Part shown: in pieces, positions 1 through 64,000 of the stretch
How positions within the stretch are numbered: the stretch's first letter is position 1
How the letters are laid out: each line of letters begins with the position of its first letter
From: a virus
Lineage: Duplodnaviria > Heunggongvirae > Uroviricota > Caudoviricetes
DNA: 64,000 nucleotides
Virus record (IMG/VR): IMGVR_UViG_3300028592_000006
Span: 1 to 64,000 of that record
Reading direction: 5' to 3' (one strand)
The notes under the pieces: generated by a model
The model's input: only the letters and a program-made list of their open reading frames with translations
What the model was told of the DNA's origin: nothing
Databases searched by the model: none
Program-made: the position numbers and the translations under genes

Positions 1-339
1 CTCTAAAGATGGAGTGACCATTCCGAAGCAAACGTGCAGGCTGGAAGGTCCAAGAGGGTTGGGATTTCACCGGGGATGGGCAGGGAGGCGTCCTTGGGAG
101 GCTGGCTGGTGTCATTGGGGGTGAAAACCAACGTTCTTCCAATGAATTCCATTTAAAGGCCTCTAGGAGCCTCTGTGGCTGGAGATGGGGGTCTTCTGGC
201 ACTATGTGACGGAAGACTTCTGAAAAGCCCTATATGGAGGACTGTGGTGCCCGTAGTGGGCATGCCAAAGAATGAACAGTCCGACCAATCCGTAGGCCGT
301 CAGGCCGTAATAGAGGTAGAAGGAGTAGGGTAAAGTACA

Positions 340-430
340 AGGGGTATCTGCTTCTGTATCTGTATCTGCTTCTGCTATGTCCCAATGATGCGTGAGGGAA
401 TCGTGAAAAAACGTGAGAAACCGTGAGAAT
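340..430 (+). repeat. Direct-repeat cluster: TATCTGCTTCTG x2 (347-376) and four CGTGA(G/A) repeats at ~10-11 bp phasing (391-427); iteron-like
   Basis: Repeats read directly in sequence, located immediately upstream of replication-initiator-like gene at 470. Confidence 0.5.
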
Positions 431-469
431 TAAGATTGCAACCAGCAATGATTCCGTTAGGGTTTTGCC

Positions 470-892
470 ATGGCTTACATCAAGTTGTTTCAATCCATCC
501 TCACCTCCACCATCTGGTTGGAGGACGATTCCACCCGCATTGTGTGGATCACCCTCATGGCCCTTGCTGACAAACACGGGGAGGTTCAGGGAACCATTCC
601 GGGAATTGCCCGCCTTGCCGGAGTTCCGGTCGATGCGTGTCGTGCTGCCTTCACCAAATTCCTGGCTCCCGATCCTGACTCGCGAACCAAGGATGAAGGC
701 GGGCGACGGCTCGAGGAGATCGACGGAGGATGGGCTTTGATCAACCACGCAAAATACCGGGCCTTGGCTTCCAAGGATAATGAGAAGGAGAAGTCGGCAG
801 CACGCTCCAAGCGTTACTACGACCGGAAAACCGGCAAAACCCCCGCCCTCACCAAGGAAGAAATCACCAGCATCCTCTATCCTGAAAAGTGA
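470..892 (+). CDS. Phage replisome organizer / replication initiation protein N-terminal domain-like
   Basis: N-terminus MAYIKLFQSIL..SxIWxEDDxTRIVWITLMALAD..G.VQG...IARLAGV resembles conserved phage replisome-organizer N-domain; overlapping minus ORF 230-748 has low-complexity antisense-type composition. Confidence 0.5.
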   Translation: MAYIKLFQSILTSTIWLEDDSTRIVWITLMALADKHGEVQGTIPGIARLAGVPVDACRAAFTKFLAPDPDSRTKDEGGRRLEEIDGGWALINHAKYRALASKDNEKEKSAARSKRYYDRKTGKTPALTKEEITSILYPEK

Positions 893-940
893 GTCTGTGC
901 CCTCTTAGTTGTAGCTAATACCCCGGACCCTGGTGCATCC

Positions 941-2719
941 TCACCGGTGCAAGCGCCGGCCGCAGGTGGTCCCCAGCCCAATCTTCTTCTTCTTCTGGAG
1001 CCACCCGGAGTTCGCCATCTTCGCCACCTTCTGCACCTCCACCGACTGGAACCTCCCCGAGCTGATGGCGCGATCTGCTGCCAGCAGCAGGGCGTCACAG
1101 AGGTCAGAAGACTTCTTGAGCCGCTTCTTGGCCTCCTCCTTGGACTCCACCCGCAGCGTGCGTCCCTCCTTCGGGTGATACTCACGTTCGACCAGCTCCG
1201 ACACCACCTCCTTGCTCAGGCCCGTCACCTGCCCCGAGCGGATGTATTCCTTGAGCTGAATCCACAGCTCCGAGTTCTTGTTGTAGAACCCCACGTCCTC
1301 GTTGCGGAACACCACCGTGCGCTCGGAGGCCTTCCCCTGGAAGTTGATCTTGTTGACCGCCGGCGACCACTCCATGTCCACAATGTGGCCGAAGGGGGTC
1401 CCGCTGCCGGTATTGTCCATCGCCGCATTCGACGGCCTCACCTGCCAGTCCTTGCACAGTTCGATCCACTGCCGCGCAATCTGGTGCGAGTGCGCAACCG
1501 CCTTGTTGTTCACATCCTCTGCCAAGGTCGCGTAATGGCAGAAGTGCAGGTGATCCCGGCCGTCCACCTTCCCCAGCTTGGCAATGACGGCACAGGATCG
1601 GTCCCCGTTGCGCGAGAACGCAGGGTCCAGACCCGACAAGGCGGAAGGCTCGAGGTCCCACGCCGGCTCATCCATCGACATGGCTCCCGAATTCAACAGC
1701 TCGGTCTCGGAGTAAATCGAATTGGCAGCCCCGTCCGGGCACCAGAATGCCTTCACGAACCGGTAGTAACCACGCGACTTGGTGCCGCCGCGGGCATCCG
1801 CAATGCGAGTGCAATAGGCCCGGTCAGGTTGCCAGTAACACTTCGCCCGCCGGCCATTCTTCCAGTCCTCCTCGGTGAACGTGTCCTCCTCCTCGATGCG
1901 GGGCGACTTCTCGGCATTCAACCGGATGCACTCCCCGTATTTGGTCTCCCACTCCTCGTCGTCCTCGGTGATCGACTTCCACCCGGCCTTCGGCTCCGAC
2001 AACTCCGCGAACGGGTCCGTCAGCTTGTCCGGGTTGGCCATGCCGGCAAAGATCATCCGGTCATTGGATGTCATGTTCTCAAACGCCGTCTTGAGAATGC
2101 CGTCACCCAGCTCGTTGAACTCGTCCGCCGCCACCATCACACACGGGTTCTTGATGCCCAGAAGGTCCTTGCACGCCTGCTCCGCGTCCGAATTGCCGGC
2201 AGCCATCAGCACCACCCCGCTGTTGCGCCACAGCTTTCCGTTCTGGTCCACCCCCTTGATGTAGCCGTCCGAGTCAATCAACTTGCCAGGGCACCCTTTC
2301 TCCACCGCCTGCCCCCAGAACTGCGTGATCGACTTCCAGATACGCATCCGCGCCGCCTGCTTGGTCGTGGACATCACGATGAAGTAGGTCTCCGCCGGCC
2401 GCGCCCAATACAGCATCAAGCCAAACAACGCCACCGTGTCGGATTTCCCCGAGCTCGATGAGCCCGCAATGCCAAGGAAGCGCTTCTTCTGCCAGTCCCT
2501 CACCAGCTTGCGCAAGATCCACTCCGTCCACCGGTTCCACACCACCCGCCGGATCGAACCCTCGCAGTTGAACGCCAAATCAATGGCGGCCTTCAGGTTC
2601 TGATACCGCTGCTCAGGGGTGCGCTGGATGTCATTCCCCTCACCGGCACGGGCAAAGAGAAAGAGGTTGGCCGCAATGGGACAGGTCCCATCCGGAAACT
2701 CGTATCCGTCAACAATCAT
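941..2719 (-). CDS. terL: Terminase large subunit
   Basis: 592 aa; Walker A-like GIAGSSSSGKSD in N-terminal ATPase; C-terminal nuclease-like region (DNTGSG...); antisense ORF 947-2461 is R/L/H-rich and spurious. Confidence 0.85.
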   Translation of the reverse strand: MIVDGYEFPDGTCPIAANLFLFARAGEGNDIQRTPEQRYQNLKAAIDLAFNCEGSIRRVVWNRWTEWILRKLVRDWQKKRFLGIAGSSSSGKSDTVALFGLMLYWARPAETYFIVMSTTKQAARMRIWKSITQFWGQAVEKGCPGKLIDSDGYIKGVDQNGKLWRNSGVVLMAAGNSDAEQACKDLLGIKNPCVMVAADEFNELGDGILKTAFENMTSNDRMIFAGMANPDKLTDPFAELSEPKAGWKSITEDDEEWETKYGECIRLNAEKSPRIEEEDTFTEEDWKNGRRAKCYWQPDRAYCTRIADARGGTKSRGYYRFVKAFWCPDGAANSIYSETELLNSGAMSMDEPAWDLEPSALSGLDPAFSRNGDRSCAVIAKLGKVDGRDHLHFCHYATLAEDVNNKAVAHSHQIARQWIELCKDWQVRPSNAAMDNTGSGTPFGHIVDMEWSPAVNKINFQGKASERTVVFRNEDVGFYNKNSELWIQLKEYIRSGQVTGLSKEVVSELVEREYHPKEGRTLRVESKEEAKKRLKKSSDLCDALLLAADRAISSGRFQSVEVQKVAKMANSGWLQKKKKIGLGTTCGRRLHR

Positions 2720-2721
2720 AA

Positions 2722-3759
2722 TCAGATCAGTCCGTTGTTCGACAGGTAGGAGCGCACCAGTGCGCGGCCATCCTCCTGGTCCTGCTTCTTGACCACCGCA
2801 GGGATGATCTTCGCAGCGGTGTCCATTAGCTTCTTCTGGGCCGCATCAGAAACACCCTCCTGCTTCTCACCCAGCGCTCGGAAGGTTCGACGAGCCTCCT
2901 CTGAGAACCCCTCGAAACGCTTGGATGGCTCCTTGCCCATCTCCCCGGAAAACCAGTCCCTGAACTCATCCTCCGTCTCAAACCGCTTTCCAGTCATCAG
3001 GAAGCGTTCCCGGTTTACCTTCCCAAGCCCGTTGATTAATTCCGCCGGCTTCGCAAGGTGGGACTCAGGAGCACCATTGATCGTCTCTCCCTTGCTGAAC
3101 GCGCCCCCTGACCCGTGCCCCACCTCGTGCTCCAGAATCGACATGAACTGCTTGTCGGCATCCGTCGAGAACTCACGACCCCATACCGGGTCCTCCTTGT
3201 TGAATATGCCATCCTGCAAGTTGCCGTAAATCGTCTCTTTCCCCTCCTTCCGGTTGAAACGCAAATCCACGGGATCAACCGTGTGGACGGTTTTGGTCTT
3301 CGGGTCATACACCGCCTCCTCAATCCCATCCATCTTCCCACTGCGCTGCTCACCCCAGCGGTCCCCACCCTCATGAAAGTTAAATGAGACCTCGCGAGGG
3401 CTCGTGCGGTTGAAGTCGGAAAGCCCGGTGAAATTAACACCTGAAAGCTCATATTTCCGAACTCCCTCCCGATTGTAGGCCTGATTGTCAGCCAGCGCCT
3501 CGCTGATCTCCTTCGCTGATCCATCCCGGGCTTCAGCCTTCAAAACGGGATTCCACTCATCCAGCGCAGCCTTCGCCTTCTTCGTCTCAGCCACGTAGTC
3601 CTTGCCGTAGTAAGGCCGCACAAGGTCATCAAACGATACCTTCCCTCCCTTCCCTCCACTCCCCCGCAAAGAAGCCATCACCTCAAGGTGCTCCTTCGGC
3701 ATCTTGCCTCCTGGAGCGTGAAACGCAGCCTTCGGCCGATCTTCCTTCTTCGTTGGCAT
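2722..3759 (-). CDS. Hypothetical protein with HExxH zinc-metallopeptidase-like motif (ILEHEVGHGSGG)
   Basis: 345 aa ORF immediately upstream of and co-oriented with terL (3-bp gap); HEVGH motif seen in translation. Confidence 0.55.
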   Translation of the reverse strand: MPTKKEDRPKAAFHAPGGKMPKEHLEVMASLRGSGGKGGKVSFDDLVRPYYGKDYVAETKKAKAALDEWNPVLKAEARDGSAKEISEALADNQAYNREGVRKYELSGVNFTGLSDFNRTSPREVSFNFHEGGDRWGEQRSGKMDGIEEAVYDPKTKTVHTVDPVDLRFNRKEGKETIYGNLQDGIFNKEDPVWGREFSTDADKQFMSILEHEVGHGSGGAFSKGETINGAPESHLAKPAELINGLGKVNRERFLMTGKRFETEDEFRDWFSGEMGKEPSKRFEGFSEEARRTFRALGEKQEGVSDAAQKKLMDTAAKIIPAVVKKQDQEDGRALVRSYLSNNGLI

Positions 3760-3959
3760 GCACCCCTTCTACCACAACAGTCAACCAACACCGATAACCA
3801 ACACCTCCTTACATGGACATCCTTTTATTTTTTCTTTTTGGATGGAAAACAAAATTTTCCGTGGGGAAGCCAACTCCTTGTCTGGGTGGCTGTGTAGTGG
3901 ATACGCGGTATCGACCTACACCCGCCGTCACCTAACCTGAACAGAAACAACGACATGCA
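3760..3959. promoter_or_regulatory. AT-rich divergent intergenic region (probable divergent promoters)
   Basis: Local AT-rich stretch ccttttattttttctttttggatggaaaacaaaatttt between diverging genes 2722-3759(-) and 3960-4397(+). Confidence 0.35.
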
Positions 3960-4397
3960 ATGAAACAAGAGAACATGAATACTACTACAGCAGCACAACC
4001 TGATACGACCATGAGCGAGAACCTGAACAATGTGAGCGCGGGCGAAGCGCGGCTGTTCGCCAATACCGTGAAGCAAGGGCTGACCAAGCCAAGCAGGCTG
4101 GCGAGGCCATTTGCCCGGCAGCTCTACAAGTGGCTGCGGGACCAGCAGGGGGCAGAGCCCTGCATGGATGGGCTGGTGAAGGGTAGGATCACCTACTGCT
4201 TCACCAAGGTGACGCCGAACCAGGTGCAATACAGCACCAGGGAGCTCACCGAGGAGGAGTTGGAGGACATCGAGGACTTGAAGGTGATTGCCGAGATGGA
4301 GGCCAATGGTGAGCTGGATGATGACAAGCTGATCAAGCCGGGCGATCCACGGCATGCTGAGATCATGGCCCTGCTGAAAGGAGGCACCGGTGAGTAA
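3960..4397 (+). CDS. Hypothetical protein
   Basis: 145 aa ORF with normal composition; overlapping minus ORF 3825-4448 is Leu-rich and antisense-type. Confidence 0.45.
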   Translation: MKQENMNTTTAAQPDTTMSENLNNVSAGEARLFANTVKQGLTKPSRLARPFARQLYKWLRDQQGAEPCMDGLVKGRITYCFTKVTPNQVQYSTRELTEEELEDIEDLKVIAEMEANGELDDDKLIKPGDPRHAEIMALLKGGTGE

Positions 4398-4766
4398 TCC
4401 CGTTGATCCCCGTCTCGCTTGCTGGCTGGCCTTTGGTGCCAGCGTCATCTACACCCTCATCCTCCTGTTCACCTGATGTTCGAGGACTGGATGGAGCGGA
4501 TGCTCCCACTCGCTCAGGAAGGCCCTCAGCAGCCTCCTGGGCGGGTTTTCGCAGTGGGTCAGCTACTCACTGCCAGAAAGAGCGGACGAAGGGCTACAGT
4601 GGCCTTCTCGTGCGCGCAATGGACTATTCTGGATTACGGGCGCTCGTCTCACCGGATGAGCACCAGCCGGGTGGTCAGGTTATACAGTGTCACCTAAATT
4701 GGTATCCACCGCTAGGGCGAGCAACTTATGGTGACATTGCTCAATCTAGCACAATGCGCAAACATC

Positions 4767-4934
4767 ATGAATTACTACCTATTCTGTCTTATTGTCCACC
4801 TTGGAGCCACCGTCATTGCCCTCTGGCTCACCTCACCGGTGCAGCCACCACCACGATGGACACCGGGCAAACCCAAGGAAACCACCCTCAAGGGCAAGCA
4901 CCGCGTCTATTGGATACCCATCGACAAGGACTAG
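4767..4934 (+). CDS. Small hypothetical membrane protein (one TM segment)
   Basis: Internal Met of ORF 4728-4934: MNYYLFCLIVHLGATVIALWL...; weak. Confidence 0.2.
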   Translation: MNYYLFCLIVHLGATVIALWLTSPVQPPPRWTPGKPKETTLKGKHRVYWIPIDKD

Positions 4935-5139
4935 TCCCCTGAACCCGAGGGCTCACATCACCACGGTGTGAGCCTTCCATTCAGGGGGTAATCCAACCCC
5001 TTGGCCTCCTTCCCATATCCCGCCCCTTTGTTTATTCCCCCGTCAATCATCGCCGGGACTGGTGCTGGTTACTCGTTGATTATCATGCTACCGCGCAGGA
5101 GAGCTTCGCTCTGGACCGTTGGGGTTGCTGTCCTATTAG

Positions 5140-5320
5140 CCGCTATTAGCGACATGGTGTCACAGGAACAATTCCAAGCGATTTCTTCACAGGAACAATC
5201 CTTTATAGGGTCTTTACAAGGCCTTTATGAGGCCTTCATGGGTAGTTTATGGCCATGGCAATGCGCTCTGTGGGGTGTGATGGCTGTTCTCTGGGTGACT
5301 GGTAACTTTTAGTTACCAGT
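5140..5320. repeat. Direct and inverted repeats: CTATTAGC x2 (5143/5153), TCACAGGAACAAT x2 (5160/5187), AAGGCC-n7-GGCCTT hairpin, and a perfect 8-bp-stem hairpin CTGGTAAC-TTTTA-GTTACCAG (5299-5319)
   Basis: Read directly; region 4400-5430 lacks convincing genes and lies just downstream of the TerS candidate. Confidence 0.4.
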
Positions 5321-5431
5321 CCCTAATGGTGAGGGGTGGTGTTGTTCCTTCTTATGGGGGACAGGGGAGAAAGCTCCTCCGCGAACCATGGGTGTGGCTA
5401 CAGTGCACAATGCAATGCACACCTATTAGCC

Positions 5432-6019
5432 TCACACATCCACCGTCACCTGCTTGGGGACAAACCCTTGGTTTGCAAGCACTGCTATGGAGACATTGGC
5501 TGTTGGTGCCTGTTGGCCTTCTGAGGGGTCGATGGCCTTGTCGAGGAGCTTTTGGGCTATTGCGGCCTCTTGGAATGAGGTGGGGATGGGAGACATGGCC
5601 CAGAAGCGTTCCATGGCCTTCTTGGCTCCTTGGTAGGATGCTTCACGTGATTGTTCGCCGCGTTGGGTCCATAGGGCAGCGAGGGCTTGGGCTGGATCAT
5701 TGGTTTCCTCCTTCGGGTTGTTCATGGCCCGTTGGATGCGTTGGGGTGTTGGCCATTGCTCCTTGTTGGCCCGTGAGTTGATGGTCTGCGGTTTGATGCC
5801 ATAGCGAGGGGCCAGCACGGTGGCGAGCTCACCGTGACAGTATAATGCGCGGATTACCGCCCAATCCTCATCCGAAACCTTCTTGTTCGGATTGCGCTGC
5901 ATCAGCACTGGCTTTTCTTCAGGCGGCATCGACTCGCTCATGGTTTCTTTATGGGATAAATCGCCCAAAAGCTCAACGTCAACTTCCCAAGTGGGTCTCG
6001 CCCTGATAGGGTCGCCCAT
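5432..6019 (-). CDS. HTH DNA-binding protein, candidate terminase small subunit
   Basis: HTH-like segment DEDWAVIRALYCHGELATVLAPRYGIKPQTINSRANKEQW; position upstream of terL in the same orientation; start uncertain (alternative Met at ~5941). Confidence 0.4.
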   Translation of the reverse strand: MGDPIRARPTWEVDVELLGDLSHKETMSESMPPEEKPVLMQRNPNKKVSDEDWAVIRALYCHGELATVLAPRYGIKPQTINSRANKEQWPTPQRIQRAMNNPKEETNDPAQALAALWTQRGEQSREASYQGAKKAMERFWAMSPIPTSFQEAAIAQKLLDKAIDPSEGQQAPTANVSIAVLANQGFVPKQVTVDV

Positions 6020-6145
6020 CCAAAAGGATCTCCTGCCTCGAATCAGGTGCGTCCATTGCGAAAACGAAATGCGCCCTCGTGCGTGCGGTGGGGATCAACG
6101 CGATCCATTCGAGCCACTGCGCCGCGAGGGTGTGCCATTTACACC

Positions 6146-6637
6146 ATGCAACCAACACTCGAATTCTTTCGCTCGATACTATCATACGAACCCGAAACCG
6201 GCCTGCTTCACTGGCTAAACAATCGAGGACGCAATAAGCGTAAAGGAAAGCAGGCTGGTTGGGTTGCAGAACGCGGATACATCGTGATCCAAGTAGAGGG
6301 CAAACAATACGCCGCCCACCGAGTGGCATGGCTCCTGATGACCGGTGAATTCCCGGCTATCCACATCGACCACATCGACGGAGTCACCTCCAACAATAAA
6401 TGGTCCAACCTGCGTCAGGCCACTCCTTCCCAAAACGCACAAAACCGGCGTTTATACAAAAACAACACCTCTGGACACAAAGGCATTTGCTATCACCCCG
6501 GCAAAAAGAAATGGATAGCGGTTCTTCGTGCTAAAGAGCAAAAACTATCCAAAGCATTCAAGGAACTTGAACAAGCCGTCGAATGGATGAAGCAAGCTCG
6601 TCTGGCTATGCACGGCGAATTCGCCCGCTTCTCCTAA
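6146..6637 (+). CDS. HNH homing-type endonuclease (HNH_3 plus AP2-like DNA-binding region)
   Basis: IDHIDGVTSNNKWSNLRQATPSQNAQN HNH motif; GHKGICYHPGKKKWIAVL AP2-like; start taken at internal Met of ORF 6047-6637. Confidence 0.75.
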   Translation: MQPTLEFFRSILSYEPETGLLHWLNNRGRNKRKGKQAGWVAERGYIVIQVEGKQYAAHRVAWLLMTGEFPAIHIDHIDGVTSNNKWSNLRQATPSQNAQNRRLYKNNTSGHKGICYHPGKKKWIAVLRAKEQKLSKAFKELEQAVEWMKQARLAMHGEFARFS

Positions 6638-6779
6638 CCTTATAGAGCTTTGATGATCTCCCAGTCTGCGGAGCTTACCTTGGCTGCCCGGGTGGTGATG
6701 ACGGCTCCCATGGGGATTACATTCGAGCCTTCGGCTTGGTGGTTGGACGTATCCATGCGTCCTGTTTTAACAGCTTTCC

Positions 6780-7073
6780 GTGGCAATGGCCACAACGTCG
6801 TCAGGTGCGTCACAGCCTGAACCAAAGAACAAAGCACTACTCGTTATGAAGACACACAATCCATTCAGGAAGCGCAGCAGGTATGACCGCATTTGCGTGT
6901 GGTTCAACGTCTCCGGTGTTCCGACCCGGCGCTATTGCACGAAAACCTACCGCACCCGTGAAGGAGCCTTGGGTTTGGTTCGCAGCAATGCGGATGGGAC
7001 TCACCGGCTTGCCACCGCTGCCCATGCAGCCTTCATCCACCCCGTCATTCTCATTGAGAAGCTCAAGCCATGA
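6780..7073 (+). CDS. Hypothetical protein
   Basis: 97 aa ORF whose TGA overlaps the ATG of the next gene (ATGA coupling typical of this block). Confidence 0.3.
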   Translation: MAMATTSSGASQPEPKNKALLVMKTHNPFRKRSRYDRICVWFNVSGVPTRRYCTKTYRTREGALGLVRSNADGTHRLATAAHAAFIHPVILIEKLKP

Positions 7074-7450
7074 AAACACTCGCCATTACCGTGAATAAGT
7101 TCGGCCGGGATCACCCGGTGGCGGACCTTCACCTCTACTGCGGTCGGACACCCAAGATGCCGCTCATTCCACCCATGGTAGATGCAGGCTTGGGTAATCC
7201 GTTCTGGATGGGTTCTGAAAAAGACCGCGACCAAGTCTGCGAGCAATACGCCGACATGCTCGATGCCCAACCGCTGCACCCACACTGGAAGCGCATCCGC
7301 CGAATTGCTGAACACCTAGTGGCGGGTCGCTCGGTGGCTCTCTACTGCTACTGTGCTCCCAAGCGCTGCCATTGCGACACCATCCGGGCGCACGCCATCC
7401 GGATTGCAACCGAATGGACCACCGATGAGCGCTTCGCGCTGGAGCACTAA
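7070..7450 (+). CDS. DUF4326-like protein
   Basis: Motif LYCYCAPKRCHCDTI characteristic of DUF4326. Confidence 0.55.
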   Translation: MKTLAITVNKFGRDHPVADLHLYCGRTPKMPLIPPMVDAGLGNPFWMGSEKDRDQVCEQYADMLDAQPLHPHWKRIRRIAEHLVAGRSVALYCYCAPKRCHCDTIRAHAIRIATEWTTDERFALEH

Positions 7451-7467
7451 TCAATCCACCTGATACC

Positions 7468-7680
7468 ATGAAAACCAACGTAATCACCGTCGTCCTTGAA
7501 AAGGAACAATCCGACGAAAGTGCCGCTCTGATTCTCGCTGCAATCCGCCAGATTAAGGGTGTGACTTCGGCTGAGGCAAATATTTCAGATGAGACTCAAT
7601 ACCTCGCGATCACACGAGCTCGCACCGAAATCCGCCAACAAATCGTCGAAATCCTCTACCCGAAAAACCAGCCTAAATAG
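7468..7680 (+). CDS. Hypothetical protein
   Basis: 70 aa ORF. Confidence 0.4.
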   Translation: MKTNVITVVLEKEQSDESAALILAAIRQIKGVTSAEANISDETQYLAITRARTEIRQQIVEILYPKNQPK

Positions 7681-7697
7681 CAATTCCCTACCAAACC

Positions 7698-9449
7698 ATG
7701 AAACATGCATTGAAAACCGTTGGAGGCTTGAACCCGGAGATGGTTCCGTCCTCGTTCTCGTTGCCCGACCTCATCCTTGAGGCTCTGGAGTCGTTGCAAG
7801 GCAAGCTCCCTCCCGAAGAGGATGAGTTGAACCTCGACCTGCTCACCAAGGACATCGTGTGGAACATGATGCGGAGGAAGTTCGGCAAATGGCTCCCCAA
7901 AGGCGCTCAGAGCGTCATTGAAGGCTCTTTGAAGGAGCTCCGGGCTATCGGTGAGGAACGGGGCTATCCCCTGTCTCACGACGAAGTGGTGGCCTCCTAC
8001 GCATGGAGCGCACAACGCATCCTCGAACTGGAGAAGTGGAAGGAGGAACAACGGGTCATCCGCCGGGCGACACAAGCCCTCGTCCGTCAGGAGACCACCA
8101 AGCAACTGGTCGATGGTCGGAAGGTCTGGGTGGACGCCACCGTCTATGAGCTTCCCCCGTTGGTTCAGCCCGATGGGAAGTCGCTGAAACACGCTCTCTC
8201 CCGTTATGCCTGCCGTCTCCCTGACGGCCGCACCGTGGACTTGGGCATGCAAGACGGCAACTGGGCACCGATAATGAGTGATGGTCCCGACATTGCCATG
8301 CAGCGCATTGCCAAGCGTCTCGGGATGGACATCCGCGGAGGAGCCCACACCATCTTGCAGGCTCTCACGGGTCAGAACGACATCATTCCTGCTTACCAGA
8401 CCATCTGGCACCGCGGGCAGTGGTTCACCATTGTGGGCTGGCAGAAAGATCCCAAGCTGACCAATTCGAGCTACTACCTCGATGGGACACAGCTCACCCG
8501 CATTGGGGACGACGAGAATCGGCTGACGATGTCCGAGCTGGACTACCACTTGTTGCGTGGTTCCGCTGAAACCGAGGTTCAGGACGAACAAGGTGAAGTG
8601 GTGGACTACCTCAACGAGGAGGAAGAGTTCTACGCCGAGGACGATACACGGGATGAAGACCCGCTTGATCCTCCGCTGGACCCTGAAATGTTCGACGAGG
8701 GCTCCGATGAGGTGGCGCTGATCTGGTTTGCCGGTGAGCAGTCCAATTGCACCGTGAAAGCCCGCTACAACCGCAAAGGGCAACGCCGGATGTTCACGGT
8801 GAGCGTGGGCACCACCAAGCCCGCCACGATGAACGAGGTGTGCTCTGAATCGACCATGCGGGCACTGGTTGAACAGCACAACTACCACTCCCGCCTTGAG
8901 GGACTGGCACAGCACCACGGCAACGTGGAGATGGAAGCCGTCCACGCCGCCAAGCGCCGGCAGCTGGAGCGCATGGCACAAATCCGTGACGAATGGATGC
9001 AGCCGCAATCGACCTGCCTCGTCCGTCACTGGTTGCCAGAGCACAAGAACGGGTTCGGCTCGATGCGCGGCACCGTCTCCGGCTCGCCGCTGATGGAGCC
9101 GGTTCGGACCTCTCCTGAGATGCTCTTAGTTCCGGCTAACGAAGTGGCTTCTGTGGGTCCTATCCTTGAGGTGGCGGAATTGGGTGAGCACCGGGTTTCG
9201 GTGATGCATCGCGTGCGGCGCTCCACAATCGCCGTGGTGGGCTTTGACGTGTCCACTGGCACTCCCATCCGGAAAGCCATCGCGCCTCGCTCACAGCCCC
9301 GTTTTGAGGCCAAGGACGCCTCGCCACGACTCAAGGAGACTCTTCGCCGGATCATTTGCACTGAACTGGAGAAAGGCACGCTTGAGCAAGAAGTCAGCGA
9401 CACCTTTGCCGCGGCTCTCGATGAGGCAATCCGTGCAGCTTGCGCGTGA
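7698..9449 (+). CDS. Hypothetical protein (583 aa) with acidic central segment
   Basis: Long ORF with balanced composition; antisense ORF 7656-9044 is R/L/H/G-rich and spurious. Confidence 0.6.
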   Translation: MKHALKTVGGLNPEMVPSSFSLPDLILEALESLQGKLPPEEDELNLDLLTKDIVWNMMRRKFGKWLPKGAQSVIEGSLKELRAIGEERGYPLSHDEVVASYAWSAQRILELEKWKEEQRVIRRATQALVRQETTKQLVDGRKVWVDATVYELPPLVQPDGKSLKHALSRYACRLPDGRTVDLGMQDGNWAPIMSDGPDIAMQRIAKRLGMDIRGGAHTILQALTGQNDIIPAYQTIWHRGQWFTIVGWQKDPKLTNSSYYLDGTQLTRIGDDENRLTMSELDYHLLRGSAETEVQDEQGEVVDYLNEEEEFYAEDDTRDEDPLDPPLDPEMFDEGSDEVALIWFAGEQSNCTVKARYNRKGQRRMFTVSVGTTKPATMNEVCSESTMRALVEQHNYHSRLEGLAQHHGNVEMEAVHAAKRRQLERMAQIRDEWMQPQSTCLVRHWLPEHKNGFGSMRGTVSGSPLMEPVRTSPEMLLVPANEVASVGPILEVAELGEHRVSVMHRVRRSTIAVVGFDVSTGTPIRKAIAPRSQPRFEAKDASPRLKETLRRIICTELEKGTLEQEVSDTFAAALDEAIRAACA

Positions 9450-9556
9450 AGCCCTTCGGGCTGGATTTGTAAGCGATCAGGGAGGTTCAGGAATCCGGTC
9501 AGGTGATCGGGTTCCTGGCCTTCCACCCACAAACCACAGAAGAAAGAGAGAGCAAT

Positions 9557-9985
9557 ATGAAGACCATCGTTCATACCAAGGACAAGAATGACCTCGATGA
9601 ACTGCTGAAGGTGATCCCGGAAGCCGACCTGGGCGAATACAGCATCGTCCACTCGGTGACCAAGCGCACCGTGGAGAAGCCCAACATCCTCACCGGCGGA
9701 AAGCAGTCGGTGGAGGTGGAAGGCTTCGACCCGGCCTGCCCAACCGCGTTGGCTGCGGCTGCTGCCGCCGGTAACCGCATCCTCACGACCGGGCTCTACC
9801 TCGACCGTGCGGCCGAACTCGGTGAGTTGATGCTGGTGACGAAGAACTTCGGCAAGTATGCCGAGGTGAAGCACATCTTCGCCAAGAACATCGTCGATGC
9901 CGAGGCGTTCAACCGCCTGAAGGAGTCTGACGACTTCAAGGCCGCGTTCACGCCGGCTGAAGGTGCCACGGACACTCCGTTCTAA
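9557..9985 (+). CDS. Hypothetical protein
   Basis: Internal Met MKTIVHTKDK of ORF 9503-9985, preceded by purine-rich agagagag. Confidence 0.5.
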   Translation: MKTIVHTKDKNDLDELLKVIPEADLGEYSIVHSVTKRTVEKPNILTGGKQSVEVEGFDPACPTALAAAAAAGNRILTTGLYLDRAAELGELMLVTKNFGKYAEVKHIFAKNIVDAEAFNRLKESDDFKAAFTPAEGATDTPF

Positions 9986-10036
9986 GTGTTTGCCGCACGC
10001 CAGTGCGGATGAGCTTGGAACAAGCGATTCACCCCC

Positions 10037-10084
10037 GGAACACGGGCCGGTCTGTCCCCGATTGGGGATGGACCGGCTTACCCT
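10037..10084 (+). terminator. Rho-independent terminator candidate
   Basis: CCGGTC...(inner CCCC/GGGG)...GACCGG stem followed by CTTACCCTTTTCTTTT. Confidence 0.5.
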
Positions 10085-10106
10085 TTTCTTTTAGACGGTC
10101 AATGCC

Positions 10107-10358
10107 ATGCGTAAGAAACCCATAGGCTACTTCGAGCAAGACGGTTCCTACAATGAACTGGACCCGCAACAGACTCCCAAGCTGAGAAAAAGACCGGCCA
10201 AAAAACTCGGCAGCATGGAGGAAGCATCCGCCCTTTCACTTGCTCCCGAAGATTTCATCCGTTGGCTCAGTCACCGGACTTACTGGCATGGCAATCAATA
10301 CCGGGCAGCTTGCTCGCGTTGGCTTGACCGGCAGCAAAAGCTCCAAGCCAGCAAGTAA
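10107..10358 (+). CDS. Hypothetical protein
   Basis: 83 aa ORF. Confidence 0.35.
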   Translation: MRKKPIGYFEQDGSYNELDPQQTPKLRKRPAKKLGSMEEASALSLAPEDFIRWLSHRTYWHGNQYRAACSRWLDRQQKLQASK

Positions 10359-10473
10359 CCACTTTCAATGTCACCGCGGCGTGGAAGGACACGCGAGCAC
10401 AACCACCTGCGCTCCTCGTGGAGTGGAGCGAGGACAGCCGGTTTCGAGTCCGGCCGGTGACACCTTTTGCAAT

Positions 10474-10578
10474 GCTGGAAGCCGCTCGGACGGAGACGAG
10501 CCCAAGTCGTAATTGATTCCTAGGTTCTCGGTTACGTGAGGTGAAAAACAAAGCGGGTTCAATTCCCGCCTTCCAGCA
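10474..10578 (+). tRNA. tRNA-like element (~102 nt): 8-9 bp acceptor-like closing stem, D-arm-like and canonical T-arm, oversized anticodon/variable region
   Basis: GCTGGAAG ... GCGGG-TTCAATT-CCCGC-CTTCCAGC; T-arm is canonical; the ~50 nt between D-arm and T-arm is too long for a standard tRNA. Confidence 0.35.
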
Positions 10579-10755
10579 ACCTCCTTCATGTAAGGGTAGT
10601 GCATAGCGCCGCATCTCCGGGTGAAGGTGCGGCCACCCCTTTCCTTTTTACCCGGTCAATCCCATGAGCACCCGTGCCACAGCATGCCTCGCTTCAAGCT
10701 TGTCCATCGTGTGGCCCTTGCTCTGGCTGGTTGTCATCCTGTTCCTTATTACACC

Positions 10756-11142
10756 ATGACCGACATCGAAAAACGCGTTGCCCTGGCTGAGTTTGCCGGC
10801 TGGAGGTTCCAATTCGAGATTCCCGGTGGGACATGGACCCGCGAGGTGGACCGTGAGACCAAGCTGGTTGCCACGTCCTGCTGGGTCAGGCCCGGTTCTC
10901 CCCCGTGGGAAACCGAACGGCTCCCACGCTACACCGATGACCTCAACCGGGTGCAGGACCTGATTTCCTTACTGCGGGACAAGGACATCCTACTCTACCG
11001 GGAGTATGCCCTGTATCTGGGAGTGATTCTGACGCGGTTCAACGTCTCCCCTGAACGCGAATCCTACCACCCCATCGAAACCTGCGATGCCACCGCCTCA
11101 ATGAGGTGCGATGCCATCGGACACGTCCTCAACCTCTGGTAA
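10756..11142 (+). CDS. Hypothetical protein
   Basis: Internal Met MTDIEKRVALAEF of ORF 10621-11142. Confidence 0.35.
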   Translation: MTDIEKRVALAEFAGWRFQFEIPGGTWTREVDRETKLVATSCWVRPGSPPWETERLPRYTDDLNRVQDLISLLRDKDILLYREYALYLGVILTRFNVSPERESYHPIETCDATASMRCDAIGHVLNLW

Positions 11143-11254
11143 TGATCCTCTTCCTCACCCGCTGGCAGGCTGGCAAGCTCCGGCAAATGGGCTTGGCTCC
11201 CGCCCTCAAGCGGACCACCTTTTCCGTTAGCCGCAACTAAAACCAACCACTACC

Positions 11255-11437
11255 ATGAGTCCCAACACATTCATTATCTCTGCCGCCGCAATGGCTGCCA
11301 GCTCGCCATCCGATTTCTGGCCGCTTGCTGTTCATCGCTCGCCAGCGGAAATCAACTGGAACCGCCACAACCAGCGCCAGAAGCGCAAGAACCGCCGCCG
11401 GGCACATGCCGCAGGCATCAAGAAAGCTTTCCACTAA
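11255..11437 (+). CDS. Small basic hypothetical protein
   Basis: 60 aa ORF, Arg/Lys-rich C-terminus. Confidence 0.3.
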   Translation: MSPNTFIISAAAMAASSPSDFWPLAVHRSPAEINWNRHNQRQKRKNRRRAHAAGIKKAFH

Positions 11438-11441
11438 AGCC

Positions 11442-11648
11442 ATGTCCAAACCAACCGCCAACCGCCAGAACGTCGTCTCCTCTGCCACCTACAACCCGGA
11501 ATGGGAAAAGCAGGCGCTGGAGAACATGAATCCCCGTGACCGCCACCAGAAGATGCTGGCAGAGCACCGGGAGGACAAGAGCCGCGCCCGTGACCAGCAC
11601 CGCCGTGGCACCCGCTACCGGAAGATGCCGGCAACCCACCTCATCTGA
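11442..11648 (+). CDS. Hypothetical protein
   Basis: Internal Met MSKPTANRQ of ORF 11325-11648. Confidence 0.35.
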   Translation: MSKPTANRQNVVSSATYNPEWEKQALENMNPRDRHQKMLAEHREDKSRARDQHRRGTRYRKMPATHLI

Positions 11649-11776
11649 TGACCTGGAAGCACCTATTCATGATGTTCATTGGTGCCGGGCTGGCATGGGC
11701 CGGCTTGGGTCTCAACCGCTGGCAAACCTGGGCCATCATTCTAGTTGCTTCAATCATTCTCACCTACTTCACCTGA
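11648..11776 (+). CDS. Small membrane protein (42 aa, one TM)
   Basis: MTWKHLFMMFIGAGLAWAGLGLNRWQTWAIILVASIILTYFT; ATGA overlaps with neighbours. Confidence 0.3.
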   Translation: MTWKHLFMMFIGAGLAWAGLGLNRWQTWAIILVASIILTYFT

Positions 11777-11991
11777 TGGACACTACCTCGGAACCCGCTT
11801 CCCACGTGGTGACGCGCCTCCGGGCCATGCTGCTTGAAGGCATGGTGAATGCGAAGGACCAATGGCTATGTGACGCCCTGGTCAATCGCACCCCGGAGGC
11901 CGAACTCACCGGTGCCAACCGCAAGTGGCTGTGCTCGTTGCTCGACCGCAATGGCGAACCATTTCTCAAGACCGAATCAATCCCGTCATGA
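11776..11991 (+). CDS. Hypothetical protein
   Basis: Internal Met MDTTSEP of ORF 11536-11991. Confidence 0.4.
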   Translation: MDTTSEPASHVVTRLRAMLLEGMVNAKDQWLCDALVNRTPEAELTGANRKWLCSLLDRNGEPFLKTESIPS

Positions 11992-12359
11992 CTCCCGAGC
12001 AAATCGAACGCAACCGCGAGTTCCTCAAGGACCTGAGGGCCAACCAAAAGAAAGTAAGGAAATGCATGAGAAGTTCTGGAGGCGGCCGTTGCTGCCTCGC
12101 AGTGGCTCTCGATTCCGCCATTGCCCAAGGCTATCAATGCCCGGAAACATGGGGTGATAGAGCCTTCCTTCCGCCTGATGACATGGCGGAAGATTTCTAT
12201 GGTTGGCCAGGTCGCTCGCCAATGCTGATTGGGCCTGATGGCGTGACCAAACACCATGCCGATGGATGGAATGATGGAAAGGATTGCCAAGAACTGAGCC
12301 ACGCCGAAATTGCCGACGCCTTCGAGCGCACCTTCCCCGAGCTGAAACAAGCTCCCTGA
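11984..12359 (+). CDS. Hypothetical protein, distant member of CGTxCCxxGH paralog family (GRCCLAVAL)
   Basis: Internal Met MTPEQIERN; CCLAVAL motif aligns with other paralogs. Confidence 0.4.
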
Positions 12360-12570
12360 TTTTCCCCGCGAAGGAAACCGAAGAGAGCCGGGGCTATGGA
12401 CCGCCCCTGCGGGTGATGGGACTCACCTGCAATTGACCACCCGTGCCGCCGAGGTTCCGCCCGAGAGGGCCGGCGTGCAAGTTTTCGTTTTGGAATGAAC
12501 CGCCTGCTGTGGGCACTCGCCCTTGTCATCCTCTTCCACCTGCTGGTGAAGATCTTTAGTTGAAACCAAT

Positions 12571-12921
12571 ATGATCCGTGACCCGAGAGAGCCCGTCTAT
12601 CGAAAGGTGGGTAAGCGCTACGTCGAATGCGGGCGCATCGACACTCCCTACCTCAAGGACCGCCAGGGATCATGGGAAGGCATCCGCAAGGATGGCCTGT
12701 GGCTCCACACCTCCGGCGATGGCTGGCGCGGGATGACCTTCCTTTCCTCGCTTGAGGACCTGCCGTGCAGTGCCGTGAGACTGGCTGCCATGCATGCCAA
12801 GCAGGACGACCTGACCAAGCTGATCATGGTGTGCAACGGCCAATCCATGAGTGTTGCCGAGCTTTCCAAAACCATCCTCCACTTCCTTGCCACGAGCCCT
12901 TCGGGCGGGAGCATTCCTTGA
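12571..12921 (+). CDS. Hypothetical protein
   Basis: 116 aa ORF. Confidence 0.45.
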   Translation: MIRDPREPVYRKVGKRYVECGRIDTPYLKDRQGSWEGIRKDGLWLHTSGDGWRGMTFLSSLEDLPCSAVRLAAMHAKQDDLTKLIMVCNGQSMSVAELSKTILHFLATSPSGGSIP

Positions 12922-12928
12922 ATCCCCT

Positions 12929-14113
12929 ATGAATACATCCACACCAACCAAGAGTCTCATTTTCCATACCGGAGGCGAAATCGACCCGGCTTCCTGGGAA
13001 ATCGTGGGCCTGTCAGCCAAGGAAACCGAGAACCCGCTGGGATTTTTCGGTAGCGGCCTGAAGCACAGCACCGCCATCCTCCTGCGCACCGGCCACAAGG
13101 TGCGGGTTGAGACCTCCAAGAATGGTGAGCGAGTCACCTACGAATTCGGAACCCGGGACATGGATTTCCGCGGCAAGGATTTCAAGCGCGTCACCTGCAA
13201 TGAGCAGGACTTGTCCTATACGACCCACATGGGCTCCCACTGGGAGCTTTGGCAGGCCTACCGGGAATTGGTCAGCAATACAATCGACGAGGGAGGGATC
13301 TGGTATGCCGGCGATCCGATGCCGGATGGAACCTCCTTCGTCATCGAAGGGCCTGTCATCGAGTGCCTGAAGGACCACGAGCGCTACTTTGTGGGTGATC
13401 GCGAGCCATTGGTTGTCTGTGACGGCCTCATGGAAGTCCACAAGGGCAACGGGACCATCTTCTACCGCGGGGTGAAGGTCGGGGAGATTGCCGGTTCACG
13501 CTGGTCCTACAACATGCTCCAGACGATTGAGCTGACCGAAGATCGAACCATCAAGCATCCGAGTGTCGTCCATGGTCAGATTGGCTTGGCGTGGTGCCAG
13601 TATGTGAAGGATGAAAAACTACTCCGCGAGCTGATGACGGTTCCTCAGAGCGCCTGGGAGCATGACGTGGACCTCGACTGGAGCTGGTCTCAGGAATTCC
13701 TGAAGGTTGCAGACAACCTGTGGACCAACGCACCCACCACCCTCACCAAGCAGATCCAACGGTTGATGAAGCGCCGCAACCCGTCAGCCACCTTCGCCTG
13801 CCGGGAGAAAACCGAGGACGAGGCGATGATGCTGGAACGGGCCTTGGAGGTAATGGCGACCATCGGGTATCCGGTGACGGCTCCGGTGGAACTGGTCGAC
13901 AACGAGGACGACAACAACATTGCCTTCATCCACGACTCCAAGATCCACCTGACCAACAGGGCATTCGACCGGGGCCTGTTCTTCCTGCTCACGGTGCTGA
14001 TGGAGGAACGCTCGCACGTTTCCGGGTATTCCGACGAGTCGCGGGCTTTCGAGTCCTACCTGATCGAGGAGCTGATCAAGCACGCGGCCAAGCGCCATCG
14101 CATTGTTCTTTAA
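12929..14113 (+). CDS. Hypothetical protein (394 aa) with possible nucleotide-binding motifs (GFFGSGLKHS; ELVSNTIDEGG)
   Basis: Internal Met MNTSTPTK of ORF 12851-14113; ExxxNxxD-like and Gly-rich motifs but not in canonical GHKL order. Confidence 0.55.
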   Translation: MNTSTPTKSLIFHTGGEIDPASWEIVGLSAKETENPLGFFGSGLKHSTAILLRTGHKVRVETSKNGERVTYEFGTRDMDFRGKDFKRVTCNEQDLSYTTHMGSHWELWQAYRELVSNTIDEGGIWYAGDPMPDGTSFVIEGPVIECLKDHERYFVGDREPLVVCDGLMEVHKGNGTIFYRGVKVGEIAGSRWSYNMLQTIELTEDRTIKHPSVVHGQIGLAWCQYVKDEKLLRELMTVPQSAWEHDVDLDWSWSQEFLKVADNLWTNAPTTLTKQIQRLMKRRNPSATFACREKTEDEAMMLERALEVMATIGYPVTAPVELVDNEDDNNIAFIHDSKIHLTNRAFDRGLFFLLTVLMEERSHVSGYSDESRAFESYLIEELIKHAAKRHRIVL

Positions 14114-14125
14114 CCAACCACAACC

Positions 14126-14596
14126 ATGGACAACGATAATCCATCCGCTGAATTCGCCCTCCGTGACGCGGAGGTTCCCTGGCCTGACTCCATCGAGGAG
14201 CTGGTCGCCTACATCAACAGTTTGACCGAACGACAGCACGACTACGGCACCGTCGTCTATGCCATGAGCATGGCTGCGGTGGCTGCCTTCCAGTATGTGG
14301 CGAAGAAGGAAGGGACCACTGGTTTCCAGGCCGGCTGTGCTGATCTGGACATCATCCGCCGCACCCGGCGGCTCAAGGGTCCGTTCATGATCGTGAAGCT
14401 GGAGGATACCCTGTATCCCCAATACGACGTGGAGGGGGATGTCAGGAAATTCTTGAATTCACCACGCTCCCTGCAATGGCTCAAGGAGCAAGCCCTTGAG
14501 CAACTTGAGAAAACCACCAAGGGCAATGTCCATCAACATGTCCTTGAGCACTGGAAGAGGCTTGCCGCATGGCGGCATGAAGAACCAACCACCTGA
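14126..14596 (+). CDS. Hypothetical protein
   Basis: 156 aa ORF. Confidence 0.5.
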   Translation: MDNDNPSAEFALRDAEVPWPDSIEELVAYINSLTERQHDYGTVVYAMSMAAVAAFQYVAKKEGTTGFQAGCADLDIIRRTRRLKGPFMIVKLEDTLYPQYDVEGDVRKFLNSPRSLQWLKEQALEQLEKTTKGNVHQHVLEHWKRLAAWRHEEPTT

Positions 14597-14600
14597 AACC

Positions 14601-15002
14601 ATGGGCGACCGGGGAAATTTATACATCACCAATAGGGACAGCACCGGCAAGCTGGAGTCCTGGATCGACCTCTACTGGCACTGGCACGGATCAAAGGTCC
14701 GGGACTATGCGGCCTACGCCCTTGAGGTCTGCCGCGGCCGGTGGGATGACGAGAGCTACATGGTGGCCTTGTTTCTGGGGCACCTGTATGGCTTCCATGT
14801 CCCTCCGAGCGGCATTGTCATCAACGGTTTCGACGACAACGAGCATGATGTCGTGGAGATGTGCATGACCGATAACCGAGTGAGGATCTGGAATGGCTAC
14901 GATCATGGCGACCTCAACACGCTGGCAGACGTGTCCAAAGCCAAGGAGTCCCTTCCGTTCCATGAATTCTGCCGCAAATACGAACCACCGAAGGAGGAAT
15001 GA
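14601..15002 (+). CDS. Hypothetical protein
   Basis: Internal Met MGDRGNLYI of ORF 14496-15002. Confidence 0.5.
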   Translation: MGDRGNLYITNRDSTGKLESWIDLYWHWHGSKVRDYAAYALEVCRGRWDDESYMVALFLGHLYGFHVPPSGIVINGFDDNEHDVVEMCMTDNRVRIWNGYDHGDLNTLADVSKAKESLPFHEFCRKYEPPKEE

Positions 15003-15140
15003 CCGTGCAGGAGTCCCTGCCTGATGGTGCAGGTGGCACTTGAAACCCCTTACAAAAGGCTGGGTTCAGGGTGCTAGGTAAGGACTTGCCGAATTTCCCC
15101 CTTCCAGTGTAACCGCTTACAATGAAGCACTTGTGAAACG

Positions 15141-15154
15141 TTAGTTGCAACTAA
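15141..15154. promoter_or_regulatory. Perfect 14-bp palindrome TTAGTTGCAACTAA (operator-like)
   Basis: Read directly in the 300-bp intergenic region 15003-15304. Confidence 0.45.
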
Positions 15155-15275
15155 TGCTTGTCCTTGGCCTGTTGCCTGCTAAATTAGCCACGTCCAATTT
15201 GGACGAAGCTCGCCCTGTCATGGGCACCGGCGCTTAAGCACGCAGCGCAGCCAAGAAATACCTCCGTGAGGCGAT

Positions 15276-15298
15276 GAGCCTCCGGAGGCTTTCTTTTT
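15276..15298 (+). terminator. Rho-independent terminator candidate
   Basis: AGCCTCCGGAGGCT palindromic stem followed by TTCTTTTT. Confidence 0.45.
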
Positions 15299-15304
15299 CC
15301 CATT

Positions 15305-15823
15305 ATGTTCTACCTTTGCTGCTACCACGATTGGCCGGAGCGGAAATCCGAGATCCGGGAAGACCCTCCGAAGTTCTGGCCCAACACCGAGGGTTACTCC
15401 TCAATGTCGGCCGGCTATGAGACTGAAGCCGAGCTTCGAGAGAAGAACGGCATTCCCGATGAACCCTGCAAGGAATGTGGGTCGATCTTCAGCACCCACT
15501 ACAGCGAGCCGGTGAAGACGCTGCTTCTTGAGAGGGGCATTTGCCATCACTGCAACCACTTCCTGCAATTGATCGGAAAACAGCATGCCCTGCGGATCAA
15601 TGGAGTCCACTGGATGGGCAAGGCAGGTGACAAGGGACAAGGCTGCGGCGGAAGAACCTTCGGAATACGAATGCTCGGCACCGGTGAGGAGTTCCAGACC
15701 TCCAACCTGTGGTGCCAGGGAGAGATTCCATCCCATTTCCGGGAACGCCTTCCTGACAATGCCGAGTTCATTCAAATACCAAAGCCCATGCTTCACGGGC
15801 AGGGATACCTTGGAGACCCATGA
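15305..15823 (+). CDS. Cys/His-rich hypothetical protein
   Basis: 172 aa; multiple CxxC/HH pairs (CKECG, CHHCNH). Confidence 0.5.
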   Translation: MFYLCCYHDWPERKSEIREDPPKFWPNTEGYSSMSAGYETEAELREKNGIPDEPCKECGSIFSTHYSEPVKTLLLERGICHHCNHFLQLIGKQHALRINGVHWMGKAGDKGQGCGGRTFGIRMLGTGEEFQTSNLWCQGEIPSHFRERLPDNAEFIQIPKPMLHGQGYLGDP

Positions 15824-16029
15824 CCACTGAAAGAATCAGCCACCACGAAATTTCCGTGAAGTTGCGGGACCTGCTTGCCAATAGCGGCATCAAAACCGGA
15901 TCGGTTAAAGCCAGAACCGTTGAACAAGCATTCCTCCACGGGATGATCTTTGCCGATGAACGCTATATGACGCCCTATATCGCCATCCTGCTGGTTAGCG
16001 GCAGGTCCATCCTCGACGACCACCCATGA
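15820..16029 (+). CDS. Hypothetical protein
   Basis: 69 aa; ATGA-coupled. Confidence 0.4.
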   Translation: MTTERISHHEISVKLRDLLANSGIKTGSVKARTVEQAFLHGMIFADERYMTPYIAILLVSGRSILDDHP

Positions 16030-16493
16030 CCACTCCACGACAATACACCGATGAGGAACGCCGGAGCAACCTCGCCCGTCTGGCCAAGGCCCTGCTCTCC
16101 CGGAAGTTCAAGGTGAGCTTCGAGATGGATTGCTTCGCGTTCAATCCCCATTCCAAGGTAGTACCTGCTCCTTTCGAAGTGGCTAACATCTGCGGAACTT
16201 CCTGCTGCGCACTCGGTCACGCTCCCTTCGTGATCAACGACGTGAATGATGGAGAGCGCTGGATGCAATATTCCAACCGGACCATGCCAATGCGAGCTGG
16301 TGGAGGCGCTGACTCTCGCGATTGGGATTTCCTGTTCGGTCAGTATTGGCCTGACGACAAGAAGCAGTTTGCCGCACGGGCTTTCCTCTACCTCACCGAA
16401 GGCACCCCTGACGACTTCGACGAGGATTGCTACGGGGAGGATGAATACACGGTGGTGGGACCGAAGCGCTTCGACCAATTTATCATCAAATGA
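16026..16493 (+). CDS. Hypothetical protein, CGTxCCxxGH paralog family member
   Basis: ANICGTSCCALGHAPF ... DWDFLFGQYW ... FAARAFLYL. Confidence 0.55.
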   Translation: MTTPRQYTDEERRSNLARLAKALLSRKFKVSFEMDCFAFNPHSKVVPAPFEVANICGTSCCALGHAPFVINDVNDGERWMQYSNRTMPMRAGGGADSRDWDFLFGQYWPDDKKQFAARAFLYLTEGTPDDFDEDCYGEDEYTVVGPKRFDQFIIK

Positions 16494-16723
16494 AAAAGCC
16501 ACGCACCAAGATCAACCCGGGTAACCGGAAGAACCTCGACACCATCAATGCCGCGGCCCGGGACGGAAACCTGTGCCTCATGCTCTGCCATTGGAAGGAC
16601 TCCGGGAAACCGGTGGATGTGCTGTGCGCGGTGAACCGGCAGGAGAATAGTGATTCGGCCTTTGTGCCGCTCGCCACCTTGTTCGATGGCAACCCCTACG
16701 AGTTGCTGTTGCCGCCGCAATGA
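16490..16723 (+). CDS. Hypothetical protein
   Basis: 77 aa; ATGA-coupled. Confidence 0.4.
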   Translation: MKKPRTKINPGNRKNLDTINAAARDGNLCLMLCHWKDSGKPVDVLCAVNRQENSDSAFVPLATLFDGNPYELLLPPQ

Positions 16724-16867
16724 CACCACATCAAGGAATTCGCCGTAAAGGCCCCTAGGAGCCACCAGGAGCGAAGCGACGCCATCCGCAGGCACACTAC
16801 AGGGAAGCCACCAGAAACGCAGCCACAGGCACCCCACAACGCAAAAGAAACACCACCCACAGGAAAC

Positions 16868-17089
16868 ATGAGCAACCCAGGACAAGGAAATGGAAATCTA
16901 TCCATGCACCAGAGCCAATACCACTGCGGCTTAACCAAACGGGAATACATCGCCACTGCCTGTTTGCAGGGCTTGCTGGCAGCCCAAATCCATGGCTTCA
17001 CGGATGTTCCATCCAAAGGTCCATTTGCGCGCCTGGCAAGAGATGCGGCCGATGCACTTCTTGCAGAACTCGAATCAAACAATCCATGA
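16868..17089 (+). CDS. Hypothetical protein
   Basis: 73 aa. Confidence 0.4.
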   Translation: MSNPGQGNGNLSMHQSQYHCGLTKREYIATACLQGLLAAQIHGFTDVPSKGPFARLARDAADALLAELESNNP

Positions 17090-17892
17090 TCCTCAAGCAC
17101 ATCAGCACCGCCCCCAAGGACGGCACCATCATCCTCGCCCTCACCACTAACGCCCTCGAGCAAGTCAGGTTCAGCAGGGTCAGGTTCAACAATGGCCGCT
17201 GGCGTTATGGAAAGGATAGCCATGTTGAATTACAGGAGTCGTTCATCCTCTGGACCGAAAACCACATCGAGGAAGAAAAGGCACCGGAGCCACCCAAGCC
17301 GGTCCTCGTGCCACTGGGGCCGAACAAGACCCGCGATGGCCGAACCGTCCACGTCCGCTGCATCGACGCCGCGAAGCCCGGCTATCCGGTTATCGCTGAA
17401 GTCCCTGACCCGCACTCCAAGGAACTCATCCTCACCTACTATACCGCTGAAGGGGTTTCCCGTAGCAGTAAAGAAAGGGACCGCACGGACCTCGTCGGCC
17501 ACCTGCCCCCGGCAGAACCGGAACCCGTGAAGCCGCGGGAGTGGTGGATCAACATCTGCGAGCACCGGCCGGAGTTCTTCGCATCAAAGGAAGACGCAGA
17601 TGAGGCGGCGTGCAATAGCCGGAAGGAATGCAGGCATGTCCGCGAAGTCCTCCCCGGCGAACAGGACGAACTTGAAGCCCTGCGTCTGTGGAAGAAGGCG
17701 CAACTGCTGGTTGAGGACCAGTGGGACCCGCACGCGGTAGGCAAGGAACTCGGGCTTACGTTGGGTTCCAAGATCCGTCCAGCCATCCTGCCGAAGATCC
17801 GGGAATACAAGGACCTTCTGGATAGGGCACTCCGGGGACTAGACCCTCAATGTCATTTGGCAGGACAAATCCGCAAAGCGCTCAACCCATGA
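17086..17892 (+). CDS. Hypothetical protein (N-terminus DUF551-like: HISTAPKDGTIILALT)
   Basis: 268 aa ORF; motif similarity is weak. Confidence 0.5.
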   Translation: MILKHISTAPKDGTIILALTTNALEQVRFSRVRFNNGRWRYGKDSHVELQESFILWTENHIEEEKAPEPPKPVLVPLGPNKTRDGRTVHVRCIDAAKPGYPVIAEVPDPHSKELILTYYTAEGVSRSSKERDRTDLVGHLPPAEPEPVKPREWWINICEHRPEFFASKEDADEAACNSRKECRHVREVLPGEQDELEALRLWKKAQLLVEDQWDPHAVGKELGLTLGSKIRPAILPKIREYKDLLDRALRGLDPQCHLAGQIRKALNP

Positions 17893-18146
17893 AAGCAGGC
17901 GACATCATCGACACCCCGCACGGCACCGGCACCGTGCATGGGTTTGAAATCTACCCTCCGCTCGACAAGGGTTGGAGGGATCATCAGCCATGGCCTGACG
18001 TGGAATACACCACCGTCTTTCCAGATGAAATTCCGGAAGGAACCTTCATCCGGGTTGGCGTCACCGGTGCCCACCCCACCCTGACGGTGGCCTACTATAC
18101 CTTCGATGAACTCCAACTGGAAAAGCCATGGGATACCAACGCGTGA
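17889..18146 (+). CDS. Hypothetical protein
   Basis: Internal Met MKAGDIID of ORF 17850-18146; ATGA-coupled. Confidence 0.45.
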   Translation: MKAGDIIDTPHGTGTVHGFEIYPPLDKGWRDHQPWPDVEYTTVFPDEIPEGTFIRVGVTGAHPTLTVAYYTFDELQLEKPWDTNA

Positions 18147-18481
18147 TACCACGGGACCTCTTCAACGAAGCCAGCCTGTTGAAATGCGTGGGAAGGCTCT
18201 CATTGCTCATTCACAACCGTTCCGCGCCACCAAACCTCCGGCTGGAGCACTTCGGCACCAGTGCAGGATTCCAGATCTACCAAGACCCTGATGATGGTTC
18301 CATTGCCATCAGCAACATCAGCCTGTTCCGGAACAACAAAGGTGGCTTCGATTTGTGGAGGCCCTTGAACTCTCGTGACCCATGGCCGCTTTACGTCGAT
18401 TACAAAGACAATGAAGCCCGTGTATTTGACCACGAAGGCAATTTGTCACCGGAATTCATCGAATGGTCCTTAAAGCCATGA
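18128..18481 (+). CDS. Hypothetical protein
   Basis: 117 aa. Confidence 0.45.
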   Translation: MGYQRVIPRDLFNEASLLKCVGRLSLLIHNRSAPPNLRLEHFGTSAGFQIYQDPDDGSIAISNISLFRNNKGGFDLWRPLNSRDPWPLYVDYKDNEARVFDHEGNLSPEFIEWSLKP

Positions 18482-18684
18482 AAGCCGATGACACCATGGG
18501 AGGGCAGCACCTCAAGAAGCTGCTGGCGCGGTTCAGGCCGAACCGGAAGTCCCGCATTGAATGGCTGGCCACCCCCAATGGCTCCTTTGCCATCAAATGT
18601 GCCCCCATCGAGCTGATCCTCGCCGGCAAGGGCAACATCGTCCAATACCACCTCGAACAACGCCTCAAGGGCAACCCCGCATGA
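18478..18684 (+). CDS. Hypothetical protein
   Basis: Internal Met MKADDTMGG; ATGA-coupled. Confidence 0.4.
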   Translation: MKADDTMGGQHLKKLLARFRPNRKSRIEWLATPNGSFAIKCAPIELILAGKGNIVQYHLEQRLKGNPA

Positions 18685-19109
18685 AAACCTACATTTCCAT
18701 CTCCAAAGGCTCCTACGACTTCCTTCACCCGAAGGACGTGCAGGTGCAGGTTTCCATCCGCGGCTTGGACAATGAACTCACCGGTGTCCATTTCCTCAGT
18801 GAAACGTGGCCGGAAGACGAGGACCCTGGCATTGACTCCAGCACCCTGCTGCGGGACGTGGTTGCCACCATGAAGGCCCGTTTGGAGTCCTACTGGATCA
18901 ACACACGCAAAGACCGAGAGCTGCCAGTCTATGCGTGGCTGGAGGCCAACATGGACGAGTTGGAGCGCCATTGGGCAATCCAGCGACAAAAGAATCTTAA
19001 GGCCCAAATCGACCGCTTGCAGGCCGAGTGGAACCAATTGGATGTGGACTACGAGCTTTCGTCGGTTCCGCTGAAGGAGGAGTTCGAGCCTTTGATCCAA
19101 ACCAAATGA
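18681..19109 (+). CDS. Hypothetical protein
   Basis: Internal Met MKTYISIS; ATGA-coupled. Confidence 0.5.
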   Translation: MKTYISISKGSYDFLHPKDVQVQVSIRGLDNELTGVHFLSETWPEDEDPGIDSSTLLRDVVATMKARLESYWINTRKDRELPVYAWLEANMDELERHWAIQRQKNLKAQIDRLQAEWNQLDVDYELSSVPLKEEFEPLIQTK

Positions 19110-19522
19110 AAACCGAAATCATCACCACCTTTCCTCCCGGCCTCTACTACGTCGGGGATCTCTGCTACCTGATCCAAGACCGGGATCAATGGTCGGCCGT
19201 CTGCAATGCCATTGCAAACACCTGGTGCGGAACCGTCAACCTGCCGGAACATGGCATCCAAGCATGGTTCTCATCGACCAAGTGGGGTGACGGAACCTAC
19301 CGTGACCAATTTGGACGGGAATACGAGGTGGACGCCGGCCTCATCGGGGTTTGCGCAGTCAAGGACACTACCCCGGTGCGTGGAGGCCACATCCTGGCCT
19401 TTGACCGGCCGTTCGAGTGCTTCGGGTATGATTCAGACGACTGGGATGGGGAAATCATGATCGGTGAACTGCGAATCGACACCGACCCGGAGTGCGACGT
19501 GGACGAGGAGGAAGAAGAATGA
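19106..19522 (+). CDS. Hypothetical protein with acidic C-terminus
   Basis: Internal Met MKTEIITT; ATGA-coupled. Confidence 0.5.
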   Translation: MKTEIITTFPPGLYYVGDLCYLIQDRDQWSAVCNAIANTWCGTVNLPEHGIQAWFSSTKWGDGTYRDQFGREYEVDAGLIGVCAVKDTTPVRGGHILAFDRPFECFGYDSDDWDGEIMIGELRIDTDPECDVDEEEEE

Positions 19523-19689
19523 AACCCACCGACGAGAACATCCGGGAGATGGCCCGCAAGCGCTACGGCCTGACCGGCAACGTGGACGTGGATGATGACG
19601 CGGTGGTCTCCCGTGGCGATGACCCGGGAGCCTACGTGCAGGCGTGGGTGTGGGTGCCTTTTGAAGAGGGTGAGGACGAGGAAGAATAG
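19519..19689 (+). CDS. Small acidic hypothetical protein
   Basis: Internal Met MKPTDEN. Confidence 0.4.
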   Translation: MKPTDENIREMARKRYGLTGNVDVDDDAVVSRGDDPGAYVQAWVWVPFEEGEDEEE

Positions 19690-19810
19690 CCTTTAGCTTC
19701 GGCTAAAGAAAAGAAGCTTGCACCGGTGCCGGCATCGGGTAGTTTCACCCACGTTCCTTGCATGCGGCGAGAACGGACCAATTTCCCTCTTGAGGAAAGC
19801 TCAAGACGCG

Positions 19811-19857
19811 AACCCCGATTCCTGGCCGCATACTGGGATCGGGGTTTTGCTTTTCTT
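19811..19857 (+). terminator. Rho-independent terminator
   Basis: AACCCCGAT-17 nt loop-ATCGGGGTT followed by TTGCTTTTCTT. Confidence 0.6.
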
Positions 19858-20269
19858 CCGGGAAGCACCACTTCACATAACAAGGAAGGAAGGAACGTTC
19901 AAAGCGACCGCACCCGACCCACCGGAAGATCACAAGGGTCTCCCCCTGACGACAAATGAAGGGGAGATGGCGTGGCGGTGACAGCACCACGTCTCAGTGT
20001 GAATGCTCCATGGGGTTTGAAGCCGTTCCTACCACCACAGCCCTTCGGCTACTCATGGGGTCCGGCGTCCTGCTTGCAGGGCTGCGAGCAGGCTTGTCCC
20101 GCAAAGCAATCCCCGGTCTATACGCTTTTCTCCGTGGCTCCGTTACGGGTGAGGTTCGAGCGGTAGGGTTTCGGCTGCAATGGCCGAACTCTGCCGTATA
20201 GCAACCGTCCACCACCCGGGTGAGGTTGGGCTGGTTTACTACGACCCGTCCGATTGCTCCTACTGGCAG

Positions 20270-20644
20270 ATGAAACCAAGGAAGAAACCAACCGAATCCC
20301 AGCGGGAGACCTTCAAGTTGAAGTTCCTATCCTTGGTTGGTGGTTTCCTTGTGAAGCATCCACATTGGACTTTGAAGAGATTCCACTCGGGACACTACCG
20401 GTTGATAGATGGCAAACGTCTCACGGACTTCTGGCCTGTCACCGGCACCTGGTATGACCTGGACTCGAGGGCGAAAGGGAAAGGCTTTGATTCTCTGGAG
20501 AGATTCCTGACAGGAGAACAACCCGAGGGGATACCCAGATCCAAATACCCGAAACCGGAAGACCCGAAGCACTACGATCATCCCGACCTGATGGATGACA
20601 TTCCATCCTTTGAAGACCTCAACCCTGAAACCCCACCTTGGTAA
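20270..20644 (+). CDS. Hypothetical protein
   Basis: Internal Met MKPRKKPTE (atgaaacc start context shared with other genes) of ORF 20180-20644. Confidence 0.45.
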   Translation: MKPRKKPTESQRETFKLKFLSLVGGFLVKHPHWTLKRFHSGHYRLIDGKRLTDFWPVTGTWYDLDSRAKGKGFDSLERFLTGEQPEGIPRSKYPKPEDPKHYDHPDLMDDIPSFEDLNPETPPW

Positions 20645-20997
20645 TGAGCCGACCACCATACACCGCTCGCCAGTACTTTCTCGAGATGACCGACCCGACC
20701 AATTGGCCGGAGGATGCTGGAAAAGAATACGCCCATGCCATGGAATTGGTCCATGAAGGGGTCATGGATTGGTGGAGCGAGCTTGAGCTGACTGAATACA
20801 TCGACGTTGTTGAAACCACAAAGGGAGCCATTTACCCCTACATGGTGGAAACCAAACCAAACGAAAGCTGGAGCGCCCACACCATCTGGAAGGAGCTGGA
20901 ACACGCCCAGATGGTTGGCAGGGCCATCCGGAGGGAACACCCGAATCTCCCCGTCCGCATTCTTCATTACACCGGCCCATCCGGTCCACCCTTCTGA
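20638..20997 (+). CDS. Hypothetical protein
   Basis: 119 aa. Confidence 0.45.
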   Translation: MVMSRPPYTARQYFLEMTDPTNWPEDAGKEYAHAMELVHEGVMDWWSELELTEYIDVVETTKGAIYPYMVETKPNESWSAHTIWKELEHAQMVGRAIRREHPNLPVRILHYTGPSGPPF

Positions 20998-21410
20998 TGA
21001 ACCCTGACGACACCGCCATGAGCTGGGACGAGTGGAAGGAAGCTGGCTTCCACGTCATCAAGGGCCAGAAGTCCCACCTGCGGGATGCCCTTGGTGTCCC
21101 TCAATTCACCGAACAACAGGTCGAGCCTGATCGTGGCAATTATCGGGGAATGTGGGAGGACGAAGGCGGAAACTATCATTACGTGATGCCCGGACAGACC
21201 GTTGCCGGACAAGTTTACTATCGACCGGAGGAGGCGCCTCCGCTGGCATTCGATCCACGAGGATTTCCAACCAAGGAGCGGATGGACTACCACATGAGCA
21301 TGCTCAACCCAACCCACCAGGCCTTCCGTGCCCTTGAATCCCATCTGGATTCGGTGTTCGAGAAGCACCACGGTGGCATGGAATTCGACGAAGACTACGG
21401 GGACTGGTAG
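20997..21410 (+). CDS. Hypothetical protein
   Basis: 137 aa. Confidence 0.45.
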   Translation: MNPDDTAMSWDEWKEAGFHVIKGQKSHLRDALGVPQFTEQQVEPDRGNYRGMWEDEGGNYHYVMPGQTVAGQVYYRPEEAPPLAFDPRGFPTKERMDYHMSMLNPTHQAFRALESHLDSVFEKHHGGMEFDEDYGDW

Positions 21411-21427
21411 CCCTTCGGGCTGGAAGG

Positions 21428-21631
21428 ATGAAGGACATGGACGACAAGGAACCTATAGCCATGAGTGAGGAAGCCTACCCTTGGTTCGCGACCAACGAGA
21501 AGCAGTTCGTCCAGATCACCGAACCCCGTTTCCAAATGGGAGGAATGGTTAATTGCCGCAACAAGGAAGGCCAGGAGTGGCTCATCCCGTTCGAGGAACT
21601 GGAGACAGCCGAGAAGCACAAGGAGCCATGA
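21428..21631 (+). CDS. Hypothetical protein
   Basis: 67 aa. Confidence 0.35.
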   Translation: MKDMDDKEPIAMSEEAYPWFATNEKQFVQITEPRFQMGGMVNCRNKEGQEWLIPFEELETAEKHKEP

Positions 21632-21819
21632 AAACCAACATCCTCATCAAGGTCCTCAGAGAATCCATTAAAAAGGATGGAGATGCCGTGCTCACAAAAT
21701 TCTCCCTCTTGGAAATCCTGGATGAAGCAAGAAAGCTCGAGAAAGAAGAAGCCATCCAAGAGGAGGAAAATCATCGGCAAGCATGGGAAGAAGCAAACCC
21801 TCACTGGGGGCAATTCTAA
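21628..21819 (+). CDS. Hypothetical protein
   Basis: Internal Met MKTNILIK; ATGA-coupled. Confidence 0.4.
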   Translation: MKTNILIKVLRESIKKDGDAVLTKFSLLEILDEARKLEKEEAIQEEENHRQAWEEANPHWGQF

Positions 21820-21825
21820 GCAACC

Positions 21826-21978
21826 ATGATCTTCACCCTGCTAATCCTTTCCTGCCTGCTCACAGGAGGCATCATAGGAGCCCTCCTGCTGGGCCGCTGG
21901 GAACACTACCGCTACTGGCTGTTTGCTGCCGGAGCCTTGTCCGAAACGGCCATGTTCATTCTCATTCACAAGCAATGA
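21826..21978 (+). CDS. Small membrane protein (50 aa, two hydrophobic segments)
   Basis: MIFTLLILSCLLTGGIIGALLLGRWEHYRYWLFAAGALSETAMFILIHKQ, ATGA overlap with next gene. Confidence 0.3.
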   Translation: MIFTLLILSCLLTGGIIGALLLGRWEHYRYWLFAAGALSETAMFILIHKQ

Positions 21979-22205
21979 CACTCATCACCAAATACGACAT
22001 CCGCCATCGGGTCTGGATCATGATTGAGAATAAGCCCGAAGAAGTGGAAATCCACGACATTACCGTGGCGGTGACTCCTGACGCTCAGGGTGTTCCGGTG
22101 CCAACCATCTGCTACCGGCACTACGGTGCCAAGCATGGCCTTTCCAACATTCACAGGCAGGACCTGTATTTTCCCACCAAGGAAGAACTCATCGCATCAC
22201 TATGA
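21975..22205 (+). CDS. Hypothetical protein
   Basis: Internal Met MTLITKYD of ORF 21783-22205. Confidence 0.4.
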   Translation: MTLITKYDIRHRVWIMIENKPEEVEIHDITVAVTPDAQGVPVPTICYRHYGAKHGLSNIHRQDLYFPTKEELIASL

Positions 22206-22993
22206 CACCGCAATCGAACCTCCGCACCATCACCCCCGCGTGGGCTGCCAAGGTGCTCAAATACAAGAACGTCGGCAACCGGCCGATCAACGAGAAGCAC
22301 GTCAAGGAGCTGGCCGACGAAATGGCCGGCGGACGCTGGGAACTCAACGGGGACACCATCTGCCTGAACGGCGAACGTCTGATAGACGGACAGCACCGCT
22401 TGAAGGCGGTCATCCTGTCGGGCGTGTCCATCCGCACCTTCGTGGTGGACGGGCTCAAATCCGAGACCTTCCACACCAAGGACATCGGCAAGCGCCGCAG
22501 CGGGTCCGACACCTTCGCTGCGGCGGGCGAGCAGAACACCACCCGGCTGGCAGCCGCGCTGGCAATGGTGGAGACCTACATGGCGGGCAAGGCGGGCTAC
22601 AAGATGAGCTACACCAACGGCCAGTTGCAGGACCTGCTGGACAAGTATCCCGACATCCGGGAAACCTGCGCCAAGAGTTTCAAGTGCCAGGGATTCGTCA
22701 ACCGCTCCATCCTTGACTCTTGCCACTACCTGTTCTCAAAGAAGGACCCGGAGCTGGCGGATGTATTCATCACCGCCACCCTGAAGGGTGTGGGATTGGA
22801 AGCAGGAAGCCCGTGGCTGGCCTTGCGCGAGCGGCTGGTGTCGAACTCGATCAACAAGGCGAAGCTCGACAAGTGGCACCTCATGGCGCTGTGCATCAAG
22901 GCGTGGAACTCCGCCCGCAAGGGCAAGCCGTTGCACCAGCTCAAGTGGACGCCTGACGGCAAGAACGCCGAGAACTTTCCCATCATCCTCTAA
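22202..22993 (+). CDS. ParB/Sulfiredoxin-like nuclease domain protein
   Basis: LIDGQHRLKAVI (DGxHRxxA ParB N-terminal motif). Confidence 0.65.
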   Translation: MTPQSNLRTITPAWAAKVLKYKNVGNRPINEKHVKELADEMAGGRWELNGDTICLNGERLIDGQHRLKAVILSGVSIRTFVVDGLKSETFHTKDIGKRRSGSDTFAAAGEQNTTRLAAALAMVETYMAGKAGYKMSYTNGQLQDLLDKYPDIRETCAKSFKCQGFVNRSILDSCHYLFSKKDPELADVFITATLKGVGLEAGSPWLALRERLVSNSINKAKLDKWHLMALCIKAWNSARKGKPLHQLKWTPDGKNAENFPIIL

Positions 22994-22995
22994 CC

Positions 22996-23214
22996 ATGAA
23001 CGACACCGAATTGATTGACTGGCTGGAAACCCAGGAAGGCTCCGCTTTGATTTCCGATGACTTCGGACACTGGGCCGTAAGTGGAACGGGGATGCAAAAC
23101 GTGCCCGAGAATCCGCCGGATGACATCCAAACCACCTTCTTCATCGAAAAGCACGAGTGGAAGAAGACTATCCGTGAAGCAATTCTAGCGGCTTACAAGG
23201 AAGTAGAGTCATGA
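22996..23214 (+). CDS. Hypothetical protein
   Basis: 72 aa. Confidence 0.4.
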   Translation: MNDTELIDWLETQEGSALISDDFGHWAVSGTGMQNVPENPPDDIQTTFFIEKHEWKKTIREAILAAYKEVES

Positions 23215-23633
23215 AAACACTCGAACAAAAGGAGCTTCGCTCACTGGTGGCACGGACTGCCTTGGAAATCCTTGCCGGCACCGGTATGCCTTTCAGGATG
23301 GAATACTGGGTGTCTTACAAGGGAGTTGAAAAACGGATGGGCTGGGCAGACCCGAACATCTGCGGCACCGCCTGCTGTCTGGTCGGTCACATGTATGCCA
23401 TTGAGCATGAGAAACCGGTGCTCTCTGCCGGAGACAATGAAGAGATTTCTGGTTTTGCTTCTGCAAACTACATCCCGCCATTCCTCTTCGACTCGGACTG
23501 GTCGGATGACCGCGATCAATGCGGGGTTCGCTGCCTGATGTGGCTCAATGGAGAGGACACCGAGGACTACGAGGCCACCGACATCTACCCGGTGCCGGAG
23601 GACCTCCGTGAACAACTCGAGCAATTTGCATAA
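23211..23633 (+). CDS. Hypothetical protein, CGTxCCxxGH paralog family member
   Basis: NICGTACCLVGHMYA ... PPFLFDSDW ... QCGVRCLMWL. Confidence 0.55.
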   Translation: MKTLEQKELRSLVARTALEILAGTGMPFRMEYWVSYKGVEKRMGWADPNICGTACCLVGHMYAIEHEKPVLSAGDNEEISGFASANYIPPFLFDSDWSDDRDQCGVRCLMWLNGEDTEDYEATDIYPVPEDLREQLEQFA

Positions 23634-24091
23634 TGAAGCGATCAAAAGAACAACGCCTTGCGGTGGCAGCCATTCGCATTCTCGACGAGGTAGGACCAAG
23701 CCTGGACATGGATACCTTCGCCAATCATTGCGGCACCTCCTGCTGTCTTGCCGGCCATGCCGTTTTGCCGATGGGGAAAACCGCTCCACGAAAGGGCATG
23801 AGCCCAATCCAGGAGCGTCTCATTGCGGACCTTGCCGGTGATTTCACCGACAACTTCACCAATCGTTCCGCATCATGGCTTTTCAGCCCGGTATGGAGCA
23901 ACGACCGCAAGCAATGCGCCACCCGGGTCCTGATGTTCCTTGAGAACGACAAGGGGGCACCTGCTGAATTCGAAACCCGTCCTGGCGACCAAGGCCCCAA
24001 GGGGGTGAAGGATTACCCGGTGCCGCGCAACCTGCGTGCCCGGCTGATGAAGTTCGTCCCGGCCGATCTCAAGGAATCCCTCTCGAAATGA
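23633..24091 (+). CDS. Hypothetical protein, CGTxCCxxGH paralog family member
   Basis: NHCGTSCCLAGHAVL ... SWLFSPVW ... QCATRVLMFL; tandem with 23211-23633. Confidence 0.55.
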   Translation: MKRSKEQRLAVAAIRILDEVGPSLDMDTFANHCGTSCCLAGHAVLPMGKTAPRKGMSPIQERLIADLAGDFTDNFTNRSASWLFSPVWSNDRKQCATRVLMFLENDKGAPAEFETRPGDQGPKGVKDYPVPRNLRARLMKFVPADLKESLSK

Positions 24092-24411
24092 AGTCCGTCT
24101 TGCAGCGCCAAAAGATCAACCCGTATCTGGCACCGACCACCACCCACCTGTCGGAGTGCCTTCCGTATTACCTGTCGAACCATAATTCGGGGAGCTACAA
24201 CACGAAGATGGTGCACATCATCCGCTCCGGGCTGGTCCACTGGACGAGTGACAAGCGGGACCAGGTGCGGCACCTGAGCTACAACTTCTGGTGCGGCGGT
24301 GCGGGATCGACCGGCAAGGGTGAGCTGATGGATGACCCCGGTGCATTGACGGTGTGCCGGCGCTGCCTTGAAGCGCACGGCAAGAGCCCGAACAAGACCT
24401 TAAAGCAATGA
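24088..24411 (+). CDS. Hypothetical protein
   Basis: 107 aa. Confidence 0.45.
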   Translation: MKSVLQRQKINPYLAPTTTHLSECLPYYLSNHNSGSYNTKMVHIIRSGLVHWTSDKRDQVRHLSYNFWCGGAGSTGKGELMDDPGALTVCRRCLEAHGKSPNKTLKQ

Positions 24412-24644
24412 AAGCGCTGTATTTGAAAGCCGATGGCTGGTGTGCCGTTTACGTCAACGGAATTGCAGTCTTCCAGGACCATTCGATCCAGCCGATGGAA
24501 ATGCTACGGCTGGCCACCAAGTTCTGCTTCGGGTTCGATGATGTCCATGTGGCATGGGCTAACGACGAGGATTGGGATGAATGCGAGGAATCGGGGCAAT
24601 TCCCGGAATTGACTGAAGAGCTGAAAGGAAGCTATGAGCCCTAA
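24408..24644 (+). CDS. Hypothetical protein
   Basis: 78 aa. Confidence 0.4.
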   Translation: MKALYLKADGWCAVYVNGIAVFQDHSIQPMEMLRLATKFCFGFDDVHVAWANDEDWDECEESGQFPELTEELKGSYEP

Positions 24645-24891
24645 GGAAAAGGTCGAGAAATCCCTGCTTGCGTTTAAAGCCCACCAGGAGCTTCGTGAGC
24701 GCGTTGCGGAAGTCTGGTGGAGGTTGTTCCACGAGAAGCCGACAAACGCCGCCACGACGACGCTGGCCACCTTTGCGGAGCTGCGGGGATTCGAGGCTAT
24801 CGAGCAATGGCTCACCCGTGCCGCCATGGAGGAAATCCCGCCTCAAAATGTAATACGATTCGTCCGCCATCAGGCTAAACACTTCCACTGA
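24634..24891 (+). CDS. Hypothetical protein
   Basis: 85 aa. Confidence 0.4.
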   Translation: MSPKEKVEKSLLAFKAHQELRERVAEVWWRLFHEKPTNAATTTLATFAELRGFEAIEQWLTRAAMEEIPPQNVIRFVRHQAKHFH

Positions 24892-25146
24892 ATGAAATTC
24901 AAACACCTCCTAACCATTACCATCGGCGTCATTCTCTGGTTTGTTGCCACCGTTGCCACTCCTGCCGCCACCGGGCTAGAGGCATCGGCCGCAGCCGACC
25001 AGGTCAAGACCGGTTTCAATTATCTCCAAGCCCGCGCCGAAATGGATCTGTGGGCGAGAGCCTGCCAACTGACCCGCATCGCGGGATACGCCCTGATCTT
25101 CTCGGGCGTCCTTTTTTCCATCCTCCCGAAAAAACAAAAAGCATGA
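24892..25146 (+). CDS. Small membrane protein (two TM helices)
   Basis: LLTITIGVILWFVATVA ... IAGYALIFSGVLFSIL; directly precedes SPFH lipoprotein. Confidence 0.45.
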   Translation: MKFKHLLTITIGVILWFVATVATPAATGLEASAAADQVKTGFNYLQARAEMDLWARACQLTRIAGYALIFSGVLFSILPKKQKA

Positions 25147-26123
25147 ACAAACACACCATCATCCTGCTGGCGCTGGCCAGCCTTGGCCTGCCCTCCTGCA
25201 TGAAGCCCGTGCGGGTCGATCCCATCAAGGAGATCAACCCCAACGAAACCGCCTTCGTGGTCCCACTGGAAGCCGGCACCGAAAACCAGGAAAAACTGGA
25301 GTCGGTTGAATTCCTCAAGCAGTCGCAGGTTGCCGCCAAGCGCATCGTCATCCCTCAACGGGAGCGCAAGATCGGCCGGTTCGATCACAACGTGGAATGG
25401 ATTCCGACGGTAAGGGTCCTCACCGTCAACCGGACACCGGTGACGCGGTCATGGATCACCTCCCTTTCGGAAAACCCCAAAGCGTCCAATGACACCCGTG
25501 ACTTCGGGGTCGAATCCAAGGACTCCATCGGATTCTCGGTCGGGGTGAACGTGTCGGCCTTCATCGAGGAGACCGACGCCGCCAAATACCTCTACTACTA
25601 CCGGGGTGATGACCTGTCCGAAGTGATGGACCGCAACGTTCGAGAACGGGTCCACACGGTCCTGCACGGTGAATTCACCAGCCTGACGCTACAGGAATCC
25701 AAAACCGCGAAAGCAGCCATTGTGGAGGCGCTCCGCGAGGACGTGGTGAAGCACTTCAAGGAGTTCGGCATCACCATCACCAGCATTGGCCTGGCGGAAG
25801 GCATGACCTTCGAGCAACCCGAGATCCAGCAGTCGATCAACAGCGCCTACGTTGCGGAAATGGCGGTGGAGCAGGCCAAGCAGAAGACCGCCGAGCAGAA
25901 CGAGGTGAACAAGCGCCTTCTGGCGCAGGCACAGGGTGAAGCCGCCGCCGCCAAGGAATTTGCCGCGGCAGCCGAAGAACGGATCAAGCTGGTCAACCTC
26001 GACATCCAAAAGATCAAGGCCGAGGCGGAACGCACCAAGGCCGAGAAATGGGATGGGAAAATGCCGCAGTTCATGACCAGCGGCGAGGGAGGAAACTTCC
26101 TTTTCCAAATCGACAAGCAGTGA
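25143..26123 (+). CDS. SPFH/Band-7 (prohibitin/HflK-like) domain lipoprotein
   Basis: Signal peptide with lipobox LGLPSC; C-terminal coiled-coil QAKQKTAEQNEVNKRLLAQAQGEAAAAKEFAAAAEERIK typical of SPFH proteins. Confidence 0.6.
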   Translation: MNKHTIILLALASLGLPSCMKPVRVDPIKEINPNETAFVVPLEAGTENQEKLESVEFLKQSQVAAKRIVIPQRERKIGRFDHNVEWIPTVRVLTVNRTPVTRSWITSLSENPKASNDTRDFGVESKDSIGFSVGVNVSAFIEETDAAKYLYYYRGDDLSEVMDRNVRERVHTVLHGEFTSLTLQESKTAKAAIVEALREDVVKHFKEFGITITSIGLAEGMTFEQPEIQQSINSAYVAEMAVEQAKQKTAEQNEVNKRLLAQAQGEAAAAKEFAAAAEERIKLVNLDIQKIKAEAERTKAEKWDGKMPQFMTSGEGGNFLFQIDKQ

Positions 26124-26229
26124 ATCAACCGGGGCAGCGCTGGCACCTGCTGGCGCTGCTTTCCATTAACTCCGGCCAAAGCGCTTCGCGCTGGCGTCTT
26201 CGAGTGAATCACCTTCTCCTCTCCTCCAC

Positions 26230-27072
26230 ATGATCGTCAAAAAAGGACTCACCTGCTTTCCCGCCCCGTTCGCCCGCGCCATCGCCAATGATGCTTACGA
26301 CCCCGGGGTCTCGGATTACACCGTGACCCAGCTTCTGAGTCCGCCACAGAGGACCTGGCTGGCCACCAAGGGTGGAAAAGTTGAAAGCGGATACGCAGCC
26401 ACCATGTCGGTGTTCGGAACCGGAGTCCACAATGTGCTGGAAAACCACGTGGACAAGGAGGCTGGCGAACTGGCAGAGGTTCGCTTCTACAAGCAGATCA
26501 ATGGCCTGACCATCGGAGGGAAGATCGACCTGTATGTCCCCGGTGAGGTCCACGACTGGAAGGTGACAGCCAAGGTGCAGGACCAAGCCAAGCCAGAGCA
26601 CCACGACCAAGCCCAGATGAACGGTCTGCTGGCAAGCCACAACGGGCTACCGGTGAATGTCGTCGCGGTGAACTACTTCGACCGGGCATGGAGCTACCTC
26701 CAGTCCGTCGTCAACCCGACCTATCCCAAGACCGCCTTCACTTCCTTCGTCTTCGACTTCGACCCGGCCTATGCGGAAAAGCGTTTCAACGAAACCATCG
26801 CCGACCACGTGGCAGCCAAGGCCGGCAGGCCGCGTCCCTGCACGGATGACGAGCGCTGGAAGAAGCCCGACACCTATGCGCTCATGAAGCCCGGAGCCAA
26901 GCGGGCCAGCAAGGTTTGCGACTCACTGGCTGAAGCCGAGTCACTCAAAAAGCCGGACCAGATCATCCAAGCCCGACCGGGCGAGTCCACCTATTGCAAA
27001 TTCTTTTGCGGATTTTCGCATATCTGTAGGCAATACCAGAGCGATCTAGCCCAACAATCCGAAGAACCATGA
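26230..27072 (+). CDS. PD-(D/E)XK exonuclease, Cas4/RecB-like with C-terminal Cys cluster
   Basis: GTGVHNVLE, GKIDLY, HDWKV motifs; YCKFFCGFSHIC plus N-terminal Cys consistent with Fe-S Cas4-like nucleases. Confidence 0.6.
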   Translation: MIVKKGLTCFPAPFARAIANDAYDPGVSDYTVTQLLSPPQRTWLATKGGKVESGYAATMSVFGTGVHNVLENHVDKEAGELAEVRFYKQINGLTIGGKIDLYVPGEVHDWKVTAKVQDQAKPEHHDQAQMNGLLASHNGLPVNVVAVNYFDRAWSYLQSVVNPTYPKTAFTSFVFDFDPAYAEKRFNETIADHVAAKAGRPRPCTDDERWKKPDTYALMKPGAKRASKVCDSLAEAESLKKPDQIIQARPGESTYCKFFCGFSHICRQYQSDLAQQSEEP

Positions 27073-27335
27073 AGATTTTTACACGCAACCGCTACGGCCA
27101 TGAGACGTGGTTTGAGTCCCGCCGCGGCAACAAATGGAAGGTGAGCTGCACGAAGGCCCATTACTGCCGTCTTGGAGGTGAGCCTGACAATATCATCTAC
27201 TGGGACCCGGAAGGAGGGCCTTTCATTGAAAAAGGGGTCAGCCTCAACAGGTTTCACAAGGATCTTCCCGATTCCCTCATCACGTCCATCAAGCCGCTCA
27301 AGACCGGCGGAATCATCGTATCCACCGAACCATGA
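27069..27335 (+). CDS. Hypothetical protein
   Basis: 88 aa. Confidence 0.4.
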   Translation: MKIFTRNRYGHETWFESRRGNKWKVSCTKAHYCRLGGEPDNIIYWDPEGGPFIEKGVSLNRFHKDLPDSLITSIKPLKTGGIIVSTEP

Positions 27336-27721
27336 ACAAACTGCCGAAATTCAGCCTCAAGGGGATGACCTGCACGGAACTGGCTACCTTCCTTGAAAAC
27401 CCTCCTGCCGGGGAAGAGCGTGCCGCAGCAACGAAGATTCGAGAACGCTTTGCCCATTGGTCCAAGGGACTCGAGCTGCTCAAGAAGTGCGGGGACCTTC
27501 CAGCGCGATACCACATGGCCTACATCAAGACAGCCAAGCACCTCGACCACATCCCGGAGGTGAAGATGATGGTGGGTGGAGGCAAACCGCAGCAGGTGTC
27601 CATGCCACGCTTCAGCAAGACGCTGAAGAAGATGGCGGAAGCCAATGGTCACGGAACCCTGCATCGGTGGAGCCGTGGAGCCTTCAAGCTCCATCAGCCG
27701 GTCAAACAGGAGGAGTCATGA
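27332..27721 (+). CDS. Hypothetical protein
   Basis: 129 aa. Confidence 0.45.
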   Translation: MNKLPKFSLKGMTCTELATFLENPPAGEERAAATKIRERFAHWSKGLELLKKCGDLPARYHMAYIKTAKHLDHIPEVKMMVGGGKPQQVSMPRFSKTLKKMAEANGHGTLHRWSRGAFKLHQPVKQEES

Positions 27722-27912
27722 TTGATATTTCCAACCCAGCCATCGGGATTTGTGCCGCATTGACCATCCTTCTGGTTCTCATCGCCGGATTCGCCATGGG
27801 TCATGATGAAGCAGACACGGGGATTTCAATCCCGGGTGGATTGATCATGGTGGGAATGGTCGGTTGGATTTTAGTGAACCTCATCGGGTTCATTGTAAAA
27901 GCATGGCCATGA
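27718..27912 (+). CDS. Small two-TM membrane protein (holin-like)
   Basis: MIDISNPAIGICAALTILLVLIAGFAMG...GLIMVGMVGWILVNLIGFIVKAWP. Confidence 0.4.
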   Translation: MIDISNPAIGICAALTILLVLIAGFAMGHDEADTGISIPGGLIMVGMVGWILVNLIGFIVKAWP

Positions 27913-28085
27913 AACAAGACCACGAACGCCTGCTCGACGCATTGGAATCGGCGCAGCTCAACTCCGGCTGCGGGGATGACCTCGACACGCTGCTTTACCT
28001 GATCGACCACCTTGAAATGGACTTCCTCGGCCACACCATGGCAGATGAACTCAAGGAGATGGCTAGAGACCGACATCAACCGTGA
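27909..28085 (+). CDS. Hypothetical protein
   Basis: Internal Met MKQDHERLL. Confidence 0.35.
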   Translation: MKQDHERLLDALESAQLNSGCGDDLDTLLYLIDHLEMDFLGHTMADELKEMARDRHQP

Positions 28086-28133
28086 ACGCCGCTGTCCTGC
28101 CACCTGCGGCCAACCCTAACAAAGCCCCCGACC

Positions 28134-28466
28134 ATGTCTGACCCCACGAAAGAAGAAAGCCAACCGCAGGTTGGCAGCGACGGCCTTGTTCGGCTTTTGG
28201 GTGATGCGCTCTGCGATGCCGTGGATCACCTCGATTACATCGGATGGGGTGATGAATGGGAACGTGGCAAATCTAAGTCTGTTGAGCCGGCGATCCGTAA
28301 TGCGATCAACCAATACCAAACTCTATTCCCCGATGCTGAGAACAAGCCCGACAAGCAATGGGTGTGTGATCGCTGCGGGCGTGTATTCAAGGAGCGCATC
28401 AGTCGGATGCAACACAAGCGCACGAGCACCAAATGTCAGCCGAACAGAACGTCCAGCCACCCGTAG
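28134..28466 (+). CDS. Hypothetical protein with C-terminal C2H2/C2HC zinc-finger-like motif
   Basis: WVCDRCGRVFKERISRMQHKRTSTKC. Confidence 0.45.
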   Translation: MSDPTKEESQPQVGSDGLVRLLGDALCDAVDHLDYIGWGDEWERGKSKSVEPAIRNAINQYQTLFPDAENKPDKQWVCDRCGRVFKERISRMQHKRTSTKCQPNRTSSHP

Positions 28467-28497
28467 GGTTGGCTGCGACCATCCGTTCAACAAAACC

Positions 28498-28749
28498 ATG
28501 AACCTCCTTCCCGCCGACATCCTCCGCATCCTCGGGCATTTCCCGGAGTGCAAGCCAGTCATCCACGGCAAGGACCTGATTGTAACCTGTCCCGACACCG
28601 GCACCGCATGGGACCTGGTAAAGAACATCCCCCGGCACTACGGAAAGACTCCCTGCTTTGTCCGGTTGAGGCCTTCGGCCTTGGTGTTCGGGGTGGTCGG
28701 TAGGTATCCGGACCCGCTGCTCCCGGCGAGTGAGCTTCCAACCTTTTAG
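28498..28749 (+). CDS. Hypothetical protein
   Basis: Internal Met MNLLPADIL of ORF 28171-28749. Confidence 0.35.
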   Translation: MNLLPADILRILGHFPECKPVIHGKDLIVTCPDTGTAWDLVKNIPRHYGKTPCFVRLRPSALVFGVVGRYPDPLLPASELPTF

Positions 28750-28896
28750 TTTCACCTAAAACGCATGGCCTCCCGGCACCGGGGGATGATACAAGGCATC
28801 CGGCTTTGATTACCGTAACCCTTGCACGCGAAGAGGCGGCTGATCACCGCTCGCCATGCACCACTCTCAAGCTAAACAACCAAACCAACAACCATC

Positions 28897-29640
28897 ATGC
28901 ATTTGCACGAGCTACTGGCCGTAGAGGGCAATCAACAGACCCAGGCCAACAAGGTCCGCAAGGAACTCGAGTCCACCTTCGACAAGAAGCGACACCTGTT
29001 CGAGCGGAAGATTGTCACCTTCACTTCCAGCACCGAGGGATCGGAGCCGGTGGTTGAGGAACAATCGGACATCAACACCACGGTCTCGAAGGAGATCCAG
29101 TGGATCAAGGGACACCTGACCAAGGCTCTCGACCTTGAATACCAGATTGCCGAGACCAACACCATTGCCCGTGCGGACGTGGAGCTGGACGACGGATCGG
29201 TTCTACTCAAGGCGGTGCCTGCCACCTCGCTGCTGGAGCTACAGAAGCGCATGGCAGAGCTGCTGGAGCTGGCCAAGGCCATTCCCACCCTCGACCCTGC
29301 AAAGGGCTTCCAGGCCGATCCTGCGGCCGGGGAAGGGGTGTTCCAGGCACGCATCGTCAACCGGGACCGGACCAAGAAGGTGCCGAAGGCATTCGTTGCC
29401 TACGAGGCCACCAAGGAGCACCCGGCACAGGTCCAGATGTTCAACGAGGATATCAAGACCGGCACCATCACCACCCAGGAGTGGTCGGGGATGATGACGC
29501 CTGCCGACAAGGCGGCGGTGCTGGACCGCATCGAGTCCTTGACTCGCGCCATCCGTGCGGCACGCTCACGGGCGAACACCGCGGAGGTGGATCGCAAGAA
29601 CAAGATTGGCGATGCCATCTTCACCTACATTTTCGGGTAA
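28897..29640 (+). CDS. Hypothetical protein (247 aa)
   Basis: Balanced composition; last protein gene before tRNA-like cluster. Confidence 0.55.
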   Translation: MHLHELLAVEGNQQTQANKVRKELESTFDKKRHLFERKIVTFTSSTEGSEPVVEEQSDINTTVSKEIQWIKGHLTKALDLEYQIAETNTIARADVELDDGSVLLKAVPATSLLELQKRMAELLELAKAIPTLDPAKGFQADPAAGEGVFQARIVNRDRTKKVPKAFVAYEATKEHPAQVQMFNEDIKTGTITTQEWSGMMTPADKAAVLDRIESLTRAIRAARSRANTAEVDRKNKIGDAIFTYIFG

Positions 29641-29676
29641 TTCCCATCAATGATTTCGGGTAGCCCCTAACGGGGT

Positions 29677-29740
29677 CCGAGGCTCAGGCTAAGGTTTGGA
29701 AATGAGGCTCACTCACTTCAGGCTTTTTACCCGAGGCTCA
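29677..29740 (+). repeat. Direct repeats CCGAGGCTCA (29677, 29731) and GAGGCTCA (29704)
   Basis: Read directly; precede tRNA-like cluster. Confidence 0.4.
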
Positions 29741-29790
29741 ACCCAACCGCAGCCCGCCACCGAATGCAGGCATCCATCCAAATCCAGGCC

Positions 29791-29818
29791 GGGGGTTCGA
29801 ATCCCCTCTCCGACGCCA
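29791..29818 (+). tRNA. tRNA 3' fragment (T-arm GGGGG-TTCGAAT-CCCCT, acceptor 3' strand CTCCGAC, discriminator G, CCA)
   Basis: Canonical T-loop and CCA end; no matching 5' half upstream. Confidence 0.5.
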
Positions 29819-29845
29819 TCAGCCCATCACGGTGGGTTGATCATC

Positions 29846-29870
29846 GTCGGAGTAGCTCAGTGGTAGAGCA
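29846..29870 (+). tRNA. tRNA 5' fragment (acceptor GTCGGAG exactly complementary to upstream CTCCGAC, TA, D-arm GCTC-AGTGGTA-GAGC)
   Basis: Canonical D-arm; no foldable anticodon/T-arm/3' acceptor downstream. Confidence 0.45.
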
Positions 29871-29921
29871 TGGAGATCAGGTTCGAAAGGATGCTGTCGC
29901 CCGAGGGGCACCAGGCTGCAA

Positions 29922-29993
29922 AAGCGCATAGCTCAATAGTAGAGCATTCGACTTATAATCGAACGGTTGGGGGTGCGAATCCCCCTACGCAAG
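29922..29993 (+). tRNA. tRNA-like gene, anticodon UAU (Ile-type) with poorly paired acceptor stem
   Basis: D-arm GCTC-AATAGTA-GAGC, anticodon arm TTCGA-CTTATAA-TCGAA, variable CGGTT, T-arm GGGGG-TGCGAAT-CCCCC; acceptor 5' AAGCGCA vs 3' TACGCAA pairs only 4/7. Confidence 0.4.
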
Positions 29994-29999
29994 ACAACC

Positions 30000-30040
30000 G
30001 GGGCGGGTGGCAGGCTAGTCACCCGTCCCACTTTCTTTTT
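30000..30040 (+). terminator. Rho-independent terminator
   Basis: GGGGCGGGTG-loop-CACCCGTCCC followed by ACTTTCTTTTT immediately after tRNA-like cluster. Confidence 0.65.
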
Positions 30041-30086
30041 CACCAACAACCACCATGGAAACCATCCAGCCACTGCCAATCCAGCC

Positions 30087-30326
30087 ATGAATGTCGCGGA
30101 ACTGATCGAAATACTCAAAGAGGAGGACCCGATGGCACTGGTCGTCCTGTCCCGTGATCCTGAAGGGAACGGCTTCAATGAGTGTCGTGGATTTTCCACC
30201 GACTGCTATGACCCGGACGGGCGCGAACTCGGCTTGGCGGAACTAACTCCCGAGCTCAAAGCGAAGGGCTACACCGACGAGGATGTCTTGGAGGACGGGG
30301 TGCCTTGTGTCACCCTATGGCCATGA
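30087..30326 (+). CDS. Hypothetical protein
   Basis: Internal Met MNVAELIEIL of ORF 29967-30326. Confidence 0.4.
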   Translation: MNVAELIEILKEEDPMALVVLSRDPEGNGFNECRGFSTDCYDPDGRELGLAELTPELKAKGYTDEDVLEDGVPCVTLWP

Positions 30327-30769
30327 GGAAGGCCAAGGGACCACCGAGGAAACCGAAGCGCCGGAACAGCAAGGTTGAGCGTCCCTACAACGGGGGCGAA
30401 TGGACCCTTGCCCGGATGAAGGCCTTCATCTTCTCCGCGCTCCGCGGTGCCCGCTGGCCGGTGAAATACCAGGTCATCAAGGAGGCCTTCGTCGAGCACG
30501 GCATCAACCCCAAGACCGGACGCTCCTGCAAACTGCACCGGTGCTCCGCGTGCCTCAAGCTGGTTCCCCAGAAAGAGGTGCGGGTGGATCACATCGAACC
30601 CATCGTCCCCATCGGCCATGAATGGGCGGCGGAAGGACACTTCCTTGGCACCAACTGGGACATGGTCCTGAGACGGATGTTCGTCGAATCCGAGGGCTTG
30701 CAGGCTCTGTGCGAGGGGTGCCACAATCTTAAGTCGTCAGCGGAACGGGAAGCCCGCAAGAACCAATGA
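30323..30769 (+). CDS. HNH endonuclease
   Basis: CSACLKL ... VDHIEPIVP ... LCEGCHNLK; start taken at ATG overlapping previous stop. Confidence 0.65.
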   Translation: MRKAKGPPRKPKRRNSKVERPYNGGEWTLARMKAFIFSALRGARWPVKYQVIKEAFVEHGINPKTGRSCKLHRCSACLKLVPQKEVRVDHIEPIVPIGHEWAAEGHFLGTNWDMVLRRMFVESEGLQALCEGCHNLKSSAEREARKNQ

Positions 30770-31194
30770 TCCAAGAACCATTCACCCTGGTCGGGAAAGC
30801 CCGCCAGATTGCCGCTAAAGCCCATTCCAACCAATGGCGTCGTGACGGGATCACACCCTACATCGTGCATCCGATGCAGGTGGCCTTGAGGCTATCCCAT
30901 TATCCGGAAGAAGTCCGGGCAACAGCATGGCTCCACGATGTGTTGGAGGATTCGGCCTACAAGGCGGGATTCCTACGGGAGAATGGTATCCCGGAATCCG
31001 TGATTGAAGCCGTAGTGGTGCTGACCAAGCGTGAAGGGGTCCTTTACACGGATTACATCGAGCAGATCAAAGCCCACCCATTCGCCCGGCACGTGAAAAT
31101 TGCAGACATCCTCTGCAACCTTGCCGACAACCCGACGAACAACCAGATCCGCAAGTATGCGGAAGCGCTGTTGATCCTTGTCGATCCTGCCTGA
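30766..31194 (+). CDS. HD-domain (p)ppGpp hydrolase-like protein (small alarmone hydrolase, RelA/SpoT-type HD)
   Basis: PYIVHPMQVALRL ... AWLHDVLEDS matches the His...HD...ED signature of Rel/SpoT hydrolase domain. Confidence 0.75.
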   Translation: MIQEPFTLVGKARQIAAKAHSNQWRRDGITPYIVHPMQVALRLSHYPEEVRATAWLHDVLEDSAYKAGFLRENGIPESVIEAVVVLTKREGVLYTDYIEQIKAHPFARHVKIADILCNLADNPTNNQIRKYAEALLILVDPA

Positions 31195-31296
31195 ACCAAT
31201 TTCCCGGCCGGTGGTCCTTCCCTTGTCCGCACGTTGGGGGACGTGTGAGTTGCAGGGGTGGCCCCGGTCGGGTTCCTTTTTGAAAGCCCGAGAGGA

Positions 31297-31464
31297 ATGA
31301 ACCAGTCAACCCTCGAGGAAAGACGCCGTCAACGGCTCAGGGAGCGCCACCAGAAGGCCGGCAAACGCAACCGCCGCAACCACATCGAATGGTTCTCCGG
31401 GCTGTCCACGGCTGAAATGGTGGCCTTGCGCGACGCCTACACCAAACACCTCAACCGGGAATGA
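31297..31464 (+). CDS. Small basic hypothetical protein
   Basis: Internal Met MNQSTLEERRRQRL. Confidence 0.35.
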   Translation: MNQSTLEERRRQRLRERHQKAGKRNRRNHIEWFSGLSTAEMVALRDAYTKHLNRE

Positions 31465-31697
31465 AACTTTACCACTTAAAGTCGAACTCGCAAACCATTG
31501 TCCGGAAGTCCGGATGCATGCATCAGGTGATGTGGTCCGGTTCCATGGAAAGGGGCAAGGATTGCCGGTGGATGATGCACCGGTGGAATCCCGGAAACGT
31601 GGAAAAGCTTTCACCGGAAGAAACCAAGGAGATCCTTGGCAAGATCAGTGATTTTGACAAACGGACCAAACACCGTGACCCGACTTTCGGAGCCTGA
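31461..31697 (+). CDS. Hypothetical protein
   Basis: 78 aa. Confidence 0.4.
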   Translation: MKLYHLKSNSQTIVRKSGCMHQVMWSGSMERGKDCRWMMHRWNPGNVEKLSPEETKEILGKISDFDKRTKHRDPTFGA

Positions 31698-31715
31698 GCC
31701 CTCCGGGCTTGGGAA

Positions 31716-32735
31716 TTGAATGACACCGCCCACAGGGCACAACCAACCAAAACAATGCCAGCAGGAATCACATCTCGCGACCGCCAGACATCTACTCAGA
31801 TGGCATGGCACGGTAAAACAATCATCGTCGATGAAGTCACACGCTCCAATTCAATGGACTGGGATGTCATCGAGTCGCCCATCTTCTACAACCGCCCGGT
31901 TGAAGGGCCGTTCGGGGAAGTGACGCCGCAATACCTCGAGGACCCCGAATACAAGCGCCTCATTGCCACCGACGACGGCAAGCCGGTCGGTCCACCGTAT
32001 GCCCCGAGCTACACGCCGTCGAGCGTGGCCAAGTTCTGGGAGGTGATCAACAAGGGCATGGGTGACACGCCCTACAAGATCGTGTCAGCCGGCTCGGTGG
32101 ATGACCGCTGCAAGATCTTTGCCTCCATCCAGACCACGGAGGGATTCATGGTCGGGGACCGGGAGTTCAAGGACTACGTGACCATCCTTGATTCATTCGA
32201 CAAGTCGTGCTCACTCACCGCGCTCTACAGTAATGTCTGCGTGGTGTGCGCTAATACGTTCGCCAGCGCCCTCCAGTCGGGGAAGGTAGTCGGAAAGGCC
32301 AAGCACACGCTGATGCTCGACGTGAACATCCAGCGCCTGATCGACGCCATTGACTCGTTCGTTGGCACCAGCGCCTACTTCAAGCAGCTCCTGCAACGGG
32401 CACACGAGACACCATGCACCCGCGACGAGGCGCATGCCTGGTTCACCGGACTGGAATGCCGCAATGCCGAGCACCTGACCAATGGCATCCGCCAGAAGAC
32501 GGCGCGCATGGCAGAGTTGTTTTCCGGTGGCCGCGGCAACGAGGGACTCACCCGTTTGGATGCTTTCTCCGGGCTGACCGAGTTCTACACCCGTGAATCG
32601 AGCCGGTCCTCGGACAACCAGTCCTACTCGAGTGAATTCGGCACCGCCGCGCAAACCAAGCGCTTCGTGGTCGATAACTTCGAGAAGACTTGGGATAAGT
32701 TCCGCAAGGAAGGCGAAGCCCTGTTGTCGGCATGA
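31716..32735 (+). CDS. DUF932-like phage/plasmid protein
   Basis: AWHGKTIIVDE N-terminal region and size resemble DUF932 (TIGR03299) proteins; weak. Confidence 0.45.
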   Translation: MNDTAHRAQPTKTMPAGITSRDRQTSTQMAWHGKTIIVDEVTRSNSMDWDVIESPIFYNRPVEGPFGEVTPQYLEDPEYKRLIATDDGKPVGPPYAPSYTPSSVAKFWEVINKGMGDTPYKIVSAGSVDDRCKIFASIQTTEGFMVGDREFKDYVTILDSFDKSCSLTALYSNVCVVCANTFASALQSGKVVGKAKHTLMLDVNIQRLIDAIDSFVGTSAYFKQLLQRAHETPCTRDEAHAWFTGLECRNAEHLTNGIRQKTARMAELFSGGRGNEGLTRLDAFSGLTEFYTRESSRSSDNQSYSSEFGTAAQTKRFVVDNFEKTWDKFRKEGEALLSA

Positions 32736-33064
32736 ATACCAACTTTACGCCGGGGCCATGGAAGGTCCACTTCAACGTCCCGACCGCCATCTACCCGGGG
32801 CACATCATCAAGCAGGATGACAACGTCCAGCTTCCGATTTGCAACGTCCCGGAAGGCGGCGGAACCCATGGCAAGGGCATCTACCGGGCCAATGCAATTC
32901 TGATCGCGGCGGCACCGGAGCTACTTGAAGCCTTATGTGGGCTAAGTGAATGGGTTTTACGCCCGGAAATTTCCGATTGGTTAAATCGAAGTGGGGTAAT
33001 CGGAAATTATGGTGAGGTGATACTCAATGCCCAAAGCGCAATTCGGAAAGCCCTTGAAGGATAA
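32732..33064 (+). CDS. Hypothetical protein
   Basis: 110 aa. Confidence 0.45.
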   Translation: MNTNFTPGPWKVHFNVPTAIYPGHIIKQDDNVQLPICNVPEGGGTHGKGIYRANAILIAAAPELLEALCGLSEWVLRPEISDWLNRSGVIGNYGEVILNAQSAIRKALEG

Positions 33065-33302
33065 AGCCATGGGATGCCACAAACTGGTTGATGGAAGCGG
33101 AAAGGTGATTGGAATCGTCACCTGCTCGAACGTCTATTCCTACAAGGGATTCCTTTTCGAGATGCACCATTTCTGTGGTCCTACCCGGCTCAAAAGGAAC
33201 GGGGAGCACCACAAATATTTCGGTCCCAGGTTCTGGAAGGTATTTGAGGAGTGGTTCAAGCTAACCGACAAGCAGAAGGCTAAGACCTTCATTTCAGGAT
33301 GA
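33027..33302 (+). CDS. Hypothetical protein
   Basis: 91 aa; alternative start ~33069. Confidence 0.4.
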   Translation: MPKAQFGKPLKDKAMGCHKLVDGSGKVIGIVTCSNVYSYKGFLFEMHHFCGPTRLKRNGEHHKYFGPRFWKVFEEWFKLTDKQKAKTFISG

Positions 33303-33607
33303 AGCCGAAATTCACCATTGGACCATACAAGGTTGTCCCGAATCCTTTGAACAGCAGTTTAAAGATCGAGGCGGAAGTAAGCGATGGGAGCTTCGTGGTG
33401 GCAGTTACTCCTTCCTTCCAGGAGTGTGACATACACAATGCAAGGCTTCTTGCTACCGCACCCGAACTGTTTTGGATGCTCAAGGAGGCTCGCTCGCTGG
33501 TGGAGCGGGAAGCCACGATTCGAGCACGAGGTGAACTCGGACAGCCCTACTTGCGAGACTTTCAATCCCGCATCGACAAGCTGCTCAACAAGTCATTGAA
33601 CGGATGA
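33299..33607 (+). CDS. Hypothetical protein
   Basis: 102 aa. Confidence 0.45.
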   Translation: MKPKFTIGPYKVVPNPLNSSLKIEAEVSDGSFVVAVTPSFQECDIHNARLLATAPELFWMLKEARSLVEREATIRARGELGQPYLRDFQSRIDKLLNKSLNG

Positions 33608-33810
33608 AACCCGACTCCCGCTGCGAGACGTGCTTCTTTTGGCGGCGGGACCCTCTCAACCCATGGTGCGGGTGGTGCCATGAGCCCACTGGTGATAAGC
33701 TGGAAGGCTCGAAAGGAAGACAACCCGCCCTCAAGACCGGAGCCCTGACCGCCTGCGAACGTCACCGCCCGCTCGACCCGGAACATTCCGAACTGACCAT
33801 CACGACATGA
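33604..33810 (+). CDS. Cys-rich small protein (CETCFF...CGWCH)
   Basis: 68 aa with two CxxC-like pairs. Confidence 0.4.
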   Translation: MKPDSRCETCFFWRRDPLNPWCGWCHEPTGDKLEGSKGRQPALKTGALTACERHRPLDPEHSELTITT

Positions 33811-34016
33811 CCTTAAATCCCTTTGAAGATTTGATTCTCGAAAATACCGCCATGAAAAAGGCGTTAAGCTCCTGTCTCATAATCATGAAGGATGCCCGCC
33901 ATGTGGCATTCCAGGACTACCAGGACGGCAGGGGTGAAGATCGAGAGCAATCCTACCATCGCTATAGCGGGTTGGATGAAACCATCCGCTCCATCGAAGA
34001 CCTGCTGAAACAATGA
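33807..34016 (+). CDS. Hypothetical protein
   Basis: 69 aa. Confidence 0.4.
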   Translation: MTLNPFEDLILENTAMKKALSSCLIIMKDARHVAFQDYQDGRGEDREQSYHRYSGLDETIRSIEDLLKQ

Positions 34017-34270
34017 GCGAGCCGATTCCAAAGACCCTTGCCGACCTCACCCAAGTGGAAAGGAAGAAGATCTTCCGGGCTTTCTGTGGTGCCGCTGCCG
34101 CCCGTGCCAAACAATGGGACTTCGAGCAGTTCATCGAAGACCTGATCAGACAGGAAATCGACGTTGAATTCGACTACTACGCCACCTGCTTGCACCAATC
34201 CACCATTGAGGAAGCAATGGAGACCTTCACGATGGAAGACGCCCTTGATGCGGTGTTCGGTGGGGACTGA
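34013..34270 (+). CDS. Hypothetical protein
   Basis: 85 aa. Confidence 0.4.
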   Translation: MSEPIPKTLADLTQVERKKIFRAFCGAAAARAKQWDFEQFIEDLIRQEIDVEFDYYATCLHQSTIEEAMETFTMEDALDAVFGGD

Positions 34271-34360
34271 GTGGAAAATCACCCGTGCTGGTGGCTGGAC
34301 ACCTGCCGTTAGTTTAGCCATGGCTAATAGCCTTCGCTTCCGAACAGGAAGCCTCCCTTT

Positions 34361-35329
34361 ATGACCCAACCAACATTGTTCCATTGTGGATCGGTATTGA
34401 CCGACTCCGACATCCCGTTCCTTGCTGAAACCTACCTCCTGCCGGAGAACGTCGTTTCCGAGCTTGTAGCCCGTCTCAGGCTGAAGGGAGAGGCTTCAGC
34501 GGACGACTACCCGGAGGAGATCCGCGACGGCGTCACGGCGCTGCTGGAGGCCATTGCGGACCATCCCGACGAAGACCCCGGCGAGGAGGTGGTGGACAAC
34601 GCCGCCTTCGCCCTGATGGGGGCCATGACGAGCGACAATTCGTTCATCATCACCCCGGACGGCACCTGCACCATCAACCCGGCCAATCCCCCGACCCTTG
34701 CCCACGGATACCTGGTGGTGGCGAAGGTGATGCAGCTCTACAAGCTGGGCAAGAAGGTCGATGAGGGGGCCACCTGGATGCTGGGGACCATCATCTCGTC
34801 GATGCGGGCCTACCACGGAGAATCCTTCGATCCCTCCCAGATCGCGGAGATGACCGAAAAGAGCTACAACACCATCTACACCGCCGAGAAGGTTTCCGAT
34901 GCCTACCCGCCGGAGAAGCGCCGGGGACGCAAGAACCTGACATTCTCCCACTACAAGGAGGCGTTCTTCCAAGACATTCCCGAGGAGTCGAAGGACCTCG
35001 TCCTTGCCAAATGCGAGACCTACGGTCTGGGGTCGAAGTTCGTCCGCGACCTGTCGTCGGTCATCAGGAAGATGGACGACGACACCACGGTGAGGAACAT
35101 CCGCTCGGTCCAGCAGGCCAAGGACCTGATCAAGGCCTGCAACGGCATCAAGGTGAAATACTACATCCTCAACGAGCACAACGAATGGTATGCCGTCATG
35201 GGCACCACCGCCGCCATCCCGACCGGCCGGCTCGTCATCGACCTGAAGAACGAGACGGTGCGCAAGGACAACGGGGCACCGTCGCCGATCAAGCCCGTCC
35301 GGACCAAGAAGGGCAGCAAGGCGGCCTGA
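34361..35329 (+). CDS. Hypothetical protein (322 aa)
   Basis: Balanced composition; antisense ORF 34496-35179 is spurious. Confidence 0.55.
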   Translation: MTQPTLFHCGSVLTDSDIPFLAETYLLPENVVSELVARLRLKGEASADDYPEEIRDGVTALLEAIADHPDEDPGEEVVDNAAFALMGAMTSDNSFIITPDGTCTINPANPPTLAHGYLVVAKVMQLYKLGKKVDEGATWMLGTIISSMRAYHGESFDPSQIAEMTEKSYNTIYTAEKVSDAYPPEKRRGRKNLTFSHYKEAFFQDIPEESKDLVLAKCETYGLGSKFVRDLSSVIRKMDDDTTVRNIRSVQQAKDLIKACNGIKVKYYILNEHNEWYAVMGTTAAIPTGRLVIDLKNETVRKDNGAPSPIKPVRTKKGSKAA

Positions 35330-35336
35330 TTACCTT

Positions 35337-35720
35337 ATGACCGAAAAACCAGAAGACGGGGTGGGGTTTGGAGACAAGCCCCACCCGCGGGACGAGAACC
35401 CGGAGCAGTTCGAGCGGATGCTGGACTTCTTCCGGGACATGGAATCCGTCACCTCCGAGATCCAGCAGGAGATGGTGGAGGCCCTGATGAAGAACGAGAG
35501 GTTCCGTAAGAAGATGGAAGCTGACCAGCAGCGCAGCGAGGAATGGATGATGGCCCATATCGACCGGGGGGTGAGGCAGTTCGTGAGCATCATGCCCCTG
35601 GCGCTGGTAAACGGGATCAACCCGTTCATCTCGGCCATGTCCCTGCATTCGGCGCTCACGAAGAACCCGATGATTGCGGCCATTATTGAAGCCCTCAATG
35701 AGGAGTCGCTAAACGAGTGA
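35337..35720 (+). CDS. Hypothetical protein
   Basis: 127 aa. Confidence 0.45.
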   Translation: MTEKPEDGVGFGDKPHPRDENPEQFERMLDFFRDMESVTSEIQQEMVEALMKNERFRKKMEADQQRSEEWMMAHIDRGVRQFVSIMPLALVNGINPFISAMSLHSALTKNPMIAAIIEALNEESLNE

Positions 35721-35732
35721 ACGCCTAGCCTC

Positions 35733-35972
35733 ATGGACGCCAACCTAACATCACCGCCGACAGAGGACGCCCCGCAGGCGTTCCATGCAGGCTCTTGTTC
35801 TCGCGTTGGCGATCATCCGTGGATGGATGAGACCGGCCACATCTCCGCCAAGGTCGCGGGAATCTGGATGGCCAACACCCTTCTAACGGCGGGCGTTGCT
35901 CCCGAACGGGCCTTCCGATGCGCCACATACGTGGCCGAAGACATAGCTTTCAACCCCGATAAATTCCGATGA
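35733..35972 (+). CDS. Hypothetical protein
   Basis: 79 aa. Confidence 0.35.
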   Translation: MDANLTSPPTEDAPQAFHAGSCSRVGDHPWMDETGHISAKVAGIWMANTLLTAGVAPERAFRCATYVAEDIAFNPDKFR

Positions 35973-36295
35973 GCAACCCGACACTATGGGGGAACTTCCG
36001 GCCGCTCTGGATGACTGGAACCGCAGCGTGCGATTGGCTAGAGGACGCCCCGCATGAAAATGGCGGCTACTACAACAAATGTATGGTGCCCCAGTGCCGC
36101 GCGGACTTCATCGGTCACAAGCGCCGCCACGTCTGCCGCCGTTGCTACATGTCAGCGAAAGCCGTCTATGACCGGATGACCCCCGAGGAACGGGTCGCGC
36201 ATGACCGCAAGATCCGCGAAGAGATCGAGCAATTCATGCGCGAGAACGCCCACTGCCCATCCGTGGGCGCAACAAAAGACGACCATGACAACTGA
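35969..36295 (+). CDS. Cys-rich hypothetical protein (CMVPQC...CRRC)
   Basis: 108 aa. Confidence 0.4.
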   Translation: MSNPTLWGNFRPLWMTGTAACDWLEDAPHENGGYYNKCMVPQCRADFIGHKRRHVCRRCYMSAKAVYDRMTPEERVAHDRKIREEIEQFMRENAHCPSVGATKDDHDN

Positions 36296-36737
36296 CTCAC
36301 CCCGCCCATCGGATGCGGCGGATTGTTCTCGGTCTTTGCATCAGTCGGTCAAAGTATGGACTGAGGTTGAAGCTCTCGCATTTATTGAGCATGACACCCG
36401 AATATCGTTCGCCCACAATTTCGGATGGTGGCTGATTTTTGATGGACGGGTGATCCATAACTCAACCTTCGAGATTTCAGACGGATGGGTGGCGTCGCCC
36501 CCGCCTGACCATGTAAAGAAAGACCTCGCGAAGATCTTCTGCCATGAGCTGCAAATCGCAGTGATCGAGAGCGAGAGAGACGCGCTTCGTAGCTGCGCCG
36601 ACCTACTCGCATGCCGACTCCAATGCCATCGCCACGACATGCTGGCGGGCGAGGACATCACATGGGAGGAAGGCGACCAAAACGCGCTGAATCGCTACGC
36701 CAATATTCCCGAGAACAGAGAGCCCAGCGGGCGTTAG
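36285..36737 (+). CDS. Hypothetical protein
   Basis: Internal Met MTTDSPRP of ORF 36201-36737. Confidence 0.4.
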   Translation: MTTDSPRPSDAADCSRSLHQSVKVWTEVEALAFIEHDTRISFAHNFGWWLIFDGRVIHNSTFEISDGWVASPPPDHVKKDLAKIFCHELQIAVIESERDALRSCADLLACRLQCHRHDMLAGEDITWEEGDQNALNRYANIPENREPSGR

Positions 36738-36765
36738 CTCCGCTGCGGCGGGAAGTTCTCCAATC

Positions 36766-36954
36766 ATGAACGACCAGGAACAAGTCGAGCTGCTCCGTGA
36801 AGCCCTTCGGGCGTGTCTGGAGGATAGCATGGAGCTGTTGGCTGAACGCCACTGGTGGGAAGACGAAGCCCGCGGCGGTTACTCCGGACGCTACCTGATG
36901 ACCAAGCTCAACATCGAACGGGCAAACGAAGCCCTTGAACAAACGAAACCATGA
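36766..36954 (+). CDS. Hypothetical protein
   Basis: 62 aa. Confidence 0.35.
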   Translation: MNDQEQVELLREALRACLEDSMELLAERHWWEDEARGGYSGRYLMTKLNIERANEALEQTKP

Positions 36955-37526
36955 ACAACCTGACCACAAAGCTCGGAGCCGTGCAGGCAGAGCTTAAAGC
37001 TCCGAAGGATCAACGGAACACCTTCGGTAACTACAACTACCGATCTGCCGAAGGCATCCTTGAGGCCGTCAAGCCATTGCTGGCGAAGCATGGATTGGTG
37101 CTGGCCATCAGCGACACCATCGAGGCTATTGGTGGACGAATTTACGTGAAGGCCACTTCAAAGATCACAGATGGAGCCGACACCATTGAGGTGAGCGCCT
37201 ACGCCCGTGAGCCCGAGAACAAGAAGGGGGCAGATGAATCCCAGATCACCGGTGCCTGCTCGAGCTACGCCCGCAAATACTCGCTCAACGGCTTGTTCCT
37301 GATCGACGATACACGTGACCCAGATGCCACGAATGACCACGGCAAGGGGCAGCAGGAGCCCGAGAAGCCCAAGAGGCCGACCGTGGACCAGATCCTCACC
37401 TCCATCGCCCATGCCATGGACCTGCCGGCACTGGAGGAACTCAAGGGACGGATCAAGGCCACCGACCATGCCAACAACCCGAAGGTCAAGGAAGCCTACG
37501 AGGCCCGATCCAAGGAACTCTTCTAA
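36951..37526 (+). CDS. erf: Erf-family single-strand annealing protein
   Basis: ELKAPKDQRNTFGNYNYRSAEGILEAVKPLL...YVKATSKITDG...ENKKGADESQITGACSSYARKYSLNGLFLIDD closely parallels the conserved P22 Erf core. Confidence 0.85.
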   Translation: MNNLTTKLGAVQAELKAPKDQRNTFGNYNYRSAEGILEAVKPLLAKHGLVLAISDTIEAIGGRIYVKATSKITDGADTIEVSAYAREPENKKGADESQITGACSSYARKYSLNGLFLIDDTRDPDATNDHGKGQQEPEKPKRPTVDQILTSIAHAMDLPALEELKGRIKATDHANNPKVKEAYEARSKELF

Positions 37527-37550
37527 CCAAACCAACAAAACAGACACACA

Positions 37551-37832
37551 ATGAGCGCCATCATCGCAATTTCGTTCAAGAAGGACGACCTGGCCAAGCT
37601 CCAGGCAAACCCGAAGGGCTACGTCAACCTGACCGCCATGGTCGATGACAAGAACGGCAAGTTCGGCCACAACGTCTCGATCATCATTGAGCAGACCAAG
37701 GAGGAGCGCGACGCCAAGGCCAAGCGGGTTTATGTCGGAAGCGGCAAGGTGGTTTACGTCGGCCGCGACGGCATCAAGACCGCCAAAGAGCTGGAAAGCG
37801 AGAATGCCCCGAATCCCGGCGACCCCTGGTAA
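37551..37832 (+). CDS. Hypothetical protein (possible ssDNA-binding partner of Erf by position)
   Basis: 93 aa between erf and dnaB; function inferred from position only. Confidence 0.45.
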   Translation: MSAIIAISFKKDDLAKLQANPKGYVNLTAMVDDKNGKFGHNVSIIIEQTKEERDAKAKRVYVGSGKVVYVGRDGIKTAKELESENAPNPGDPW

Positions 37833-37835
37833 TCC

Positions 37836-39140
37836 ATGAGCGAACCTGTCCAGATTCCGCAGTCGGAGCCTTCGGAGAAGTTCGTCATTTCCTCGTTCCT
37901 CCGGGACCCCTCGCTTATCGAGGAGTTCCCGGTGGAACCGGAGTGGTTCTTCCATCCCGGCAGACAGTTGATCCTCCAGACGATGCTGGATACCCGCATC
38001 CTCGACATCGCCCTGCTGGCCCAGCACATGGCCGACAAGGGGACCTTGGAGAGGGTGGGTGGTCCGGCCGAGATTGCCGGACTGCTCAACTACGCACAGG
38101 GGCCGGGGTTCAAGCAGCACCACAGGGAACTGAGGAACAAGCATGCCCGCAGGCTGGCCATCAATGCCCTCACGGCGGCGCTGAAGGCCTCTTACGACTG
38201 CGCGGACGACAACTGGCTGGACAAGCTCTCGGAGCCGCTCACCAGGGTCTTTGACGCTGCCAACGGGATCAAGCCGGTCCACAACCTCAAGCAACTGTCG
38301 GAGGACTTTCTCAAGCAATTCCTGGCGAAGGTGGAGGGAAAGGAAATGCCGATGGGTATTCCATTCGGCATCCCGATGATTGACGAGAAGCTTCGCGGAA
38401 TGCATTCCCAGCATTACGGGATCATTTCGGGGAGAAGCGGTTCTGGCAAATCAACCCTTGCGGTGGAAGTGTGGGGTAATCTTGCCGATGTCCACACCGG
38501 CGGGCTCTACCTCATTCTTGAGAGGACTGAGTCATCTGCATTCGCCAAAGCAGTCATCCAGGTGGCCAAGCTCCATCATGCCGCCATTGTCGATCCTATC
38601 GGCTACTGCGCCAGCCGCCAACAAAAGGGCCTCAACAAGGAGGAATTGAAGGCAATCCGCGACGCGGTCCAGAAGCTTTCGGAATCCAACTTGCACATCC
38701 GCAAGCCTCAATCCAGGGGTATTCATGAAATCACCGCGGAGATCCGCCGCTACGTCCGGCTGCACGGGGTCAAGGTGGTGTTTGTGGACCAGATCGGCCT
38801 GATCCGCGGGGATCGCTTCAAGGGGGAAACCCAGGAAGCGGAGCTGCGCAGGACATCAAACACCTTGCAGGAACTCAGTGACGAGCTTCACATCACCATC
38901 GTGGTCCTCTGCCAGGAGAACTTCGAGGGTGAGACCAAGAACGCCCGTGCGATAGAGGAAGACGCGGATTGGTGGTTGTCCATCGTGCAGGAGCGGGACA
39001 AACAGAAAGCTAACTTCGGGGAGCACAAGCACATCCTCATCGCCAAGGACAGCCATAACGGCCATGGAGGAGTGAGGCTTCCGCTGGTGCTCGACAAGGG
39101 AAGCCTGCGCTTCACCTACAAGCCCAATGCCGACGTGTGA
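37836..39140 (+). CDS. dnaB: DnaB-like replicative helicase
   Basis: N-terminal DnaB-like domain; Walker A GRSGSGKSTLA, Walker B VVFVDQIGLI, VVLCQENFEGETKNA; antisense ORF 37158-38414 is spurious. Confidence 0.8.
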   Translation: MSEPVQIPQSEPSEKFVISSFLRDPSLIEEFPVEPEWFFHPGRQLILQTMLDTRILDIALLAQHMADKGTLERVGGPAEIAGLLNYAQGPGFKQHHRELRNKHARRLAINALTAALKASYDCADDNWLDKLSEPLTRVFDAANGIKPVHNLKQLSEDFLKQFLAKVEGKEMPMGIPFGIPMIDEKLRGMHSQHYGIISGRSGSGKSTLAVEVWGNLADVHTGGLYLILERTESSAFAKAVIQVAKLHHAAIVDPIGYCASRQQKGLNKEELKAIRDAVQKLSESNLHIRKPQSRGIHEITAEIRRYVRLHGVKVVFVDQIGLIRGDRFKGETQEAELRRTSNTLQELSDELHITIVVLCQENFEGETKNARAIEEDADWWLSIVQERDKQKANFGEHKHILIAKDSHNGHGGVRLPLVLDKGSLRFTYKPNADV

Positions 39141-39217
39141 ACGATCAAGATCACGGAGCGCCGGACACGGCGGCGACTCCACCTAACAAGCAATAACCGG
39201 CGCTTCCGTGCAGCGCC

Positions 39218-39517
39218 TTGTTCGACGCCATGAAACTGACCTACGGAGACGGAAATTTGCAGACCCAACAAGGGAAACTCGCGAACGGAAATCGGTGCAT
39301 CTGCATCACGAAACACGATCAAGGCCGATCCATTGGCTTCGTGCCGAAGGAGTGGGAAGCCGTAGTCGAAGAGGACTCAATCGACGCGATTCTTGAGTTC
39401 AAAAACATTCAGTCAGCGCGGACGCTCCAAGACGAACTAGGAGAGATGATTGCGATCTGGAGCCGCGAGCAAGGCCGCGAATTGCCAGAGTCGAATACCC
39501 CGGATCAGGCACCGTAG
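39218..39517 (+). CDS. Hypothetical protein
   Basis: 99 aa. Confidence 0.4.
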   Translation: MFDAMKLTYGDGNLQTQQGKLANGNRCICITKHDQGRSIGFVPKEWEAVVEEDSIDAILEFKNIQSARTLQDELGEMIAIWSREQGRELPESNTPDQAP

Positions 39518-39551
39518 GTTGCCTGCATCCAACGGTTCAACCCAACAAATT

Positions 39552-40004
39552 ATGAAGGTATTGTTTTTAGATTGTGACGGTGTGCTTAACACCCGTCCGG
39601 GATCATTGGATGAAGACAAGCTGGCGATGCTTGCAGGCATCGTGAATGAAACGGCCTGTGACGTGGTTGTGTCCTCATCATGGAGGACGGTCCCGCACAT
39701 GCTCAAAAGGCTGTCAGAAGCCCTTTTGGATCGCCAGGTGGTCATCCACGGGGTGACTCCGGAGCTTTCCTCGACCCCCCTTCCATGGGGGTTCTCGATG
39801 GAGCGCCCACGCCATGAGGAAATCACCGCATGGTTGCTCAAGCACCCGGAGGTGGAGTCCTACTGCATCCTCGACGACATGAGCTACGCCGACGATGGAT
39901 CAGGGAGGTTTGTCCAAACCAACGCGCACGAGGGTTTGACCGACAAGGCGGCTCAAACGGTCATTGGCACCCTGCTCCAACCTTTAGTTCCGACTAACGC
40001 ATGA
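39552..40004 (+). CDS. HAD-superfamily phosphatase-like protein
   Basis: Motif I LFLDCDGVLN (DxDGxL); internal Met MKVLFLDCDG of ORF 39450-40004. Confidence 0.55.
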   Translation: MKVLFLDCDGVLNTRPGSLDEDKLAMLAGIVNETACDVVVSSSWRTVPHMLKRLSEALLDRQVVIHGVTPELSSTPLPWGFSMERPRHEEITAWLLKHPEVESYCILDDMSYADDGSGRFVQTNAHEGLTDKAAQTVIGTLLQPLVPTNA

Positions 40005-40345
40005 TCGACCTGGCCAAGCTTGAAGCCCACCGTCGCACCTTCGGCAAGGGTCGTGGCAACCGCGGCGACGAACACCCCGGCACCTTCGACATCCGGGTCG
40101 GGGGCGGACGGCACATGGAAGCCCGCACCATCACCGTGCGGGTGGACTCGATTGACGGCTGGAACCGGCTGCGGGTCTCGGTGAGACTCTCCCGGCACAA
40201 CCGCCGTCCCGACATCTACGAGCTGGCACGGGTGCGCCAGTTGTTCTTCCATCCCATGGAGACGGTTCTCCACTGGGTCCACAACAACGGGGATGAATAC
40301 CTCGACCTATGGGAGCCGCCCAACCCGATCCAACCACCGCAATGA
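40001..40345 (+). CDS. Hypothetical protein
   Basis: 114 aa. Confidence 0.4.
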   Translation: MIDLAKLEAHRRTFGKGRGNRGDEHPGTFDIRVGGGRHMEARTITVRVDSIDGWNRLRVSVRLSRHNRRPDIYELARVRQLFFHPMETVLHWVHNNGDEYLDLWEPPNPIQPPQ

Positions 40346-40611
40346 CCGACCAAACCAACAAGCTGCTGGCCTCCTTCGTGGAGAGCCTTTCCACCATTTC
40401 CTACAACGAGGTGCTGGAGGCGCTCAACATCCTGTCCGTGCGCCTCTTTGTCTGTGCTCCGCAGAATACCGGTATGGAAGCCCTGGAGGAATGCCATCGC
40501 GTTCAAAAGGAACTTCTGCTCAAATTCCTCGGTGAGAAGGAAAACACGTCCCAAAAGCTGGCTGAAGGCATTCGTGGATTCGGTGAACTCGGAGGAGAAT
40601 CCTCCAACTAG
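40342..40611 (+). CDS. Hypothetical protein
   Basis: Internal Met MTDQTNKLL. Confidence 0.4.
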   Translation: MTDQTNKLLASFVESLSTISYNEVLEALNILSVRLFVCAPQNTGMEALEECHRVQKELLLKFLGEKENTSQKLAEGIRGFGELGGESSN

Positions 40612-40636
40612 TGATTCCGGGGCCGGGAAGGCACCT

Positions 40637-40999
40637 GTGAGCCGTCGCAAGCGTCCTCCGCTGTCATCTACCCGGAAAGACCTGCTGCGGCGATACGATG
40701 CCTCCTACGCGTCAATTCCGGATGTGGTCCAATGTGCCTACTGCGGAGGACTCATGAGAAAGGACAACGGGGAAAGACATCACCCTGCCGGCCGTCGCAA
40801 GACCTCCTTCCTGTTTACCTACATCCTGCACTCGCATTGCCACCTAGCTGTTCACTCGGAGCCGGGCAAGGCAACCCTGCTGGGACTGCTCTGGTCCGGT
40901 CGCAACTCGAAGGTGTTCACTGAACAGGACGCAAGGAAGCTGGTGGCGATGTGCCCCCATCCCCCGCAGTATGCGCTTGAAATCTTTAGCCACGACTAA
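40637..40999 (+). CDS. NinG/Rap-like HNH-type endonuclease (start uncertain; ORF track frame begins at 40448)
   Basis: CAYCGG ... ERHHPAGRR ... HCHLAVH pattern resembles lambda NinG family; GTG start chosen to avoid a long overlap with the previous gene. Confidence 0.4.
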   Translation: MSRRKRPPLSSTRKDLLRRYDASYASIPDVVQCAYCGGLMRKDNGERHHPAGRRKTSFLFTYILHSHCHLAVHSEPGKATLLGLLWSGRNSKVFTEQDARKLVAMCPHPPQYALEIFSHD

Positions 41000-41001
41000 C
41001 C

Positions 41002-41268
41002 ATGGGTTCAGATAATTTCCGCGAATGGAAACGCTCGCCTTGTTCGTTCTGCGGCAAGGAGCAGGGCGGGATGATGGGCAGCTCCTGCTGGACCCACCGG
41101 TTCATGTGTTGTTCTGAGGAATGCGGGAAGGCGCTTGGCGAGGCCTTGAAGGAAAACGAGAACACCAGGGAATACCAAGACGCCTTGCAGAAATCCCGAA
41201 TCATCCAACAGAAGCTCTGGTTGGTCCGACGCCGAGGACTAAAACACCTTCCACTACATGATCCATGA
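41002..41268 (+). CDS. Cys-rich small protein (CSFCGK ... CCSEECGK)
   Basis: 88 aa. Confidence 0.4.
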   Translation: MGSDNFREWKRSPCSFCGKEQGGMMGSSCWTHRFMCCSEECGKALGEALKENENTREYQDALQKSRIIQQKLWLVRRRGLKHLPLHDP

Positions 41269-41437
41269 AAGACCTCTACTCCAACTGGCCCGAGGGCTGG
41301 CATTACGACGAGCATGACGGGCGGGTGTACGATGACGCCCATTTCTCGAGCTTCAGCTTCCCGGCGTTCGTCAAAAACTTCGACCTCAAGCGAAAGGAAC
41401 CCGATGAGCAACCTGAGCCAGGAAAAGCTGGATGAGA
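41265..41437 (+). CDS. Small hypothetical protein
   Basis: 57-codon ORF starting ATGAAAGACC with ATGA coupling; overlaps next gene. Confidence 0.25.
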
Positions 41438-41997
41438 TTTACCAGAAGCTTATTTCAGCGAAATCAACTCCCATCGGATTCGATCCGAAAACCACCGTTC
41501 CCCAATTCTTCTTTATGACCGCACAGAACAAAGAACGCCCGTATGGGCACGCAACCTCCCTGCTTGAAGCCGAAATTTTGATGTCTCACCCCGTGGGGGA
41601 CGACAGCGAGCAAACAACGGCTTACCTCGACGAGAAGCGCAAGCAACTGGAAGATGCCCGCACGCTGCTGGTCTCCGGCCAGATTGGAGGCTTCGGTGCC
41701 TTGGTGTCGCTCGTGCGAGCTTGGGGTGAGGACAAGGGCCTGACGGGAGCCAACGGCAAGGCCACGGTGTTCGGCCAGTTCGAGAAGCTGGAGGAGGAAA
41801 AGGAGGAACTCCGCGGAGCCCTCAATGATTCCAACTTCGAGGAGATCGAAGATGCCATCGGGGACTGCACGGTGGTTCTCATCCTGCTCGCGGAGCTGGC
41901 CGGAACACGCTTCGAGAAGTGTCTGCAAGGTGCCTACGACATCATCAAGCACCGCACTGGCAAGATGGTTGGCGGTGTCTTCCAAAAAGACCAATGA
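41404..41997 (+). CDS. MazG-like nucleoside triphosphate pyrophosphohydrolase
   Basis: QFEKLEEEKEELRGAL ... EIEDAIGDCTVVLILLAELAG matches the all-alpha MazG/HisE EExxE...D signature. Confidence 0.7.
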   Translation: MSNLSQEKLDEIYQKLISAKSTPIGFDPKTTVPQFFFMTAQNKERPYGHATSLLEAEILMSHPVGDDSEQTTAYLDEKRKQLEDARTLLVSGQIGGFGALVSLVRAWGEDKGLTGANGKATVFGQFEKLEEEKEELRGALNDSNFEEIEDAIGDCTVVLILLAELAGTRFEKCLQGAYDIIKHRTGKMVGGVFQKDQ

Positions 41998-42212
41998 ACT
42001 ACGATATTAAGCTAACCTGTGTTCGAGTAGGAAAAGATCCGGAACTCAAGCTTCTTGCGGTGATTCGCGACAGCGAGGAGAAATGGAATAAACAAGCTTC
42101 CATAGACGTTGAGTCCGAGGAGGATGCCATCGAAAAGATACCGAGCTTCCTGATGCAGCTCGGTATGGTTCTCTACGAGCATGAGGCCGGGAAAGCCAAA
42201 CAGATCACCTGA
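41994..42212 (+). CDS. Hypothetical protein
   Basis: 72 aa. Confidence 0.4.
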   Translation: MNYDIKLTCVRVGKDPELKLLAVIRDSEEKWNKQASIDVESEEDAIEKIPSFLMQLGMVLYEHEAGKAKQIT

Positions 42213-42280
42213 GTGAAAGCTGTGCCACACTCTAGCATGCTGGAGGCCACAAATCATACGCATGCCAAACCATTGAATCC

Positions 42281-42928
42281 ATGAACAACAACCTGACCGA
42301 CATTACGCTCGTCATCGACCGCTCCGGCTCGATGCAATCCATGAAGAAGGACGCCGAAGGCGGCATTGCCAACTTCATCGAGGAACAACGCAAGGCACCC
42401 GGGGAAGCCCGCCTCACCCTCGTCCAATTCGATGACGTGGTGGAGACTGTCTATACTGCGGGAGACATTCGCTACACCCCGGCATGGGAACTCAAGCCTC
42501 GTGGTTCCACCGCCCTGCTGGACGCCTTGGGCAAGACCATCACGGACACCGGCAAGCGTCTTGCAGCCATTCCGGAAGCCGAGCGCCCGGATCTCGTCAC
42601 CTTCGTCATCGTCACTGACGGCGGGGAGAATGCCTCGAAGGAATTCAAGCGTGACAAGATCAATGCGATGATCCGGGAACAACAGGACACCTACAAATGG
42701 CAGTTCGTGTTCCTTGCAGCCAATCAGGATGCCTTCGCGGAAGCCGGCTCTCTGGGCATCAACCTGGGCAAGGTGAGCAACTACGGTTCACAGAACTCGA
42801 AGCAGGCTTACGACAATGCCTCGAAGATGGTCAGCCAGCTCCGGGCCACAGCATCAGTGGGTGGAGATGTGACCATGGCGGCTTTCTCCGCTGAGGACCG
42901 CAAGGAAATGGAAACCCCGACCCACTGA
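42281..42928 (+). CDS. von Willebrand factor A (VWA) domain protein
   Basis: MIDAS-type motifs LVIDRSGSM, GSTALLDAL, VIVTDGGEN. Confidence 0.7.
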   Translation: MNNNLTDITLVIDRSGSMQSMKKDAEGGIANFIEEQRKAPGEARLTLVQFDDVVETVYTAGDIRYTPAWELKPRGSTALLDALGKTITDTGKRLAAIPEAERPDLVTFVIVTDGGENASKEFKRDKINAMIREQQDTYKWQFVFLAANQDAFAEAGSLGINLGKVSNYGSQNSKQAYDNASKMVSQLRATASVGGDVTMAAFSAEDRKEMETPTH

Positions 42929-42932
42929 GACG

Positions 42933-43196
42933 ATGCGTGCCAAATTCGAAGTGCTGAACTGCCAGCAGATGTCCGACGCAACCGGTGCCGTCACCGCGGT
43001 GAAAGTGAAGATGCTGCCGGTCTCGGGAAACTACGACAAGGAGGGCTACAGCGAGGACAACGAGTTCTCGAAGTGGACCCCGTCCGGGATGATCGAGTTG
43101 GACATCACCAATCCCAACCTGTTCAACCGCTTCGAGCGGGGACAGAAATACTACGCCGACTTCACTGAGGTGGAGGAACCCGTTAGCCAGGGCTAA
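42933..43196 (+). CDS. Hypothetical protein
   Basis: 87 aa. Confidence 0.4.
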   Translation: MRAKFEVLNCQQMSDATGAVTAVKVKMLPVSGNYDKEGYSEDNEFSKWTPSGMIELDITNPNLFNRFERGQKYYADFTEVEEPVSQG

Positions 43197-43250
43197 TTCC
43201 AACCGTGGTGGCCTGCATGCAGCGGGCTGCCCCTTTCCTTTCCCAAGACC

Positions 43251-43808
43251 ATGCCAGCAAAGAAACAAGCCAAGAAAGCCGCCAAGAAGAAGCCGGCCGT
43301 CACCTTTGACGACGTGCTCGACCAGATGCCGTCCAATGTGGAGCCGGTGCCGGTGGACACCCGCGAGTCCCTTCCGATCTACCACCAGCTTGGCGAGGAG
43401 CCGGAGGTGGACCCGTCGGAGCTAATTGACGAGCCAGTGATGATTCCCCCGGCATTGCGTCAGGAGGCACCTGTGAGCGAGGGTGACCCATCTGTGGGAT
43501 CATCTCCCACCGCAAGCGAGAAAACGCCTCCTGATGGCCCTGAGGGCCAACCAGAGGCCATTCAGAATGTCCGGTTCCAGTCTCCCGACAAAACACTCCT
43601 CGAGGCCGCAGCCCACATCACCAACCTCCGGGAAATGGTCCGCACCATCTACGGCAAGGCCAAGCAACCGAAATACCGGTGCAGCTTCGACCAAACCCAG
43701 GTGAACATCTGGACCCGCCAGGCCGAAGAAGCGGAACGCTTCGTCGCCACCATCAAGTCCCACCTGAATGAAGAAGCGCAAGCAGAAGGACATCAACCGG
43801 CTGTTTAA
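43251..43808 (+). CDS. Hypothetical protein with Lys/Ala-rich N-terminus
   Basis: 185 aa. Confidence 0.45.
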   Translation: MPAKKQAKKAAKKKPAVTFDDVLDQMPSNVEPVPVDTRESLPIYHQLGEEPEVDPSELIDEPVMIPPALRQEAPVSEGDPSVGSSPTASEKTPPDGPEGQPEAIQNVRFQSPDKTLLEAAAHITNLREMVRTIYGKAKQPKYRCSFDQTQVNIWTRQAEEAERFVATIKSHLNEEAQAEGHQPAV

Positions 43809-44100
43809 ACTGCTCGGCTGGCACGGGGAGGCATTGTCTCCCCTGTCACCGGCGGATGCCGCGGAAGCCACCCATTGCATCCCCTCGCAGAAACCACCGA
43901 AGACATCCCGACAGGGCAAGGTCAACGGCTGCGGGAAGACCAGCTACACCAGCGAGAAGCACGCCAAACAAGCAGCGCGGCACCGCCTCAACAAGGGAGC
44001 CAACGTCAGCCGCTTGAGAGCCTACCGGTGCAACACCTGCAACCTGTGGCACCTGAGCAGCAAGGTGGATGGATTTGGAAGCAAACGAAAGAGAGCATGA
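43768..44100 (+). CDS. Hypothetical protein with zinc-ribbon-like C-terminus (CNTCNLWH)
   Basis: 110 aa; overlaps the previous gene. Confidence 0.4.
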   Translation: MKKRKQKDINRLFKLLGWHGEALSPLSPADAAEATHCIPSQKPPKTSRQGKVNGCGKTSYTSEKHAKQAARHRLNKGANVSRLRAYRCNTCNLWHLSSKVDGFGSKRKRA

Positions 44101-44330
44101 CCAACCCATTGCAAACCCAGGTGGCGGGAAGCCACTACAAGAACCTGCCAATCCAGCCGGTCGAGTTTTGCCAGAAGAACCAGTTCAACTACTTCGAGTC
44201 GGCCGTGATCAAATACGTGAGTCGGCATCGAGAGAAGAACGGCCGGCAGGACATCGAGAAGGCCATCCACTTCCTCCACCTGCTGCTAGAGCTGGAATAT
44301 CCGGTTGAAATCCCATCAGGGAATTCCTGA
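44097..44330 (+). CDS. DUF3310 protein
   Basis: GSHYKNLPIQPVEF...FESAVIKYVSRHREKNG..DIEKAIHFLHLLLE matches the DUF3310 consensus. Confidence 0.65.
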   Translation: MTNPLQTQVAGSHYKNLPIQPVEFCQKNQFNYFESAVIKYVSRHREKNGRQDIEKAIHFLHLLLELEYPVEIPSGNS

Positions 44331-44349
44331 CCCGTCTGAAAACAAAGAA

Positions 44350-44382
44350 GCCGGCCCCGTGATGGGACCGGCTCTTTTTTTG
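44350..44382. terminator. Bidirectional Rho-independent terminator between convergent modules
   Basis: GCCGGCCCC-GTGAT-GGGACCGGC flanked by T-runs on both strands (TCTTTTTTTG; CTTCTTTGTTTT on the complement). Confidence 0.65.
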
Positions 44383-44390
44383 TTTCAGCT

Positions 44391-47300
44391 TTAGTCCTTG
44401 GGGAGCTGTTTCAACAGGTCTCTCCGTCGTGCCGAGCGGTAGTCCCGCAGGAACGGCAGCACCTCGCTGACCAGGTAGGCGGCAATGTCGAGCGGTTTGG
44501 CTTCTCCGACCGAACGACCGGCCAACACCGCCGCATCCACCGCGTCATACGCCACGCTGGTCGGGGCGGTCAGGTTGGCTGCCGCCTCCACCGCATTCGG
44601 CCGGTGTTCCCTCACACCCACCTTGTCGCGCTCATACCATGCCTCTGCCGGCTTCACTCCGGACGTGAGCGAGGCGGCACTCACCGCAGCATCATTCATG
44701 ATCGGCTTGATCATGCCGGTGATCGGAGAGTAACCGGCCAGCACCCCTGCCACCGGCATTGCCTGCAACAGCTCCATGCCGACCCGTGATGCAAGTTCAG
44801 CTTTAGCCGAGGCCAAAGAGGCATCCTTGTCCTTCCACGATTGGAACAATTCCTTCTGAGGGCCGACCAGCAGGTCCTTGAGCGCCGCCACGAACGGGTT
44901 GCTGTCCTTCTGGGCGGCGAGCAGGTCGTTGGCTTTCTTCTGTGCCTTCTTGGCTGCCTTCTCCTCGTCGTCACCTCCGAGCATGTAGAAGGCCATCAAC
45001 AGTAATGGCACCATGGTGTGGACCTTGCCGAACTGAAACAGGATGTTCTGACCCAGCGTGCCCACCATGTTCTCGATGGCGTCCTTCCTTGTCCGGTTCG
45101 GGTCCGGGTCGGTGTCGGGGTCGGTGGTCATCAATCCCGGAAGAAGAGCGGTCAGGTTAGAAGCGGTGGTGGCGGTGTGGTTGCTGAACCGCACCAGCGA
45201 CTTGAGCAGGCTCGACCATACCGGACTGTCAGAGTGGCTCTGGAACGGCATAGCCTTCTTGCTCATGTCCGACTGGCCCATCATGTCGTTGACCTTCATG
45301 GTGGCCATCTGGGTTGCTGCAATGGGGATCTGGCGGCTATTCAGCTCAAGCAGTCCGTCCACGTCGGCAGGGGTGTGCGGGCTTCCGCTGCGCCGCATCT
45401 CACCGAGTAACTCCGCAAGGAAGATGGCGCGGGAGATTACCTTCTCGCCCTTGCCGATGGTCAGGTTGAGAGCCGCTTCCCCGATGTTCTCATACTCCTT
45501 GAGGATCTTGCCGGCCCATGCCTTGCCTTTGCCGACCCCGAAGCGGAGCTGGTGCTTGAGTTCGTTCCTCGCCACGTCCTGGCCATCGACACCACGGAAG
45601 TTGACATAGACCGACACCTCCTTGGTGAAGGCGTTGACCTTGTCGTAGAACGTCCTGTCCGTGAACCGCGAGCTGATCAACCGTGGCAGGATGTGGAGGA
45701 AGTCCGAAGCCGTCTGCCATTCGCCGATGACCAGCTTCTTGATCGGGAAGAACACCGAGGGCGGGAAGGTCTGGTTCCACATCTGCTGTGCACTCGCCAG
45801 CGCCCGCACAATGAACACCGAGGACAAGAACCTCGTGGCCTCCGCAAACCCGGTGTTGACCACACCGATCTGCGAATCATTGAAGAGAAGGTTTTCCACT
45901 TCACCGGTGACGGCTGCAATGGCGACCTGGAACTTGCGCATGTCCTGCGAGTAGGCCGGACGCAACTGCATCTGTGGAGTGAAGATGCTGGCTTCCATCG
46001 GATCCACCACCGGCACCCCGTTCGGGCTCTTGATCCGTCCCAGCATCCTCCGGATCACGTCGTAGTTGGCACTGACGTTCGCCCGATACAACGAGTCCTC
46101 GAGGATGTTGAAGGGAGCCGATAGGCCGTTCAGGCTGATCGGCCGCAGGACCGAGGCATCCGCAGGGTTCTTCTCGTGCCGTCCGTAACCACCGTAGAAC
46201 GGCGAGTTCTTCATGGACACCACGTCCGCAGGGTCTGGAATCCACTTCCCTTCCTTGGTCACCCTGTGATCCCTTTTGGTCGGGTTGGCGGCATAGGCCA
46301 TCCGCAGCGGCACCGAGCCATACGTCTTCGGCGACGGGGTCATGCCGTCGTGCTTCCATTCGTTGTGCTGTTCACCACCCAGTGGGGTTTCCACCGGCTT
46401 GGACAACATTGCCCGGTGGACCGCCGTGGCGTTGTAGGCATCACCAAGTTGCTCGCGGATCACCTTTGCCATGTTCTCCACCGCGTCCCGCTTGCCGTCG
46501 CTGGTCTCCTTCAGGAATGCCTCCCTGAGCCCGGCAATCACCTTGCGGGCGGCAATGGCCTGTGCCTCTTCCTGGGTGGTGTTCTGGTTCTCGTAGATGG
46601 CGGTGCCGTAGTCAGCCATTGCTCCCGAATCCCTGATGATCTTCACCACTTCCTTGGCTAATGGCAGGTCGCGGATCAGGTCGAGATGGTTTGCATTCAG
46701 GAAGCGCTGCCCGAACCGGGAGAACGCCTGTGCCTGCAACTTGTCCAGGCTGGCAAGATCGCGCATCCCTTTGCTCAAGCCCTGATACCACTTCGTGAGC
46801 GCCTCGTTGATCGAGTAGCCGGAAGCATCCGACAAGCCGTCAAGCTGGGCTACCAGATAGGCCATGGCGTGGTCCTTGGCGTGCCGTCCGACCTTCTTGG
46901 CCTCCTTGGCGATGTGTTCCTGTGCCTCCTTGTGGGCTGCCTGGTGGCCCGCCCGTCCGGTGTTGCCGTCGAACCCGTGCTGGATGAATGCCAGCAGGTG
47001 CATGGCGGTCTCCCGTGCCAAGGCCGACTTGATGAAGCGCGAGCGCATCCGTCCATCCTGACCATGGGCATACCTGAGCAAGGCCTGGTTCACAGTTCCA
47101 TCCTGCACCGACAACCCGCTGACCAGCTTGGCCATCACCTGCTCGGCCTCAAGCTCCGCAAACACCCGGGCGAACAGGTCGATCAGGTTGAACTTCTGCA
47201 TGGCATCCTCGGAAGCCGCGAAGCTTCCATCCTCGATGGCCTTGAGCACCGCGTCGATCTCGTTGCGAAGCTCCTTCGGCTTGCCGGTCTTCTCGTCGAA

Positions 47301-50300
47301 CATCTCCGGCAACCCGTGGGCGTGCACCAGCTTCTCGACCAGGGAGCCGTAGAACTCCATCGCCTTCCGGGTGTTGTCCCCGTCCAGCTTCTTGTTGGTG
47401 CGCTTGGACACCACGAATTCCTCGAGTCCCTTCTTGAACTCACCGGAGAACAACTTGCCAGCCTCGACGATGCTCATCGTCTTGCCATCCGTCAGCTTGA
47501 AGCCGGTGCCCATCCAGTTGCCGGTGGGTTCCGCCGCATTGTCCATGAACGACGGACGGCCCTGGCTTGCTTGGAACGGTCCACCCACCGGATTGAATGC
47601 GCGCAGCACCAGATTCTCCAGCTTGCGGTTGACGTTGCGGGCGGTGATCCGTCCCGGAAATGCTTGCATCAGCCGTTGCTTGGCGTCGATTGGCAACAAC
47701 ACGATCTTGCTGCCGTCCACATCGTTCTCGTCGAACACCTTGCCGATCAGGTCACGACGTGCCCGGTAGTTCGAAGGAAGCCTCAACCGCTTGATCCGGT
47801 CCTTGCCCTTGGTGAATGCCATGGTTTCGCCGTTGGTGGCGAAGGCGATGGCCTCGGCGGTCATTCCCCTGAGCTTCTGTTGTTCTACTTCGCTGGCTTG
47901 ATCGAAACGCGACCGGACAATGGCGTCCTCCACCTCCGTGCGACGCACCGCTTCCTGCACCATCAGCATCGGGTTGAACCCGTTGAGAGTGTCGGTGGTG
48001 CCACGGATGCGGCGGTAGTGGTCGTCCACCCGGTCGTTGGCAATCTCGGTGAGTGCCATGCGGAGCGCTTCGCGCCTGACGTAGTAGTCCCTCTGGGCGT
48101 TCGGGTCGTTGTTATAGGCACGGGCGTTCTCGGCAATGTCCCTAGGACGCATGCCCGGGAAGGTCTCGTGGGCCGGGTCGATCAGCTCGATCTGGATGTT
48201 GCCGGACAGGTTCTTTCCGTCCGCCCCCTTGATGCCGCTCACCCGGCGATACTTGCCAAGCATCGTCCGTCCACCGGTGTCGAACTGGAGGGCTCGCTGG
48301 GCCTGCATGTTCTCGAGCTTCTTGCGGGCGTTCTCGAGCTGCCAGTTGGCATTGTCCCGTTCGGCCAGCTCCTTGCCGGTCATCAGCTTCAATTCGGCGA
48401 TCTGCCGTCCTTCCTCGGTGCTGAGAGCCAGCGATCCGATCAAGGCGTCCATCACCCCGCCCTGTTCCATCCGTCCAATCAGGGTGTCCAGGTTGTTGTA
48501 GATGTCGGTGTCGGTCATGCCTTGGGCTGCCTTGAGGAAAGCCGTGAGCTTCTCGCGGTGTTCGCGCTCCTGACCCTTCTCCTTGCCCTTGAGAGCCACA
48601 CCAAGGCCTCCGGCCAGCTCGGCGGTGAATTCCTCCAGCGCCTGGTCCATCAGGGGCTTCATGAAGCTCTGAGGGTCCAAGCCAGCCTCAAGGCGCTTGT
48701 GCTGCTGCTGCAACTCCTCGAAGTCCAGCGTGTCGGCATCACCTTCGATCAAGGGAACGTGCTGGCGGACCTTCACGTCCTTCAATCCAAGCTTCTTCAG
48801 CCGGTCGTTGACCGTGTCATTGACGATGGCGTTGATGAAGCGGGCCGACTTGTCGAACCAACGGATGTGGCGCTCCATCGCTTGCACGGCATCGGTCTCG
48901 GCATTCACGTCGAACCTGGCACGGGCGGCATCCCGGTCACGGATCAGGCGATACAGCTCGTTGAGGCGGTAGCTGGCTTGCGGCATCAGCTTGCCGAACT
49001 CGTTTTCAAGCCTCTTCTGAATCTGGTGGTTGGCCAGACGGGTCTCGTAAGCCGCACGGTCGTGGGTGCGGGTCGAAATCGAACGGGCCAGGTCACCGAC
49101 CAAGGCGGCAAGCTGCTCCTTGAGCACCGTGTTCTGCAAGTCCTCCACTTCCAGCACCCGTTCCGCCGTCAGCCTGAGTGGCTTGTTGAGAACCTCCTGC
49201 GCCTGCTCCATTTCCTTCTCAAGAGCCCACTGAGCCTCGTCCTGTCCACGGAGCGCATCCATCACCTGCTGCCGATACATCGGCAGGTTGGGGATCAGGC
49301 TTTCAGCCTCACCGAGCAAGGCGTCATCCAGCACCACTTCCACATGAGCCATTGGCACCTTGGTGGAATTCGGGTTCTTCCGCTGCGCCTGCCGGATCGC
49401 ATCGACCAGCGCCAGTCCGGCCTTGGAATCGACCGATGGCACCTTCGACAACCATGCCGACTGCTCCATGCCCCGGCGGACCATGTTCATCTTGAGCGTC
49501 ATGGTGGTGGTTCCACCGACGTTCGGGATGTTCAGGCGGTTGGCCTCTCCGACCAACAACAAGGTCGGGTCCTCGGCAATGGGTCGGTTGCGGGCCTGGA
49601 AGATCGGTCCTGCCGGCGATCCCGGTGGTTCACGGTCGAGGATTTCATGACGGGTCCGCACCTGGCCCTTCAGGCTCTTGCGGTTGGCAGGGATCATCGG
49701 GGATTCAACCCGTGGCAACAAGTCGTTGACCGCCTTGGCCCGCTCCAAGGCGCGGGCGAGATGGTTGAAGACCACCATGTCGGAAGGAGGAAGAACCTCG
49801 TTGTAAGGGTCCTTCTTATCCTCCTTGCGGGCACGGGCCTTCTCGCGCATGAACTCGCGGGTTGTAGCCTGTGCCACCTGAAGCTTCTCACCGGAGACTT
49901 CCACGTCTTCGACGGGATACTCGAAGTCTTCCGACTCCTGCTCTCCCAACCGGATGGCGACCTGATCAAGTGCCAGTTGATAGGGATCCTTGAGACGATC
50001 CTCGTCCACCGTGTCCTGTTCCAGGTCGTCCGAGTCCTCCTTGTCGAAGGAACGGAGCACTTGTTCGTGCATGTCCTCCAGATTGGCGTCCGTGGCGTCA
50101 TCAAGCTCGTAGGGGGCGTAGTCAGCAGCCACCTCGCGCAAGCGCCTCACAGCGATGCTGAGGGCATCCACGGCTTGATCCGACAAGCCGCTCTCTTCCG
50201 CTTCGTCAGGACCAAGGTAAACCTCGTCAAAGGCCGCCTTGTATTGCGGATTGGTCAGCAGGTTGGCCACCAGCAGCACATCCGATCCATACCCTTCCGT

Positions 50301-53300
50301 GAAGTTCACGGGGCTCATCAGCTCTTCGTTGCGGCTAATGCGCTGGAATTTCTCCAGTGCCCGCTGGACGAAGAACTTCTGCTCGGACTCGCGGAGCTTC
50401 GCCACATACTCCTTGAAGTGGGGAATCTTCAGCGTCTTGCCAACGTTGATGTATTCCTTGGTCACATCCCGCAAGGGATCGCCAAGCTCCTTCTCCATGG
50501 TCTCCACGTCAAAGGCCGGGGCAAACGTCTCACGGATGATCCCGGCAAGGCTTTCCACCTGTGCCCTGGCCGTTGGATCGTCACCATAGGACATCAGCAC
50601 CCGGTGGATTGCGGCTGCCTGTTCCTCGCGGCTCGCGCTGTCCTGCGGTGCCCACACGATATTCGGCTGGCCGTCCTTGCCTGGAATCACCCGCAGGCCC
50701 ACCTGCGATTGACCCATCCATTGCTCCTTGTCGGTCGGGAACACCACCAACGTCCTGCCGAGCATGTTGGTCAGCAACAACGAGACGGACGGGTTGTCAC
50801 CAAGGAAGATGTCATACTCGGAAAGGAACCGGCTGTCCTGCACGCCGAGCTTTCCTTCATCCATTCCCCTCTTGAACACCCGGGCAAGCTGGTCCTTCTC
50901 GTCCTGCGGCAGGTCGGAAGCCATCACCGCGTCCTGTGCGATGACGATTTGCTCGCCGGCATTGCGGCGGAACTCTTCAACCCGCTTGTCTTCCTTCTCC
51001 TTCTTGAACTCCAGCAGGTCGGCAAGGAACGACTCCGGATCAAAGCTTCCCGCGCTTGAAAAGCGGGACAAGCTCCAGCGCGGGTTCTTGTCGTAGAACT
51101 CCTGGGCAAGCAACTGGAATGCCTCGCCTTCCTCATTGCTGCCAGGAAACACACCCATCAGCCCGCGGACGACGATGTCCGGAATCTCACCGGTGCCGGA
51201 CAGGTGCTTGGTCATCACCATGCGCGTGAACTCGCGGGAGTCCTCGATGTTGCCTTCCGGGAAGTGGGAACGGAAACCGATGAAGGTCAGGGCCTTTGAC
51301 AGCCAGATCTTCATCCCCTTGTCGTTCTCGTTACGCAGGGCGAAGTCCTTGGCGGTCGAGGCATCGGTCACCTTATCATTCTCGAAGTCCGGCAGCGTCA
51401 CGCCGTGCTCGCCGGTGTCCGGGCGGTTTTGCGGGCGGTTGTCCGGGTCGAGGTCGTTGTAGGACTGCGGGATGACGGGCTCGAACCTTTCGTCAAAGCC
51501 GGAGTCCACCGGCTTGATGAAGGTCTCCTGATAGAAGGCTCTCCCGGCGCGGCTGTCCCCGGCTTCCGCCAGATCAAAGCGCTCCTGCTCGGTCATCCTC
51601 ACGTTGACCCGCTTCACCCGGTTGGCGATCTTCATCTCCTCGCGGCCCTTCTGGAGCTTGCGCAGATCCTCCAGCAGGTCGGAGGCATACAGCGATCCCA
51701 CCATGTAGGGGGATGCATTGGTCGCCATGTAGTTCAGGCTGAACTCGAGGCTGTGAATGGTCGGGATGTCCAACATCGAGTCCCGCAATTGGAGCATCTC
51801 CTCGTGATCCGGGCGGTAGGCACCGTCACGGATGGTCCGGATGGCTTCCTGTTCGACGTTGCGCTGCCAGTTGGCGTTGTTGAACTCCTTGACCATGCGA
51901 CGGGTCAGGCTCACCGCCGCGTTGGTCGCCCGCAGCGAGTTGACCAGGCCCATTACATGCGAGCTGCCGGCCGCCGGGGCAAGCCGCTGGTTGAAGGCCG
52001 TCAGGACATTGCTGATGCCACCCTTGAACTTCAGGTTGCCCTGTTCGTCCCTCGCGAAGCGATCCGCGAAGCTTTCCGCTTCCACGGTCTCGAAGAACTG
52101 CCCCATCTGGCCGAACAGGTGCTGCTTCATCTCCACCACGACCTTGGACAAGCCCTCAAGGCGTGGCTGGAGCAACAGGTTGGCACGGGCCGCCGGGCTC
52201 TGCCTGCCATCCATCTCGGCAATGATCTCGTCGGGATTCGCACGCTGCGCGATGTGGGCAATCCACTTCTCCGCCATGTCGATCACCTTGATCAGGTTGT
52301 TGATGCCACCGAGGTTGATTGCCTCCCCCTTCTCAAAGCGCCGGTCGATATCGAACATCTCGTCCATGCCCGGGAATTGCGGAAAAGCCATGCGAGGCGA
52401 CTCATAGTCGATCTGCTCGTATTCATTGAGGGTTCCCTCGAGATTGAATCCGGCACCTGCATGATACAGGTCGCGGTCGAAGGATGCCGGCAAGCGGTGC
52501 ATCTGGTCCGCAAGGTAGAACAACATGCGGCCGTAGCGCCCCGTGTAGGCCGCATTCGACTCGATGGCGCGCTTGTGCGCTTCGATCAATTCATGGACCT
52601 TGGAATCGTCCAGCTTGTTTGGGTTGCGCTGGTAGCCGGTGCCGGGCTTACCCGGTGGCAAGTGGCCTTCATGGTAGTCATGGCCGAAGGCATCCCCGGC
52701 TTCCACGGCTTCCGGGACATTCCTCTCGCGGAACTCAAACACTCCGGTTGGCTCTCCCGTGGCACGGGTGTCCTGCCAGCCAAGGCCGTAGTTCTCGGTC
52801 TTGTAGTCGTCGAACGAGCCAATGGCGCGGTCGGTCATGGACCGGAGCCGGGCGTTGTAATCGTTCACCGCCTTGAGATATTCCGAGAATTTCCGGTAGC
52901 GCTCTACCGAGACCGGGTCGTCAGTCGGCTTCAGCTTCGCGGCCTTCTCAAGCTCCGTGATATTGTTGGTCAGGTTGATCCGCTGTTTGACCAGTTCCTT
53001 GAACTCCTTGTGACCCTCCTGTCCTTCGACCAGGCTATCGGTGAGCGGGTTGTTGAACAGGTGGACCCGGGCGGCATTGACCACCGCATCCTTGAAGGCA
53101 TCGAAGGTCGGATAGTTCTCGGTGTCGATGAAACCGTCAGGATCAACGGTGACACCCAGCTTGGCGGCGGCACGGATCAGGGCGACCCGTCCACGGGGGC
53201 GGGAAACATCCTGCGACTGCAAATCCCGCAAGGCACCGGTGACCAGCATGGTCTCCATCCTGTTGATGCTGTCATTGACCCTTGCGAGCTCCTCGCGGGC

Positions 53301-56300
53301 ATTGCGAAGGACCGGCTTGCTCACATCGCGGGGTGCACCTTGCAGGATGAAGCCCATCAAGCCCGCGGGGTCGAACTTGTCGCCGCGCAGCCAGTTGAAG
53401 TATTCGTTCGGGTCGAACTCCAGTTCCTCCTCCTTGGCTTCCACGACCTGACGGGCAATGTAGGCGTCAGCCCACATCTTCTGGAATGCATCCTCGTCAT
53501 TGAGGGCATCCAGGGCCTTGTTCATCGCCTCAACGTCGTATTCCTTCCGTCCCTCCAACCACTTGGCGATTTCCGGATGGATCGACATCTCGAGGTTGTC
53601 GTTCACCACCACGATTTCATCCATGCCCGCCGCCGGGAAGATCTCACGCAAGTCGCGGATCTGCATCAGCGCCTCGCTGTGCTTCTTGGCCACCGCACGG
53701 ATTTCATCTTCTCCCTTGCCGGTGAACGTGCGGAGCCGGTGTTCCATGGTCTGGGTGACCTTCTCACGCATCTGGTCAACGTCGCCGCGCAGGTTGGCAT
53801 CGTTGTAGAACTGGTTGAGCCGGTCGAGCAATTCGAGGTGCTTCGGGTCCAGCTTGCTGCGGAAGAACCGCATGGCGAGGATCTTGCGCACCCGCTCAGT
53901 GTAGCGGCGGACCAGCTCGCCGATGGTCTTCATCAGCCTGGTGCCCTTGCCGTCCTTGCCGGTATCCTCCTGCATCGAGCGGATCAACCGGCGGGCATCG
54001 GCATTCGCCTGTTCGGAGTAGGACCCGGTGGTCCGCAACTGGTGAAGCTTTCGGATGAATTCATGGGCGATGAGCATCGTCTCCTCATCCGACTTGATCG
54101 CCTTCGGGTTCTTGCGGTCGAAGGTTGGCTCGCGGTGCGACAAGCGCTCCTTGACCGTCTCGCGGAAAATGTCGTGGAAGGGATGCTTGGTGTCCCCGGC
54201 CACTGCGGTGATCATTTTTTCAAGCTCACGCGGCTTGAACTTCTCCTGATCGACGGTGAGCAAGTGGATTTGCTCCTCGTCCACCCAGTTGGACAACAGG
54301 CGTGCCGCCTCAAGGGCCGCCAGCAGGCGGGTCCGCGGGTTGAGCGGGGCGTCACCGACAAGGCTGCGCAGCACCGCCAGCGTGCGCTTGTAGTCCACCT
54401 CCATGACCGGCCGCATCTCCTTGCGGGTTGCCTTCCCTTGTGGCTTGCCGTCCGGGAATTGCGAGACCGGCACCTCCACCTCACGAAAGGCCACCTGCAT
54501 GAAGTGCTCGGAAGTGGAGATGTTCTCCTCGTCGTCGATCTGCATCTCAACCGGGTCCGATGCATCCGGTGCAACTTCCTTCATCACCGCCTTGATGAGC
54601 TTCTTCAGCTCCTTGACCGCGGACTTCTCATCACCGCGCAACAAGGTTTCCAAACCCTCCTTGTCGGTCAGGTCCTTGGCCATCTGGATGAGGCGGGTCT
54701 TGTGCCACATTGCATTGGACCCGTTGAGCCTGCTCTTGCTTTCAGGATCGACGCTGAACTTCGCCTCCAGGTTGAACTTGAAGAACTCGTATTGTCCGTT
54801 CTCCACCTTGTGGAGCACCAGCACGTTGTCGGGGTCTCCTTCAATCGAGATGATGTCACCCACCCCCAGCGGAAGGCCCTTGCCCTTGGCCGGGGTGTAG
54901 ATGAACGACTGGGCACCTTCGACGATGAGAGGCACCTCACCGGGCTTTTCCTCCTTCTTCGACCACGTTCCTCCACGGTCATCCTCCTTGCCTTCCTCAA
55001 GGTTGGCCTTGCGGACGAAGTATTTCGGCACCTTCGATGGTGCTGGCTTCTCCTCCACCGGCTTGCCGCTGGCTTGTAATTTGATGCTCTTGCCCTTCGC
55101 GAGCTTCTCAACCTTGGAAGCAATGTGCTCCTCCTTGTCCTCAATCGAGTCGTCGGCCATCACCTCGTCGAGGTAGGCCGGCGAGATCCCGATTTGGCCG
55201 GTTCGGGTGTCGAGCCACACTCCTTCGTCCGACTTGTAACGCTCCTTGTTCTGCGAGAGCTTGGCGGATTCCGGCAGGTCGGCTTCCTCGAGTTCCGGAA
55301 GTTCCTTTTCGTCGAGGATGTCGCGAATGCCACGGACCACCGAGTCACGTTCCGCCTTGGAGCCGCTGTCAGCCCGCAAGGTAGGCTTGGAAGGCTCCTC
55401 CTCTTCTACTGCTTCGGTTTCAGCTTCTCCCTCAGTTGCACTGCCTGTTCCTTTGGAATCCTCGCCACTGCCTGGAGCCACGTCAGACACTCCTGTTCCG
55501 GCTTTGTTGCCACTGCTTCCATCACCTGCTGGCTTGGCACCTGTGCCAGGCTCATCAGTTGCCACAGTCCGAGCTGCGGCGTCTCCGGTGGTGGCTGCGG
55601 GCTTGGTGGCGGGAGTTGTGTTGGATTCATTGGTCTTTGATTCGGCTTTGGTTTCCTTGGTTGATGGTTCCTTGGCTGGTTCGGTTTCCTTGGCCCAGTC
55701 GTCGTAGAAGGGATCGGCACCGGGCAACGAGTCGTCGGTGGCTGCATCAGCAAAGCGCTCGGAGAGGAAGTTATGGGCCACGGTCAGCTTGGCGGCCTCT
55801 TCAGCACCGATGTGACGCTCGGTGGTGGTGCCATCCGGATTGACGGTGGTGAGCTTGGCTCCGGCATGGGAACGGCCGTCGATGGTAATCGGGGTGATCT
55901 GGACACCGGGGGATACCCGGACGGGCTTGTCTTCCTCCAGTTTCACGTCGGTGCGCCATTCCTTGCCGGCGGATGGCTTGTAGCCCATCTCATCAAGCAC
56001 CGCTCCGGGAGTGGCCTTTTCCTGGCCTTCAGTGGTGCCTGTGGCTGAGGATTGGCCTTCTTTGGTATCAGGAGCCACGCCGGTGCCGTCGAGCCCTCCT
56101 GAGCCATCCTGAGCGCCAATATCGACTTGGAGGCCATTGCGTGCCGCTGCGGTCAGGATACGGCTCTTCTCCTGCACGCTCATCTTCGGGTCAGCCAGCA
56201 CCTCCGCCACCCGCACAGCTTGCTCGCCAGCCACGTTGGCCAGCTTGTTGTGATCCTGGAATTGATCAACGTTGGCGACGATGGATTTCCACTGGTCGGT

Positions 56301-58349
56301 GATCTGCTCTTTGATTACCTGCTTGCGGGTGTCATCCTTGCCGAACAACGCCTTGCCCACCGACTTGGCATTGCCAGGTGCCGAGCCCATTGCCCCGCCA
56401 ATGGCACCCAGCACACCCGCCTTCACGTAGTCACGCCAGTGATGCTGGATGTTCTTGAAGCCGTCCTCACTCCACGTCTTGGAGTCATCCACCATGATCT
56501 GGATGGCGTCGGAGAGCGCTTCATCAAGCGCCTCCTCCGCTCCTTCCGCAAGGATGTCCGCTCCGGGTCCAAGACCACGCAATCCGGCCTGTGCCGCAGT
56601 CTGCCGCATCGACTTGCCGATGTCCTTGACGAACTGCTTGGTAAGTTCAGGCGACAAGCCGGTAAGCGCATCCTTGGTTGCCTTCATCCCCTTGACTGAA
56701 GCAATCGTGCCACGCATCCGCTGGACCAGGCTGGATTCCAGCTTTCCGCCCTTGGCTCCCAAAAGACGTTCCATGCCCGGTGCCACCTGGTTCATTACAC
56801 CCGTGGCAATGAGGGCTGACAGACCATCACTGACCCCTTGGATGGATGCCGCCTTGTAGGCTTCCTCCTTGCTTCCCGTTGCGTCGAGAACCTGCTTGTA
56901 GGTCCGGCCGAACGACATGCCGCTTGCTTGGGTTGCCCCCAAGTAAGCAGTAGGATCGGTTCCGGCCGCTTTGAGGAAGTTGAGGGTCTTTCCTCCAAGC
57001 GTGGTTGCCGCCTTGGCCCCGCCTTCTGCCGCCGCCGCCTCAGCAAGCGTCAAACCCTTGGCTGCCGCCTGTTCCGCCGCCTTGAGGCCGGCCGACCTGG
57101 TCGCCAGCGAGGTTGCTCCACCAAGCGCAATGAATGACCCGATCTGACCGACCAGCTCGGTCAGGTCACGGCGCTTGATGTCAATGCCGCCGGGAAGAGT
57201 GAAGGCCGTTTGGTTCTTGTATCCCTGCGAGCTTTGTTCCGCCAGTTCACCCCAGATCTGGGCGGGACGTGAAGCGACCTCACCCACCCCATCGACACCT
57301 GGAAGAACATCCAGTCCGGCACCGGCAAGCCACGTCGCACCCGTGCCAATCGCCATCATCGCGTCACGGAACTTGGTCGCCACCTCCGAGCCCACGCCAT
57401 ACGAGTCGCGGCTCATCCGGTCCTTGCGCTGGCGCAGGAAGCTCACCCCGTCGCCACCGGCAGCGGCATGGGCCTCATACTCGTTGTTCAAGGGCCGGTT
57501 GAAGATCGACTCCAGCGGGCCAGCCTCGGCGGCCGAAAACGTGTTGATGATCTCACCGATGTTCGCATCCACCGTGTCATGGTAGCGGTCGAGCATCATG
57601 GCCTTCTGGCCTGCATCGAAATCCGGAAGCTCCATGATGGCCTTCTCCATCTTGTCGATTTCGGCCAGGTTGTAGGGATTCATCACCGGTCGTCCCCCGA
57701 CAATGCGGATCATCTCGTCGTCCCCCATGGTGGAAGGATCGAAGGTCGATTGGGCGAGGTGGTTCAGGAATGCCTTCTTCTCGTTCGGATCAACTCCACG
57801 CTTCTGGCCACCGCCACCGGCAGCGAAGTCAAGGTAGTCCTCGTAGGACAAGCCGGCCTTGTCCGTGCCGGTATCCAGTGCGGTGCGCTCCTTGAGCCAC
57901 TCGTTGAACTGCGGAAAGCGCTCCTCACCCTTCGTCTGCGGGGCATTCATTGCTTCGCTGATCCACGGGGCGGGTTCCAGCTTGTCCTCAAGCTCGTTGT
58001 AAACCAATCCGCCGTTCTCATCCTTGGATGCCAGCTCAAGGACCTGCCGGGCACGCTCGAGGTATTCCTGGCCAGCCTGGTTCAAGCGGCCGGATTGACC
58101 ATGGACACCCACCCCCTCCCTGACCTTCTGTCCGTCACGATAAACATCCCGGTCCACCTTGGCATCCGGGTTGGACAGCATCGAGTCGCGGATGATCGCC
58201 AGCGCCTTGCCTGCCATCTTCCCGCGCTTGTCCGGGTTGTTCGCCCAGTCGTCGGAAAGCACCATGGTTTGCACCTTGGTCATGTCGGGAGCCGTTTCGG
58301 CAGGCTCGTCACCAAGCGGGACCTGGTCCCACGGGAGTTCTTCGTTCAT
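44391..58349 (-). CDS. Giant virion-module protein, 4,652 aa (function unknown; candidate internal/ejection or polyvalent protein)
   Basis: Single uninterrupted 13,959-nt ORF with protein-like composition; N-terminal ~900 aa Ala/Gly-rich, acidic T/P/E-rich linker, no P-loop or DxDGD seen; antisense ORFs 46686-51059 and 51405-55079 are R/L/H/G-rich artefacts. Confidence 0.85.
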   Translation of the reverse strand: MNEELPWDQVPLGDEPAETAPDMTKVQTMVLSDDWANNPDKRGKMAGKALAIIRDSMLSNPDAKVDRDVYRDGQKVREGVGVHGQSGRLNQAGQEYLERARQVLELASKDENGGLVYNELEDKLEPAPWISEAMNAPQTKGEERFPQFNEWLKERTALDTGTDKAGLSYEDYLDFAAGGGGQKRGVDPNEKKAFLNHLAQSTFDPSTMGDDEMIRIVGGRPVMNPYNLAEIDKMEKAIMELPDFDAGQKAMMLDRYHDTVDANIGEIINTFSAAEAGPLESIFNRPLNNEYEAHAAAGGDGVSFLRQRKDRMSRDSYGVGSEVATKFRDAMMAIGTGATWLAGAGLDVLPGVDGVGEVASRPAQIWGELAEQSSQGYKNQTAFTLPGGIDIKRRDLTELVGQIGSFIALGGATSLATRSAGLKAAEQAAAKGLTLAEAAAAEGGAKAATTLGGKTLNFLKAAGTDPTAYLGATQASGMSFGRTYKQVLDATGSKEEAYKAASIQGVSDGLSALIATGVMNQVAPGMERLLGAKGGKLESSLVQRMRGTIASVKGMKATKDALTGLSPELTKQFVKDIGKSMRQTAAQAGLRGLGPGADILAEGAEEALDEALSDAIQIMVDDSKTWSEDGFKNIQHHWRDYVKAGVLGAIGGAMGSAPGNAKSVGKALFGKDDTRKQVIKEQITDQWKSIVANVDQFQDHNKLANVAGEQAVRVAEVLADPKMSVQEKSRILTAAARNGLQVDIGAQDGSGGLDGTGVAPDTKEGQSSATGTTEGQEKATPGAVLDEMGYKPSAGKEWRTDVKLEEDKPVRVSPGVQITPITIDGRSHAGAKLTTVNPDGTTTERHIGAEEAAKLTVAHNFLSERFADAATDDSLPGADPFYDDWAKETEPAKEPSTKETKAESKTNESNTTPATKPAATTGDAAARTVATDEPGTGAKPAGDGSSGNKAGTGVSDVAPGSGEDSKGTGSATEGEAETEAVEEEEPSKPTLRADSGSKAERDSVVRGIRDILDEKELPELEEADLPESAKLSQNKERYKSDEGVWLDTRTGQIGISPAYLDEVMADDSIEDKEEHIASKVEKLAKGKSIKLQASGKPVEEKPAPSKVPKYFVRKANLEEGKEDDRGGTWSKKEEKPGEVPLIVEGAQSFIYTPAKGKGLPLGVGDIISIEGDPDNVLVLHKVENGQYEFFKFNLEAKFSVDPESKSRLNGSNAMWHKTRLIQMAKDLTDKEGLETLLRGDEKSAVKELKKLIKAVMKEVAPDASDPVEMQIDDEENISTSEHFMQVAFREVEVPVSQFPDGKPQGKATRKEMRPVMEVDYKRTLAVLRSLVGDAPLNPRTRLLAALEAARLLSNWVDEEQIHLLTVDQEKFKPRELEKMITAVAGDTKHPFHDIFRETVKERLSHREPTFDRKNPKAIKSDEETMLIAHEFIRKLHQLRTTGSYSEQANADARRLIRSMQEDTGKDGKGTRLMKTIGELVRRYTERVRKILAMRFFRSKLDPKHLELLDRLNQFYNDANLRGDVDQMREKVTQTMEHRLRTFTGKGEDEIRAVAKKHSEALMQIRDLREIFPAAGMDEIVVVNDNLEMSIHPEIAKWLEGRKEYDVEAMNKALDALNDEDAFQKMWADAYIARQVVEAKEEELEFDPNEYFNWLRGDKFDPAGLMGFILQGAPRDVSKPVLRNAREELARVNDSINRMETMLVTGALRDLQSQDVSRPRGRVALIRAAAKLGVTVDPDGFIDTENYPTFDAFKDAVVNAARVHLFNNPLTDSLVEGQEGHKEFKELVKQRINLTNNITELEKAAKLKPTDDPVSVERYRKFSEYLKAVNDYNARLRSMTDRAIGSFDDYKTENYGLGWQDTRATGEPTGVFEFRERNVPEAVEAGDAFGHDYHEGHLPPGKPGTGYQRNPNKLDDSKVHELIEAHKRAIESNAAYTGRYGRMLFYLADQMHRLPASFDRDLYHAGAGFNLEGTLNEYEQIDYESPRMAFPQFPGMDEMFDIDRRFEKGEAINLGGINNLIKVIDMAEKWIAHIAQRANPDEIIAEMDGRQSPAARANLLLQPRLEGLSKVVVEMKQHLFGQMGQFFETVEAESFADRFARDEQGNLKFKGGISNVLTAFNQRLAPAAGSSHVMGLVNSLRATNAAVSLTRRMVKEFNNANWQRNVEQEAIRTIRDGAYRPDHEEMLQLRDSMLDIPTIHSLEFSLNYMATNASPYMVGSLYASDLLEDLRKLQKGREEMKIANRVKRVNVRMTEQERFDLAEAGDSRAGRAFYQETFIKPVDSGFDERFEPVIPQSYNDLDPDNRPQNRPDTGEHGVTLPDFENDKVTDASTAKDFALRNENDKGMKIWLSKALTFIGFRSHFPEGNIEDSREFTRMVMTKHLSGTGEIPDIVVRGLMGVFPGSNEEGEAFQLLAQEFYDKNPRWSLSRFSSAGSFDPESFLADLLEFKKEKEDKRVEEFRRNAGEQIVIAQDAVMASDLPQDEKDQLARVFKRGMDEGKLGVQDSRFLSEYDIFLGDNPSVSLLLTNMLGRTLVVFPTDKEQWMGQSQVGLRVIPGKDGQPNIVWAPQDSASREEQAAAIHRVLMSYGDDPTARAQVESLAGIIRETFAPAFDVETMEKELGDPLRDVTKEYINVGKTLKIPHFKEYVAKLRESEQKFFVQRALEKFQRISRNEELMSPVNFTEGYGSDVLLVANLLTNPQYKAAFDEVYLGPDEAEESGLSDQAVDALSIAVRRLREVAADYAPYELDDATDANLEDMHEQVLRSFDKEDSDDLEQDTVDEDRLKDPYQLALDQVAIRLGEQESEDFEYPVEDVEVSGEKLQVAQATTREFMREKARARKEDKKDPYNEVLPPSDMVVFNHLARALERAKAVNDLLPRVESPMIPANRKSLKGQVRTRHEILDREPPGSPAGPIFQARNRPIAEDPTLLLVGEANRLNIPNVGGTTTMTLKMNMVRRGMEQSAWLSKVPSVDSKAGLALVDAIRQAQRKNPNSTKVPMAHVEVVLDDALLGEAESLIPNLPMYRQQVMDALRGQDEAQWALEKEMEQAQEVLNKPLRLTAERVLEVEDLQNTVLKEQLAALVGDLARSISTRTHDRAAYETRLANHQIQKRLENEFGKLMPQASYRLNELYRLIRDRDAARARFDVNAETDAVQAMERHIRWFDKSARFINAIVNDTVNDRLKKLGLKDVKVRQHVPLIEGDADTLDFEELQQQHKRLEAGLDPQSFMKPLMDQALEEFTAELAGGLGVALKGKEKGQEREHREKLTAFLKAAQGMTDTDIYNNLDTLIGRMEQGGVMDALIGSLALSTEEGRQIAELKLMTGKELAERDNANWQLENARKKLENMQAQRALQFDTGGRTMLGKYRRVSGIKGADGKNLSGNIQIELIDPAHETFPGMRPRDIAENARAYNNDPNAQRDYYVRREALRMALTEIANDRVDDHYRRIRGTTDTLNGFNPMLMVQEAVRRTEVEDAIVRSRFDQASEVEQQKLRGMTAEAIAFATNGETMAFTKGKDRIKRLRLPSNYRARRDLIGKVFDENDVDGSKIVLLPIDAKQRLMQAFPGRITARNVNRKLENLVLRAFNPVGGPFQASQGRPSFMDNAAEPTGNWMGTGFKLTDGKTMSIVEAGKLFSGEFKKGLEEFVVSKRTNKKLDGDNTRKAMEFYGSLVEKLVHAHGLPEMFDEKTGKPKELRNEIDAVLKAIEDGSFAASEDAMQKFNLIDLFARVFAELEAEQVMAKLVSGLSVQDGTVNQALLRYAHGQDGRMRSRFIKSALARETAMHLLAFIQHGFDGNTGRAGHQAAHKEAQEHIAKEAKKVGRHAKDHAMAYLVAQLDGLSDASGYSINEALTKWYQGLSKGMRDLASLDKLQAQAFSRFGQRFLNANHLDLIRDLPLAKEVVKIIRDSGAMADYGTAIYENQNTTQEEAQAIAARKVIAGLREAFLKETSDGKRDAVENMAKVIREQLGDAYNATAVHRAMLSKPVETPLGGEQHNEWKHDGMTPSPKTYGSVPLRMAYAANPTKRDHRVTKEGKWIPDPADVVSMKNSPFYGGYGRHEKNPADASVLRPISLNGLSAPFNILEDSLYRANVSANYDVIRRMLGRIKSPNGVPVVDPMEASIFTPQMQLRPAYSQDMRKFQVAIAAVTGEVENLLFNDSQIGVVNTGFAEATRFLSSVFIVRALASAQQMWNQTFPPSVFFPIKKLVIGEWQTASDFLHILPRLISSRFTDRTFYDKVNAFTKEVSVYVNFRGVDGQDVARNELKHQLRFGVGKGKAWAGKILKEYENIGEAALNLTIGKGEKVISRAIFLAELLGEMRRSGSPHTPADVDGLLELNSRQIPIAATQMATMKVNDMMGQSDMSKKAMPFQSHSDSPVWSSLLKSLVRFSNHTATTASNLTALLPGLMTTDPDTDPDPNRTRKDAIENMVGTLGQNILFQFGKVHTMVPLLLMAFYMLGGDDEEKAAKKAQKKANDLLAAQKDSNPFVAALKDLLVGPQKELFQSWKDKDASLASAKAELASRVGMELLQAMPVAGVLAGYSPITGMIKPIMNDAAVSAASLTSGVKPAEAWYERDKVGVREHRPNAVEAAANLTAPTSVAYDAVDAAVLAGRSVGEAKPLDIAAYLVSEVLPFLRDYRSARRRDLLKQLPKD

Positions 58350-58410
58350 GATGTGAGAAGGGAGCTTGTCACCCCCTGTTGGTTAAACAAAGGGGCACAA
58401 TGCCCCCAAA

Positions 58411-59811
58411 TCACTCGTCCAGCAGGTTCACGCCGTTGGTGCCCTTGCTGGCAGGGTTCGGTTGGATCACCTCAAGGATGCTGTCCACGGTGGACTGGAT
58501 CTTGGTCGGGTCCTCTGCGAATTCCTCGGCGTCGAAATCCTTGCTTTGCACCAGCGCCATCATCACCGCCTTGCGCATGTCCTGGGCATTCTTGCTCGGC
58601 AACGACTTCAGGATCTCGATCTGGGCCTTGGTCTTGGCTTCCGTGAGGGCCTTGCCCTTGAGGGTTGCCATGGCGTTCTTCAGATCCGCCACCTTCTTCT
58701 GGAGGTCCACGGAATCTTTCTGGTTCTGCAACGATGTGGAGCGGCGTTCCATCTCGGAATCGACCATCCCGCCAATCGTGTGGGCATCCATGCCGATGAC
58801 CGCCAGCTCGTCCTTGAGCTTGCCCATCTGCGATGGGTCCTTCGACTGCGCCATCTCCAACAGTCGGGGAAGGTCGTCGGCCAGGCGCTGGGACACGGTG
58901 CCAATGGTGTTGTTCATCGTGTGGGCGCTCTTGGCCAGCGCAAGGGTCTTGCCAAGCTCGCGGGTGACGGCCGGGTTTTTCTCCTTGGCTGCAAGGGCGG
59001 AGGCCGCAGCAAGCTGCGCGTTGAACTGGTCCGGTGGCAACGAGGGGTCGAGGTTGACGTTGTTCTTGCGCAGCCAGCTCATCTCCTTTGATCCTTCAAG
59101 CTCACTCATGTAAGTGGGAAGCATCGTCTTGCCACGCGACAATGATCCGATGAAGCCAGCCAACCCTTTCATCAGGCCGGCATTGGCAGGGTCCTCGGAC
59201 AGGTTGCGGGCGAGCATGACCAATCCCTTTTGCGAAGCACCATCAAGGTTGGAGCCACCGATGAAACGTCCGAGCAACTCGGTGTTGGCGAAGTCACCGG
59301 CATCGTCCGCAGCCTGCCATGCACTGCGCTCGCGCTTCACCTTGTCCAATCCTTGCAAGGTGGATTCAAGGGCGAGCTTTTGGCGTTGCTCACGGGTTTT
59401 TTCTTCAAAGTCCAGATCACGCTCGTCACCAGCCAGCTCCTTCGCCTTCACCCGGTTGGTGGCAGAACCAAGCACGTAGTCATCTCCAGCCTGAAGGGCT
59501 CCCATTGCCTCCTTGACCCGCTGGTTGTTCAACCACGCAGGGTTGTTCACCATGTCGTCGCGCAAAGCCGTGGAACGGGCTTCAGGGGTCATTCCTGCCG
59601 TCCCCTTCATGCGCTCCGAGAAAGCATCGAACTCGTCGGCCTCGGCAAAGGCGGCTTGTTCCTCACGGTCCAAGGCACGCAACGCATAGTCCTGCCGCTC
59701 GATGCCACGGCGCATGTCCATCAACTGTCCGAGCTGCATCATTTCCGGCAGCATGGCCATGTCGGCACGGCCTGCGGAAAACGAGTCGATGGGAGCGGAG
59801 TAAGTGGGCAT
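58411..59811 (-). CDS. Hypothetical virion-module protein (466 aa)
   Basis: Co-oriented and immediately upstream of the giant ORF; Ala/Lys/Glu-rich. Confidence 0.6.
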   Translation of the reverse strand: MPTYSAPIDSFSAGRADMAMLPEMMQLGQLMDMRRGIERQDYALRALDREEQAAFAEADEFDAFSERMKGTAGMTPEARSTALRDDMVNNPAWLNNQRVKEAMGALQAGDDYVLGSATNRVKAKELAGDERDLDFEEKTREQRQKLALESTLQGLDKVKRERSAWQAADDAGDFANTELLGRFIGGSNLDGASQKGLVMLARNLSEDPANAGLMKGLAGFIGSLSRGKTMLPTYMSELEGSKEMSWLRKNNVNLDPSLPPDQFNAQLAAASALAAKEKNPAVTRELGKTLALAKSAHTMNNTIGTVSQRLADDLPRLLEMAQSKDPSQMGKLKDELAVIGMDAHTIGGMVDSEMERRSTSLQNQKDSVDLQKKVADLKNAMATLKGKALTEAKTKAQIEILKSLPSKNAQDMRKAVMMALVQSKDFDAEEFAEDPTKIQSTVDSILEVIQPNPASKGTNGVNLLDE

Positions 59812-59830
59812 GGACGTTAGTTGAAGCTAA

Positions 59831-61204
59831 TTAGCGGGCAAGCAGGTTGGCTGCCTGCTTCTCAAGGTTGTCGGCAGCGGCAAACCGGGACTTGGCATCC
59901 TTGCGGAGAGCAAGCTCCTGGTCGTAGGCCGCAGCCAATGCCGGATCGTTTTTAGTCAGCGAGGTAATGTCAACCCGGCCCTTGATGGCTTCATTGATAA
60001 TGATCTGCCGCTCGCGTTGCTTCTGTTCCGGGGACTTCAGGCTGTAAGGGTTTCCGAACTCGCGTGCAGCTTGCTTGGCTGCGCTGTCGCGAATCCCCAC
60101 GCTTACCTTGTCGCCATATTCCTTTTCGTCGGCTTGACGCTGCTTTTCGATTTCATTCCGAATGAAACGACGACTCTCGACAAGCCGTCCGAGACGGGCG
60201 GACTCCTCCGGGGTGGCCTCGAATGGAATCTGGTTCTTCTCGTTGTCGGCAAGCAGGGAGGCAATCTCACTCCGGGACTTGTCCACCGATGCCATGCCAG
60301 AGGAAATCTGCTGTCCCAGATCTTCCGCCTTCGACTTGATGCCCATTGCCATCTTCATCAGGTCGGAGGGCTCATCAGTGCCGCTTGAGCCAAATGCTTC
60401 GGCCACCTTGTCCAATTCGGCTTGCTCGGCCTTGTCTCGTGCCATGGCTTCCGGAGTCGCCTCCTTGCCTTGGGAGTGTGCAATCAACTGGTCCTTGCTG
60501 ATGCCGAACTTCGCCCCGCGGGTGGCAGCACGCTCCAATGCGTCGGCATCCCCGCTCTTGAACAAATCCGAGCGGTTCAGGTCGTAGATGAACTTCTGGC
60601 GGTTGTCAGCCATGCCTGCCATCCAGCCGGGCTGGGCGGGTCCGTTCACCGGTCCATCACTCACACCGAGCTGCTCACGGGAGCGCACGGCACGATCCGC
60701 CTCGCTGTCGAGGTTGTGCTTGGGATCAATGGAACGGCCGTAGCCGGCACCGGCAGAAGCACGTGGATTCAGGGTGCGGGTAGCAGCTTCAATTTGCTGG
60801 CCCGCAGAGGGCATCACAGGGCCTTCGGCACCTTGATCTGGACGTGCACCCATCCCAACCGGGGAAACGCCTCCACGGCCCGTCATGGCGTCAATCTCGC
60901 GGCCTACCTGTGCTCCGGCCTGGCGTTGGGTTTCGGCACGGCGGAATGCTTCGGCGTCATTCTCCTCGGCGGAGGCAATGCCACCCTTGCCGATGCGGGA
61001 TAGCCCCATCGAATCCATCTGGTTGCCCAGCGCGCTGATCGCCTGGATGTCACCATGACGGACTGCGCGGCGGAATTGCCGCTGCATCGAACGCTCCACA
61101 CCCATCCGCTGGCGCTGGTCACTCGCCGCACGGCGCGAAGCATCAATGGCGCGGGAGTTGGCCAGCGTGCGGTCGTCCAGTCGTGATTGTGGTTCGTAGG
61201 CCAT
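59831..61204 (-). CDS. Hypothetical virion-module protein (457 aa)
   Basis: Long ORF in the minus-strand module. Confidence 0.6.
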   Translation of the reverse strand: MAYEPQSRLDDRTLANSRAIDASRRAASDQRQRMGVERSMQRQFRRAVRHGDIQAISALGNQMDSMGLSRIGKGGIASAEENDAEAFRRAETQRQAGAQVGREIDAMTGRGGVSPVGMGARPDQGAEGPVMPSAGQQIEAATRTLNPRASAGAGYGRSIDPKHNLDSEADRAVRSREQLGVSDGPVNGPAQPGWMAGMADNRQKFIYDLNRSDLFKSGDADALERAATRGAKFGISKDQLIAHSQGKEATPEAMARDKAEQAELDKVAEAFGSSGTDEPSDLMKMAMGIKSKAEDLGQQISSGMASVDKSRSEIASLLADNEKNQIPFEATPEESARLGRLVESRRFIRNEIEKQRQADEKEYGDKVSVGIRDSAAKQAAREFGNPYSLKSPEQKQRERQIIINEAIKGRVDITSLTKNDPALAAAYDQELALRKDAKSRFAAADNLEKQAANLLAR

Positions 61205-61248
61205 GGTTACATGAATGAGAATTTATTCGAATGCGGTGACGCGAAGCT

Positions 61249-62193
61249 TCACATGAATTGGCTGGGCTTCCGGCGCAGCGAGGATTCAAAATTGACGTGG
61301 TTCTTCTTCGGCCCGCTGGTCTGCTTTTCCTTGCGCTGCATTGCTGCCTCGAACTTCTGCCAGTTCATCAGCGCCCGCTCGTCGTCGGAGACGTATTCCT
61401 GGCACACTGCGAGGATGGCATACTTGAGAGCACGGGCGGATGCGATCTTGATCACGGTGTCGTTCTCGAGCTCGGGAGCTTCCAGCTTGATTAGGGCGTA
61501 GTAGGGGCCGGTGGAAGGGCTCCATCCCAGCGGACAGCGATACTTCCGGACATAGTCCTCATTGAGGGTCAGCACCGGGTCGCCTGTTTCTGACCCACCA
61601 GGCAACCACTCCGTGACGAGGTCGGGCGTTTCCACGTCCTCATTGGAAACCCACATGGGAGTGCTCTCCTCCCCATTCATCATCATGAACCAACTTCCAC
61701 TCGACCAGTAGATGATCACCCAGTTTTCCTCCGAGTTCTCCTGAAGACCATCGGTGGACCACGCCTCTTTCCCGTTGATCGTCCCGACTGAAACAAGCTC
61801 CCCGTTCATTTCCTCCGGGTCGGTGATACCGCTGACCACCAAACTCCCATTCCGAGTGATGGTCCCGTAGTCGATGAACTCCATGTCACCGGCATTCACC
61901 CCGTCCTTGTAGAGGGCGGTGTGATCCATGATGCCCCAGCCCCGGTGGTCACAGCGGAAGCCAATCACCCCGTCGTAGGTCGATTCATCCAGATAGACGA
62001 AGTAGCAGTTCAGATCGGTGTCTTCGATGAAGTCGTCCTCGGACAGCACGATTTCGGTGGTGGTGCCAATGTAGCGGCCGGTCTCGTAGATCGCATCCAC
62101 AGCCTCCTGCACCGCATCCTCGATGGAAATGCCCGTGGTCGCCAGATTGGCAAACCGGGTGCAGACCTGAGCGTATGTAAGGAATTTCGCCAT
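61249..62193 (-). CDS. Hypothetical structural protein (314 aa)
   Basis: Long ORF in the minus-strand module. Confidence 0.6.
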   Translation of the reverse strand: MAKFLTYAQVCTRFANLATTGISIEDAVQEAVDAIYETGRYIGTTTEIVLSEDDFIEDTDLNCYFVYLDESTYDGVIGFRCDHRGWGIMDHTALYKDGVNAGDMEFIDYGTITRNGSLVVSGITDPEEMNGELVSVGTINGKEAWSTDGLQENSEENWVIIYWSSGSWFMMMNGEESTPMWVSNEDVETPDLVTEWLPGGSETGDPVLTLNEDYVRKYRCPLGWSPSTGPYYALIKLEAPELENDTVIKIASARALKYAILAVCQEYVSDDERALMNWQKFEAAMQRKEKQTSGPKKNHVNFESSLRRKPSQFM

Positions 62194-62252
62194 CGTGGTG
62201 GGGTGATAATGCCGGAGCTAAGGAAAACCTCAAGATTTAGGTTTCAGGACGA

Positions 62253-63188
62253 TCAAGGGGTAACTGGGGTGAAGATGTTGATGTCGAAGAAATTAGAGGT
62301 GCCGGTTCCTGGCGGGCTGTTGAAGTAGATTCCCTCCGGGCGGAAATACAGGGTCTTCTGGAGGACCAGGCTGTCGTAGGTGATTGTTTCCCCGGTGAAG
62401 TCCACGTGGCAATCCGCGGTGTAGAGCCGAACGTCAAAGCTGTCGCAGGCAAATCCTGATCCAGTCGCTTCAACCGTAACATCGTCAGTCCCCTGGGTGA
62501 TGGTGATGCCGGTCCCTGCCAACAGGCTTCGAAGCAGCAGCTTTCCGCTGGTTGCCTCCCATTGCTGGACCAGCTTGGCTCCACTGCCCTTGTGCTCCAC
62601 GGGAAAGCGGTCCTGGGGGATTTCCAAGGCACCCTGATGGTGCTGCCGCACTGTCACAACAGTGCCGGCAATGGTGACGGTGGCCACCTTGAAGTAGTAT
62701 TCACCATCTGTTCCTCCTGCTCCGTCAACCTTGGGGACATGACGGACAGTATCGGGAATTCCCCCAATGCCCATCTCTGCGGCTGTCACCCGTCCGTTTT
62801 CGTCGGTTGATGCATGGACGTAGATGGTATCCCCGCTGGCGACGGTTTCCCAGGTGTTTGTGCCGTCGATTTCGGTGTAGATCCGCACCGGTGTCTCGGT
62901 GGATTCAAGGTCGGTGTGGACCACGAAGGCTGGCTTCACCCTTACCTCGTAGTTGGCTCCATTCTTCCTGACCTCCACCTCAAGGTCATCCTCGATGCCT
63001 GCTTTGGTTTGCTCCTTGGTCAGCGATCCATGTGTCCCATTGACGTGTGATCGTGAAGGCACCGGTGCCGGCTGGTGGGCCGGCTGGTTGACCTGCTGGG
63101 CTGCCCGGATACCCAGCGGCTGGGCTTCTGGCAACGGGGTCGGGATGACATCCCGCAGTGTCTTTCCTTGTTCGTCAGGAGTCGCCAT
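62253..63188 (-). CDS. Putative tail fiber/receptor-binding-like protein (311 aa)
   Basis: Gly/Thr-rich beta-type composition (GTDDVTVEATGSG, TGTSNFFDINIFTP). Confidence 0.5.
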   Translation of the reverse strand: MATPDEQGKTLRDVIPTPLPEAQPLGIRAAQQVNQPAHQPAPVPSRSHVNGTHGSLTKEQTKAGIEDDLEVEVRKNGANYEVRVKPAFVVHTDLESTETPVRIYTEIDGTNTWETVASGDTIYVHASTDENGRVTAAEMGIGGIPDTVRHVPKVDGAGGTDGEYYFKVATVTIAGTVVTVRQHHQGALEIPQDRFPVEHKGSGAKLVQQWEATSGKLLLRSLLAGTGITITQGTDDVTVEATGSGFACDSFDVRLYTADCHVDFTGETITYDSLVLQKTLYFRPEGIYFNSPPGTGTSNFFDINIFTPVTP

Positions 63189-64000
63189 AGAGATCGGTAA
63201 TGTTCAGTGTGATCAGCGAAACCTCATAAAGGCCGAGAGGCAGCTCCTTGACCGAGTAATCGGCCTTGAAGGACGTGAGGGCCGCAAATTCGGCGTAGCC
63301 TGGAGTGGCCTCCAGGGTTTCAGTCTGGAATGGAGAGCGCCCGCCAGGATAGCCTTCCGTAATCGAGGTGTTGACCGTCACCTCGCCGTGGATGGTGGAT
63401 GGCACGGCCCATTCTTTTGCTGCGGCACTGGTGGAATTGCCCTTGGTCGAGGCGTTGAACCAGGCATACAGCGAACAGATGGATTCTGTGACAGGGTTCG
63501 GGCAAATGTTCAGCGGGTTGGCCGTCTTCCATGCTGACGGGTTGTCGGTAATGAAGCGGGTCTGGAGGGCCTCGTAGGGTCCGGGCCTCGGATCGGTCTG
63601 CTTGAACTGGAAGTAGTAATCCTCCGAGTAGGAAAGGGCTGCTGTGGTCGAATCGGCATAAGCCCATGCGACAACCAGCGTGACGCTGTCGAGACGGGTT
63701 GGGAACCGGCGGTCCACTGCAAGCGGGATGGATGGCAGGGTGAGCGGGTAGGTGCTTTCACCCTCATTGAAGACCAGCTCCTGTTTGATCCGGACCTTGT
63801 GGAACTTGTTGCCATCCCGCAGCTCGTAGGTCGTTCCCGGGGTTGATGCTGTCACCGTGGTGGTTGTCACCGGCACCACTGTCTTGGTGATCCGCATCTG
63901 TCGCTTGAAGGTGTCGTTATAGACCAGATCAATGGTCTCCGGCCGGATCAGCCGGCGGCGGACGACAATGTAGGTGTTGCGAAGCTCTTGCGGGGCGGGA
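63175..64000 (-). CDS. Hypothetical structural protein, 5' end beyond the window
   Basis: Reading frame stays open on the minus strand from 63898 to 64000 upstream of the listed Met; Thr/Val-rich. Confidence 0.5.
   Translation of the reverse strand, partial: PAPQELRNTYIVVRRRLIRPETIDLVYNDTFKRQMRITKTVVPVTTTTVTASTPGTTYELRDGNKFHKVRIKQELVFNEGESTYPLTLPSIPLAVDRRFPTRLDSVTLVVAWAYADSTTAALSYSEDYYFQFKQTDPRPGPYEALQTRFITDNPSAWKTANPLNICPNPVTESICSLYAWFNASTKGNSTSAAAKEWAVPSTIHGEVTVNTSITEGYPGGRSPFQTETLEATPGYAEFAALTSFKADYSVKELPLGLYEVSLITLNITDLYGDS

Follow-up and report, generated by a model that had tools for sequence, protein, structure and literature searches.

To our knowledge, phage RNAs that mimic tRNAs have been described in few isolated cases: the species 1 and 2 RNAs of phage T4, YrlA-like RNAs and phage tmRNAs. 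Those of T4 are reportedly matured together with tRNAs, and their function is said to be still unknown. We know of no family of tRNA-like processing modules curated for DNA phages that would be equivalent to those of eukaryotes and RNA viruses. The Rfam consensus of YrlA contains a T-arm, an acceptor-like hairpin and a D-arm. Viruses have also been surveyed for structured RNAs, with 10,006 candidates catalogued (PMC10690425). Our search of the literature for the conserved sequences of the family and for phage tRNA-like decoys yielded nothing relevant.

The locus described here lies in a window (the whole stretch of DNA that was analysed) of 64,000 nt from a Caudoviricetes phage (IMG/VR record IMGVR_UViG_3300028592_000006, positions 1 to 64,000). 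It is compared below with a family of tRNA-shaped elements collected from other phages.

Two tRNA-shaped elements in a gap without genes

Positions 10359-10755 of the window form a gap of 397 nt without genes, which is empty also in public gene calls on identical contigs. The gap is likely to contain two side-by-side genes on the plus strand, the products of which would be tRNA-shaped non-coding RNAs rather than decoding tRNAs. We refer to the two elements as A and B; all features of the locus given below are on the plus strand.

Element A occupies positions 10370..10461. Its closing stem of 7 bp, GTCACCG/CGGTGAC (10370-10376 / 10455-10461), encloses a CG linker (10377-10378), a D-like hairpin GCGTG-GAAGGA-CACGC (10379-10394), a variable centre of 42 nt (10395-10436) and a T-like hairpin whose 8-nt loop reads TTTCGAGT (10437-10454). 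The linker and the loop GAAGGA fit exactly the rule of the family (CG and GA-N-GGA), and the T-like loop is a minority variant of it (2/83). The element is preceded by U10369 at the −1 position and followed by A10462 at the discriminator-like position; its MFE z-score is −2.6.

Element B spans 10475-10576, or 10473-10578 with the stem extended. The core 7 bp of its closing stem (10475-10481 / 10570-10576) are continued outwards by two more pairs (10473-10474 / 10577-10578): GCTGGAAG (10474-10481) pairs with CTTCCAGC (10570-10577), and T10473/A10578 completes a 9-bp stem. In family terms this is a 7-bp stem with a 2-bp leader/trailer extension, as found in 20/97 members. A CC linker (10482-10483) leads to the D-like hairpin GCTCG-GACGGAGA-CGAGC (10484-10501), the loop of which has 8 nt versus 6 nt in the family; the stem GCTCG/CGAGC is inside the family range, ACUCG/CGAGU being found in locus L146. 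Between the two hairpins lie 51 nt (10502-10552) that are predicted to form a 9-bp hairpin with an 11-nt loop carrying the palindrome CCUAGG (10508-10536). The T-arm GCGGG-TTCAATT-CCCGC (10553-10569) has a canonical 7-nt loop and abuts the closing stem; its loop keeps UCAA, and the extra 5′ nucleotide of the family's 8-nt loop is absent. The MFE z-score of B is −2.5. At pair 3-70, A has C-G and B has G-C, not G:U.

A sequence-only reading of this DNA had proposed a non-coding region of ∼400 bp, which agrees with the 397-nt gap left empty by the public gene calls. The 102-nt tRNA-like element that it reported is B, with the closing stem of 8-9 bp, the D-like hairpin and the T-arm as described, and the ∼50 nt said to replace the anticodon arm and variable loop are the 51 nt of the centre. 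The hairpin with loop TTTCGAGT that it noticed nearby does exist, but it is the T-like arm of A and not an isolated hairpin. That reading described one element, and the gap holds two.

We searched the window with a descriptor that called for a closing stem of 7 bp, a linker of 2 nt, a first hairpin (5 bp) containing GG in its loop, a centre of 25-174 nt and a second hairpin (5 bp) that has a UCRA loop and directly adjoins the closing stem. It matched exactly A and B, and 40 shuffled windows gave two matches (0.05 per window). In both elements a 7-bp stem stacks on a T stem of 5 bp, the T loop contains UCRA and the D loop GG, and it is the joint presence of these hallmarks that makes them look tRNA-like. 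A scored 87.8 bits and B 27.5 bits (E 2e-4) with our first covariance model (R1). The second (R2) was trained on 62 elements from other phages only, the window being excluded; run over the whole window with filters off, it gave 72.2 bits for A (E 1.3e-15) and 24.9 bits for B (E 5e-4); the next-best R2 match in the window had 9.3 bits, and real tRNAs reached at most 16 bits with R1. One moderate model score, taken with the architecture, suggests that B is probably a divergent paralogue or sister of A.

Standard tools gave no tRNA at the locus. ARAGORN with default settings predicted no genes there, the Rfam model RF00005 had no match at its gathering threshold (29 bits), and the Rfam tRNA, tRNA-Sec and tmRNA models had none in 10200-10800 even at E≤10. 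Only with -ps or -i -ps did ARAGORN call the elements. A was then reported as tRNA-???, type-II-like, its 8-nt anticodon loop carrying the 4-nt anticodon ‘acca’; for B the call was ‘Pro(CGG) with a 19-nt intron’. The intron mode with lowered threshold produced ∼3.7 matches per shuffled window, which is the noise level. Neither element has, between its D and T arms, an anticodon stem of 5 bp with a 7-nt loop (U33, purine at 37), the best candidate in A being a mismatched stem with the 8-nt loop CAACCACC and without U33, and B having its 9-bp hairpin with an 11-nt loop instead. A ‘tRNA-Ser’ called by ARAGORN -ps at 5539-5629 is weak, mismatched and located within a coding ORF, and was dismissed as a chance match. 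There was no Rfam match to a hammerhead or other known ribozyme on either strand, and none to YrlA (RF02553) in 10200-10800; elsewhere in the window, at 29761-29902, a sub-threshold YrlA-like match was seen. The longest antisense matches of the A and B centres in the window (10-11 nt) are at the level of shuffles, and no tag reading frame was evident by eye in either element.

Upstream of the gap, a terminator scan detected a strong terminator-like hairpin of the intrinsic type, followed by a T-rich tail (10044..10079; fold z-score −3.5, equal stability in 0/200 shuffles). Homologues of this hairpin are present at the same place in L007 and L008. The hairpin ends the upstream 160-aa gene and stands at the start of a unit with an 83-aa ORF, A and B. 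The 83-aa ORF (10107..10358, called on identical public contigs) stops 11 nt 5′ of element A and had no match in Pfam or PHROG; it is probably on one transcript with A and B. A 21-nt direct repeat, TTTTAnnCGGTCAATnCCATG (repeat family D2), has its first copy at 10089..10109, a gene-start/promoter-like motif at the left edge of a 557-bp unit, and its second at 10646..10666, closing the unit, with a T-rich tract and a weak hairpin just 5′ of it; the exact repeat core GGTCAATNCCATG occurs only twice in the window. A terminator directly 3′ of B is not supported, as the fold of 10577-10662 is no better than that of shuffles (z −0.35).

No DNA similarity to the locus was found in GenBank phages, and no relatives of the 160-aa protein in IMG/VR. 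None of the relatives retrieved through a 583-aa protein (L001-L008) carries anything resembling A or B at the syntenic site; in L002, a distant relative of this phage, the site is occupied by a genuine tmRNA (121 bits), and in L005 by uncalled ORFs only.

A family of tRNA-shaped RNAs in phages

The pattern GGAAGGACAC-N(35-65)-GGTTTCGAGTCC, derived from A, retrieved six IMG/VR loci, and an A-type pattern with a short gap of 5-35 nt none. The pattern GGYGTGGAAGGACACRC retrieved at least 120 loci, with a full-length model match in ∼95 of the first 100. GAAGGA-N(45-75)-CCGGTATCAAGCCCGG, in which the D stem was left free, gave 74 loci, 66 of them new, where by our own estimate ∼0.25 would be expected by chance. 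B-specific patterns (the exact 25-nt 3′ end; D-loop plus T-loop) had no matches in IMG/VR. Altogether the family extends over >180 IMG/VR loci and five isolated phages, with at least ∼150 distinct sequences.

Members share a plan in which a 7-bp closing stem sits directly on a 5-bp T-like hairpin with the loop U-N-UCRA-NN, and a 2-nt linker (usually CG) precedes a 5-bp D-like hairpin with the loop GA-N-GGA. The centre is hypervariable (32-163 nt), with no shared k-mer or motif, heterogeneous folds that are mostly local hairpins, and no conserved anticodon stem-loop. The loops are identical across phages though the GC content of the elements spans 43% to 71%, a conservation that is in part imposed by the search, since most alignments are model-fitted and the retrieval patterns fixed one or both loops. 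The family is widespread in phages and is not in Rfam 15, and we consider A a bona fide member of it.

The isolated carriers are Acidovorax AP1, Caulobacter DMCA, Pseudanabaena Pan3, Komagataeibacter phiKX1 and Alcaligenes QDWS595, and the element is unannotated in the GenBank records of all five. Phages of alpha- and beta-proteobacteria and of cyanobacteria are among the carriers. Tsukamurella phage TPA2 and a faecal ‘Bacteriophage sp.’ contig were rejected as carriers; they have the D motif only, with no T-like hairpin. A scan of bacterial genomes with the pattern of A, which represents the minority T-loop variant, gave two matches, both in the coding 5′ end of a Nocardia gene and ascribed to chance. 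The indication that the family is restricted to phages is weak.

All three helices of the family covary. Paired cells make up 98.9%, and compensatory changes occur at 13/17 pairs, values reached in 0/500 shuffles; the covarying pairs include 7/7 in the closing stem and 5/5 in the T stem. The D-unconstrained search showed that the D stem, too, takes ten or more compensatory sequence pairs, such as GCGCU/AGCGC, GCACG/CGUGC and ACUCG/CGAGU; QDWS595 has UCGAU/AUCGA. G3:U70 is present in 3/93 family members. An NCCA tail is encoded in 0/62 elements and is absent even beside tRNAs that do encode CCA.

Genomic context of the family

Many copies are located within phage tRNA arrays, on the same strand and 2-22 nt from their neighbours (L043, L059, L061/L107, L063, L078, L099, L119). 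A U is found at the −1 position in 40/97 elements, and an A at the discriminator-like position likewise in 40/97. A phage tRNA-Trp next to one element combines an acceptor stem of 8 bp with a long variable arm. Other loci with the element in tandem or in two copies are L052, L082, L046 and L011. The 3′ ends of A and B each occur once in the window, with no partial 3′ copies such as those in L011. In about a quarter of the members the closing helix runs 4-14 bp past the 7 bp, which is atypical for an RNase P substrate; some copies could stay inside longer transcripts.

Most copies lie between co-oriented genes, those in L011 just 5′ of Shine-Dalgarno plus ATG gene starts, and some, for example those in L010, L118 and L064, are antisense to both neighbours. 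No neighbour protein is conserved across the family loci, no protein cluster being common to more than four of them, and this points to a host-side partner.

Alternative explanations

Non-canonical decoding tRNAs (quadruplet or odd-loop, tRNA-Sec- or allo-tRNA-like, or with introns removed by an unknown activity) would be in line with the relaxed ARAGORN calls, the placement in tRNA arrays and the likewise odd neighbouring tRNA-Trp. We find such tRNAs very unlikely, given the silence of the Rfam tRNA and tRNA-Sec models, the noise-level intron calls, the putative anticodon loop of A without U33, the 32-163-nt centres in which no anticodon stem-loop is conserved, the absence of an encoded CCA and the rarity of G3:U70; moreover, a near-invariant D-like loop fits one function and not many isoacceptors. 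The silence of the Rfam tRNA and tRNA-Sec models and of ARAGORN with default settings, and the hypervariable centres with no conserved anticodon loop, also speak against the degenerate or intron-bearing tRNA proposed in the sequence-only reading, and the ARAGORN intron search suggested there called B only with a lowered threshold, at shuffle noise level. A tmRNA-derived or tmRNA-like ribosome-rescue RNA, either a mini tRNA-like domain or a partner of tmRNA, gains some plausibility from the tmRNA at the syntenic position in L002, from elements that in L095 follow a permuted tmRNA at a distance of 46 nt and in QDWS595 lie ∼2 kb from a tmRNA, and from conservation limited to both ends, as in tmRNA. 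Yet no element has an Rfam tmRNA-family match, the alanine identity G3:U70 and an encoded CCA are missing, no conserved resume codon or tag frame was seen by eye in the centres, and the D region forms a closed hairpin of 5 bp, in which it differs from the D-loop analogue of tmRNA, so that only a slight chance is left to this explanation. In favour of tRNA pseudogenes in decay, or of a functionless fold arisen by chance, one may cite the standard detectors that stay silent on the elements and the fact that no orthologues of B were identified. Already contradicted for A, this explanation is highly improbable overall: the elements recur at >180 loci and in five isolated phages with compensatory changes in all three helices, the family-wide covariation makes a decayed pseudogene an unlikely source, the loops stay the same over the whole GC range (in part by construction of the search), and the descriptor finds only 0.05 matches per shuffled window.

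An attP core, i.e. an integration site mimicking a host tRNA gene, had been another suggestion of the sequence-only reading. In the classical attP layout a tRNA-like sequence lies beside the integrase gene, and in DMCA the element is indeed located ∼360 nt past the 3′ end of the integrase gene. In the window, however, no integrase or recombinase of that kind was present among the 88 scanned ORFs (all but the 4652-aa ORF). Furthermore, A and B are complete folds with their own 5′ strands rather than 3′ tRNA fragments, their 3′ ends are single-copy in the window, many family copies reside within phage tRNA arrays, the D-like hairpin is family-specific with a loop that matches no host tRNA type, and closing-stem sequences vary between phages while the D-like loop stays; an attP role thus has hardly any probability. 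A less remote, though still unlikely, explanation is that the elements are cis-acting ‘punctuation’ or stability modules, recognized by RNase P/Z or blocking 3′ exonucleases, and that the excised RNA has no function in trans. It would account for conservation limited to the acceptor/T stack and the elbow, as the conserved features are only those that RNase P recognizes and the centre is free in sequence; the majority of copies are between co-oriented genes, A and B are directly 3′ of the 83-aa ORF, and the L011 copies are just 5′ of gene starts. On the other hand, processing sites would be redundant inside tRNA arrays, copies antisense to both neighbours resemble independent genes, tandem duplicates with differing centres are common, and the 32-163-nt centre is kept everywhere, mostly with predicted hairpins, and never deleted. 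The structured non-coding RNA that the sequence-only reading had listed as one of its options is supported by the descriptor, the MFE z-scores, the covariance models and the family covariation; as to covariance support from Rfam, no known family was matched, and the covariation is that of the family defined here.

Proposed mechanism and significance

With structure, family membership, covariation and tRNA-array placement observed, and with neither an anticodon arm nor an encoded CCA, we believe that the elements are best explained as tRNA-mimic non-coding RNAs, which probably mature as tRNAs do, a route to which their genomic context points. Such RNAs would keep two parts of a tRNA, the acceptor/T coaxial stack and the D-loop/T-loop elbow, and a hypervariable, mostly structured domain would replace the anticodon and variable arms. 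They would be transcribed together with neighbouring genes or tRNAs and excised by host tRNA-maturation enzymes, with RNase P making the 5′ cut and an activity of the RNase Z/BN type the 3′ cut; CCA addition might follow, as for the CCA-less T4 tRNAs. The products would build up as stable, L-shaped mimics of tRNAs with no part in decoding. The elbow and acceptor stack may then serve as the interface to host tRNA-binding machinery, and the variable domain may be a lineage-specific payload or simply free of constraint. As to the role, one may speculate about a decoy or sponge in tRNA conflicts, or a processing/stability module.

More tentatively, the family could represent a so far undescribed class of phage RNAs in which the top half of a tRNA acts as a scaffold that matures, stabilizes and docks a fast-evolving trans-acting domain, with A and B as diversified paralogues; we regard this as a possibility with the balance against it. 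If it holds, the domain would act on the host and might serve as a decoy, a sponge or an adaptor, aimed either at the machinery that binds tRNAs or at anti-phage defences that target them; alternatively, it might be a tmRNA-like effector chargeable once CCA is added.

The family is recurrent and covarying, lies in tRNA arrays, is missed by tRNA finders and is absent from Rfam 15. It would account for many ‘empty’ intergenic gaps in phage genomes and would be a natural case of a tRNA scaffold bearing a variable RNA domain. It may also provide a handle on the ways in which phages use or disturb tRNA processing and tRNA-directed immunity in the host, and the handle on tRNA exploitation is concrete and testable because five cultured phage-host pairs carry a family element.

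Comparison with known systems

In mascRNA/MALAT1 and the plant-virus 3′ TLS, tRNA mimicry brings in RNase P, RNase Z or the CCA-adding enzyme, by which RNA ends or stability are set; those systems are eukaryotic or belong to RNA viruses, whereas the family is found in DNA phages and its cleavage is predicted. Unusual stem lengths are also known from tRNA-Sec and allo-tRNAs with 8/5, 8/4 and 9/3 branches, which occur in bacteria and their phages (PMC5389517), and the stem of B can be read in the same way, as 8-9 bp over a 5-bp T stem. These tRNAs have a recognizable anticodon stem-loop and variable arm and are charged, while the family has no conserved anticodon arm and no CCA.

With the tRNA-like domain of tmRNA the family shares the acceptor/T-arm stack and elbow at the ends of the molecule and a long, poorly conserved insert; it differs in having a closed hairpin as the D region and in lacking G3:U70, a tag frame, the pseudoknot series and an encoded CCA. 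YrlA, or bacterial Y RNA-like RNA (RF02553; PMC4201824), is likewise a non-coding mimic of the T-arm, D-arm and acceptor of a tRNA. Its topology is permuted, the molecule ending in the Ro-binding stem and the acceptor being closed by a loop, whereas the topology of the family is that of a normal tRNA; YrlA binds Rsr/Ro60, and the family loci have no conserved neighbour such as rsr.

The T4 species 1 and 2 RNAs (rnaC/rnaD) are, like the family, phage-encoded and located beside tRNA genes, in their case those of the T4 tRNA cluster, and rnaC ends, as family members do, in a T-arm and an acceptor-like stem. There is no sequence or profile similarity between them and the family: with filters off, R1 reaches 8 bits on rnaC and has no match on rnaD, and the two RNAs have neither the GA-N-GGA D-like hairpin nor the 8-nt T-like loop. 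While rnaC/rnaD are limited to T4-like phages, the family spans phages of proteobacteria and cyanobacteria.

Two tRNA-shaped elements in a gene-free gap

The window, which belongs to the genome of a novel tailed phage, matches no GenBank phage at the DNA level. Its genes include those for a large terminase subunit (941-2719, minus strand), a DnaB-type helicase (37836-39140) and an ERF recombinase, and it also has a 4652-aa ORF. Coding density is high: when genes are called on identical public contigs, few stretches stay empty, among them 10359-10755. This gap holds two tRNA-shaped elements, A (10370-10461) and B (10475-10576), spaced by 13 nt and both on the plus strand, as are the flanking genes.

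For element B, sequence and fold bear out the architecture proposed in the sequence-only reading: a closing stem, here of 9 bp (10473-10481 with 10570-10578), a D-like hairpin (10484-10501) and the T-arm GCGGG-TTCAATT-CCCGC (10553-10569), which is joined directly to the closing stem, with 51 nt between the two hairpins. The 'second hairpin' with a TTTCGAGT loop, which the same reading placed nearby, exists but is not a separate structure: it is the T-like arm of the complete element A, which has its own closing stem (GTCACCG/CGGTGAC), a CG linker and the D-like hairpin GCGTG-GAAGGA-CACGC. A structural descriptor applied to the whole window matched exactly A and B and nothing else; on shuffled windows the same descriptor gave two matches in 40.

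A terminator scan and comparison of folds with shuffles identified a strong terminator at 10044-10079 (z −3.5). The 21-nt direct repeat TTTTAnnCGGTCAATnCCATG at 10089-10109 and 10646-10666 is a repeated gene-start motif, whose exact core, GGTCAATNCCATG, occurs in the window at these two places only. Since the terminator and the two repeat copies bracket a 557-bp unit containing an 83-aa ORF, A and B, they suggest that the three form one transcription unit; a terminator after element B was not supported by fold against shuffles. The layout 'terminator hairpin, T-run, TCAAT, ATG' recurs in relatives, which suggests that the repeat either is a promoter or leaderless-start motif specific to the phage or marks cassette borders. 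A 31-aa hydrophobic ORF, MSTRATACLASSLSIVWPLLWLVVILFLITP (10664-10759, plus strand), begins at the second repeat copy and overlaps the start of a 128-aa gene (ATGA); it is absent from gene calls on the public contigs.

Elsewhere in the window, matches to HAD_SAK_2 (E 2e-25), which is the HAD domain of 'Swiss army knife' RNA-repair proteins, and to HD_4 come from two small proteins whose ORFs are placed only to 6786-44308, and ORF 28897-29640 encodes a DUF7873 protein. These three proteins hint at RNA repair or tRNA conflict as a theme in this phage. Just downstream of the last lies a sub-threshold match to YrlA (Y RNA-like) RNA (29761-29902, plus strand; 33.6 bits and E 0.0018, where the gathering score is 69), directly followed by an Rfam tRNA (29924-29991, plus strand; 54 bits) with anticodon loop CUUAUAA, giving UAU, and an acceptor stem of only 5 pairs; ARAGORN missed this tRNA even at relaxed thresholds.

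A family of tRNA-shaped RNAs in phages

A search of IMG/VR with a pattern made from the two loops of element A yielded six loci, in which the closing stems differ in sequence with complementarity kept, and the D-like and T-like stems carry compensatory changes. The covariance model built from this set (R1) detected an additional copy in one phage of the six-locus set and, on the window, also matched element B (27.5 bits). The D-like hairpin alone was found in at least 120 IMG/VR loci; about 95 of the first 100 listed have a full-length match with closing stem and T-like hairpin, and a further 20 listed behave in the same way. A third search, which required the D loop and the most frequent T hairpin but put no constraint on the D stem, returned 74 loci, 66 of them new (∼0.25 expected by chance, by our own estimate). 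A perfect 5-bp D stem is present in 51 of the 62 distinct new occurrences, and the D stems of this search comprise at least 10 different compensatory sequence pairs. Five isolated phages are carriers (Acidovorax AP1, Caulobacter DMCA, Pseudanabaena Pan3, Komagataeibacter phiKX1 and Alcaligenes QDWS595), all with the element in unannotated intergenic DNA.

The closing helix of the family has 7 bp, is often lengthened by a U(−1)/A(+1) pair, and in about a quarter of members gains 4-14 additional pairs. It is followed by a 2-nt linker, mostly CG, a 5-bp D-like hairpin with loop GA-N-GGA, and a centre of 32-163 nt with no k-mer in common and heterogeneous predicted folds. Then come a conserved A and a 5-bp T-like hairpin with an 8-nt loop (commonest, UAUCAAGC), whose positions 3-6, UCRA, are equivalent to tRNA 55-58; this hairpin directly abuts the closing helix at its 3′ strand. 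In an alignment of 93 distinct sequences, fitted to the model and with loops that the search patterns had fixed in part, pairing holds in 98.9% of cells, double changes occur at 13 of 17 pairs, and every closing pair shows all four Watson-Crick types. The Pan3 element (L142:2498-2658; ON968454.1 36564-36724) carries a tRNA-like module inside its variable centre (Rfam tRNA 34.9 bits, 5-bp acceptor stem, shortened anticodon region), the only such nested fold among 98 elements checked.

Model R2 was trained on 62 elements of other phages, with the window excluded, and run on the whole window with filters off. Element A scored 72.2 bits (E 1e-15), element B 24.9 bits (E 5e-4) and the next match 9.3 bits. 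Genuine tRNAs scored at most 16 bits with R1, and T4 rnaC scored 8 bits. Judged by these scores, namely R2 on A against the next window match and the low R1 values of genuine tRNAs and rnaC, element A is a clear family member, with a minority T-loop variant and a centre among the shortest. Element B has the family architecture and a D stem inside the family range, but its loops (an 8-nt D loop and a canonical 7-nt T loop) are unlike those of the family, and B-specific searches of IMG/VR found no orthologues. With moderate confidence, we regard B as a divergent paralogue or sister of the family.

Genomic surroundings of family members

No recurrent protein family lies beside the element, whose orientation mostly follows that of neighbouring genes, with exceptions. 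In phages with a tRNA array the element sits within the array, on the same strand and 2-22 nt from adjacent tRNAs (seven independent arrays). At one locus (L095) a genuine permuted tmRNA precedes it by 46 nt, and in QDWS595 a permuted tmRNA and tRNAs are close by. In L002, which is distantly related to the window phage (33% identical in the 583-aa protein), a one-piece tmRNA occupies the syntenic position (8288-8696; Rfam 121 bits; ARAGORN tag reading ADSNEFAPSVEEANNILEFHGFVERELAAA). Enrichment is seen for U at −1 and for A at the discriminator-like position (40/97 elements each); CCA follows none of 62 elements, even in a phage with CCA-encoding tRNA genes. Doubled or tandem copies occur in L052, L082, L046, L011 and the window.

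Several observations concern individual phages. In L011 (11042-12590; L009 and L013 alike) two family elements, identical in closing, D and T frames and different in their centres, flank a clamp-loader-like gene. A 20-nt copy of each element's own 3′ end (AGTCCTGCCAGGrrCAATAA) lies 177 or 178 nt downstream, beyond a small ORF; the layout, found in this lineage only, resembles attL/attR or alternative pairing. Within a phage tRNA array, 99 nt upstream of a family element, ARAGORN called a 93-nt 'tRNA-Trp(CCA)' with encoded CCA (L107:9764-9856), whose 8-bp acceptor stem, 6-bp anticodon stem and long variable arm resemble tRNA-Sec or allo-tRNA. In the same early-gene region of relatives of the window phage we found a Pistol ribozyme (L007:4527-4587; 64.7 bits, above the gathering score) and two twister-P1-like motifs (L006:6928-6979 and 7324-7382; 54-58 bits, just under the gathering score of 67).

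Ordinary tRNA and attachment-site readings

The sequence-only reading had offered a degenerate or intron-bearing tRNA, which the searches did not uphold. ARAGORN at default settings reported no tRNA and no tmRNA in the whole window; at the A/B locus Rfam gave nothing at gathering threshold, and its tRNA clan nothing even at E ≤ 10 (600-nt slice). At a relaxed threshold ARAGORN called element A a type-II-like 'tRNA-???' with an 8-nt anticodon loop and, with intron search added, element B a 'Pro(CGG) with a 19-nt intron'; the latter carries no weight because intron mode makes ∼3.7 calls per shuffled window. The defining features of an odd decoding tRNA (intron-bearing included), a decayed pseudogene and a tmRNA derivative were each looked for and not found.

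An attP core, also offered earlier, was likewise not supported. The family copy in Caulobacter phage DMCA does adjoin an integrase gene, but for A and B an attachment role is opposed by the lack of an integrase among the 88 window ORFs scanned, by the completeness of both folds and by 3′ ends that are unique within the window.

Novelty and interpretation

No Rfam 15 model matches family members, apart from the module nested in the Pan3 centre; the elements are unannotated in the GenBank records of carriers, and text searches for conserved strings and phage tRNA-like RNAs found no description. Because of these negatives we rate the family as new, tRNA-mimicking phage ncRNAs as a kind being already known. 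The family may be present, though uncharacterised, in a 2023 catalogue that lists ∼10,000 candidate structured RNAs of viruses.

What is conserved is the portion forming the acceptor/T coaxial stack and the D/T elbow, features that RNase P, RNase Z, the CCA-adding enzyme and other elbow binders recognise; conservation does not extend to the anticodon side. Given this pattern and the tRNA-array context, it is most economical to read the element as a tRNA mimic, which would be matured as tRNAs are, without decoding. Such an RNA may be excised and act in trans, or may serve as a processing and stability module only. Maturation of this type has a precedent in phage T4, whose tRNAs without CCA require RNase BN and the host CCA-adding enzyme.

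Follow-up and report, generated by a model that had tools for sequence, protein, structure and literature searches.

Three old paralogs in a Caudoviricetes genome belong to a large, uncharacterised family of small phage proteins with a Cys/Cys/Arg signature

Small, helical, cysteine-bearing proteins that are encoded by phages and act on host processes are exemplified by the WhiB-like Fe-S proteins of actinophages, which have four conserved cysteines and a G[VI]WGG turn. Peroxiredoxins build their active site from a T-x-x-C element and a distant arginine within a thioredoxin alpha/beta fold, and AhpD/carboxymuconolactone decarboxylase (CMD) proteins place a CxxC...H arrangement in an all-alpha fold. 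With regard to gene arrangement, phage T4 encodes the ADP-ribosyltransferases (ARTs) Alt, ModA and ModB. We compared with these systems a group of small genes in the first 64,000 nucleotides of the IMG/VR virus record IMGVR_UViG_3300028592_000006 (hereafter the window). The genes considered are as follows.

Gene A, 11988..12359, + strand: 123-aa protein (P0152), examined and excluded from the family formed by the other three
Paralog B, 16026..16493, + strand: 155-aa protein (P0001), with CGTSCCALGH at 16191-16220 and the conserved Arg118 at 16377-16379
Paralog C, 23211..23633, + strand: 140-aa protein (P0002), with CGTACCLVGH at 23361-23390 and Arg107 at 23529-23531
Paralog D, 23633..24091, + strand: 152-aa protein (P0003), with CGTSCCLAGH at 23729-23758 and Arg98 at 23924-23926

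Unlike WhiB-like proteins, the family of B, C and D, here termed the CGTxxC family, has only two invariant cysteines, lacks the G[VI]WGG turn and matches no Pfam model. The likeness to Alt, ModA and ModB is one of arrangement only: a single phage has three diverged paralogs in non-structural regions, of which two are neighbours and the third lies apart. The window proteins showed neither the fold nor a motif of ARTs.

Pairwise BLASTP comparisons related C to D (E = 3e-14), B to D (1e-12) and B to C (3e-8) at 27-32% identity, and a hidden Markov model (HMM) of 128 family sequences (profile A4) recognised B at 2.6e-46, D at 8.7e-29 and C at 1.5e-27, B being the copy nearest the family consensus. 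The pattern CGT[AS]CC..GH occurred three times in the six-frame translation of the window, whereas 100 first-order Markov simulations produced 0.0 on average. All three proteins carry Cys33, Thr35, Cys38, Gly41 and Arg98 (D numbering throughout) together with the F-x-M and FLF...W blocks, which take the forms L-D-M and LF..W in D, and the FLF...W block is followed in each by Q..xR...L. These results bear out the preliminary description in treating B, C and D as true paralogs with a tandem C/D pair, in their coordinates, strand and first motif, and in the colinearity and significance of what they share. Its second and third motifs likewise correspond to homologous columns, but as regular expressions they hold literally in some copies only (exceptions are, for example, QCGVR in C and LFSPVW in D). 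Searching all 949 six-frame open reading frames of the window with the 3- and 128-sequence family HMMs yielded no further copy.

The three genes lie in packed, one-strand arrays of small genes that are called early by position alone. The start codon of each overlaps the stop codon of the preceding gene (an ATG in the case of B), and C and D are joined by a 1-nt overlap at the C stop, TAATG. The C protein is acidic (pI 4.36) and the D protein basic (pI 9.18). A scan of 9.5-26.5 kb for promoters and terminators found such sites to be no commoner than in shuffled sequence.

Gene A had been proposed as a fourth, degenerate copy, beginning at 11984 and retaining a GRCCLAVAL version of the motif. 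That start is out of frame, the frame of 11984-12359 holding six stops; the true ATG, at 11988, overlaps the stop of the gene before it. The pattern G.CC[LA] underlying the resemblance occurred twice against 1.68 expected, which is the chance level. BLASTP of A against D gave no match at E<=100, and A was missed by the 3-sequence (E<=10) and the 128-sequence (E<=50) family HMMs with filters off. Alignment of A to the B/C/D family with hhalign gave probabilities of 0.65%, 3.7% and 6%, even with two distant A-type proteins added, and the reciprocal test with an HMM of the gene A family gave no support for joining the two. Because A fails all of these homology tests, the family in the window has three members, B, C and D, and not four. 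Gene A belongs instead to a separate, small family, with 12 orthologs of its own (41-57% identity) and the motif ...GGRCCLCVA...FYGW...NDG...HAEIADAFE.TFPELK. This family and the wider set of 'CCLGV...LND...F.EIA' phage proteins resemble B/C/D in being small and in having a CC-containing segment after an N-terminal helix, and A-type proteins lie within 3-7 kb of CGTxxC-family genes not only in the window but also in L007 and L067-69. However, the gene A family is without the CGT, the invariant Gly, the FLF...W block and the Arg of the B/C/D family, and A shares only the CC dipeptide.

A word-index protein search recovered 7 and then 15 proteins, and an exhaustive HMM search was needed to reveal the extent of the B/C/D family, which comprised 1651 clusters at 50% identity with E<=1e-3 and 231 with E<=1e-10. 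Nearly all homologs come from metagenomic phage contigs. The few cultured carriers are Agrobacterium/Rhizobium, Ochrobactrum, Alishewanella and Synechococcus phages, in which the annotation is always 'hypothetical protein'. No plasmid carried a match, and in cellular genomes the first of two search patterns found 0 matches and the second 7 loci in 5 genomes.

The statement that the family could not be recognised held up when databases were consulted. The A-D proteins matched no Pfam or NCBIfam family at E<=10; the 128 relatives gave two stray single matches in Pfam and none in NCBIfam, none of the 128 matched a PADLOC-DB defence model, and a PDB sequence search with both profiles returned nothing below E=0.17. 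The one named group that the family touches is phrog_889 (PHROGs v4, no assigned function), a phage-only group of similar length (profile of 162 positions), which was matched by 22 of the 128 relatives with a best E of 7.7e-07. D matched it weakly (E=1.1e-3, 19.6 bits) over 25 residues only (29-53), across CGTSCC..GH, and B and C did not match it at E<=1. Since phrog_889 has no assigned function, it gives the family a name but no explanation, and literature searches on phrog_889, OLIVR5 and phage paralog arrays brought up nothing on function.

The domain begins with a conserved helix and the F-x-M motif, followed by a loop of variable length. The element C-G-T-x-x-C-x-x-G-(H or aromatic)-x-P stands at the junction of this loop with the next helix, and downstream of it come a W..Y block, the FLF...W block and, in the next long helix, the invariant Arg. 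Among the 128 sequences, C33 was conserved in 126, G34 in 115, T35 in 116, C38 and G41 in all 128, and R98 in 127. The conserved positions also include an aromatic core, and M26 was kept in 125, W56 in 118, F84 in 120 and W88 in 119. C37 was kept in 85 of the 128 and His42 in only 83 (65%), the latter being otherwise Tyr, Phe or Trp. The Cys/His metal site suggested earlier was not borne out by residue conservation: there are two invariant cysteines only, His42 is replaced in about a third of members, and a zinc site with three or four conserved ligands within one chain finds only C33 and C38 kept. An AlphaFold2 model of D, made with the 128 sequences (pLDDT 81.3), was a single all-alpha domain of seven helices, with confidence lowest across the motif region (65-76); neither PDB nor BFVD yielded a match by sequence or by fold. 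Isoelectric points in the family range from 4.1 to 10.3.

Each of the window paralogs has closer relatives in other phage contigs than in the window. B is 43-45% identical to its orthologs P0009, P0008, P0015 and P0005, C about 38% identical to P0006 and P0029, and D 51% identical to P0004. As these values exceed the 27-32% among the window copies, the B/C/D duplications are old. The neighbourhoods point the same way: in five phages B lies within 0.1-2 kb of a conserved gene for a 394-aa HATPase-like protein, and it keeps its synteny with the ortholog of this 394-aa protein in L003 and L005, and the neighbourhood of D is likewise conserved. B, C and D are old, stably inherited subfamilies and not recent duplicates. 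The C-D tandem itself is not kept, the orthologs of D in L009 and of C in L011 each standing alone, which weakens the idea of a C/D heterodimer. L001, being 99.99% identical to the window, offers no strain-variation data.

Multiple copies were also found outside the window. Of 48 IMG/VR loci, 18 held two or more family copies, among them arrays of 6, 7, 8 and 10, and one 96.7-kb contig carried about 20 copies with a median identity of 55%. L007 has a tandem pair, and three proteins (P0048, P0081 and P0140) are two-domain fusions that retain the motif in both halves. Several of the longer members are such doubled domains, and beyond a weak DUF7695 match no Pfam domain was found as a fusion partner. 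Within arrays the core blocks are kept and the loops vary; gene-wide dN/dS was 0.2-0.4 with dS near saturation, indicating no overall positive selection. Taken as one statement, it is close to certain that the family is large, uncharacterised, about 150 aa in length and essentially phage-restricted, that B, C and D are anciently diverged paralogs within it, and that a conserved layout, an unmatched, predicted all-alpha fold and a multi-copy habit characterise it.

We propose that the domain may be a cytoplasmic, non-structural accessory module, expressed from a packed, translationally coupled gene array upstream of replication genes. In its conserved core, both cysteines together with the threonine and the arginine would line a small pocket, and hypervariable loops and surface charge around this pocket would set partner specificity, so that paralogs might engage differing host or phage targets in host takeover or counter-defence. 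The domain may work as a dimer or pseudo-dimer, and the three copies of the window would be subfunctionalised old lineages. A host-takeover or anti-defence role would be compatible with the phage-only distribution of the family, with its variable loops and charge and with tandem arrays that reach about 20 copies. The near-invariance of Cys, Cys, Thr and Arg speaks more for chemistry, be it redox, metal or catalysis, than for passive binding, and the nearness of B to the HATPase-like gene could instead indicate a core phage process in place of a role in an arms race. We assign the whole account, family facts and mechanism together, a probability of roughly 0.4. The accessory-module mechanism taken alone is tentative, and the guess of a host-interaction module around a thiol-lined site is offered with low confidence. 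A more specific version, which we think improbable, would make the CGTxxC domain an undescribed, phage-restricted fold with a thiol or cofactor pocket, which phages would amplify and diversify, from 3 copies in the window to about 20 in one 97-kb genome, as counter-defence or takeover effectors with paralog-specific targets; if true, the domain would be to bacteriophages what multigene families are to large eukaryotic viruses.

Two other accounts concern the copies themselves. Chance coincidence of the motif, or open reading frames that are not coding, is ruled out for practical purposes by the pairwise and family-HMM E-values given above, and hundreds of homologs with conserved columns, as well as three motif occurrences where none were expected, speak against it. 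The preliminary description had read the copies, gene A included, as four proteins driven apart by diversifying selection in this phage. The window does hold three true copies, two of them adjacent, and duplication is common in the family arrays of other phages. However, A shows no homology by any test applied, B, C and D have their closer orthologs and conserved neighbours elsewhere, dN/dS is low in the arrays of other phages, and the comparison among B, C and D is saturated at their level of identity; diversification within this phage is thus very unlikely.

The two accounts that concern the chemistry of the site differ in what the cysteines would do. In the one, Cys38 would be a reactive thiolate at a helix N-terminus, in a T-x-x-C element with Thr35 and paired with Arg98, and Cys33 its resolving or partner cysteine, the protein catalysing or sensing a thiol-disulfide, peroxide or electrophile reaction during infection. 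C33, T35, C38 and R98 are near-invariant where His42 is not, and the model places the motif at a loop-to-helix junction, as such a role would have it. The T35-x-x-C38 and R98 arrangement is like that of peroxiredoxins, but the all-alpha model makes this at most an analogy of chemistry. AhpD/CMD proteins are also small and all-alpha, with a His placed one helical turn beyond a Cys pair (CxxCxxxH); neither the conserved CxxCxxxH nor sequence or fold similarity that would indicate membership of PF02627 was found in the family, and similarity to thioredoxin-fold proteins and peroxiredoxins was equally lacking. Amplification to 7-20 diverged copies per genome would also be unusual for an enzyme, and we consider this account unlikely. 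In the other, two Cys from each protomer, or from each half of a fused protein, would build a four-Cys metal or Fe-S site in a small dimeric protein that regulates transcription or replication in the phage or the host. The domain has exactly two invariant cysteines, the fused proteins keep the motif in both halves, tandem pairs are frequent, C and D are translationally coupled and of opposite net charge, and B lies near the HATPase-like gene in five phages. Against this, a DNA-binding fold or motif was looked for and none was detected, the C-D pairing is not conserved among orthologs, and no case is known in which a C-x4-C motif is contributed in trans. A dimeric metal-binding regulator is, on balance, quite unlikely. 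The accessory module remains the reading that we prefer.

Three diverged copies of a hypothetical protein are ordinary in phage genomics, and the interest of the window rests on the family to which they belong. At least 1651 clusters make up this family, for which neither Pfam nor NCBIfam has a model and which is without structural relatives in PDB or BFVD. It combines the invariant Cys/Cys/Arg signature with an unusual propensity for tandem arrays within phage genomes, and these traits together make it well suited to a new domain-family entry and a candidate for experimental screening as well. Cultured carriers include Agrobacterium phage OLIVR5, which has two copies (gp147 and gp149). Two copies are likewise present in L002, where anti-Pycsar Apyc1-like, NADAR and RNA ligase genes share an array with them.

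Pairwise BLASTP of the proteins encoded by genes B, C and D returned colinear alignments for all three pairs (C/D, 3e-14; B/D, 1e-12; B/C, 3e-8), and their motif CGT[AS]CC..GH, after which we name the CGTxxC family, occurred three times in the six-frame translation of the window against 0.0 expected from 100 Markov simulations. The genes concerned are as follows.

11988-12359 (+), gene A, compared with the family
16026-16493 (+), gene B, CGTxxC family
23211-23633 (+), gene C, CGTxxC family
23633-24091 (+), gene D, CGTxxC family

These results confirmed that the motifs shared by B, C and D, whose coordinates match those in the preliminary description, are colinear and significant. That description had proposed a four-member family; the homology of B, C and D stands, but A is not a member, which leaves three copies. 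Family HMMs, whether built from 3 or from 128 sequences, detected no further paralogs in the window. The starts of B and C overlap the preceding stop as ATGA, and the C/D junction reads TAATG. The start at 11984 reported earlier for A is out of frame, and the real gene spans 11988-12359.

Gene A was ruled out as a family member by four comparisons. BLASTP gave no alignment at E<=100; A was missing from the matches of the 3- or 128-sequence family HMMs with filters off (E<=10 / E<=50); hhalign against the CGTxxC family gave 0.65% when A was used by itself, 3.7% with its 13-member alignment and 6% once two distant A-type sequences were added; and the G.CC[LA] pattern was at chance frequency (2 observed vs 1.68 expected). 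A's own orthologs (41-57% identity) carry the signature RNREFLKDLRAN...GGRCCLCVA...FYGW...NDG...HAEIADAFE.TFPELK, unlike that of the CGTxxC family, and together with A make up a small, separate family of 13 proteins. On other phage contigs, more distant proteins of the 'CCLGV...LND...F.EIA' type lie 3-7 kb from CGTxxC-family genes; A-type proteins are encoded at 11988-12359 (+) in the window and, on other contigs, at 17287-17694 of locus L007 and 7106-7567 of locus L067. It is possible that these two unrelated Cys-motif accessory families co-occur recurrently.

A word-index search recovered only seven CGTxxC proteins. When 1.84 billion cluster representatives were searched exhaustively by HMM, 1651 passed E<=1e-3 and 231 passed E<=1e-10; most are 130-180 aa long. 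In the 128-sequence family alignment (residues numbered as in D), C38 and G41 are present in all 128 sequences, R98 in 127, C33 in 126, M26 in 125, F84 in 120, W88 and L103 in 119 each, W56 in 118, T35 in 116, G34 in 115, F24 and L83 in 107 each, P44 in 97, F82 in 96, Y59 in 93, C37 in 85 and H42 in 83, with Tyr, Phe or Trp in the remainder at this last position. The loop from F-x-M to CGT varies across the family from ~4 to 30 residues. Members gave only two stray matches in Pfam and none in NCBIfam or PADLOC, and a PDB sequence search found no relative, in agreement with the earlier remark that the family was not recognised. The profile phrog_889, to which no function is attached, was matched by 22 of the 128 members; its match to D is weak (E=1.1e-3, 25 residues).

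The structure of D was predicted from seven sequences with mediocre confidence (pLDDT 68.5) and from 128 sequences with a pLDDT of 81.3 and a pTM of 0.79. The modelled fold is all-alpha; its helices span residues 5-18, 39-44, 58-73, 77-84, 92-104, 134-139 and 144-151. The CGTxxC element is placed where a long loop meets a short helix, and confidence is at its minimum there (65-76).

Nearly all members of the family were found on phage-like contigs from metagenomes. The few cultured carriers, in which the protein is always annotated 'hypothetical protein', are the Agrobacterium and Rhizobium phages OLIVR5, OLIVR6, IC12, LG08 and IG49, Ochrobactrum phage ORM_20, Alishewanella phage Slickus01 and Synechococcus phage BUCT-ZZ01; in OLIVR5 the family is represented by gp147 and gp149. 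No member was found on plasmids, and five cellular genomes held seven loci, which may include prophages. Counted within +-10 kb at 48 IMG/VR loci, the family was present as one copy at 30 loci, two at 10 and three at 4, with one locus each having 6, 7, 8 and 10 copies, the seven-copy locus being L040; it is strikingly prone to multiplication. Three of the 48 loci (L054, L055 and L061) belong to one 96.7-kb contig, IMGVR_UViG_3300001269_000001, on which ~20 copies (16-17 full length and 3 truncated; median identity 55%) occupy an estimated 9% of the genome. Some CGTxxC proteins, P0048 and P0081 among them, consist of two fused domains.

Within arrays, the core blocks are fixed and the loops variable, and the pI ranges from 4.1 to 10.3 across the family. 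Nei-Gojobori dN/dS was 0.23-0.41 in arrays (about 0.41 for the copies on IMGVR_UViG_3300001269_000001) at a dS of 0.9-1.5, which is near saturation. These ratios indicate relaxed purifying selection overall; positive selection is not demonstrated.

B, C and D are only 27-32% identical among themselves. The closest proteins elsewhere are P0009, P0008, P0015 and P0005 for B (43-45% identity), P0006 and P0029 for C (about 38%) and P0004 for D (51%), with P0063 at 40% to D. At L003 and L005, the B ortholog comes after an ortholog of the 394-aa protein encoded at 12929-14113; at L009, the D ortholog adjoins orthologs of window genes 17889-18146 and 18128-18481; and C-D adjacency is not kept at L009 and L011. 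The closer relatives elsewhere, the conserved neighbourhoods and the unconserved C-D adjacency show that B, C and D are old subfamilies, separately maintained, and not products of recent in-situ diversification. The diversifying selection proposed earlier was thus not borne out for these old copies, each closer to outside relatives than to the others.

The tandem products of 23211-24091 have opposite charge (C, pI 4.36 and net charge -14; D, pI 9.18 and net charge +5). A C/D heterodimer is conceivable, though the pairing is not conserved among orthologs.

The 394-aa protein (12929-14113, +) has homologs of 29-34% identity in 73 cultured phages, which include YuA-like Pseudomonas, Bordetella, Stenotrophomonas and Synechococcus phages; one homolog is annotated 'HATPase', and the protein itself has no Pfam or PDB match. 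In the window and at L003, L005, L026 and L062, a gene of the CGTxxC family is found 0.1-2 kb from this protein's gene or a homolog of it. YuA-like phages appear to be without the CGTxxC family, and Pseudomonas and Bordetella phages were not among the matches listed by tblastn with three family queries.

CGTxxC proteins, which have no link to a known activity, may tentatively be read as an accessory host-interaction module (probability roughly 0.3). Indirect support comes from the restriction to phages, from the arrays and variable surfaces, and from neighbours such as the Apyc1-like and NADAR genes at locus L002. In this reading Cys, Thr, Cys and Arg would line a pocket in a conserved helical core, specificity would depend on the hypervariable loops at its flanks and on surface charge, and copy-number expansion would supply several specificities. 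The invariant Cys, Cys and Arg favour two alternatives: a thiol-based redox or enzymatic function, which T-x-x-C plus Arg may indicate and against which the 7-20 copies per genome count where an enzyme is concerned, and a dimeric four-Cys metal or Fe-S regulator. Three copies are ordinary as a finding for the window alone; the family, being large, unmodelled, fold-orphan and array-forming, is moderately interesting and merits a family entry.

The region studied lies in a long block (~10.6 kb-44 kb) of small, tightly packed plus-strand genes, and the element looks like a phage. Its sequence recurs among assembled metagenomes, where the contigs reach 79.5 kb, and positions 22861-34091 are 99.99% identical to locus L001. 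Other features of the window are as follows.

941-2719 (-), weak large-terminase match
16490-16723 (+), DUF6117 protein (precomputed Pfam hits), directly downstream of B with a 4-nt overlap
19690-20179, ~490 nt without a called gene
22202-22993 (+), 263-aa protein, two genes upstream of C
29924-29991 (+), tRNA by Rfam
37836-39140, DnaB-type helicase, with DUF932, DUF7873 and Band_7 genes nearby
44391-58349 (-), uninterrupted ORF of 4652 aa

The gap at 19690-20179 interrupts an otherwise gene-dense plus-strand array, and Rfam at gathering thresholds found nothing in it. A 'DGQHRL' motif in the 263-aa protein brings ParB/Srx-type nuclease domains to mind on visual inspection; the protein matched nothing in Pfam (E<=0.01) or among PDB sequences. 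The tRNA scored 54 bits (gathering score, 29) and folds as a cloverleaf with CUUAUAA in the anticodon loop, which implies a UAU (Ile) anticodon; its acceptor stem looks imperfect, and ARAGORN reported no tRNA, whether run on the whole window or locally. The 4652-aa ORF, which had no PHROG match at E<=1e-3, lies in a minus-strand, perhaps structural, block and may encode a giant virion or ejection protein.

What the first reader, a model, noticed from the sequence alone, without database searches (positions are those of the whole stretch)
29677..30040. Cluster of tRNA fragments and a tRNA-like gene in permuted order, closed by a strong terminator
A canonical tRNA 3' end (T-arm GGGGG-TTCGAAT-CCCCT, acceptor strand CTCCGAC, discriminator G, encoded CCA) sits 27 nt upstream of a canonical tRNA 5' beginning (GTCGGAG-TA-GCTCAGTGGTAGAGC) whose acceptor strand is its exact complement. 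So the two halves of one tRNA occur in 3'-then-5' order, and no intact tRNA can be folded from either. A third tRNA-like unit (anticodon loop CTTATAA = UAU, good D/anticodon/T arms) follows, but its acceptor stem pairs at only 4/7 positions. Triple GAGGCTCA/CCGAGGCTCA direct repeats precede the cluster, and a strong GC-rich hairpin plus T-run terminator follows it. Candidate explanations are an integration/excision scar (att-site graveyard), a tRNA-derived regulatory RNA, or decaying phage tRNA genes. A permuted tRNA gene that needs BHB splicing is unlikely in a bacterial system.
Basis: seen in the sequence. Interest (0 to 1): 0.75.

Follow-up and report, generated by a model that had tools for sequence, protein, structure and literature searches.

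The report
Phage tRNA-mimic RNA with unknown partner protein
The "shuffled tRNA pieces" are one conserved RNA gene, a Y-RNA-like tRNA mimic that always sits just downstream of an uncharacterised protein gene (DUF7873) in hundreds of phages and bacteria and never next to Ro60, the only protein partner described so far for such RNAs.

Summary
The parts are not fragments. Window 29749-29919 (+) is one structured RNA. A long imperfect stem closes a tRNA-like domain in the order T-arm, 7-bp acceptor stem, D-arm. The acceptor stem is closed by G-CCA plus a 27-nt linker. Rfam's only match is YrlA (Y RNA-like), at 33.6 bits, below the curated cut-off. A YrlA next to a phage Ro60 gene scores about the same (36.6 bits).

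The gene just upstream (28897-29640) belongs to Pfam DUF7873. The same RNA lies 0.1-1.4 kb downstream, on the same strand, in 82 of 84 phage loci and 59 of 80 bacterial loci that carry DUF7873. Every helix covaries. The tRNA Levitt pair covaries as G15:C48 or A15:U48. N-CCA follows the 3' acceptor strand in 52 of 58 RNAs.

No Ro60/TROVE gene occurs in the window, in 163 related loci, or in one complete phage genome. The Ro60-binding motif is not enriched. DUF7873 has no known fold.

Best reading: a Ro60-independent branch of YrlA-like RNAs. It is probably cut by RNase P and trimmed to CCA, giving a two-piece tRNA mimic that works with DUF7873. I found no paper or database entry describing this. 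The scar and decaying-tRNA readings are refuted.

The parts
28897..29640 (+). DUF7873 protein gene (247 aa), the conserved partner of the RNA
   Evidence: Pfam PF25283, 227 bits. There are 1329 homologues, 55-70% identical among the best 120. It is the only gene conserved across 164 loci. The AF2 model has pLDDT 89.9 and no informative fold match.
29664..29675 (+). Small hairpin CCCC-TAAC-GGGG just after the stop codon
   Evidence: Read from the sequence. The close relative L289 has CCCGG-GCAA-CCGGG at the same place. Function not tested.
29677..29742 (+). Leader with three GAGGCTCA repeats (29679, 29704, 29733)
   Evidence: The leader is almost identical in L289, whose DUF7873 protein is only 70% identical. 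Role unknown; it could be a promoter, an operator or a processing site.
29749..29782 (+). 5' strand of the long imperfect closing stem, ending in the A-rich loop side ...CCAAA
   Evidence: MFE fold. True flanks pair much better than mismatched flanks: -24.2 vs -15.1 kcal/mol, p = 3e-18. AAA is conserved just before the inner helix.
29783..29790 (+). Inner 4-bp helix, 5' strand (TCCA), plus 4-nt variable loop GGCC
   Evidence: This helix was not part of my search descriptor. It is 91% paired and all 4 pairs covary. C48 of the Levitt pair is at 29790.
29791..29807 (+). T-arm GGGGG-TTCGAAT-CCCCT
29808..29818 (+). 3' acceptor strand CTCCGAC, discriminator G, encoded CCA
   Evidence: N-CCA occupies this position in 52 of 58 family members.
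29819..29845 (+). 27-nt linker that folds into a 10-bp hairpin; presumed to be removed during maturation
   Evidence: Fold. Linker length varies from 7 to about 150 nt, and the linker is A/U-rich in most members. The close relative L289 has only GCCTCAT here.
29846..29854 (+). 5' acceptor strand GTCGGAG, then U8 and A9. The predicted RNase P site lies between 29845 and 29846.
   Evidence: 7/7 complementary to the 3' strand. All 7 pairs covary across the family. U8 is invariant. Cleavage is inferred from M. smegmatis YrlA (PMC4201824).
29855..29869 (+). D-arm GCTC-AGTGGTA-GAGC
   Evidence: A14 invariant, G18G19 in 54/55, G15 pairs with C48.
29870..29888 (+). Position 26 (A), inner helix 3' strand TGGA, then the conserved loop motif GATCAGGTTCGAAA
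   Evidence: A26/G44 covaries with G26/A44. Family consensus is G-A-U-Y-A-R-R-N-U-N-A-A-R. GAT[CT]AG occurs in 32% of members against 2% of random windows.
29889..29919 (+). 3' strand of the closing stem
29924..29991 (+). tRNA-like unit with anticodon UAU, weak acceptor stem, G55 in the T loop and no CCA. It starts 4 nt after the RNA.
   Evidence: Rfam tRNA 54 bits; missed by ARAGORN. The homologous unit in L289 has anticodon UGU, a 5/7 acceptor stem and the same TGCGAAT loop. At least 11 of 60 related loci have a tRNA at this position, and the ones I inspected lack CCA.
30000..30045 (+). Terminator-like hairpin (12 bp) with T-rich tail; likely end of the transcription unit
   Evidence: The stem is kept in L289 through a compensatory change.

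Best explanation
Window 29749-29919 (+) encodes one non-coding RNA of the YrlA (bacterial Y RNA-like) type. It is a tRNA mimic. T-arm, acceptor stem and D-arm form the tRNA 'top half and elbow'. A long imperfect helix with a conserved internal loop takes the place of the anticodon arm.

Because the RNA chain enters and leaves through that helix, the T-arm and 3' acceptor strand are encoded before the 5' acceptor strand and D-arm. That is why it looks like a permuted tRNA.

This RNA belongs to a large branch that is linked to a 247-aa protein of unknown fold (Pfam DUF7873), encoded immediately upstream on the same strand, and not to Ro60.

Inferred maturation:
1. The unit is transcribed together with, or just after, the DUF7873 gene, through the tRNA-like unit, to the terminator at 30000-30045.
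2. Host RNase P cuts 5' of G29846, and probably also 5' of the downstream tRNA-like unit at 29924.
3. The linker is trimmed back to the encoded CCA at 29816-29818.
4. The result is a two-piece, CCA-ended tRNA mimic held together by about 12 bp of acceptor/T stack and about 25 bp of closing stem.

Inferred function: the RNA acts with the DUF7873 protein as an RNP. The conserved internal loop is the likely protein site, and the tRNA-like end engages host tRNA-handling machinery.

Shown here: identity, structure, conservation, gene linkage and absence of Ro60. Inferred only: processing, protein binding and cellular role.
For: **Topology and family**
- Rfam's only non-tRNA match at this locus is YrlA, full length, 33.6 bits, E = 3e-5.
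- The MFE fold gives closing stem, T-arm, extended acceptor hairpin and D-arm.
- A YrlA next to a real phage Ro60 gene (phage Sparky) scores 36.6 bits in Rfam. It scores 41.8 bits with my model built only from DUF7873-linked RNAs. The two groups therefore recognise each other.

**Linkage to DUF7873**
- 3/3 annotated phages (Gordonia, Arthrobacter, Rhizobium) have a YrlA hit downstream of DUF7873.
- The strict descriptor hits 68 of 84 loci on the + strand and 0 on the - strand. The relaxed descriptor and the model raise this to 82/84.
- In an independent bacterial set, 59/80 loci have a hit, and 67 of 68 hits lie on the gene's strand.
- DUF7873 is the only gene shared by the 164 loci.

**Structure**
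- Covariation score 0.937, against 0.224 shuffled and at most 0.19 when partners are slid.
- The inner helix, not used in the search, is 91% paired and all its pairs covary.
- Levitt pair: G15:C48 in 47, A15:U48 in 7, one exception. U8 and A14 are invariant. 26/44 is A.G or G.A.
- Closing stem: p = 3e-18.

**Processing signals**
- 7-bp acceptor stem; N-CCA in 52/58; the base before the 5' strand is usually U.
- Actinophage copies lack CCA, as do most of the tRNA genes next to them (3 of the 4 checked in L002, both in L001). The other tRNAs checked in CCA-encoding loci end in CCA.
- M. smegmatis YrlA, with a 7-bp acceptor stem, is cut by RNase P and receives CCA in vivo (PMC4201824).

**No Ro60**
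- No TROVE domain in any predicted window ORF.
- tblastn with a Pfam-validated Ro60 finds nothing in the window or in 83 phage loci, or in 80 bacterial loci.
- The complete genome of phage Ziko has DUF7873 and the RNA but no Ro60.
- The Ro60-site motif is not enriched.
Against: - There are no expression data, so processing, two-piece form and protein binding all rest on analogy.
- DUF7873 is mildly acidic (pI 6.0) and has no recognisable RNA-binding fold. It does have many invariant basic residues.
- The close relative L289 encodes only CC, not CCA, and has a 7-nt linker. Several bacterial copies have 6-8-nt loops without CCA. Cleavage may therefore not be universal.
- The Rfam score is below the curated threshold.
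- My descriptor required perfect T, acceptor and D stems, so the '98% paired' figure for those helices is by construction. The covariation, the inner helix and the tertiary pairs are not.
- 47 of the phage RNAs were used to train the model.
Confidence: 0.72

Rival explanations
1. It is an ordinary Ro60-dependent Y RNA. The phage RNA binds the host's Ro60 (Rsr) and tethers it to PNPase, as in Deinococcus, Salmonella and Thermus phage phiLo. DUF7873 would be an unrelated neighbour.
For: It matches Rfam YrlA, and my model cross-hits a Ro-linked phage YrlA. The window has ACCGAATG at 29760-29767, one mismatch from GNCGAAN0-1G. Phage Ro60/Y RNA pairs are documented (PMC4201824; PMC12135203).
Against: No Ro60 gene occurs in the window, in 163 related loci or in a complete phage genome. 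In contrast, nearly all best-scoring YrlA candidates in the published survey lie within 4 kb of a Ro60 gene on the same strand. The Ro60 motif is at background frequency in the family. Ro60 phages are mostly Mycobacterium and Streptomyces phages. DUF7873 phages are mostly Vibrio, Rhizobium, Klebsiella/Serratia and Gordonia phages. DUF7873 is linked in about 140 loci and is the only conserved neighbour.
Confidence: 0.08
2. The RNA is only a cis-acting 3' element of the DUF7873 mRNA. It would be a tRNA-like structure that recruits RNase P or CCA-adding enzyme to define and protect the mRNA 3' end, like MALAT1/mascRNA or plant-virus tRNA-like ends. It would have no function in trans.
For: The RNA is always downstream on the same strand. 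No sigma-70-type promoter and no terminator is predicted between the gene and the RNA. After RNase P cleavage the upstream product would end in T-arm, acceptor strand and CCA.
Against: Many bacterial loci carry two tandem copies. The internal loop and closing stem are conserved beyond what a processing signal needs. The spacing to the gene varies from about 0.1 to more than 1 kb. My evidence does not exclude this reading, and it could coexist with a role in trans.
Confidence: 0.12
3. It is a true circularly permuted tRNA gene. The ends of the precursor are joined and the linker is removed, giving a decoding tRNA, as in the red alga Cyanidioschyzon merolae.
For: The order is 3' half, then 5' half, with a perfect 7-bp acceptor stem, discriminator, CCA and all elbow tertiary pairs.
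Against: In place of a 5-bp anticodon stem and 7-nt loop there is a 4-bp helix, an asymmetric internal loop and about 25 further base pairs of variable length, open at the end. No anticodon-like loop is conserved. No BHB motif was seen, though I did not run a dedicated search. Acceptor stems and discriminators vary freely (C 22, U 18, G 11, A 7), so no amino-acid identity is evident.
Confidence: 0.04
4. It is a two-piece (permuted) tmRNA.
For: The gene order matches that of permuted ssrA: an acceptor piece ending in CCA, an intervening segment, then the 5' acceptor strand. There is a weak Rfam beta_tmRNA hit of 17 bits.
Against: ARAGORN, which also reports tmRNA genes, finds none. The Rfam score is 17 against a cut-off of 84. 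There is no G3:U70 in any of 55 members. The D-arm is canonical, unlike in tmRNA. I saw no room for a tag reading frame or pseudoknots, because a tRNA-like gene follows within about 55 nt of the D-arm.
Confidence: 0.02
5. It is an integration/excision scar or a pair of decaying phage tRNA genes.
For: The region lies in the tRNA area of a phage-like genome. The adjacent tRNA-like unit is indeed imperfect.
Against: Compensatory changes keep every helix and the Levitt pair. The element is present in 82/84 phage loci and 59/80 bacterial loci, always next to the same gene. No Pfam integrase match appeared among the predicted window genes scanned.
Confidence: 0.01

Closest known systems
YrlA, the bacterial Y RNA-like tRNA mimic (Rfam RF02553; Chen et al. 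2014, PMC4201824), especially M. smegmatis YrlA
   Same: The order of elements is the same: closing stem, variable loop, T-arm, acceptor-like stem, D-arm. The D stem is the same nearly invariant GCUC/GAGC, and the Levitt pair covaries in the same way. The two groups recognise each other with covariance models. M. smegmatis YrlA has a 7-bp acceptor stem, is cut by RNase P and gains CCA, giving two pieces.
   Different: There is no Ro60/TROVE gene nearby, and none in a complete phage genome. The Ro60-site motif GNCGAAN0-1G is not conserved. A different conserved internal loop is present (AAA / GAUYARRNUNAAR). N-CCA and an A/U-rich linker are usually encoded, instead of a 3-4-nt loop. The obligate neighbour is DUF7873.
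Two-piece tmRNA from permuted ssrA genes (alpha-proteobacteria, cyanobacteria; from my own knowledge)
   Same: The gene order is permuted, with the CCA-ending acceptor piece first and an intervening segment removed by processing. The mature RNA is held together by base pairing.
   Different: There is no G3:U70, no tag ORF and no pseudoknots. The D-arm is canonical. ARAGORN and Rfam do not call it tmRNA.
Circularly permuted tRNA genes of Cyanidioschyzon merolae (from my own knowledge)
   Same: The 3' half is encoded upstream of the 5' half. The linker between acceptor strands is removed by the enzymes that process tRNA ends.
   Different: Those genes yield normal decoding tRNAs through a circular intermediate made by the splicing machinery. 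Here there is no anticodon arm and no evidence of joining.
tRNA-like 3' elements processed by RNase P (MALAT1 mascRNA, plant-virus tRNA-like structures; from my own knowledge)
   Same: A tRNA-like fold recruits tRNA-maturation enzymes to a transcript that is not a tRNA.
   Different: Those elements are contiguous, not permuted. They are eukaryotic or from RNA viruses, and they are not paired with a dedicated protein gene.

Membership tests
YrlA / bacterial Y RNA (Rfam RF02553) | tRNA-like domain in the order T-arm, acceptor-like stem, D-arm, closed by a long stem | tested here: met
   Rfam alignment over model positions 1-114; MFE fold; covariation of all helices.
YrlA / bacterial Y RNA (Rfam RF02553) | tRNA tertiary signature, including covarying Levitt pair G15:C48 / A15:U48 | tested here: met
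   47 G:C, 7 A:U, 1 exception. U8 and A14 invariant. G18G19 in 54/55.
YrlA / bacterial Y RNA (Rfam RF02553) | Score at or above Rfam's gathering threshold (69 bits) | tested here: not met
   33.6 bits in the window; 28-36 bits in four relatives. A Ro60-linked phage YrlA (Sparky) also reaches only 36.6 bits, so the threshold excludes accepted phage members too.
YrlA / bacterial Y RNA (Rfam RF02553) | Encoded within about 4 kb of a Ro60/TROVE gene, on the same strand (Chen et al. 2014) | tested here: not met
   No TROVE hit in the window's predicted ORFs. tblastn with Ro60 finds nothing in the window, 83 phage loci or 80 bacterial loci, nor in the complete Ziko genome.
YrlA / bacterial Y RNA (Rfam RF02553) | 5'-proximal GNCGAAN0-1G motif (proposed Ro60 site) | tested here: not met
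   The window has ACCGAATG, one mismatch. In the family the motif occurs in 3% of 5' flanks, the same as in random windows.
YrlA / bacterial Y RNA (Rfam RF02553) | Physical binding to Ro60 and tethering of PNPase | not testable with these tools
   Needs immunoprecipitation or EMSA.
tRNA (RF00005), unit 29791-29869 | Contiguous cloverleaf with an anticodon arm | tested here: not met
   ARAGORN finds 0 genes. Rfam gives no tRNA hit here. The anticodon arm is replaced by the closing stem.
tRNA (RF00005), unit 29924-29991 | Cloverleaf above the Rfam threshold | tested here: met
   54 bits against a threshold of 29.
tRNA (RF00005), unit 29924-29991 | 7-bp acceptor stem and invariant U55 in the T loop | tested here: not met
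   4 of 7 pairs. Rfam aligns a 5-bp stem with a C.A mismatch. The T loop is TGCGAAT. ARAGORN rejects it. Its homologue in L289 is similarly imperfect.
Two-piece (permuted) tmRNA | G3:U70 alanine identity pair, tag reading frame, pseudoknots | tested here: not met
   No U:G at the third acceptor pair in 55 members. ARAGORN finds none. Rfam beta_tmRNA scores 17 bits against 84.
Circularly permuted tRNA gene (C. merolae type) | Precursor ends form a bulge-helix-bulge motif and rebuild an anticodon arm after joining | tested here: inconclusive
   The ends form a long imperfect helix of variable length. No anticodon-loop-like consensus is present. Joining itself cannot be tested here.
Phage attP / tRNA-fragment scar | Non-functional remnant next to an integrase, with no selection on pairing | tested here: not met
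   Strong compensatory covariation. No Pfam integrase match among the 48 predicted window proteins scanned.

The most novel reading that the evidence does not exclude
DUF7873 and this RNA form a previously unrecognised two-component RNP, widespread in phages and in several bacterial phyla. The RNA would use the host's own tRNA-maturation enzymes (RNase P, 3' trimming, CCA-adding enzyme) to become a two-piece, CCA-ended tRNA mimic. DUF7873, with a new fold, would take the place that Ro60 holds for classical Y RNAs. The mimic could then engage, titrate or redirect machinery that reads the tRNA acceptor end or elbow. Candidates are ribosomes, EF-Tu, nucleases, and toxins that modify the tRNA CCA end.
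Probability: 0.5. Interest if true: 0.9.

Novelty: new variant of a known kind. Interest (0 to 1): 0.8.

Why it matters
In everything I could find, bacterial and phage Y RNAs are defined by their partnership with Ro60. Searches for them started from genomes that carry a TROVE gene.

This locus shows that the same tRNA-mimic architecture exists in a second, large lineage with a different, uncharacterised protein partner:
- 378 IMG/VR viral contigs,
- 181 matching stretches in GTDB species-representative genomes,
- 75 GenBank phage records.

Three consequences follow.
- It gives a first functional lead for the Pfam family DUF7873.
- It offers an easily testable case of host tRNA-processing enzymes building a two-piece non-tRNA.
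- It provides tractable experimental systems, namely the cultured Gordonia, Klebsiella, Vibrio, Rhizobium and Arthrobacter phages, for asking what tRNA mimicry by Y-like RNAs is for. That question has been open since 2014.

It also matters for annotation. tRNA finders miss these genes, and Rfam's threshold excludes them.

Tried and rejected
- **tRNA/tmRNA finder.** ARAGORN on the window gave nothing.
- **Phage DNA similarity.** Megablast of 10 kb found no match. The distant search of the locus found only tRNA-like matches to the third unit.
- **DUF7873 in other libraries.** No hits in PHROGs, NCBIfam, PADLOC or PDB sequences.
- **Literature.** 'DUF7873' gives 0 papers. Searches on 'YrlA', 'permuted tRNA' with phage, and Y RNA with phage-encoded RNAs found nothing that links such RNAs to any protein other than Ro60.
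- **Conserved neighbours.** All-vs-all ORF clustering of 164 loci found none apart from DUF7873. The SpoT-like hydrolase and HNH genes downstream in the window are not conserved neighbours.
- **Reverse test (RNA without DUF7873).** A DNA pattern scan of viral contigs returned mostly tandem tRNA genes (113 of 126 matches). Only 13 were permuted-type candidates, too few to decide.
- **Readings rejected.** tmRNA, integration scar and decaying tRNA genes; reasons are given under the rival explanations.
Full report
**1.

The features lie at these coordinates:

| Feature | Coordinates |
|---|---|
| T-arm GGGGG-TTCGAAT-CCCCT | 29791-29807 |
| 3' acceptor strand CTCCGAC | 29808-29814 |
| Discriminator G and CCA | 29815-29818 |
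| 27-nt linker | 29819-29845 |
| 5' acceptor strand GTCGGAG | 29846-29852 |
| U8, A9 | 29853-29854 |
| D-arm GCTC-AGTGGTA-GAGC | 29855-29869 |

ARAGORN reports no tRNA or tmRNA in the 64 kb. At curated thresholds Rfam reports only the third unit, 29924-29991, as tRNA at 54 bits. The three GAGGCTCA copies and the terminator-like hairpin 30000-30029 are also real.

**2. What the 'permuted halves' are**

With relaxed thresholds, Rfam aligns 29761-29902 over the full length of the YrlA (Y RNA-like) model at 33.6 bits, E = 3e-5. YrlA RNAs are tRNA mimics. T-arm, an acceptor-like stem and D-arm follow one another, and the whole domain is closed by a long stem (Chen et al. 2014, PMC4201824).

The MFE fold of 29740-29925 gives this architecture:
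- a closing stem, 29749-29782 with 29889-29919;
- an inner 4-bp helix, TCCA/TGGA;
- a 4-nt variable loop;
- the T-arm;
- an acceptor stem extended by a 10-bp hairpin in the linker;
- the D-arm.

**3. Context**

The window is phage-like. It encodes ERF, a DnaB-type helicase, HNH and MazG proteins, and a 4652-aa ORF. It has no close relative among GenBank phages. The gene that ends 109 nt upstream of the RNA, 28897-29640, matches Pfam DUF7873 at 227 bits.

**4. The RNA travels with DUF7873**

*Annotated phages.* tblastn finds DUF7873 in 75 phage records: Vibrio, Rhizobium, Gordonia, Klebsiella/Serratia, Arthrobacter, Ralstonia and cyanophages. I inspected three (Gordonia phage Ziko, Arthrobacter phage Racecar, Rhizobium phage RHph_TM30). 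In each, an unannotated gap downstream of the gene holds a full-length YrlA hit of 31-36 bits.

*IMG/VR viral contigs.* These hold 378 DUF7873 loci, of which I fetched 80. I wrote a strict descriptor: 5-bp T stem, TTCRANN loop, 7-nt strand, 3-130-nt insert, a perfectly pairing 7-nt strand, 2 nt, then a 4-bp D stem with GG in the loop. It hits 68 of 84 loci on the gene's strand and none on the other strand. A relaxed descriptor and a covariance model (R1) bring this to 82 of 84. One of the two misses is a truncated locus.

*Bacterial genomes.* In GTDB species-representative genomes, 181 matching stretches encode a DUF7873 relative. They come from Cytophagales/Saprospiraceae, Planctomycetota, Myxococcota, Actinomadura/Spirillospora, Thiomargarita and others. 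R1 was trained only on phage RNAs. At E <= 1e-7 it finds the RNA in 59 of 80 loci. 67 of 68 hits are on the gene's strand and nearly all lie 0.1-1.4 kb downstream. Many loci carry two tandem copies.

*Neighbours.* All-vs-all clustering of ORFs from 164 loci shows that DUF7873 is the only conserved gene. In the bacterial loci I checked, the neighbours are ordinary cellular genes. The module is therefore not confined to prophages.

**5. The structure is under selection**

I aligned 55 distinct RNAs, with the variable insert after N-CCA removed by me (A4).
- All 20 pairs show changes on both sides.
- The covariation score is 0.937, against 0.224 for shuffles and at most 0.19 when partners are slid.

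The T, acceptor and D stems were required by my descriptor, so their pairing percentage is by construction. Three tests are independent of it.
- The inner 4-bp helix was not in the descriptor. It is 91% paired and all its pairs covary.
- Tertiary positions behave as in tRNA. U8 and A14 are invariant. G18G19 occurs in 54/55. The Levitt pair is G15:C48 in 47 members and A15:U48 in 7, with one exception. Positions 26/44 are A.G (24) or G.A (16).
- The 50-nt flanks pair far better with their own partner than with flanks from other loci: mean -24.2 vs -15.1 kcal/mol, p = 3e-18.

**6. Signals for tRNA-type maturation**

- The 3' acceptor strand is followed by N-CCA in 52 of 58 RNAs.
- The insert is 7 to about 150 nt long, A/U-rich, and usually ends in T.
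- The two actinophage copies lack CCA. So do most of the tRNA genes next to them (both in L001, 3 of the 4 checked in L002). The other tRNAs checked in CCA-encoding loci end in CCA.
- M. smegmatis YrlA is the only characterised YrlA with a 7-bp acceptor stem. It is cut by RNase P at the equivalent site and gains CCA in vivo, leaving two pieces bound to Ro60.
- By analogy I predict cleavage between 29845 and 29846, and trimming to A29818.

The RNA's closing stem ends 4 nt before the tRNA-like unit at 29924. At least 11 of 60 related loci have a tRNA at the same place. RNase P acting on that unit would then create the RNA's 3' end. All of this paragraph's processing steps are inference.

**7. 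It is not a Ro60 system**

- No TROVE domain appears in the predicted window proteins, including the 4652-aa ORF.
- I recalled a human Ro60 sequence from memory and validated it by Pfam (TROVE and vWA_Ro60). It finds Ro60 in 358 phage records, mostly Mycobacterium and Streptomyces phages.
- The same query finds nothing in the window or 83 phage loci, nothing in 80 bacterial loci apart from one weak hit to its vWA region (E = 1e-4) on the opposite strand, and nothing in the complete Ziko genome, which has DUF7873 and the RNA.
- Conversely, two phage Ro60 loci lack DUF7873.
- The proposed Ro60 site GNCGAAN0-1G is at background frequency, 3% vs 3%.
- The family has its own conserved internal loop instead. 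AAA sits 5' of the inner helix, and G-A-U-Y-A-R-R-N-U-N-A-A-R sits 3' of it. In the window this is GATCAGGTTCGAAA, 29875-29888.

The family is still related to YrlA. The Ro60-linked YrlA of phage Sparky scores 36.6 bits in Rfam and 41.8 bits with R1. Tandem tRNAs score about 28 bits with R1.

**8. The protein**

DUF7873 is strongly conserved, 55-70% identity among the best 120 of 1329 homologues. Many basic residues are invariant: K31, R32, H33, K117, R118, K136, R152, R158, K161, R223 and R225. The AlphaFold2 model is confident, pLDDT 89.9. It matches nothing informative in PDB or BFVD. No family library names it, and no paper mentions it.

**9. Close relative**

L289 carries a DUF7873 protein 70% identical to the window's. 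Compared with the window:
- the GAGGCTCA leader is almost unchanged;
- the acceptor stem is the same;
- the linker is only GCCTCAT, with no hairpin and CC instead of CCA;
- the RNA scores 68.9 bits with R1, although it was not in the training set;
- a homologous tRNA-like unit follows, with anticodon UGU instead of UAU;
- the terminator stem is kept by a compensatory change.

The linker hairpin and the full CCA are therefore dispensable details.

**10. Verdict**

The locus is one RNA gene of a Ro60-independent, DUF7873-linked branch of YrlA-like tRNA mimics. A tRNA-like unit and a terminator follow it. Identity, structure and linkage are shown. Two-piece maturation, binding to DUF7873 and biological role are inferred.

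I found no description of this association in Rfam 15, Pfam, PHROGs, NCBIfam, PADLOC or the searchable literature. I rate it a new variant of a known kind, with high interest.

Noticed in passing
window 29677-29742; L289 3262-3328: The leader between the DUF7873 stop codon and the RNA holds three GAGGCTCA repeats. It is almost identical in a relative whose DUF7873 protein is only 70% identical, so it is more conserved than the coding sequence. It could be a promoter, an operator or a processing signal.
   Followed up: partly
window 29924-29991; L289 3481-3553: The tRNA-like unit after the RNA has a T loop TGCGAAT, with G in place of the invariant U55. It has a defective acceptor stem (4/7 in the window, 5/7 in L289, mismatches at different positions) and no CCA. 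The anticodon differs between the two relatives (UAU vs UGU).
   Followed up: partly
L012 4020-4092, L016 4020-4092, L021 4248-4319, L028 4027-4099, L037 4047-4118, L041 2017-2089: The tRNAs directly downstream of the RNA in these phage loci share the acceptor stem NATCGAC/GTCGATN. Most have a mismatched 1-72 pair, and all lack an encoded CCA. Their anticodons differ (UGU, UCU, GCA, CAU). The other tRNAs checked in related loci of this set end in CCA. They look like a special tRNA class tied to the module.
   Followed up: partly
L107 3881-3942 and 4011-4109; L121 3598-3694 and 3744-3843; L145 3947-4061 and 4393-4507; also L141, L142, L143, L150, L128: Many bacterial DUF7873 loci carry two tandem copies of the RNA. 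In Actinomadura/Spirillospora the acceptor stem is closed by only 6-8 nt and has no CCA. This recalls the YrlA/YrlB pairs of Ro60 loci.
   Followed up: partly
L015 6648-6703, L033 6245-6297, L054 5122-5173: These are additional units of T-arm, complementary 7-nt strands and D-arm, with 3-8-nt loops and no CCA. They lie 1-3 kb further downstream in phage loci. They may be a second RNA type or chance tandem tRNAs.
   Followed up: no
window 30305-30769 and 30766-31194: An HNH endonuclease gene is followed by a 142-aa HD-domain protein similar to the SpoT/RelA hydrolase domain (a small-alarmone-hydrolase type). From my own knowledge, some RelA/SpoT-type toxins pyrophosphorylate the tRNA CCA end, so the neighbourhood is suggestive. 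However, the gene is not a conserved neighbour of the module.
   Followed up: partly
window 44391-58349 (-): A 4652-aa ORF with coding-like GC3 and no Pfam match at E <= 0.001.
   Followed up: no
L289 3590-4310: About 700 nt of GC-rich sequence after the terminator has no called gene and no Rfam match. It is absent from the corresponding place in the window.
   Followed up: no
L084 3598-3697 (Mycobacterium phage Sparky): The YrlA next to a real phage Ro60 gene scores only 36.6 bits against Rfam's 69-bit threshold. Standard Rfam annotation therefore misses phage Y RNAs in general.
   Followed up: partly
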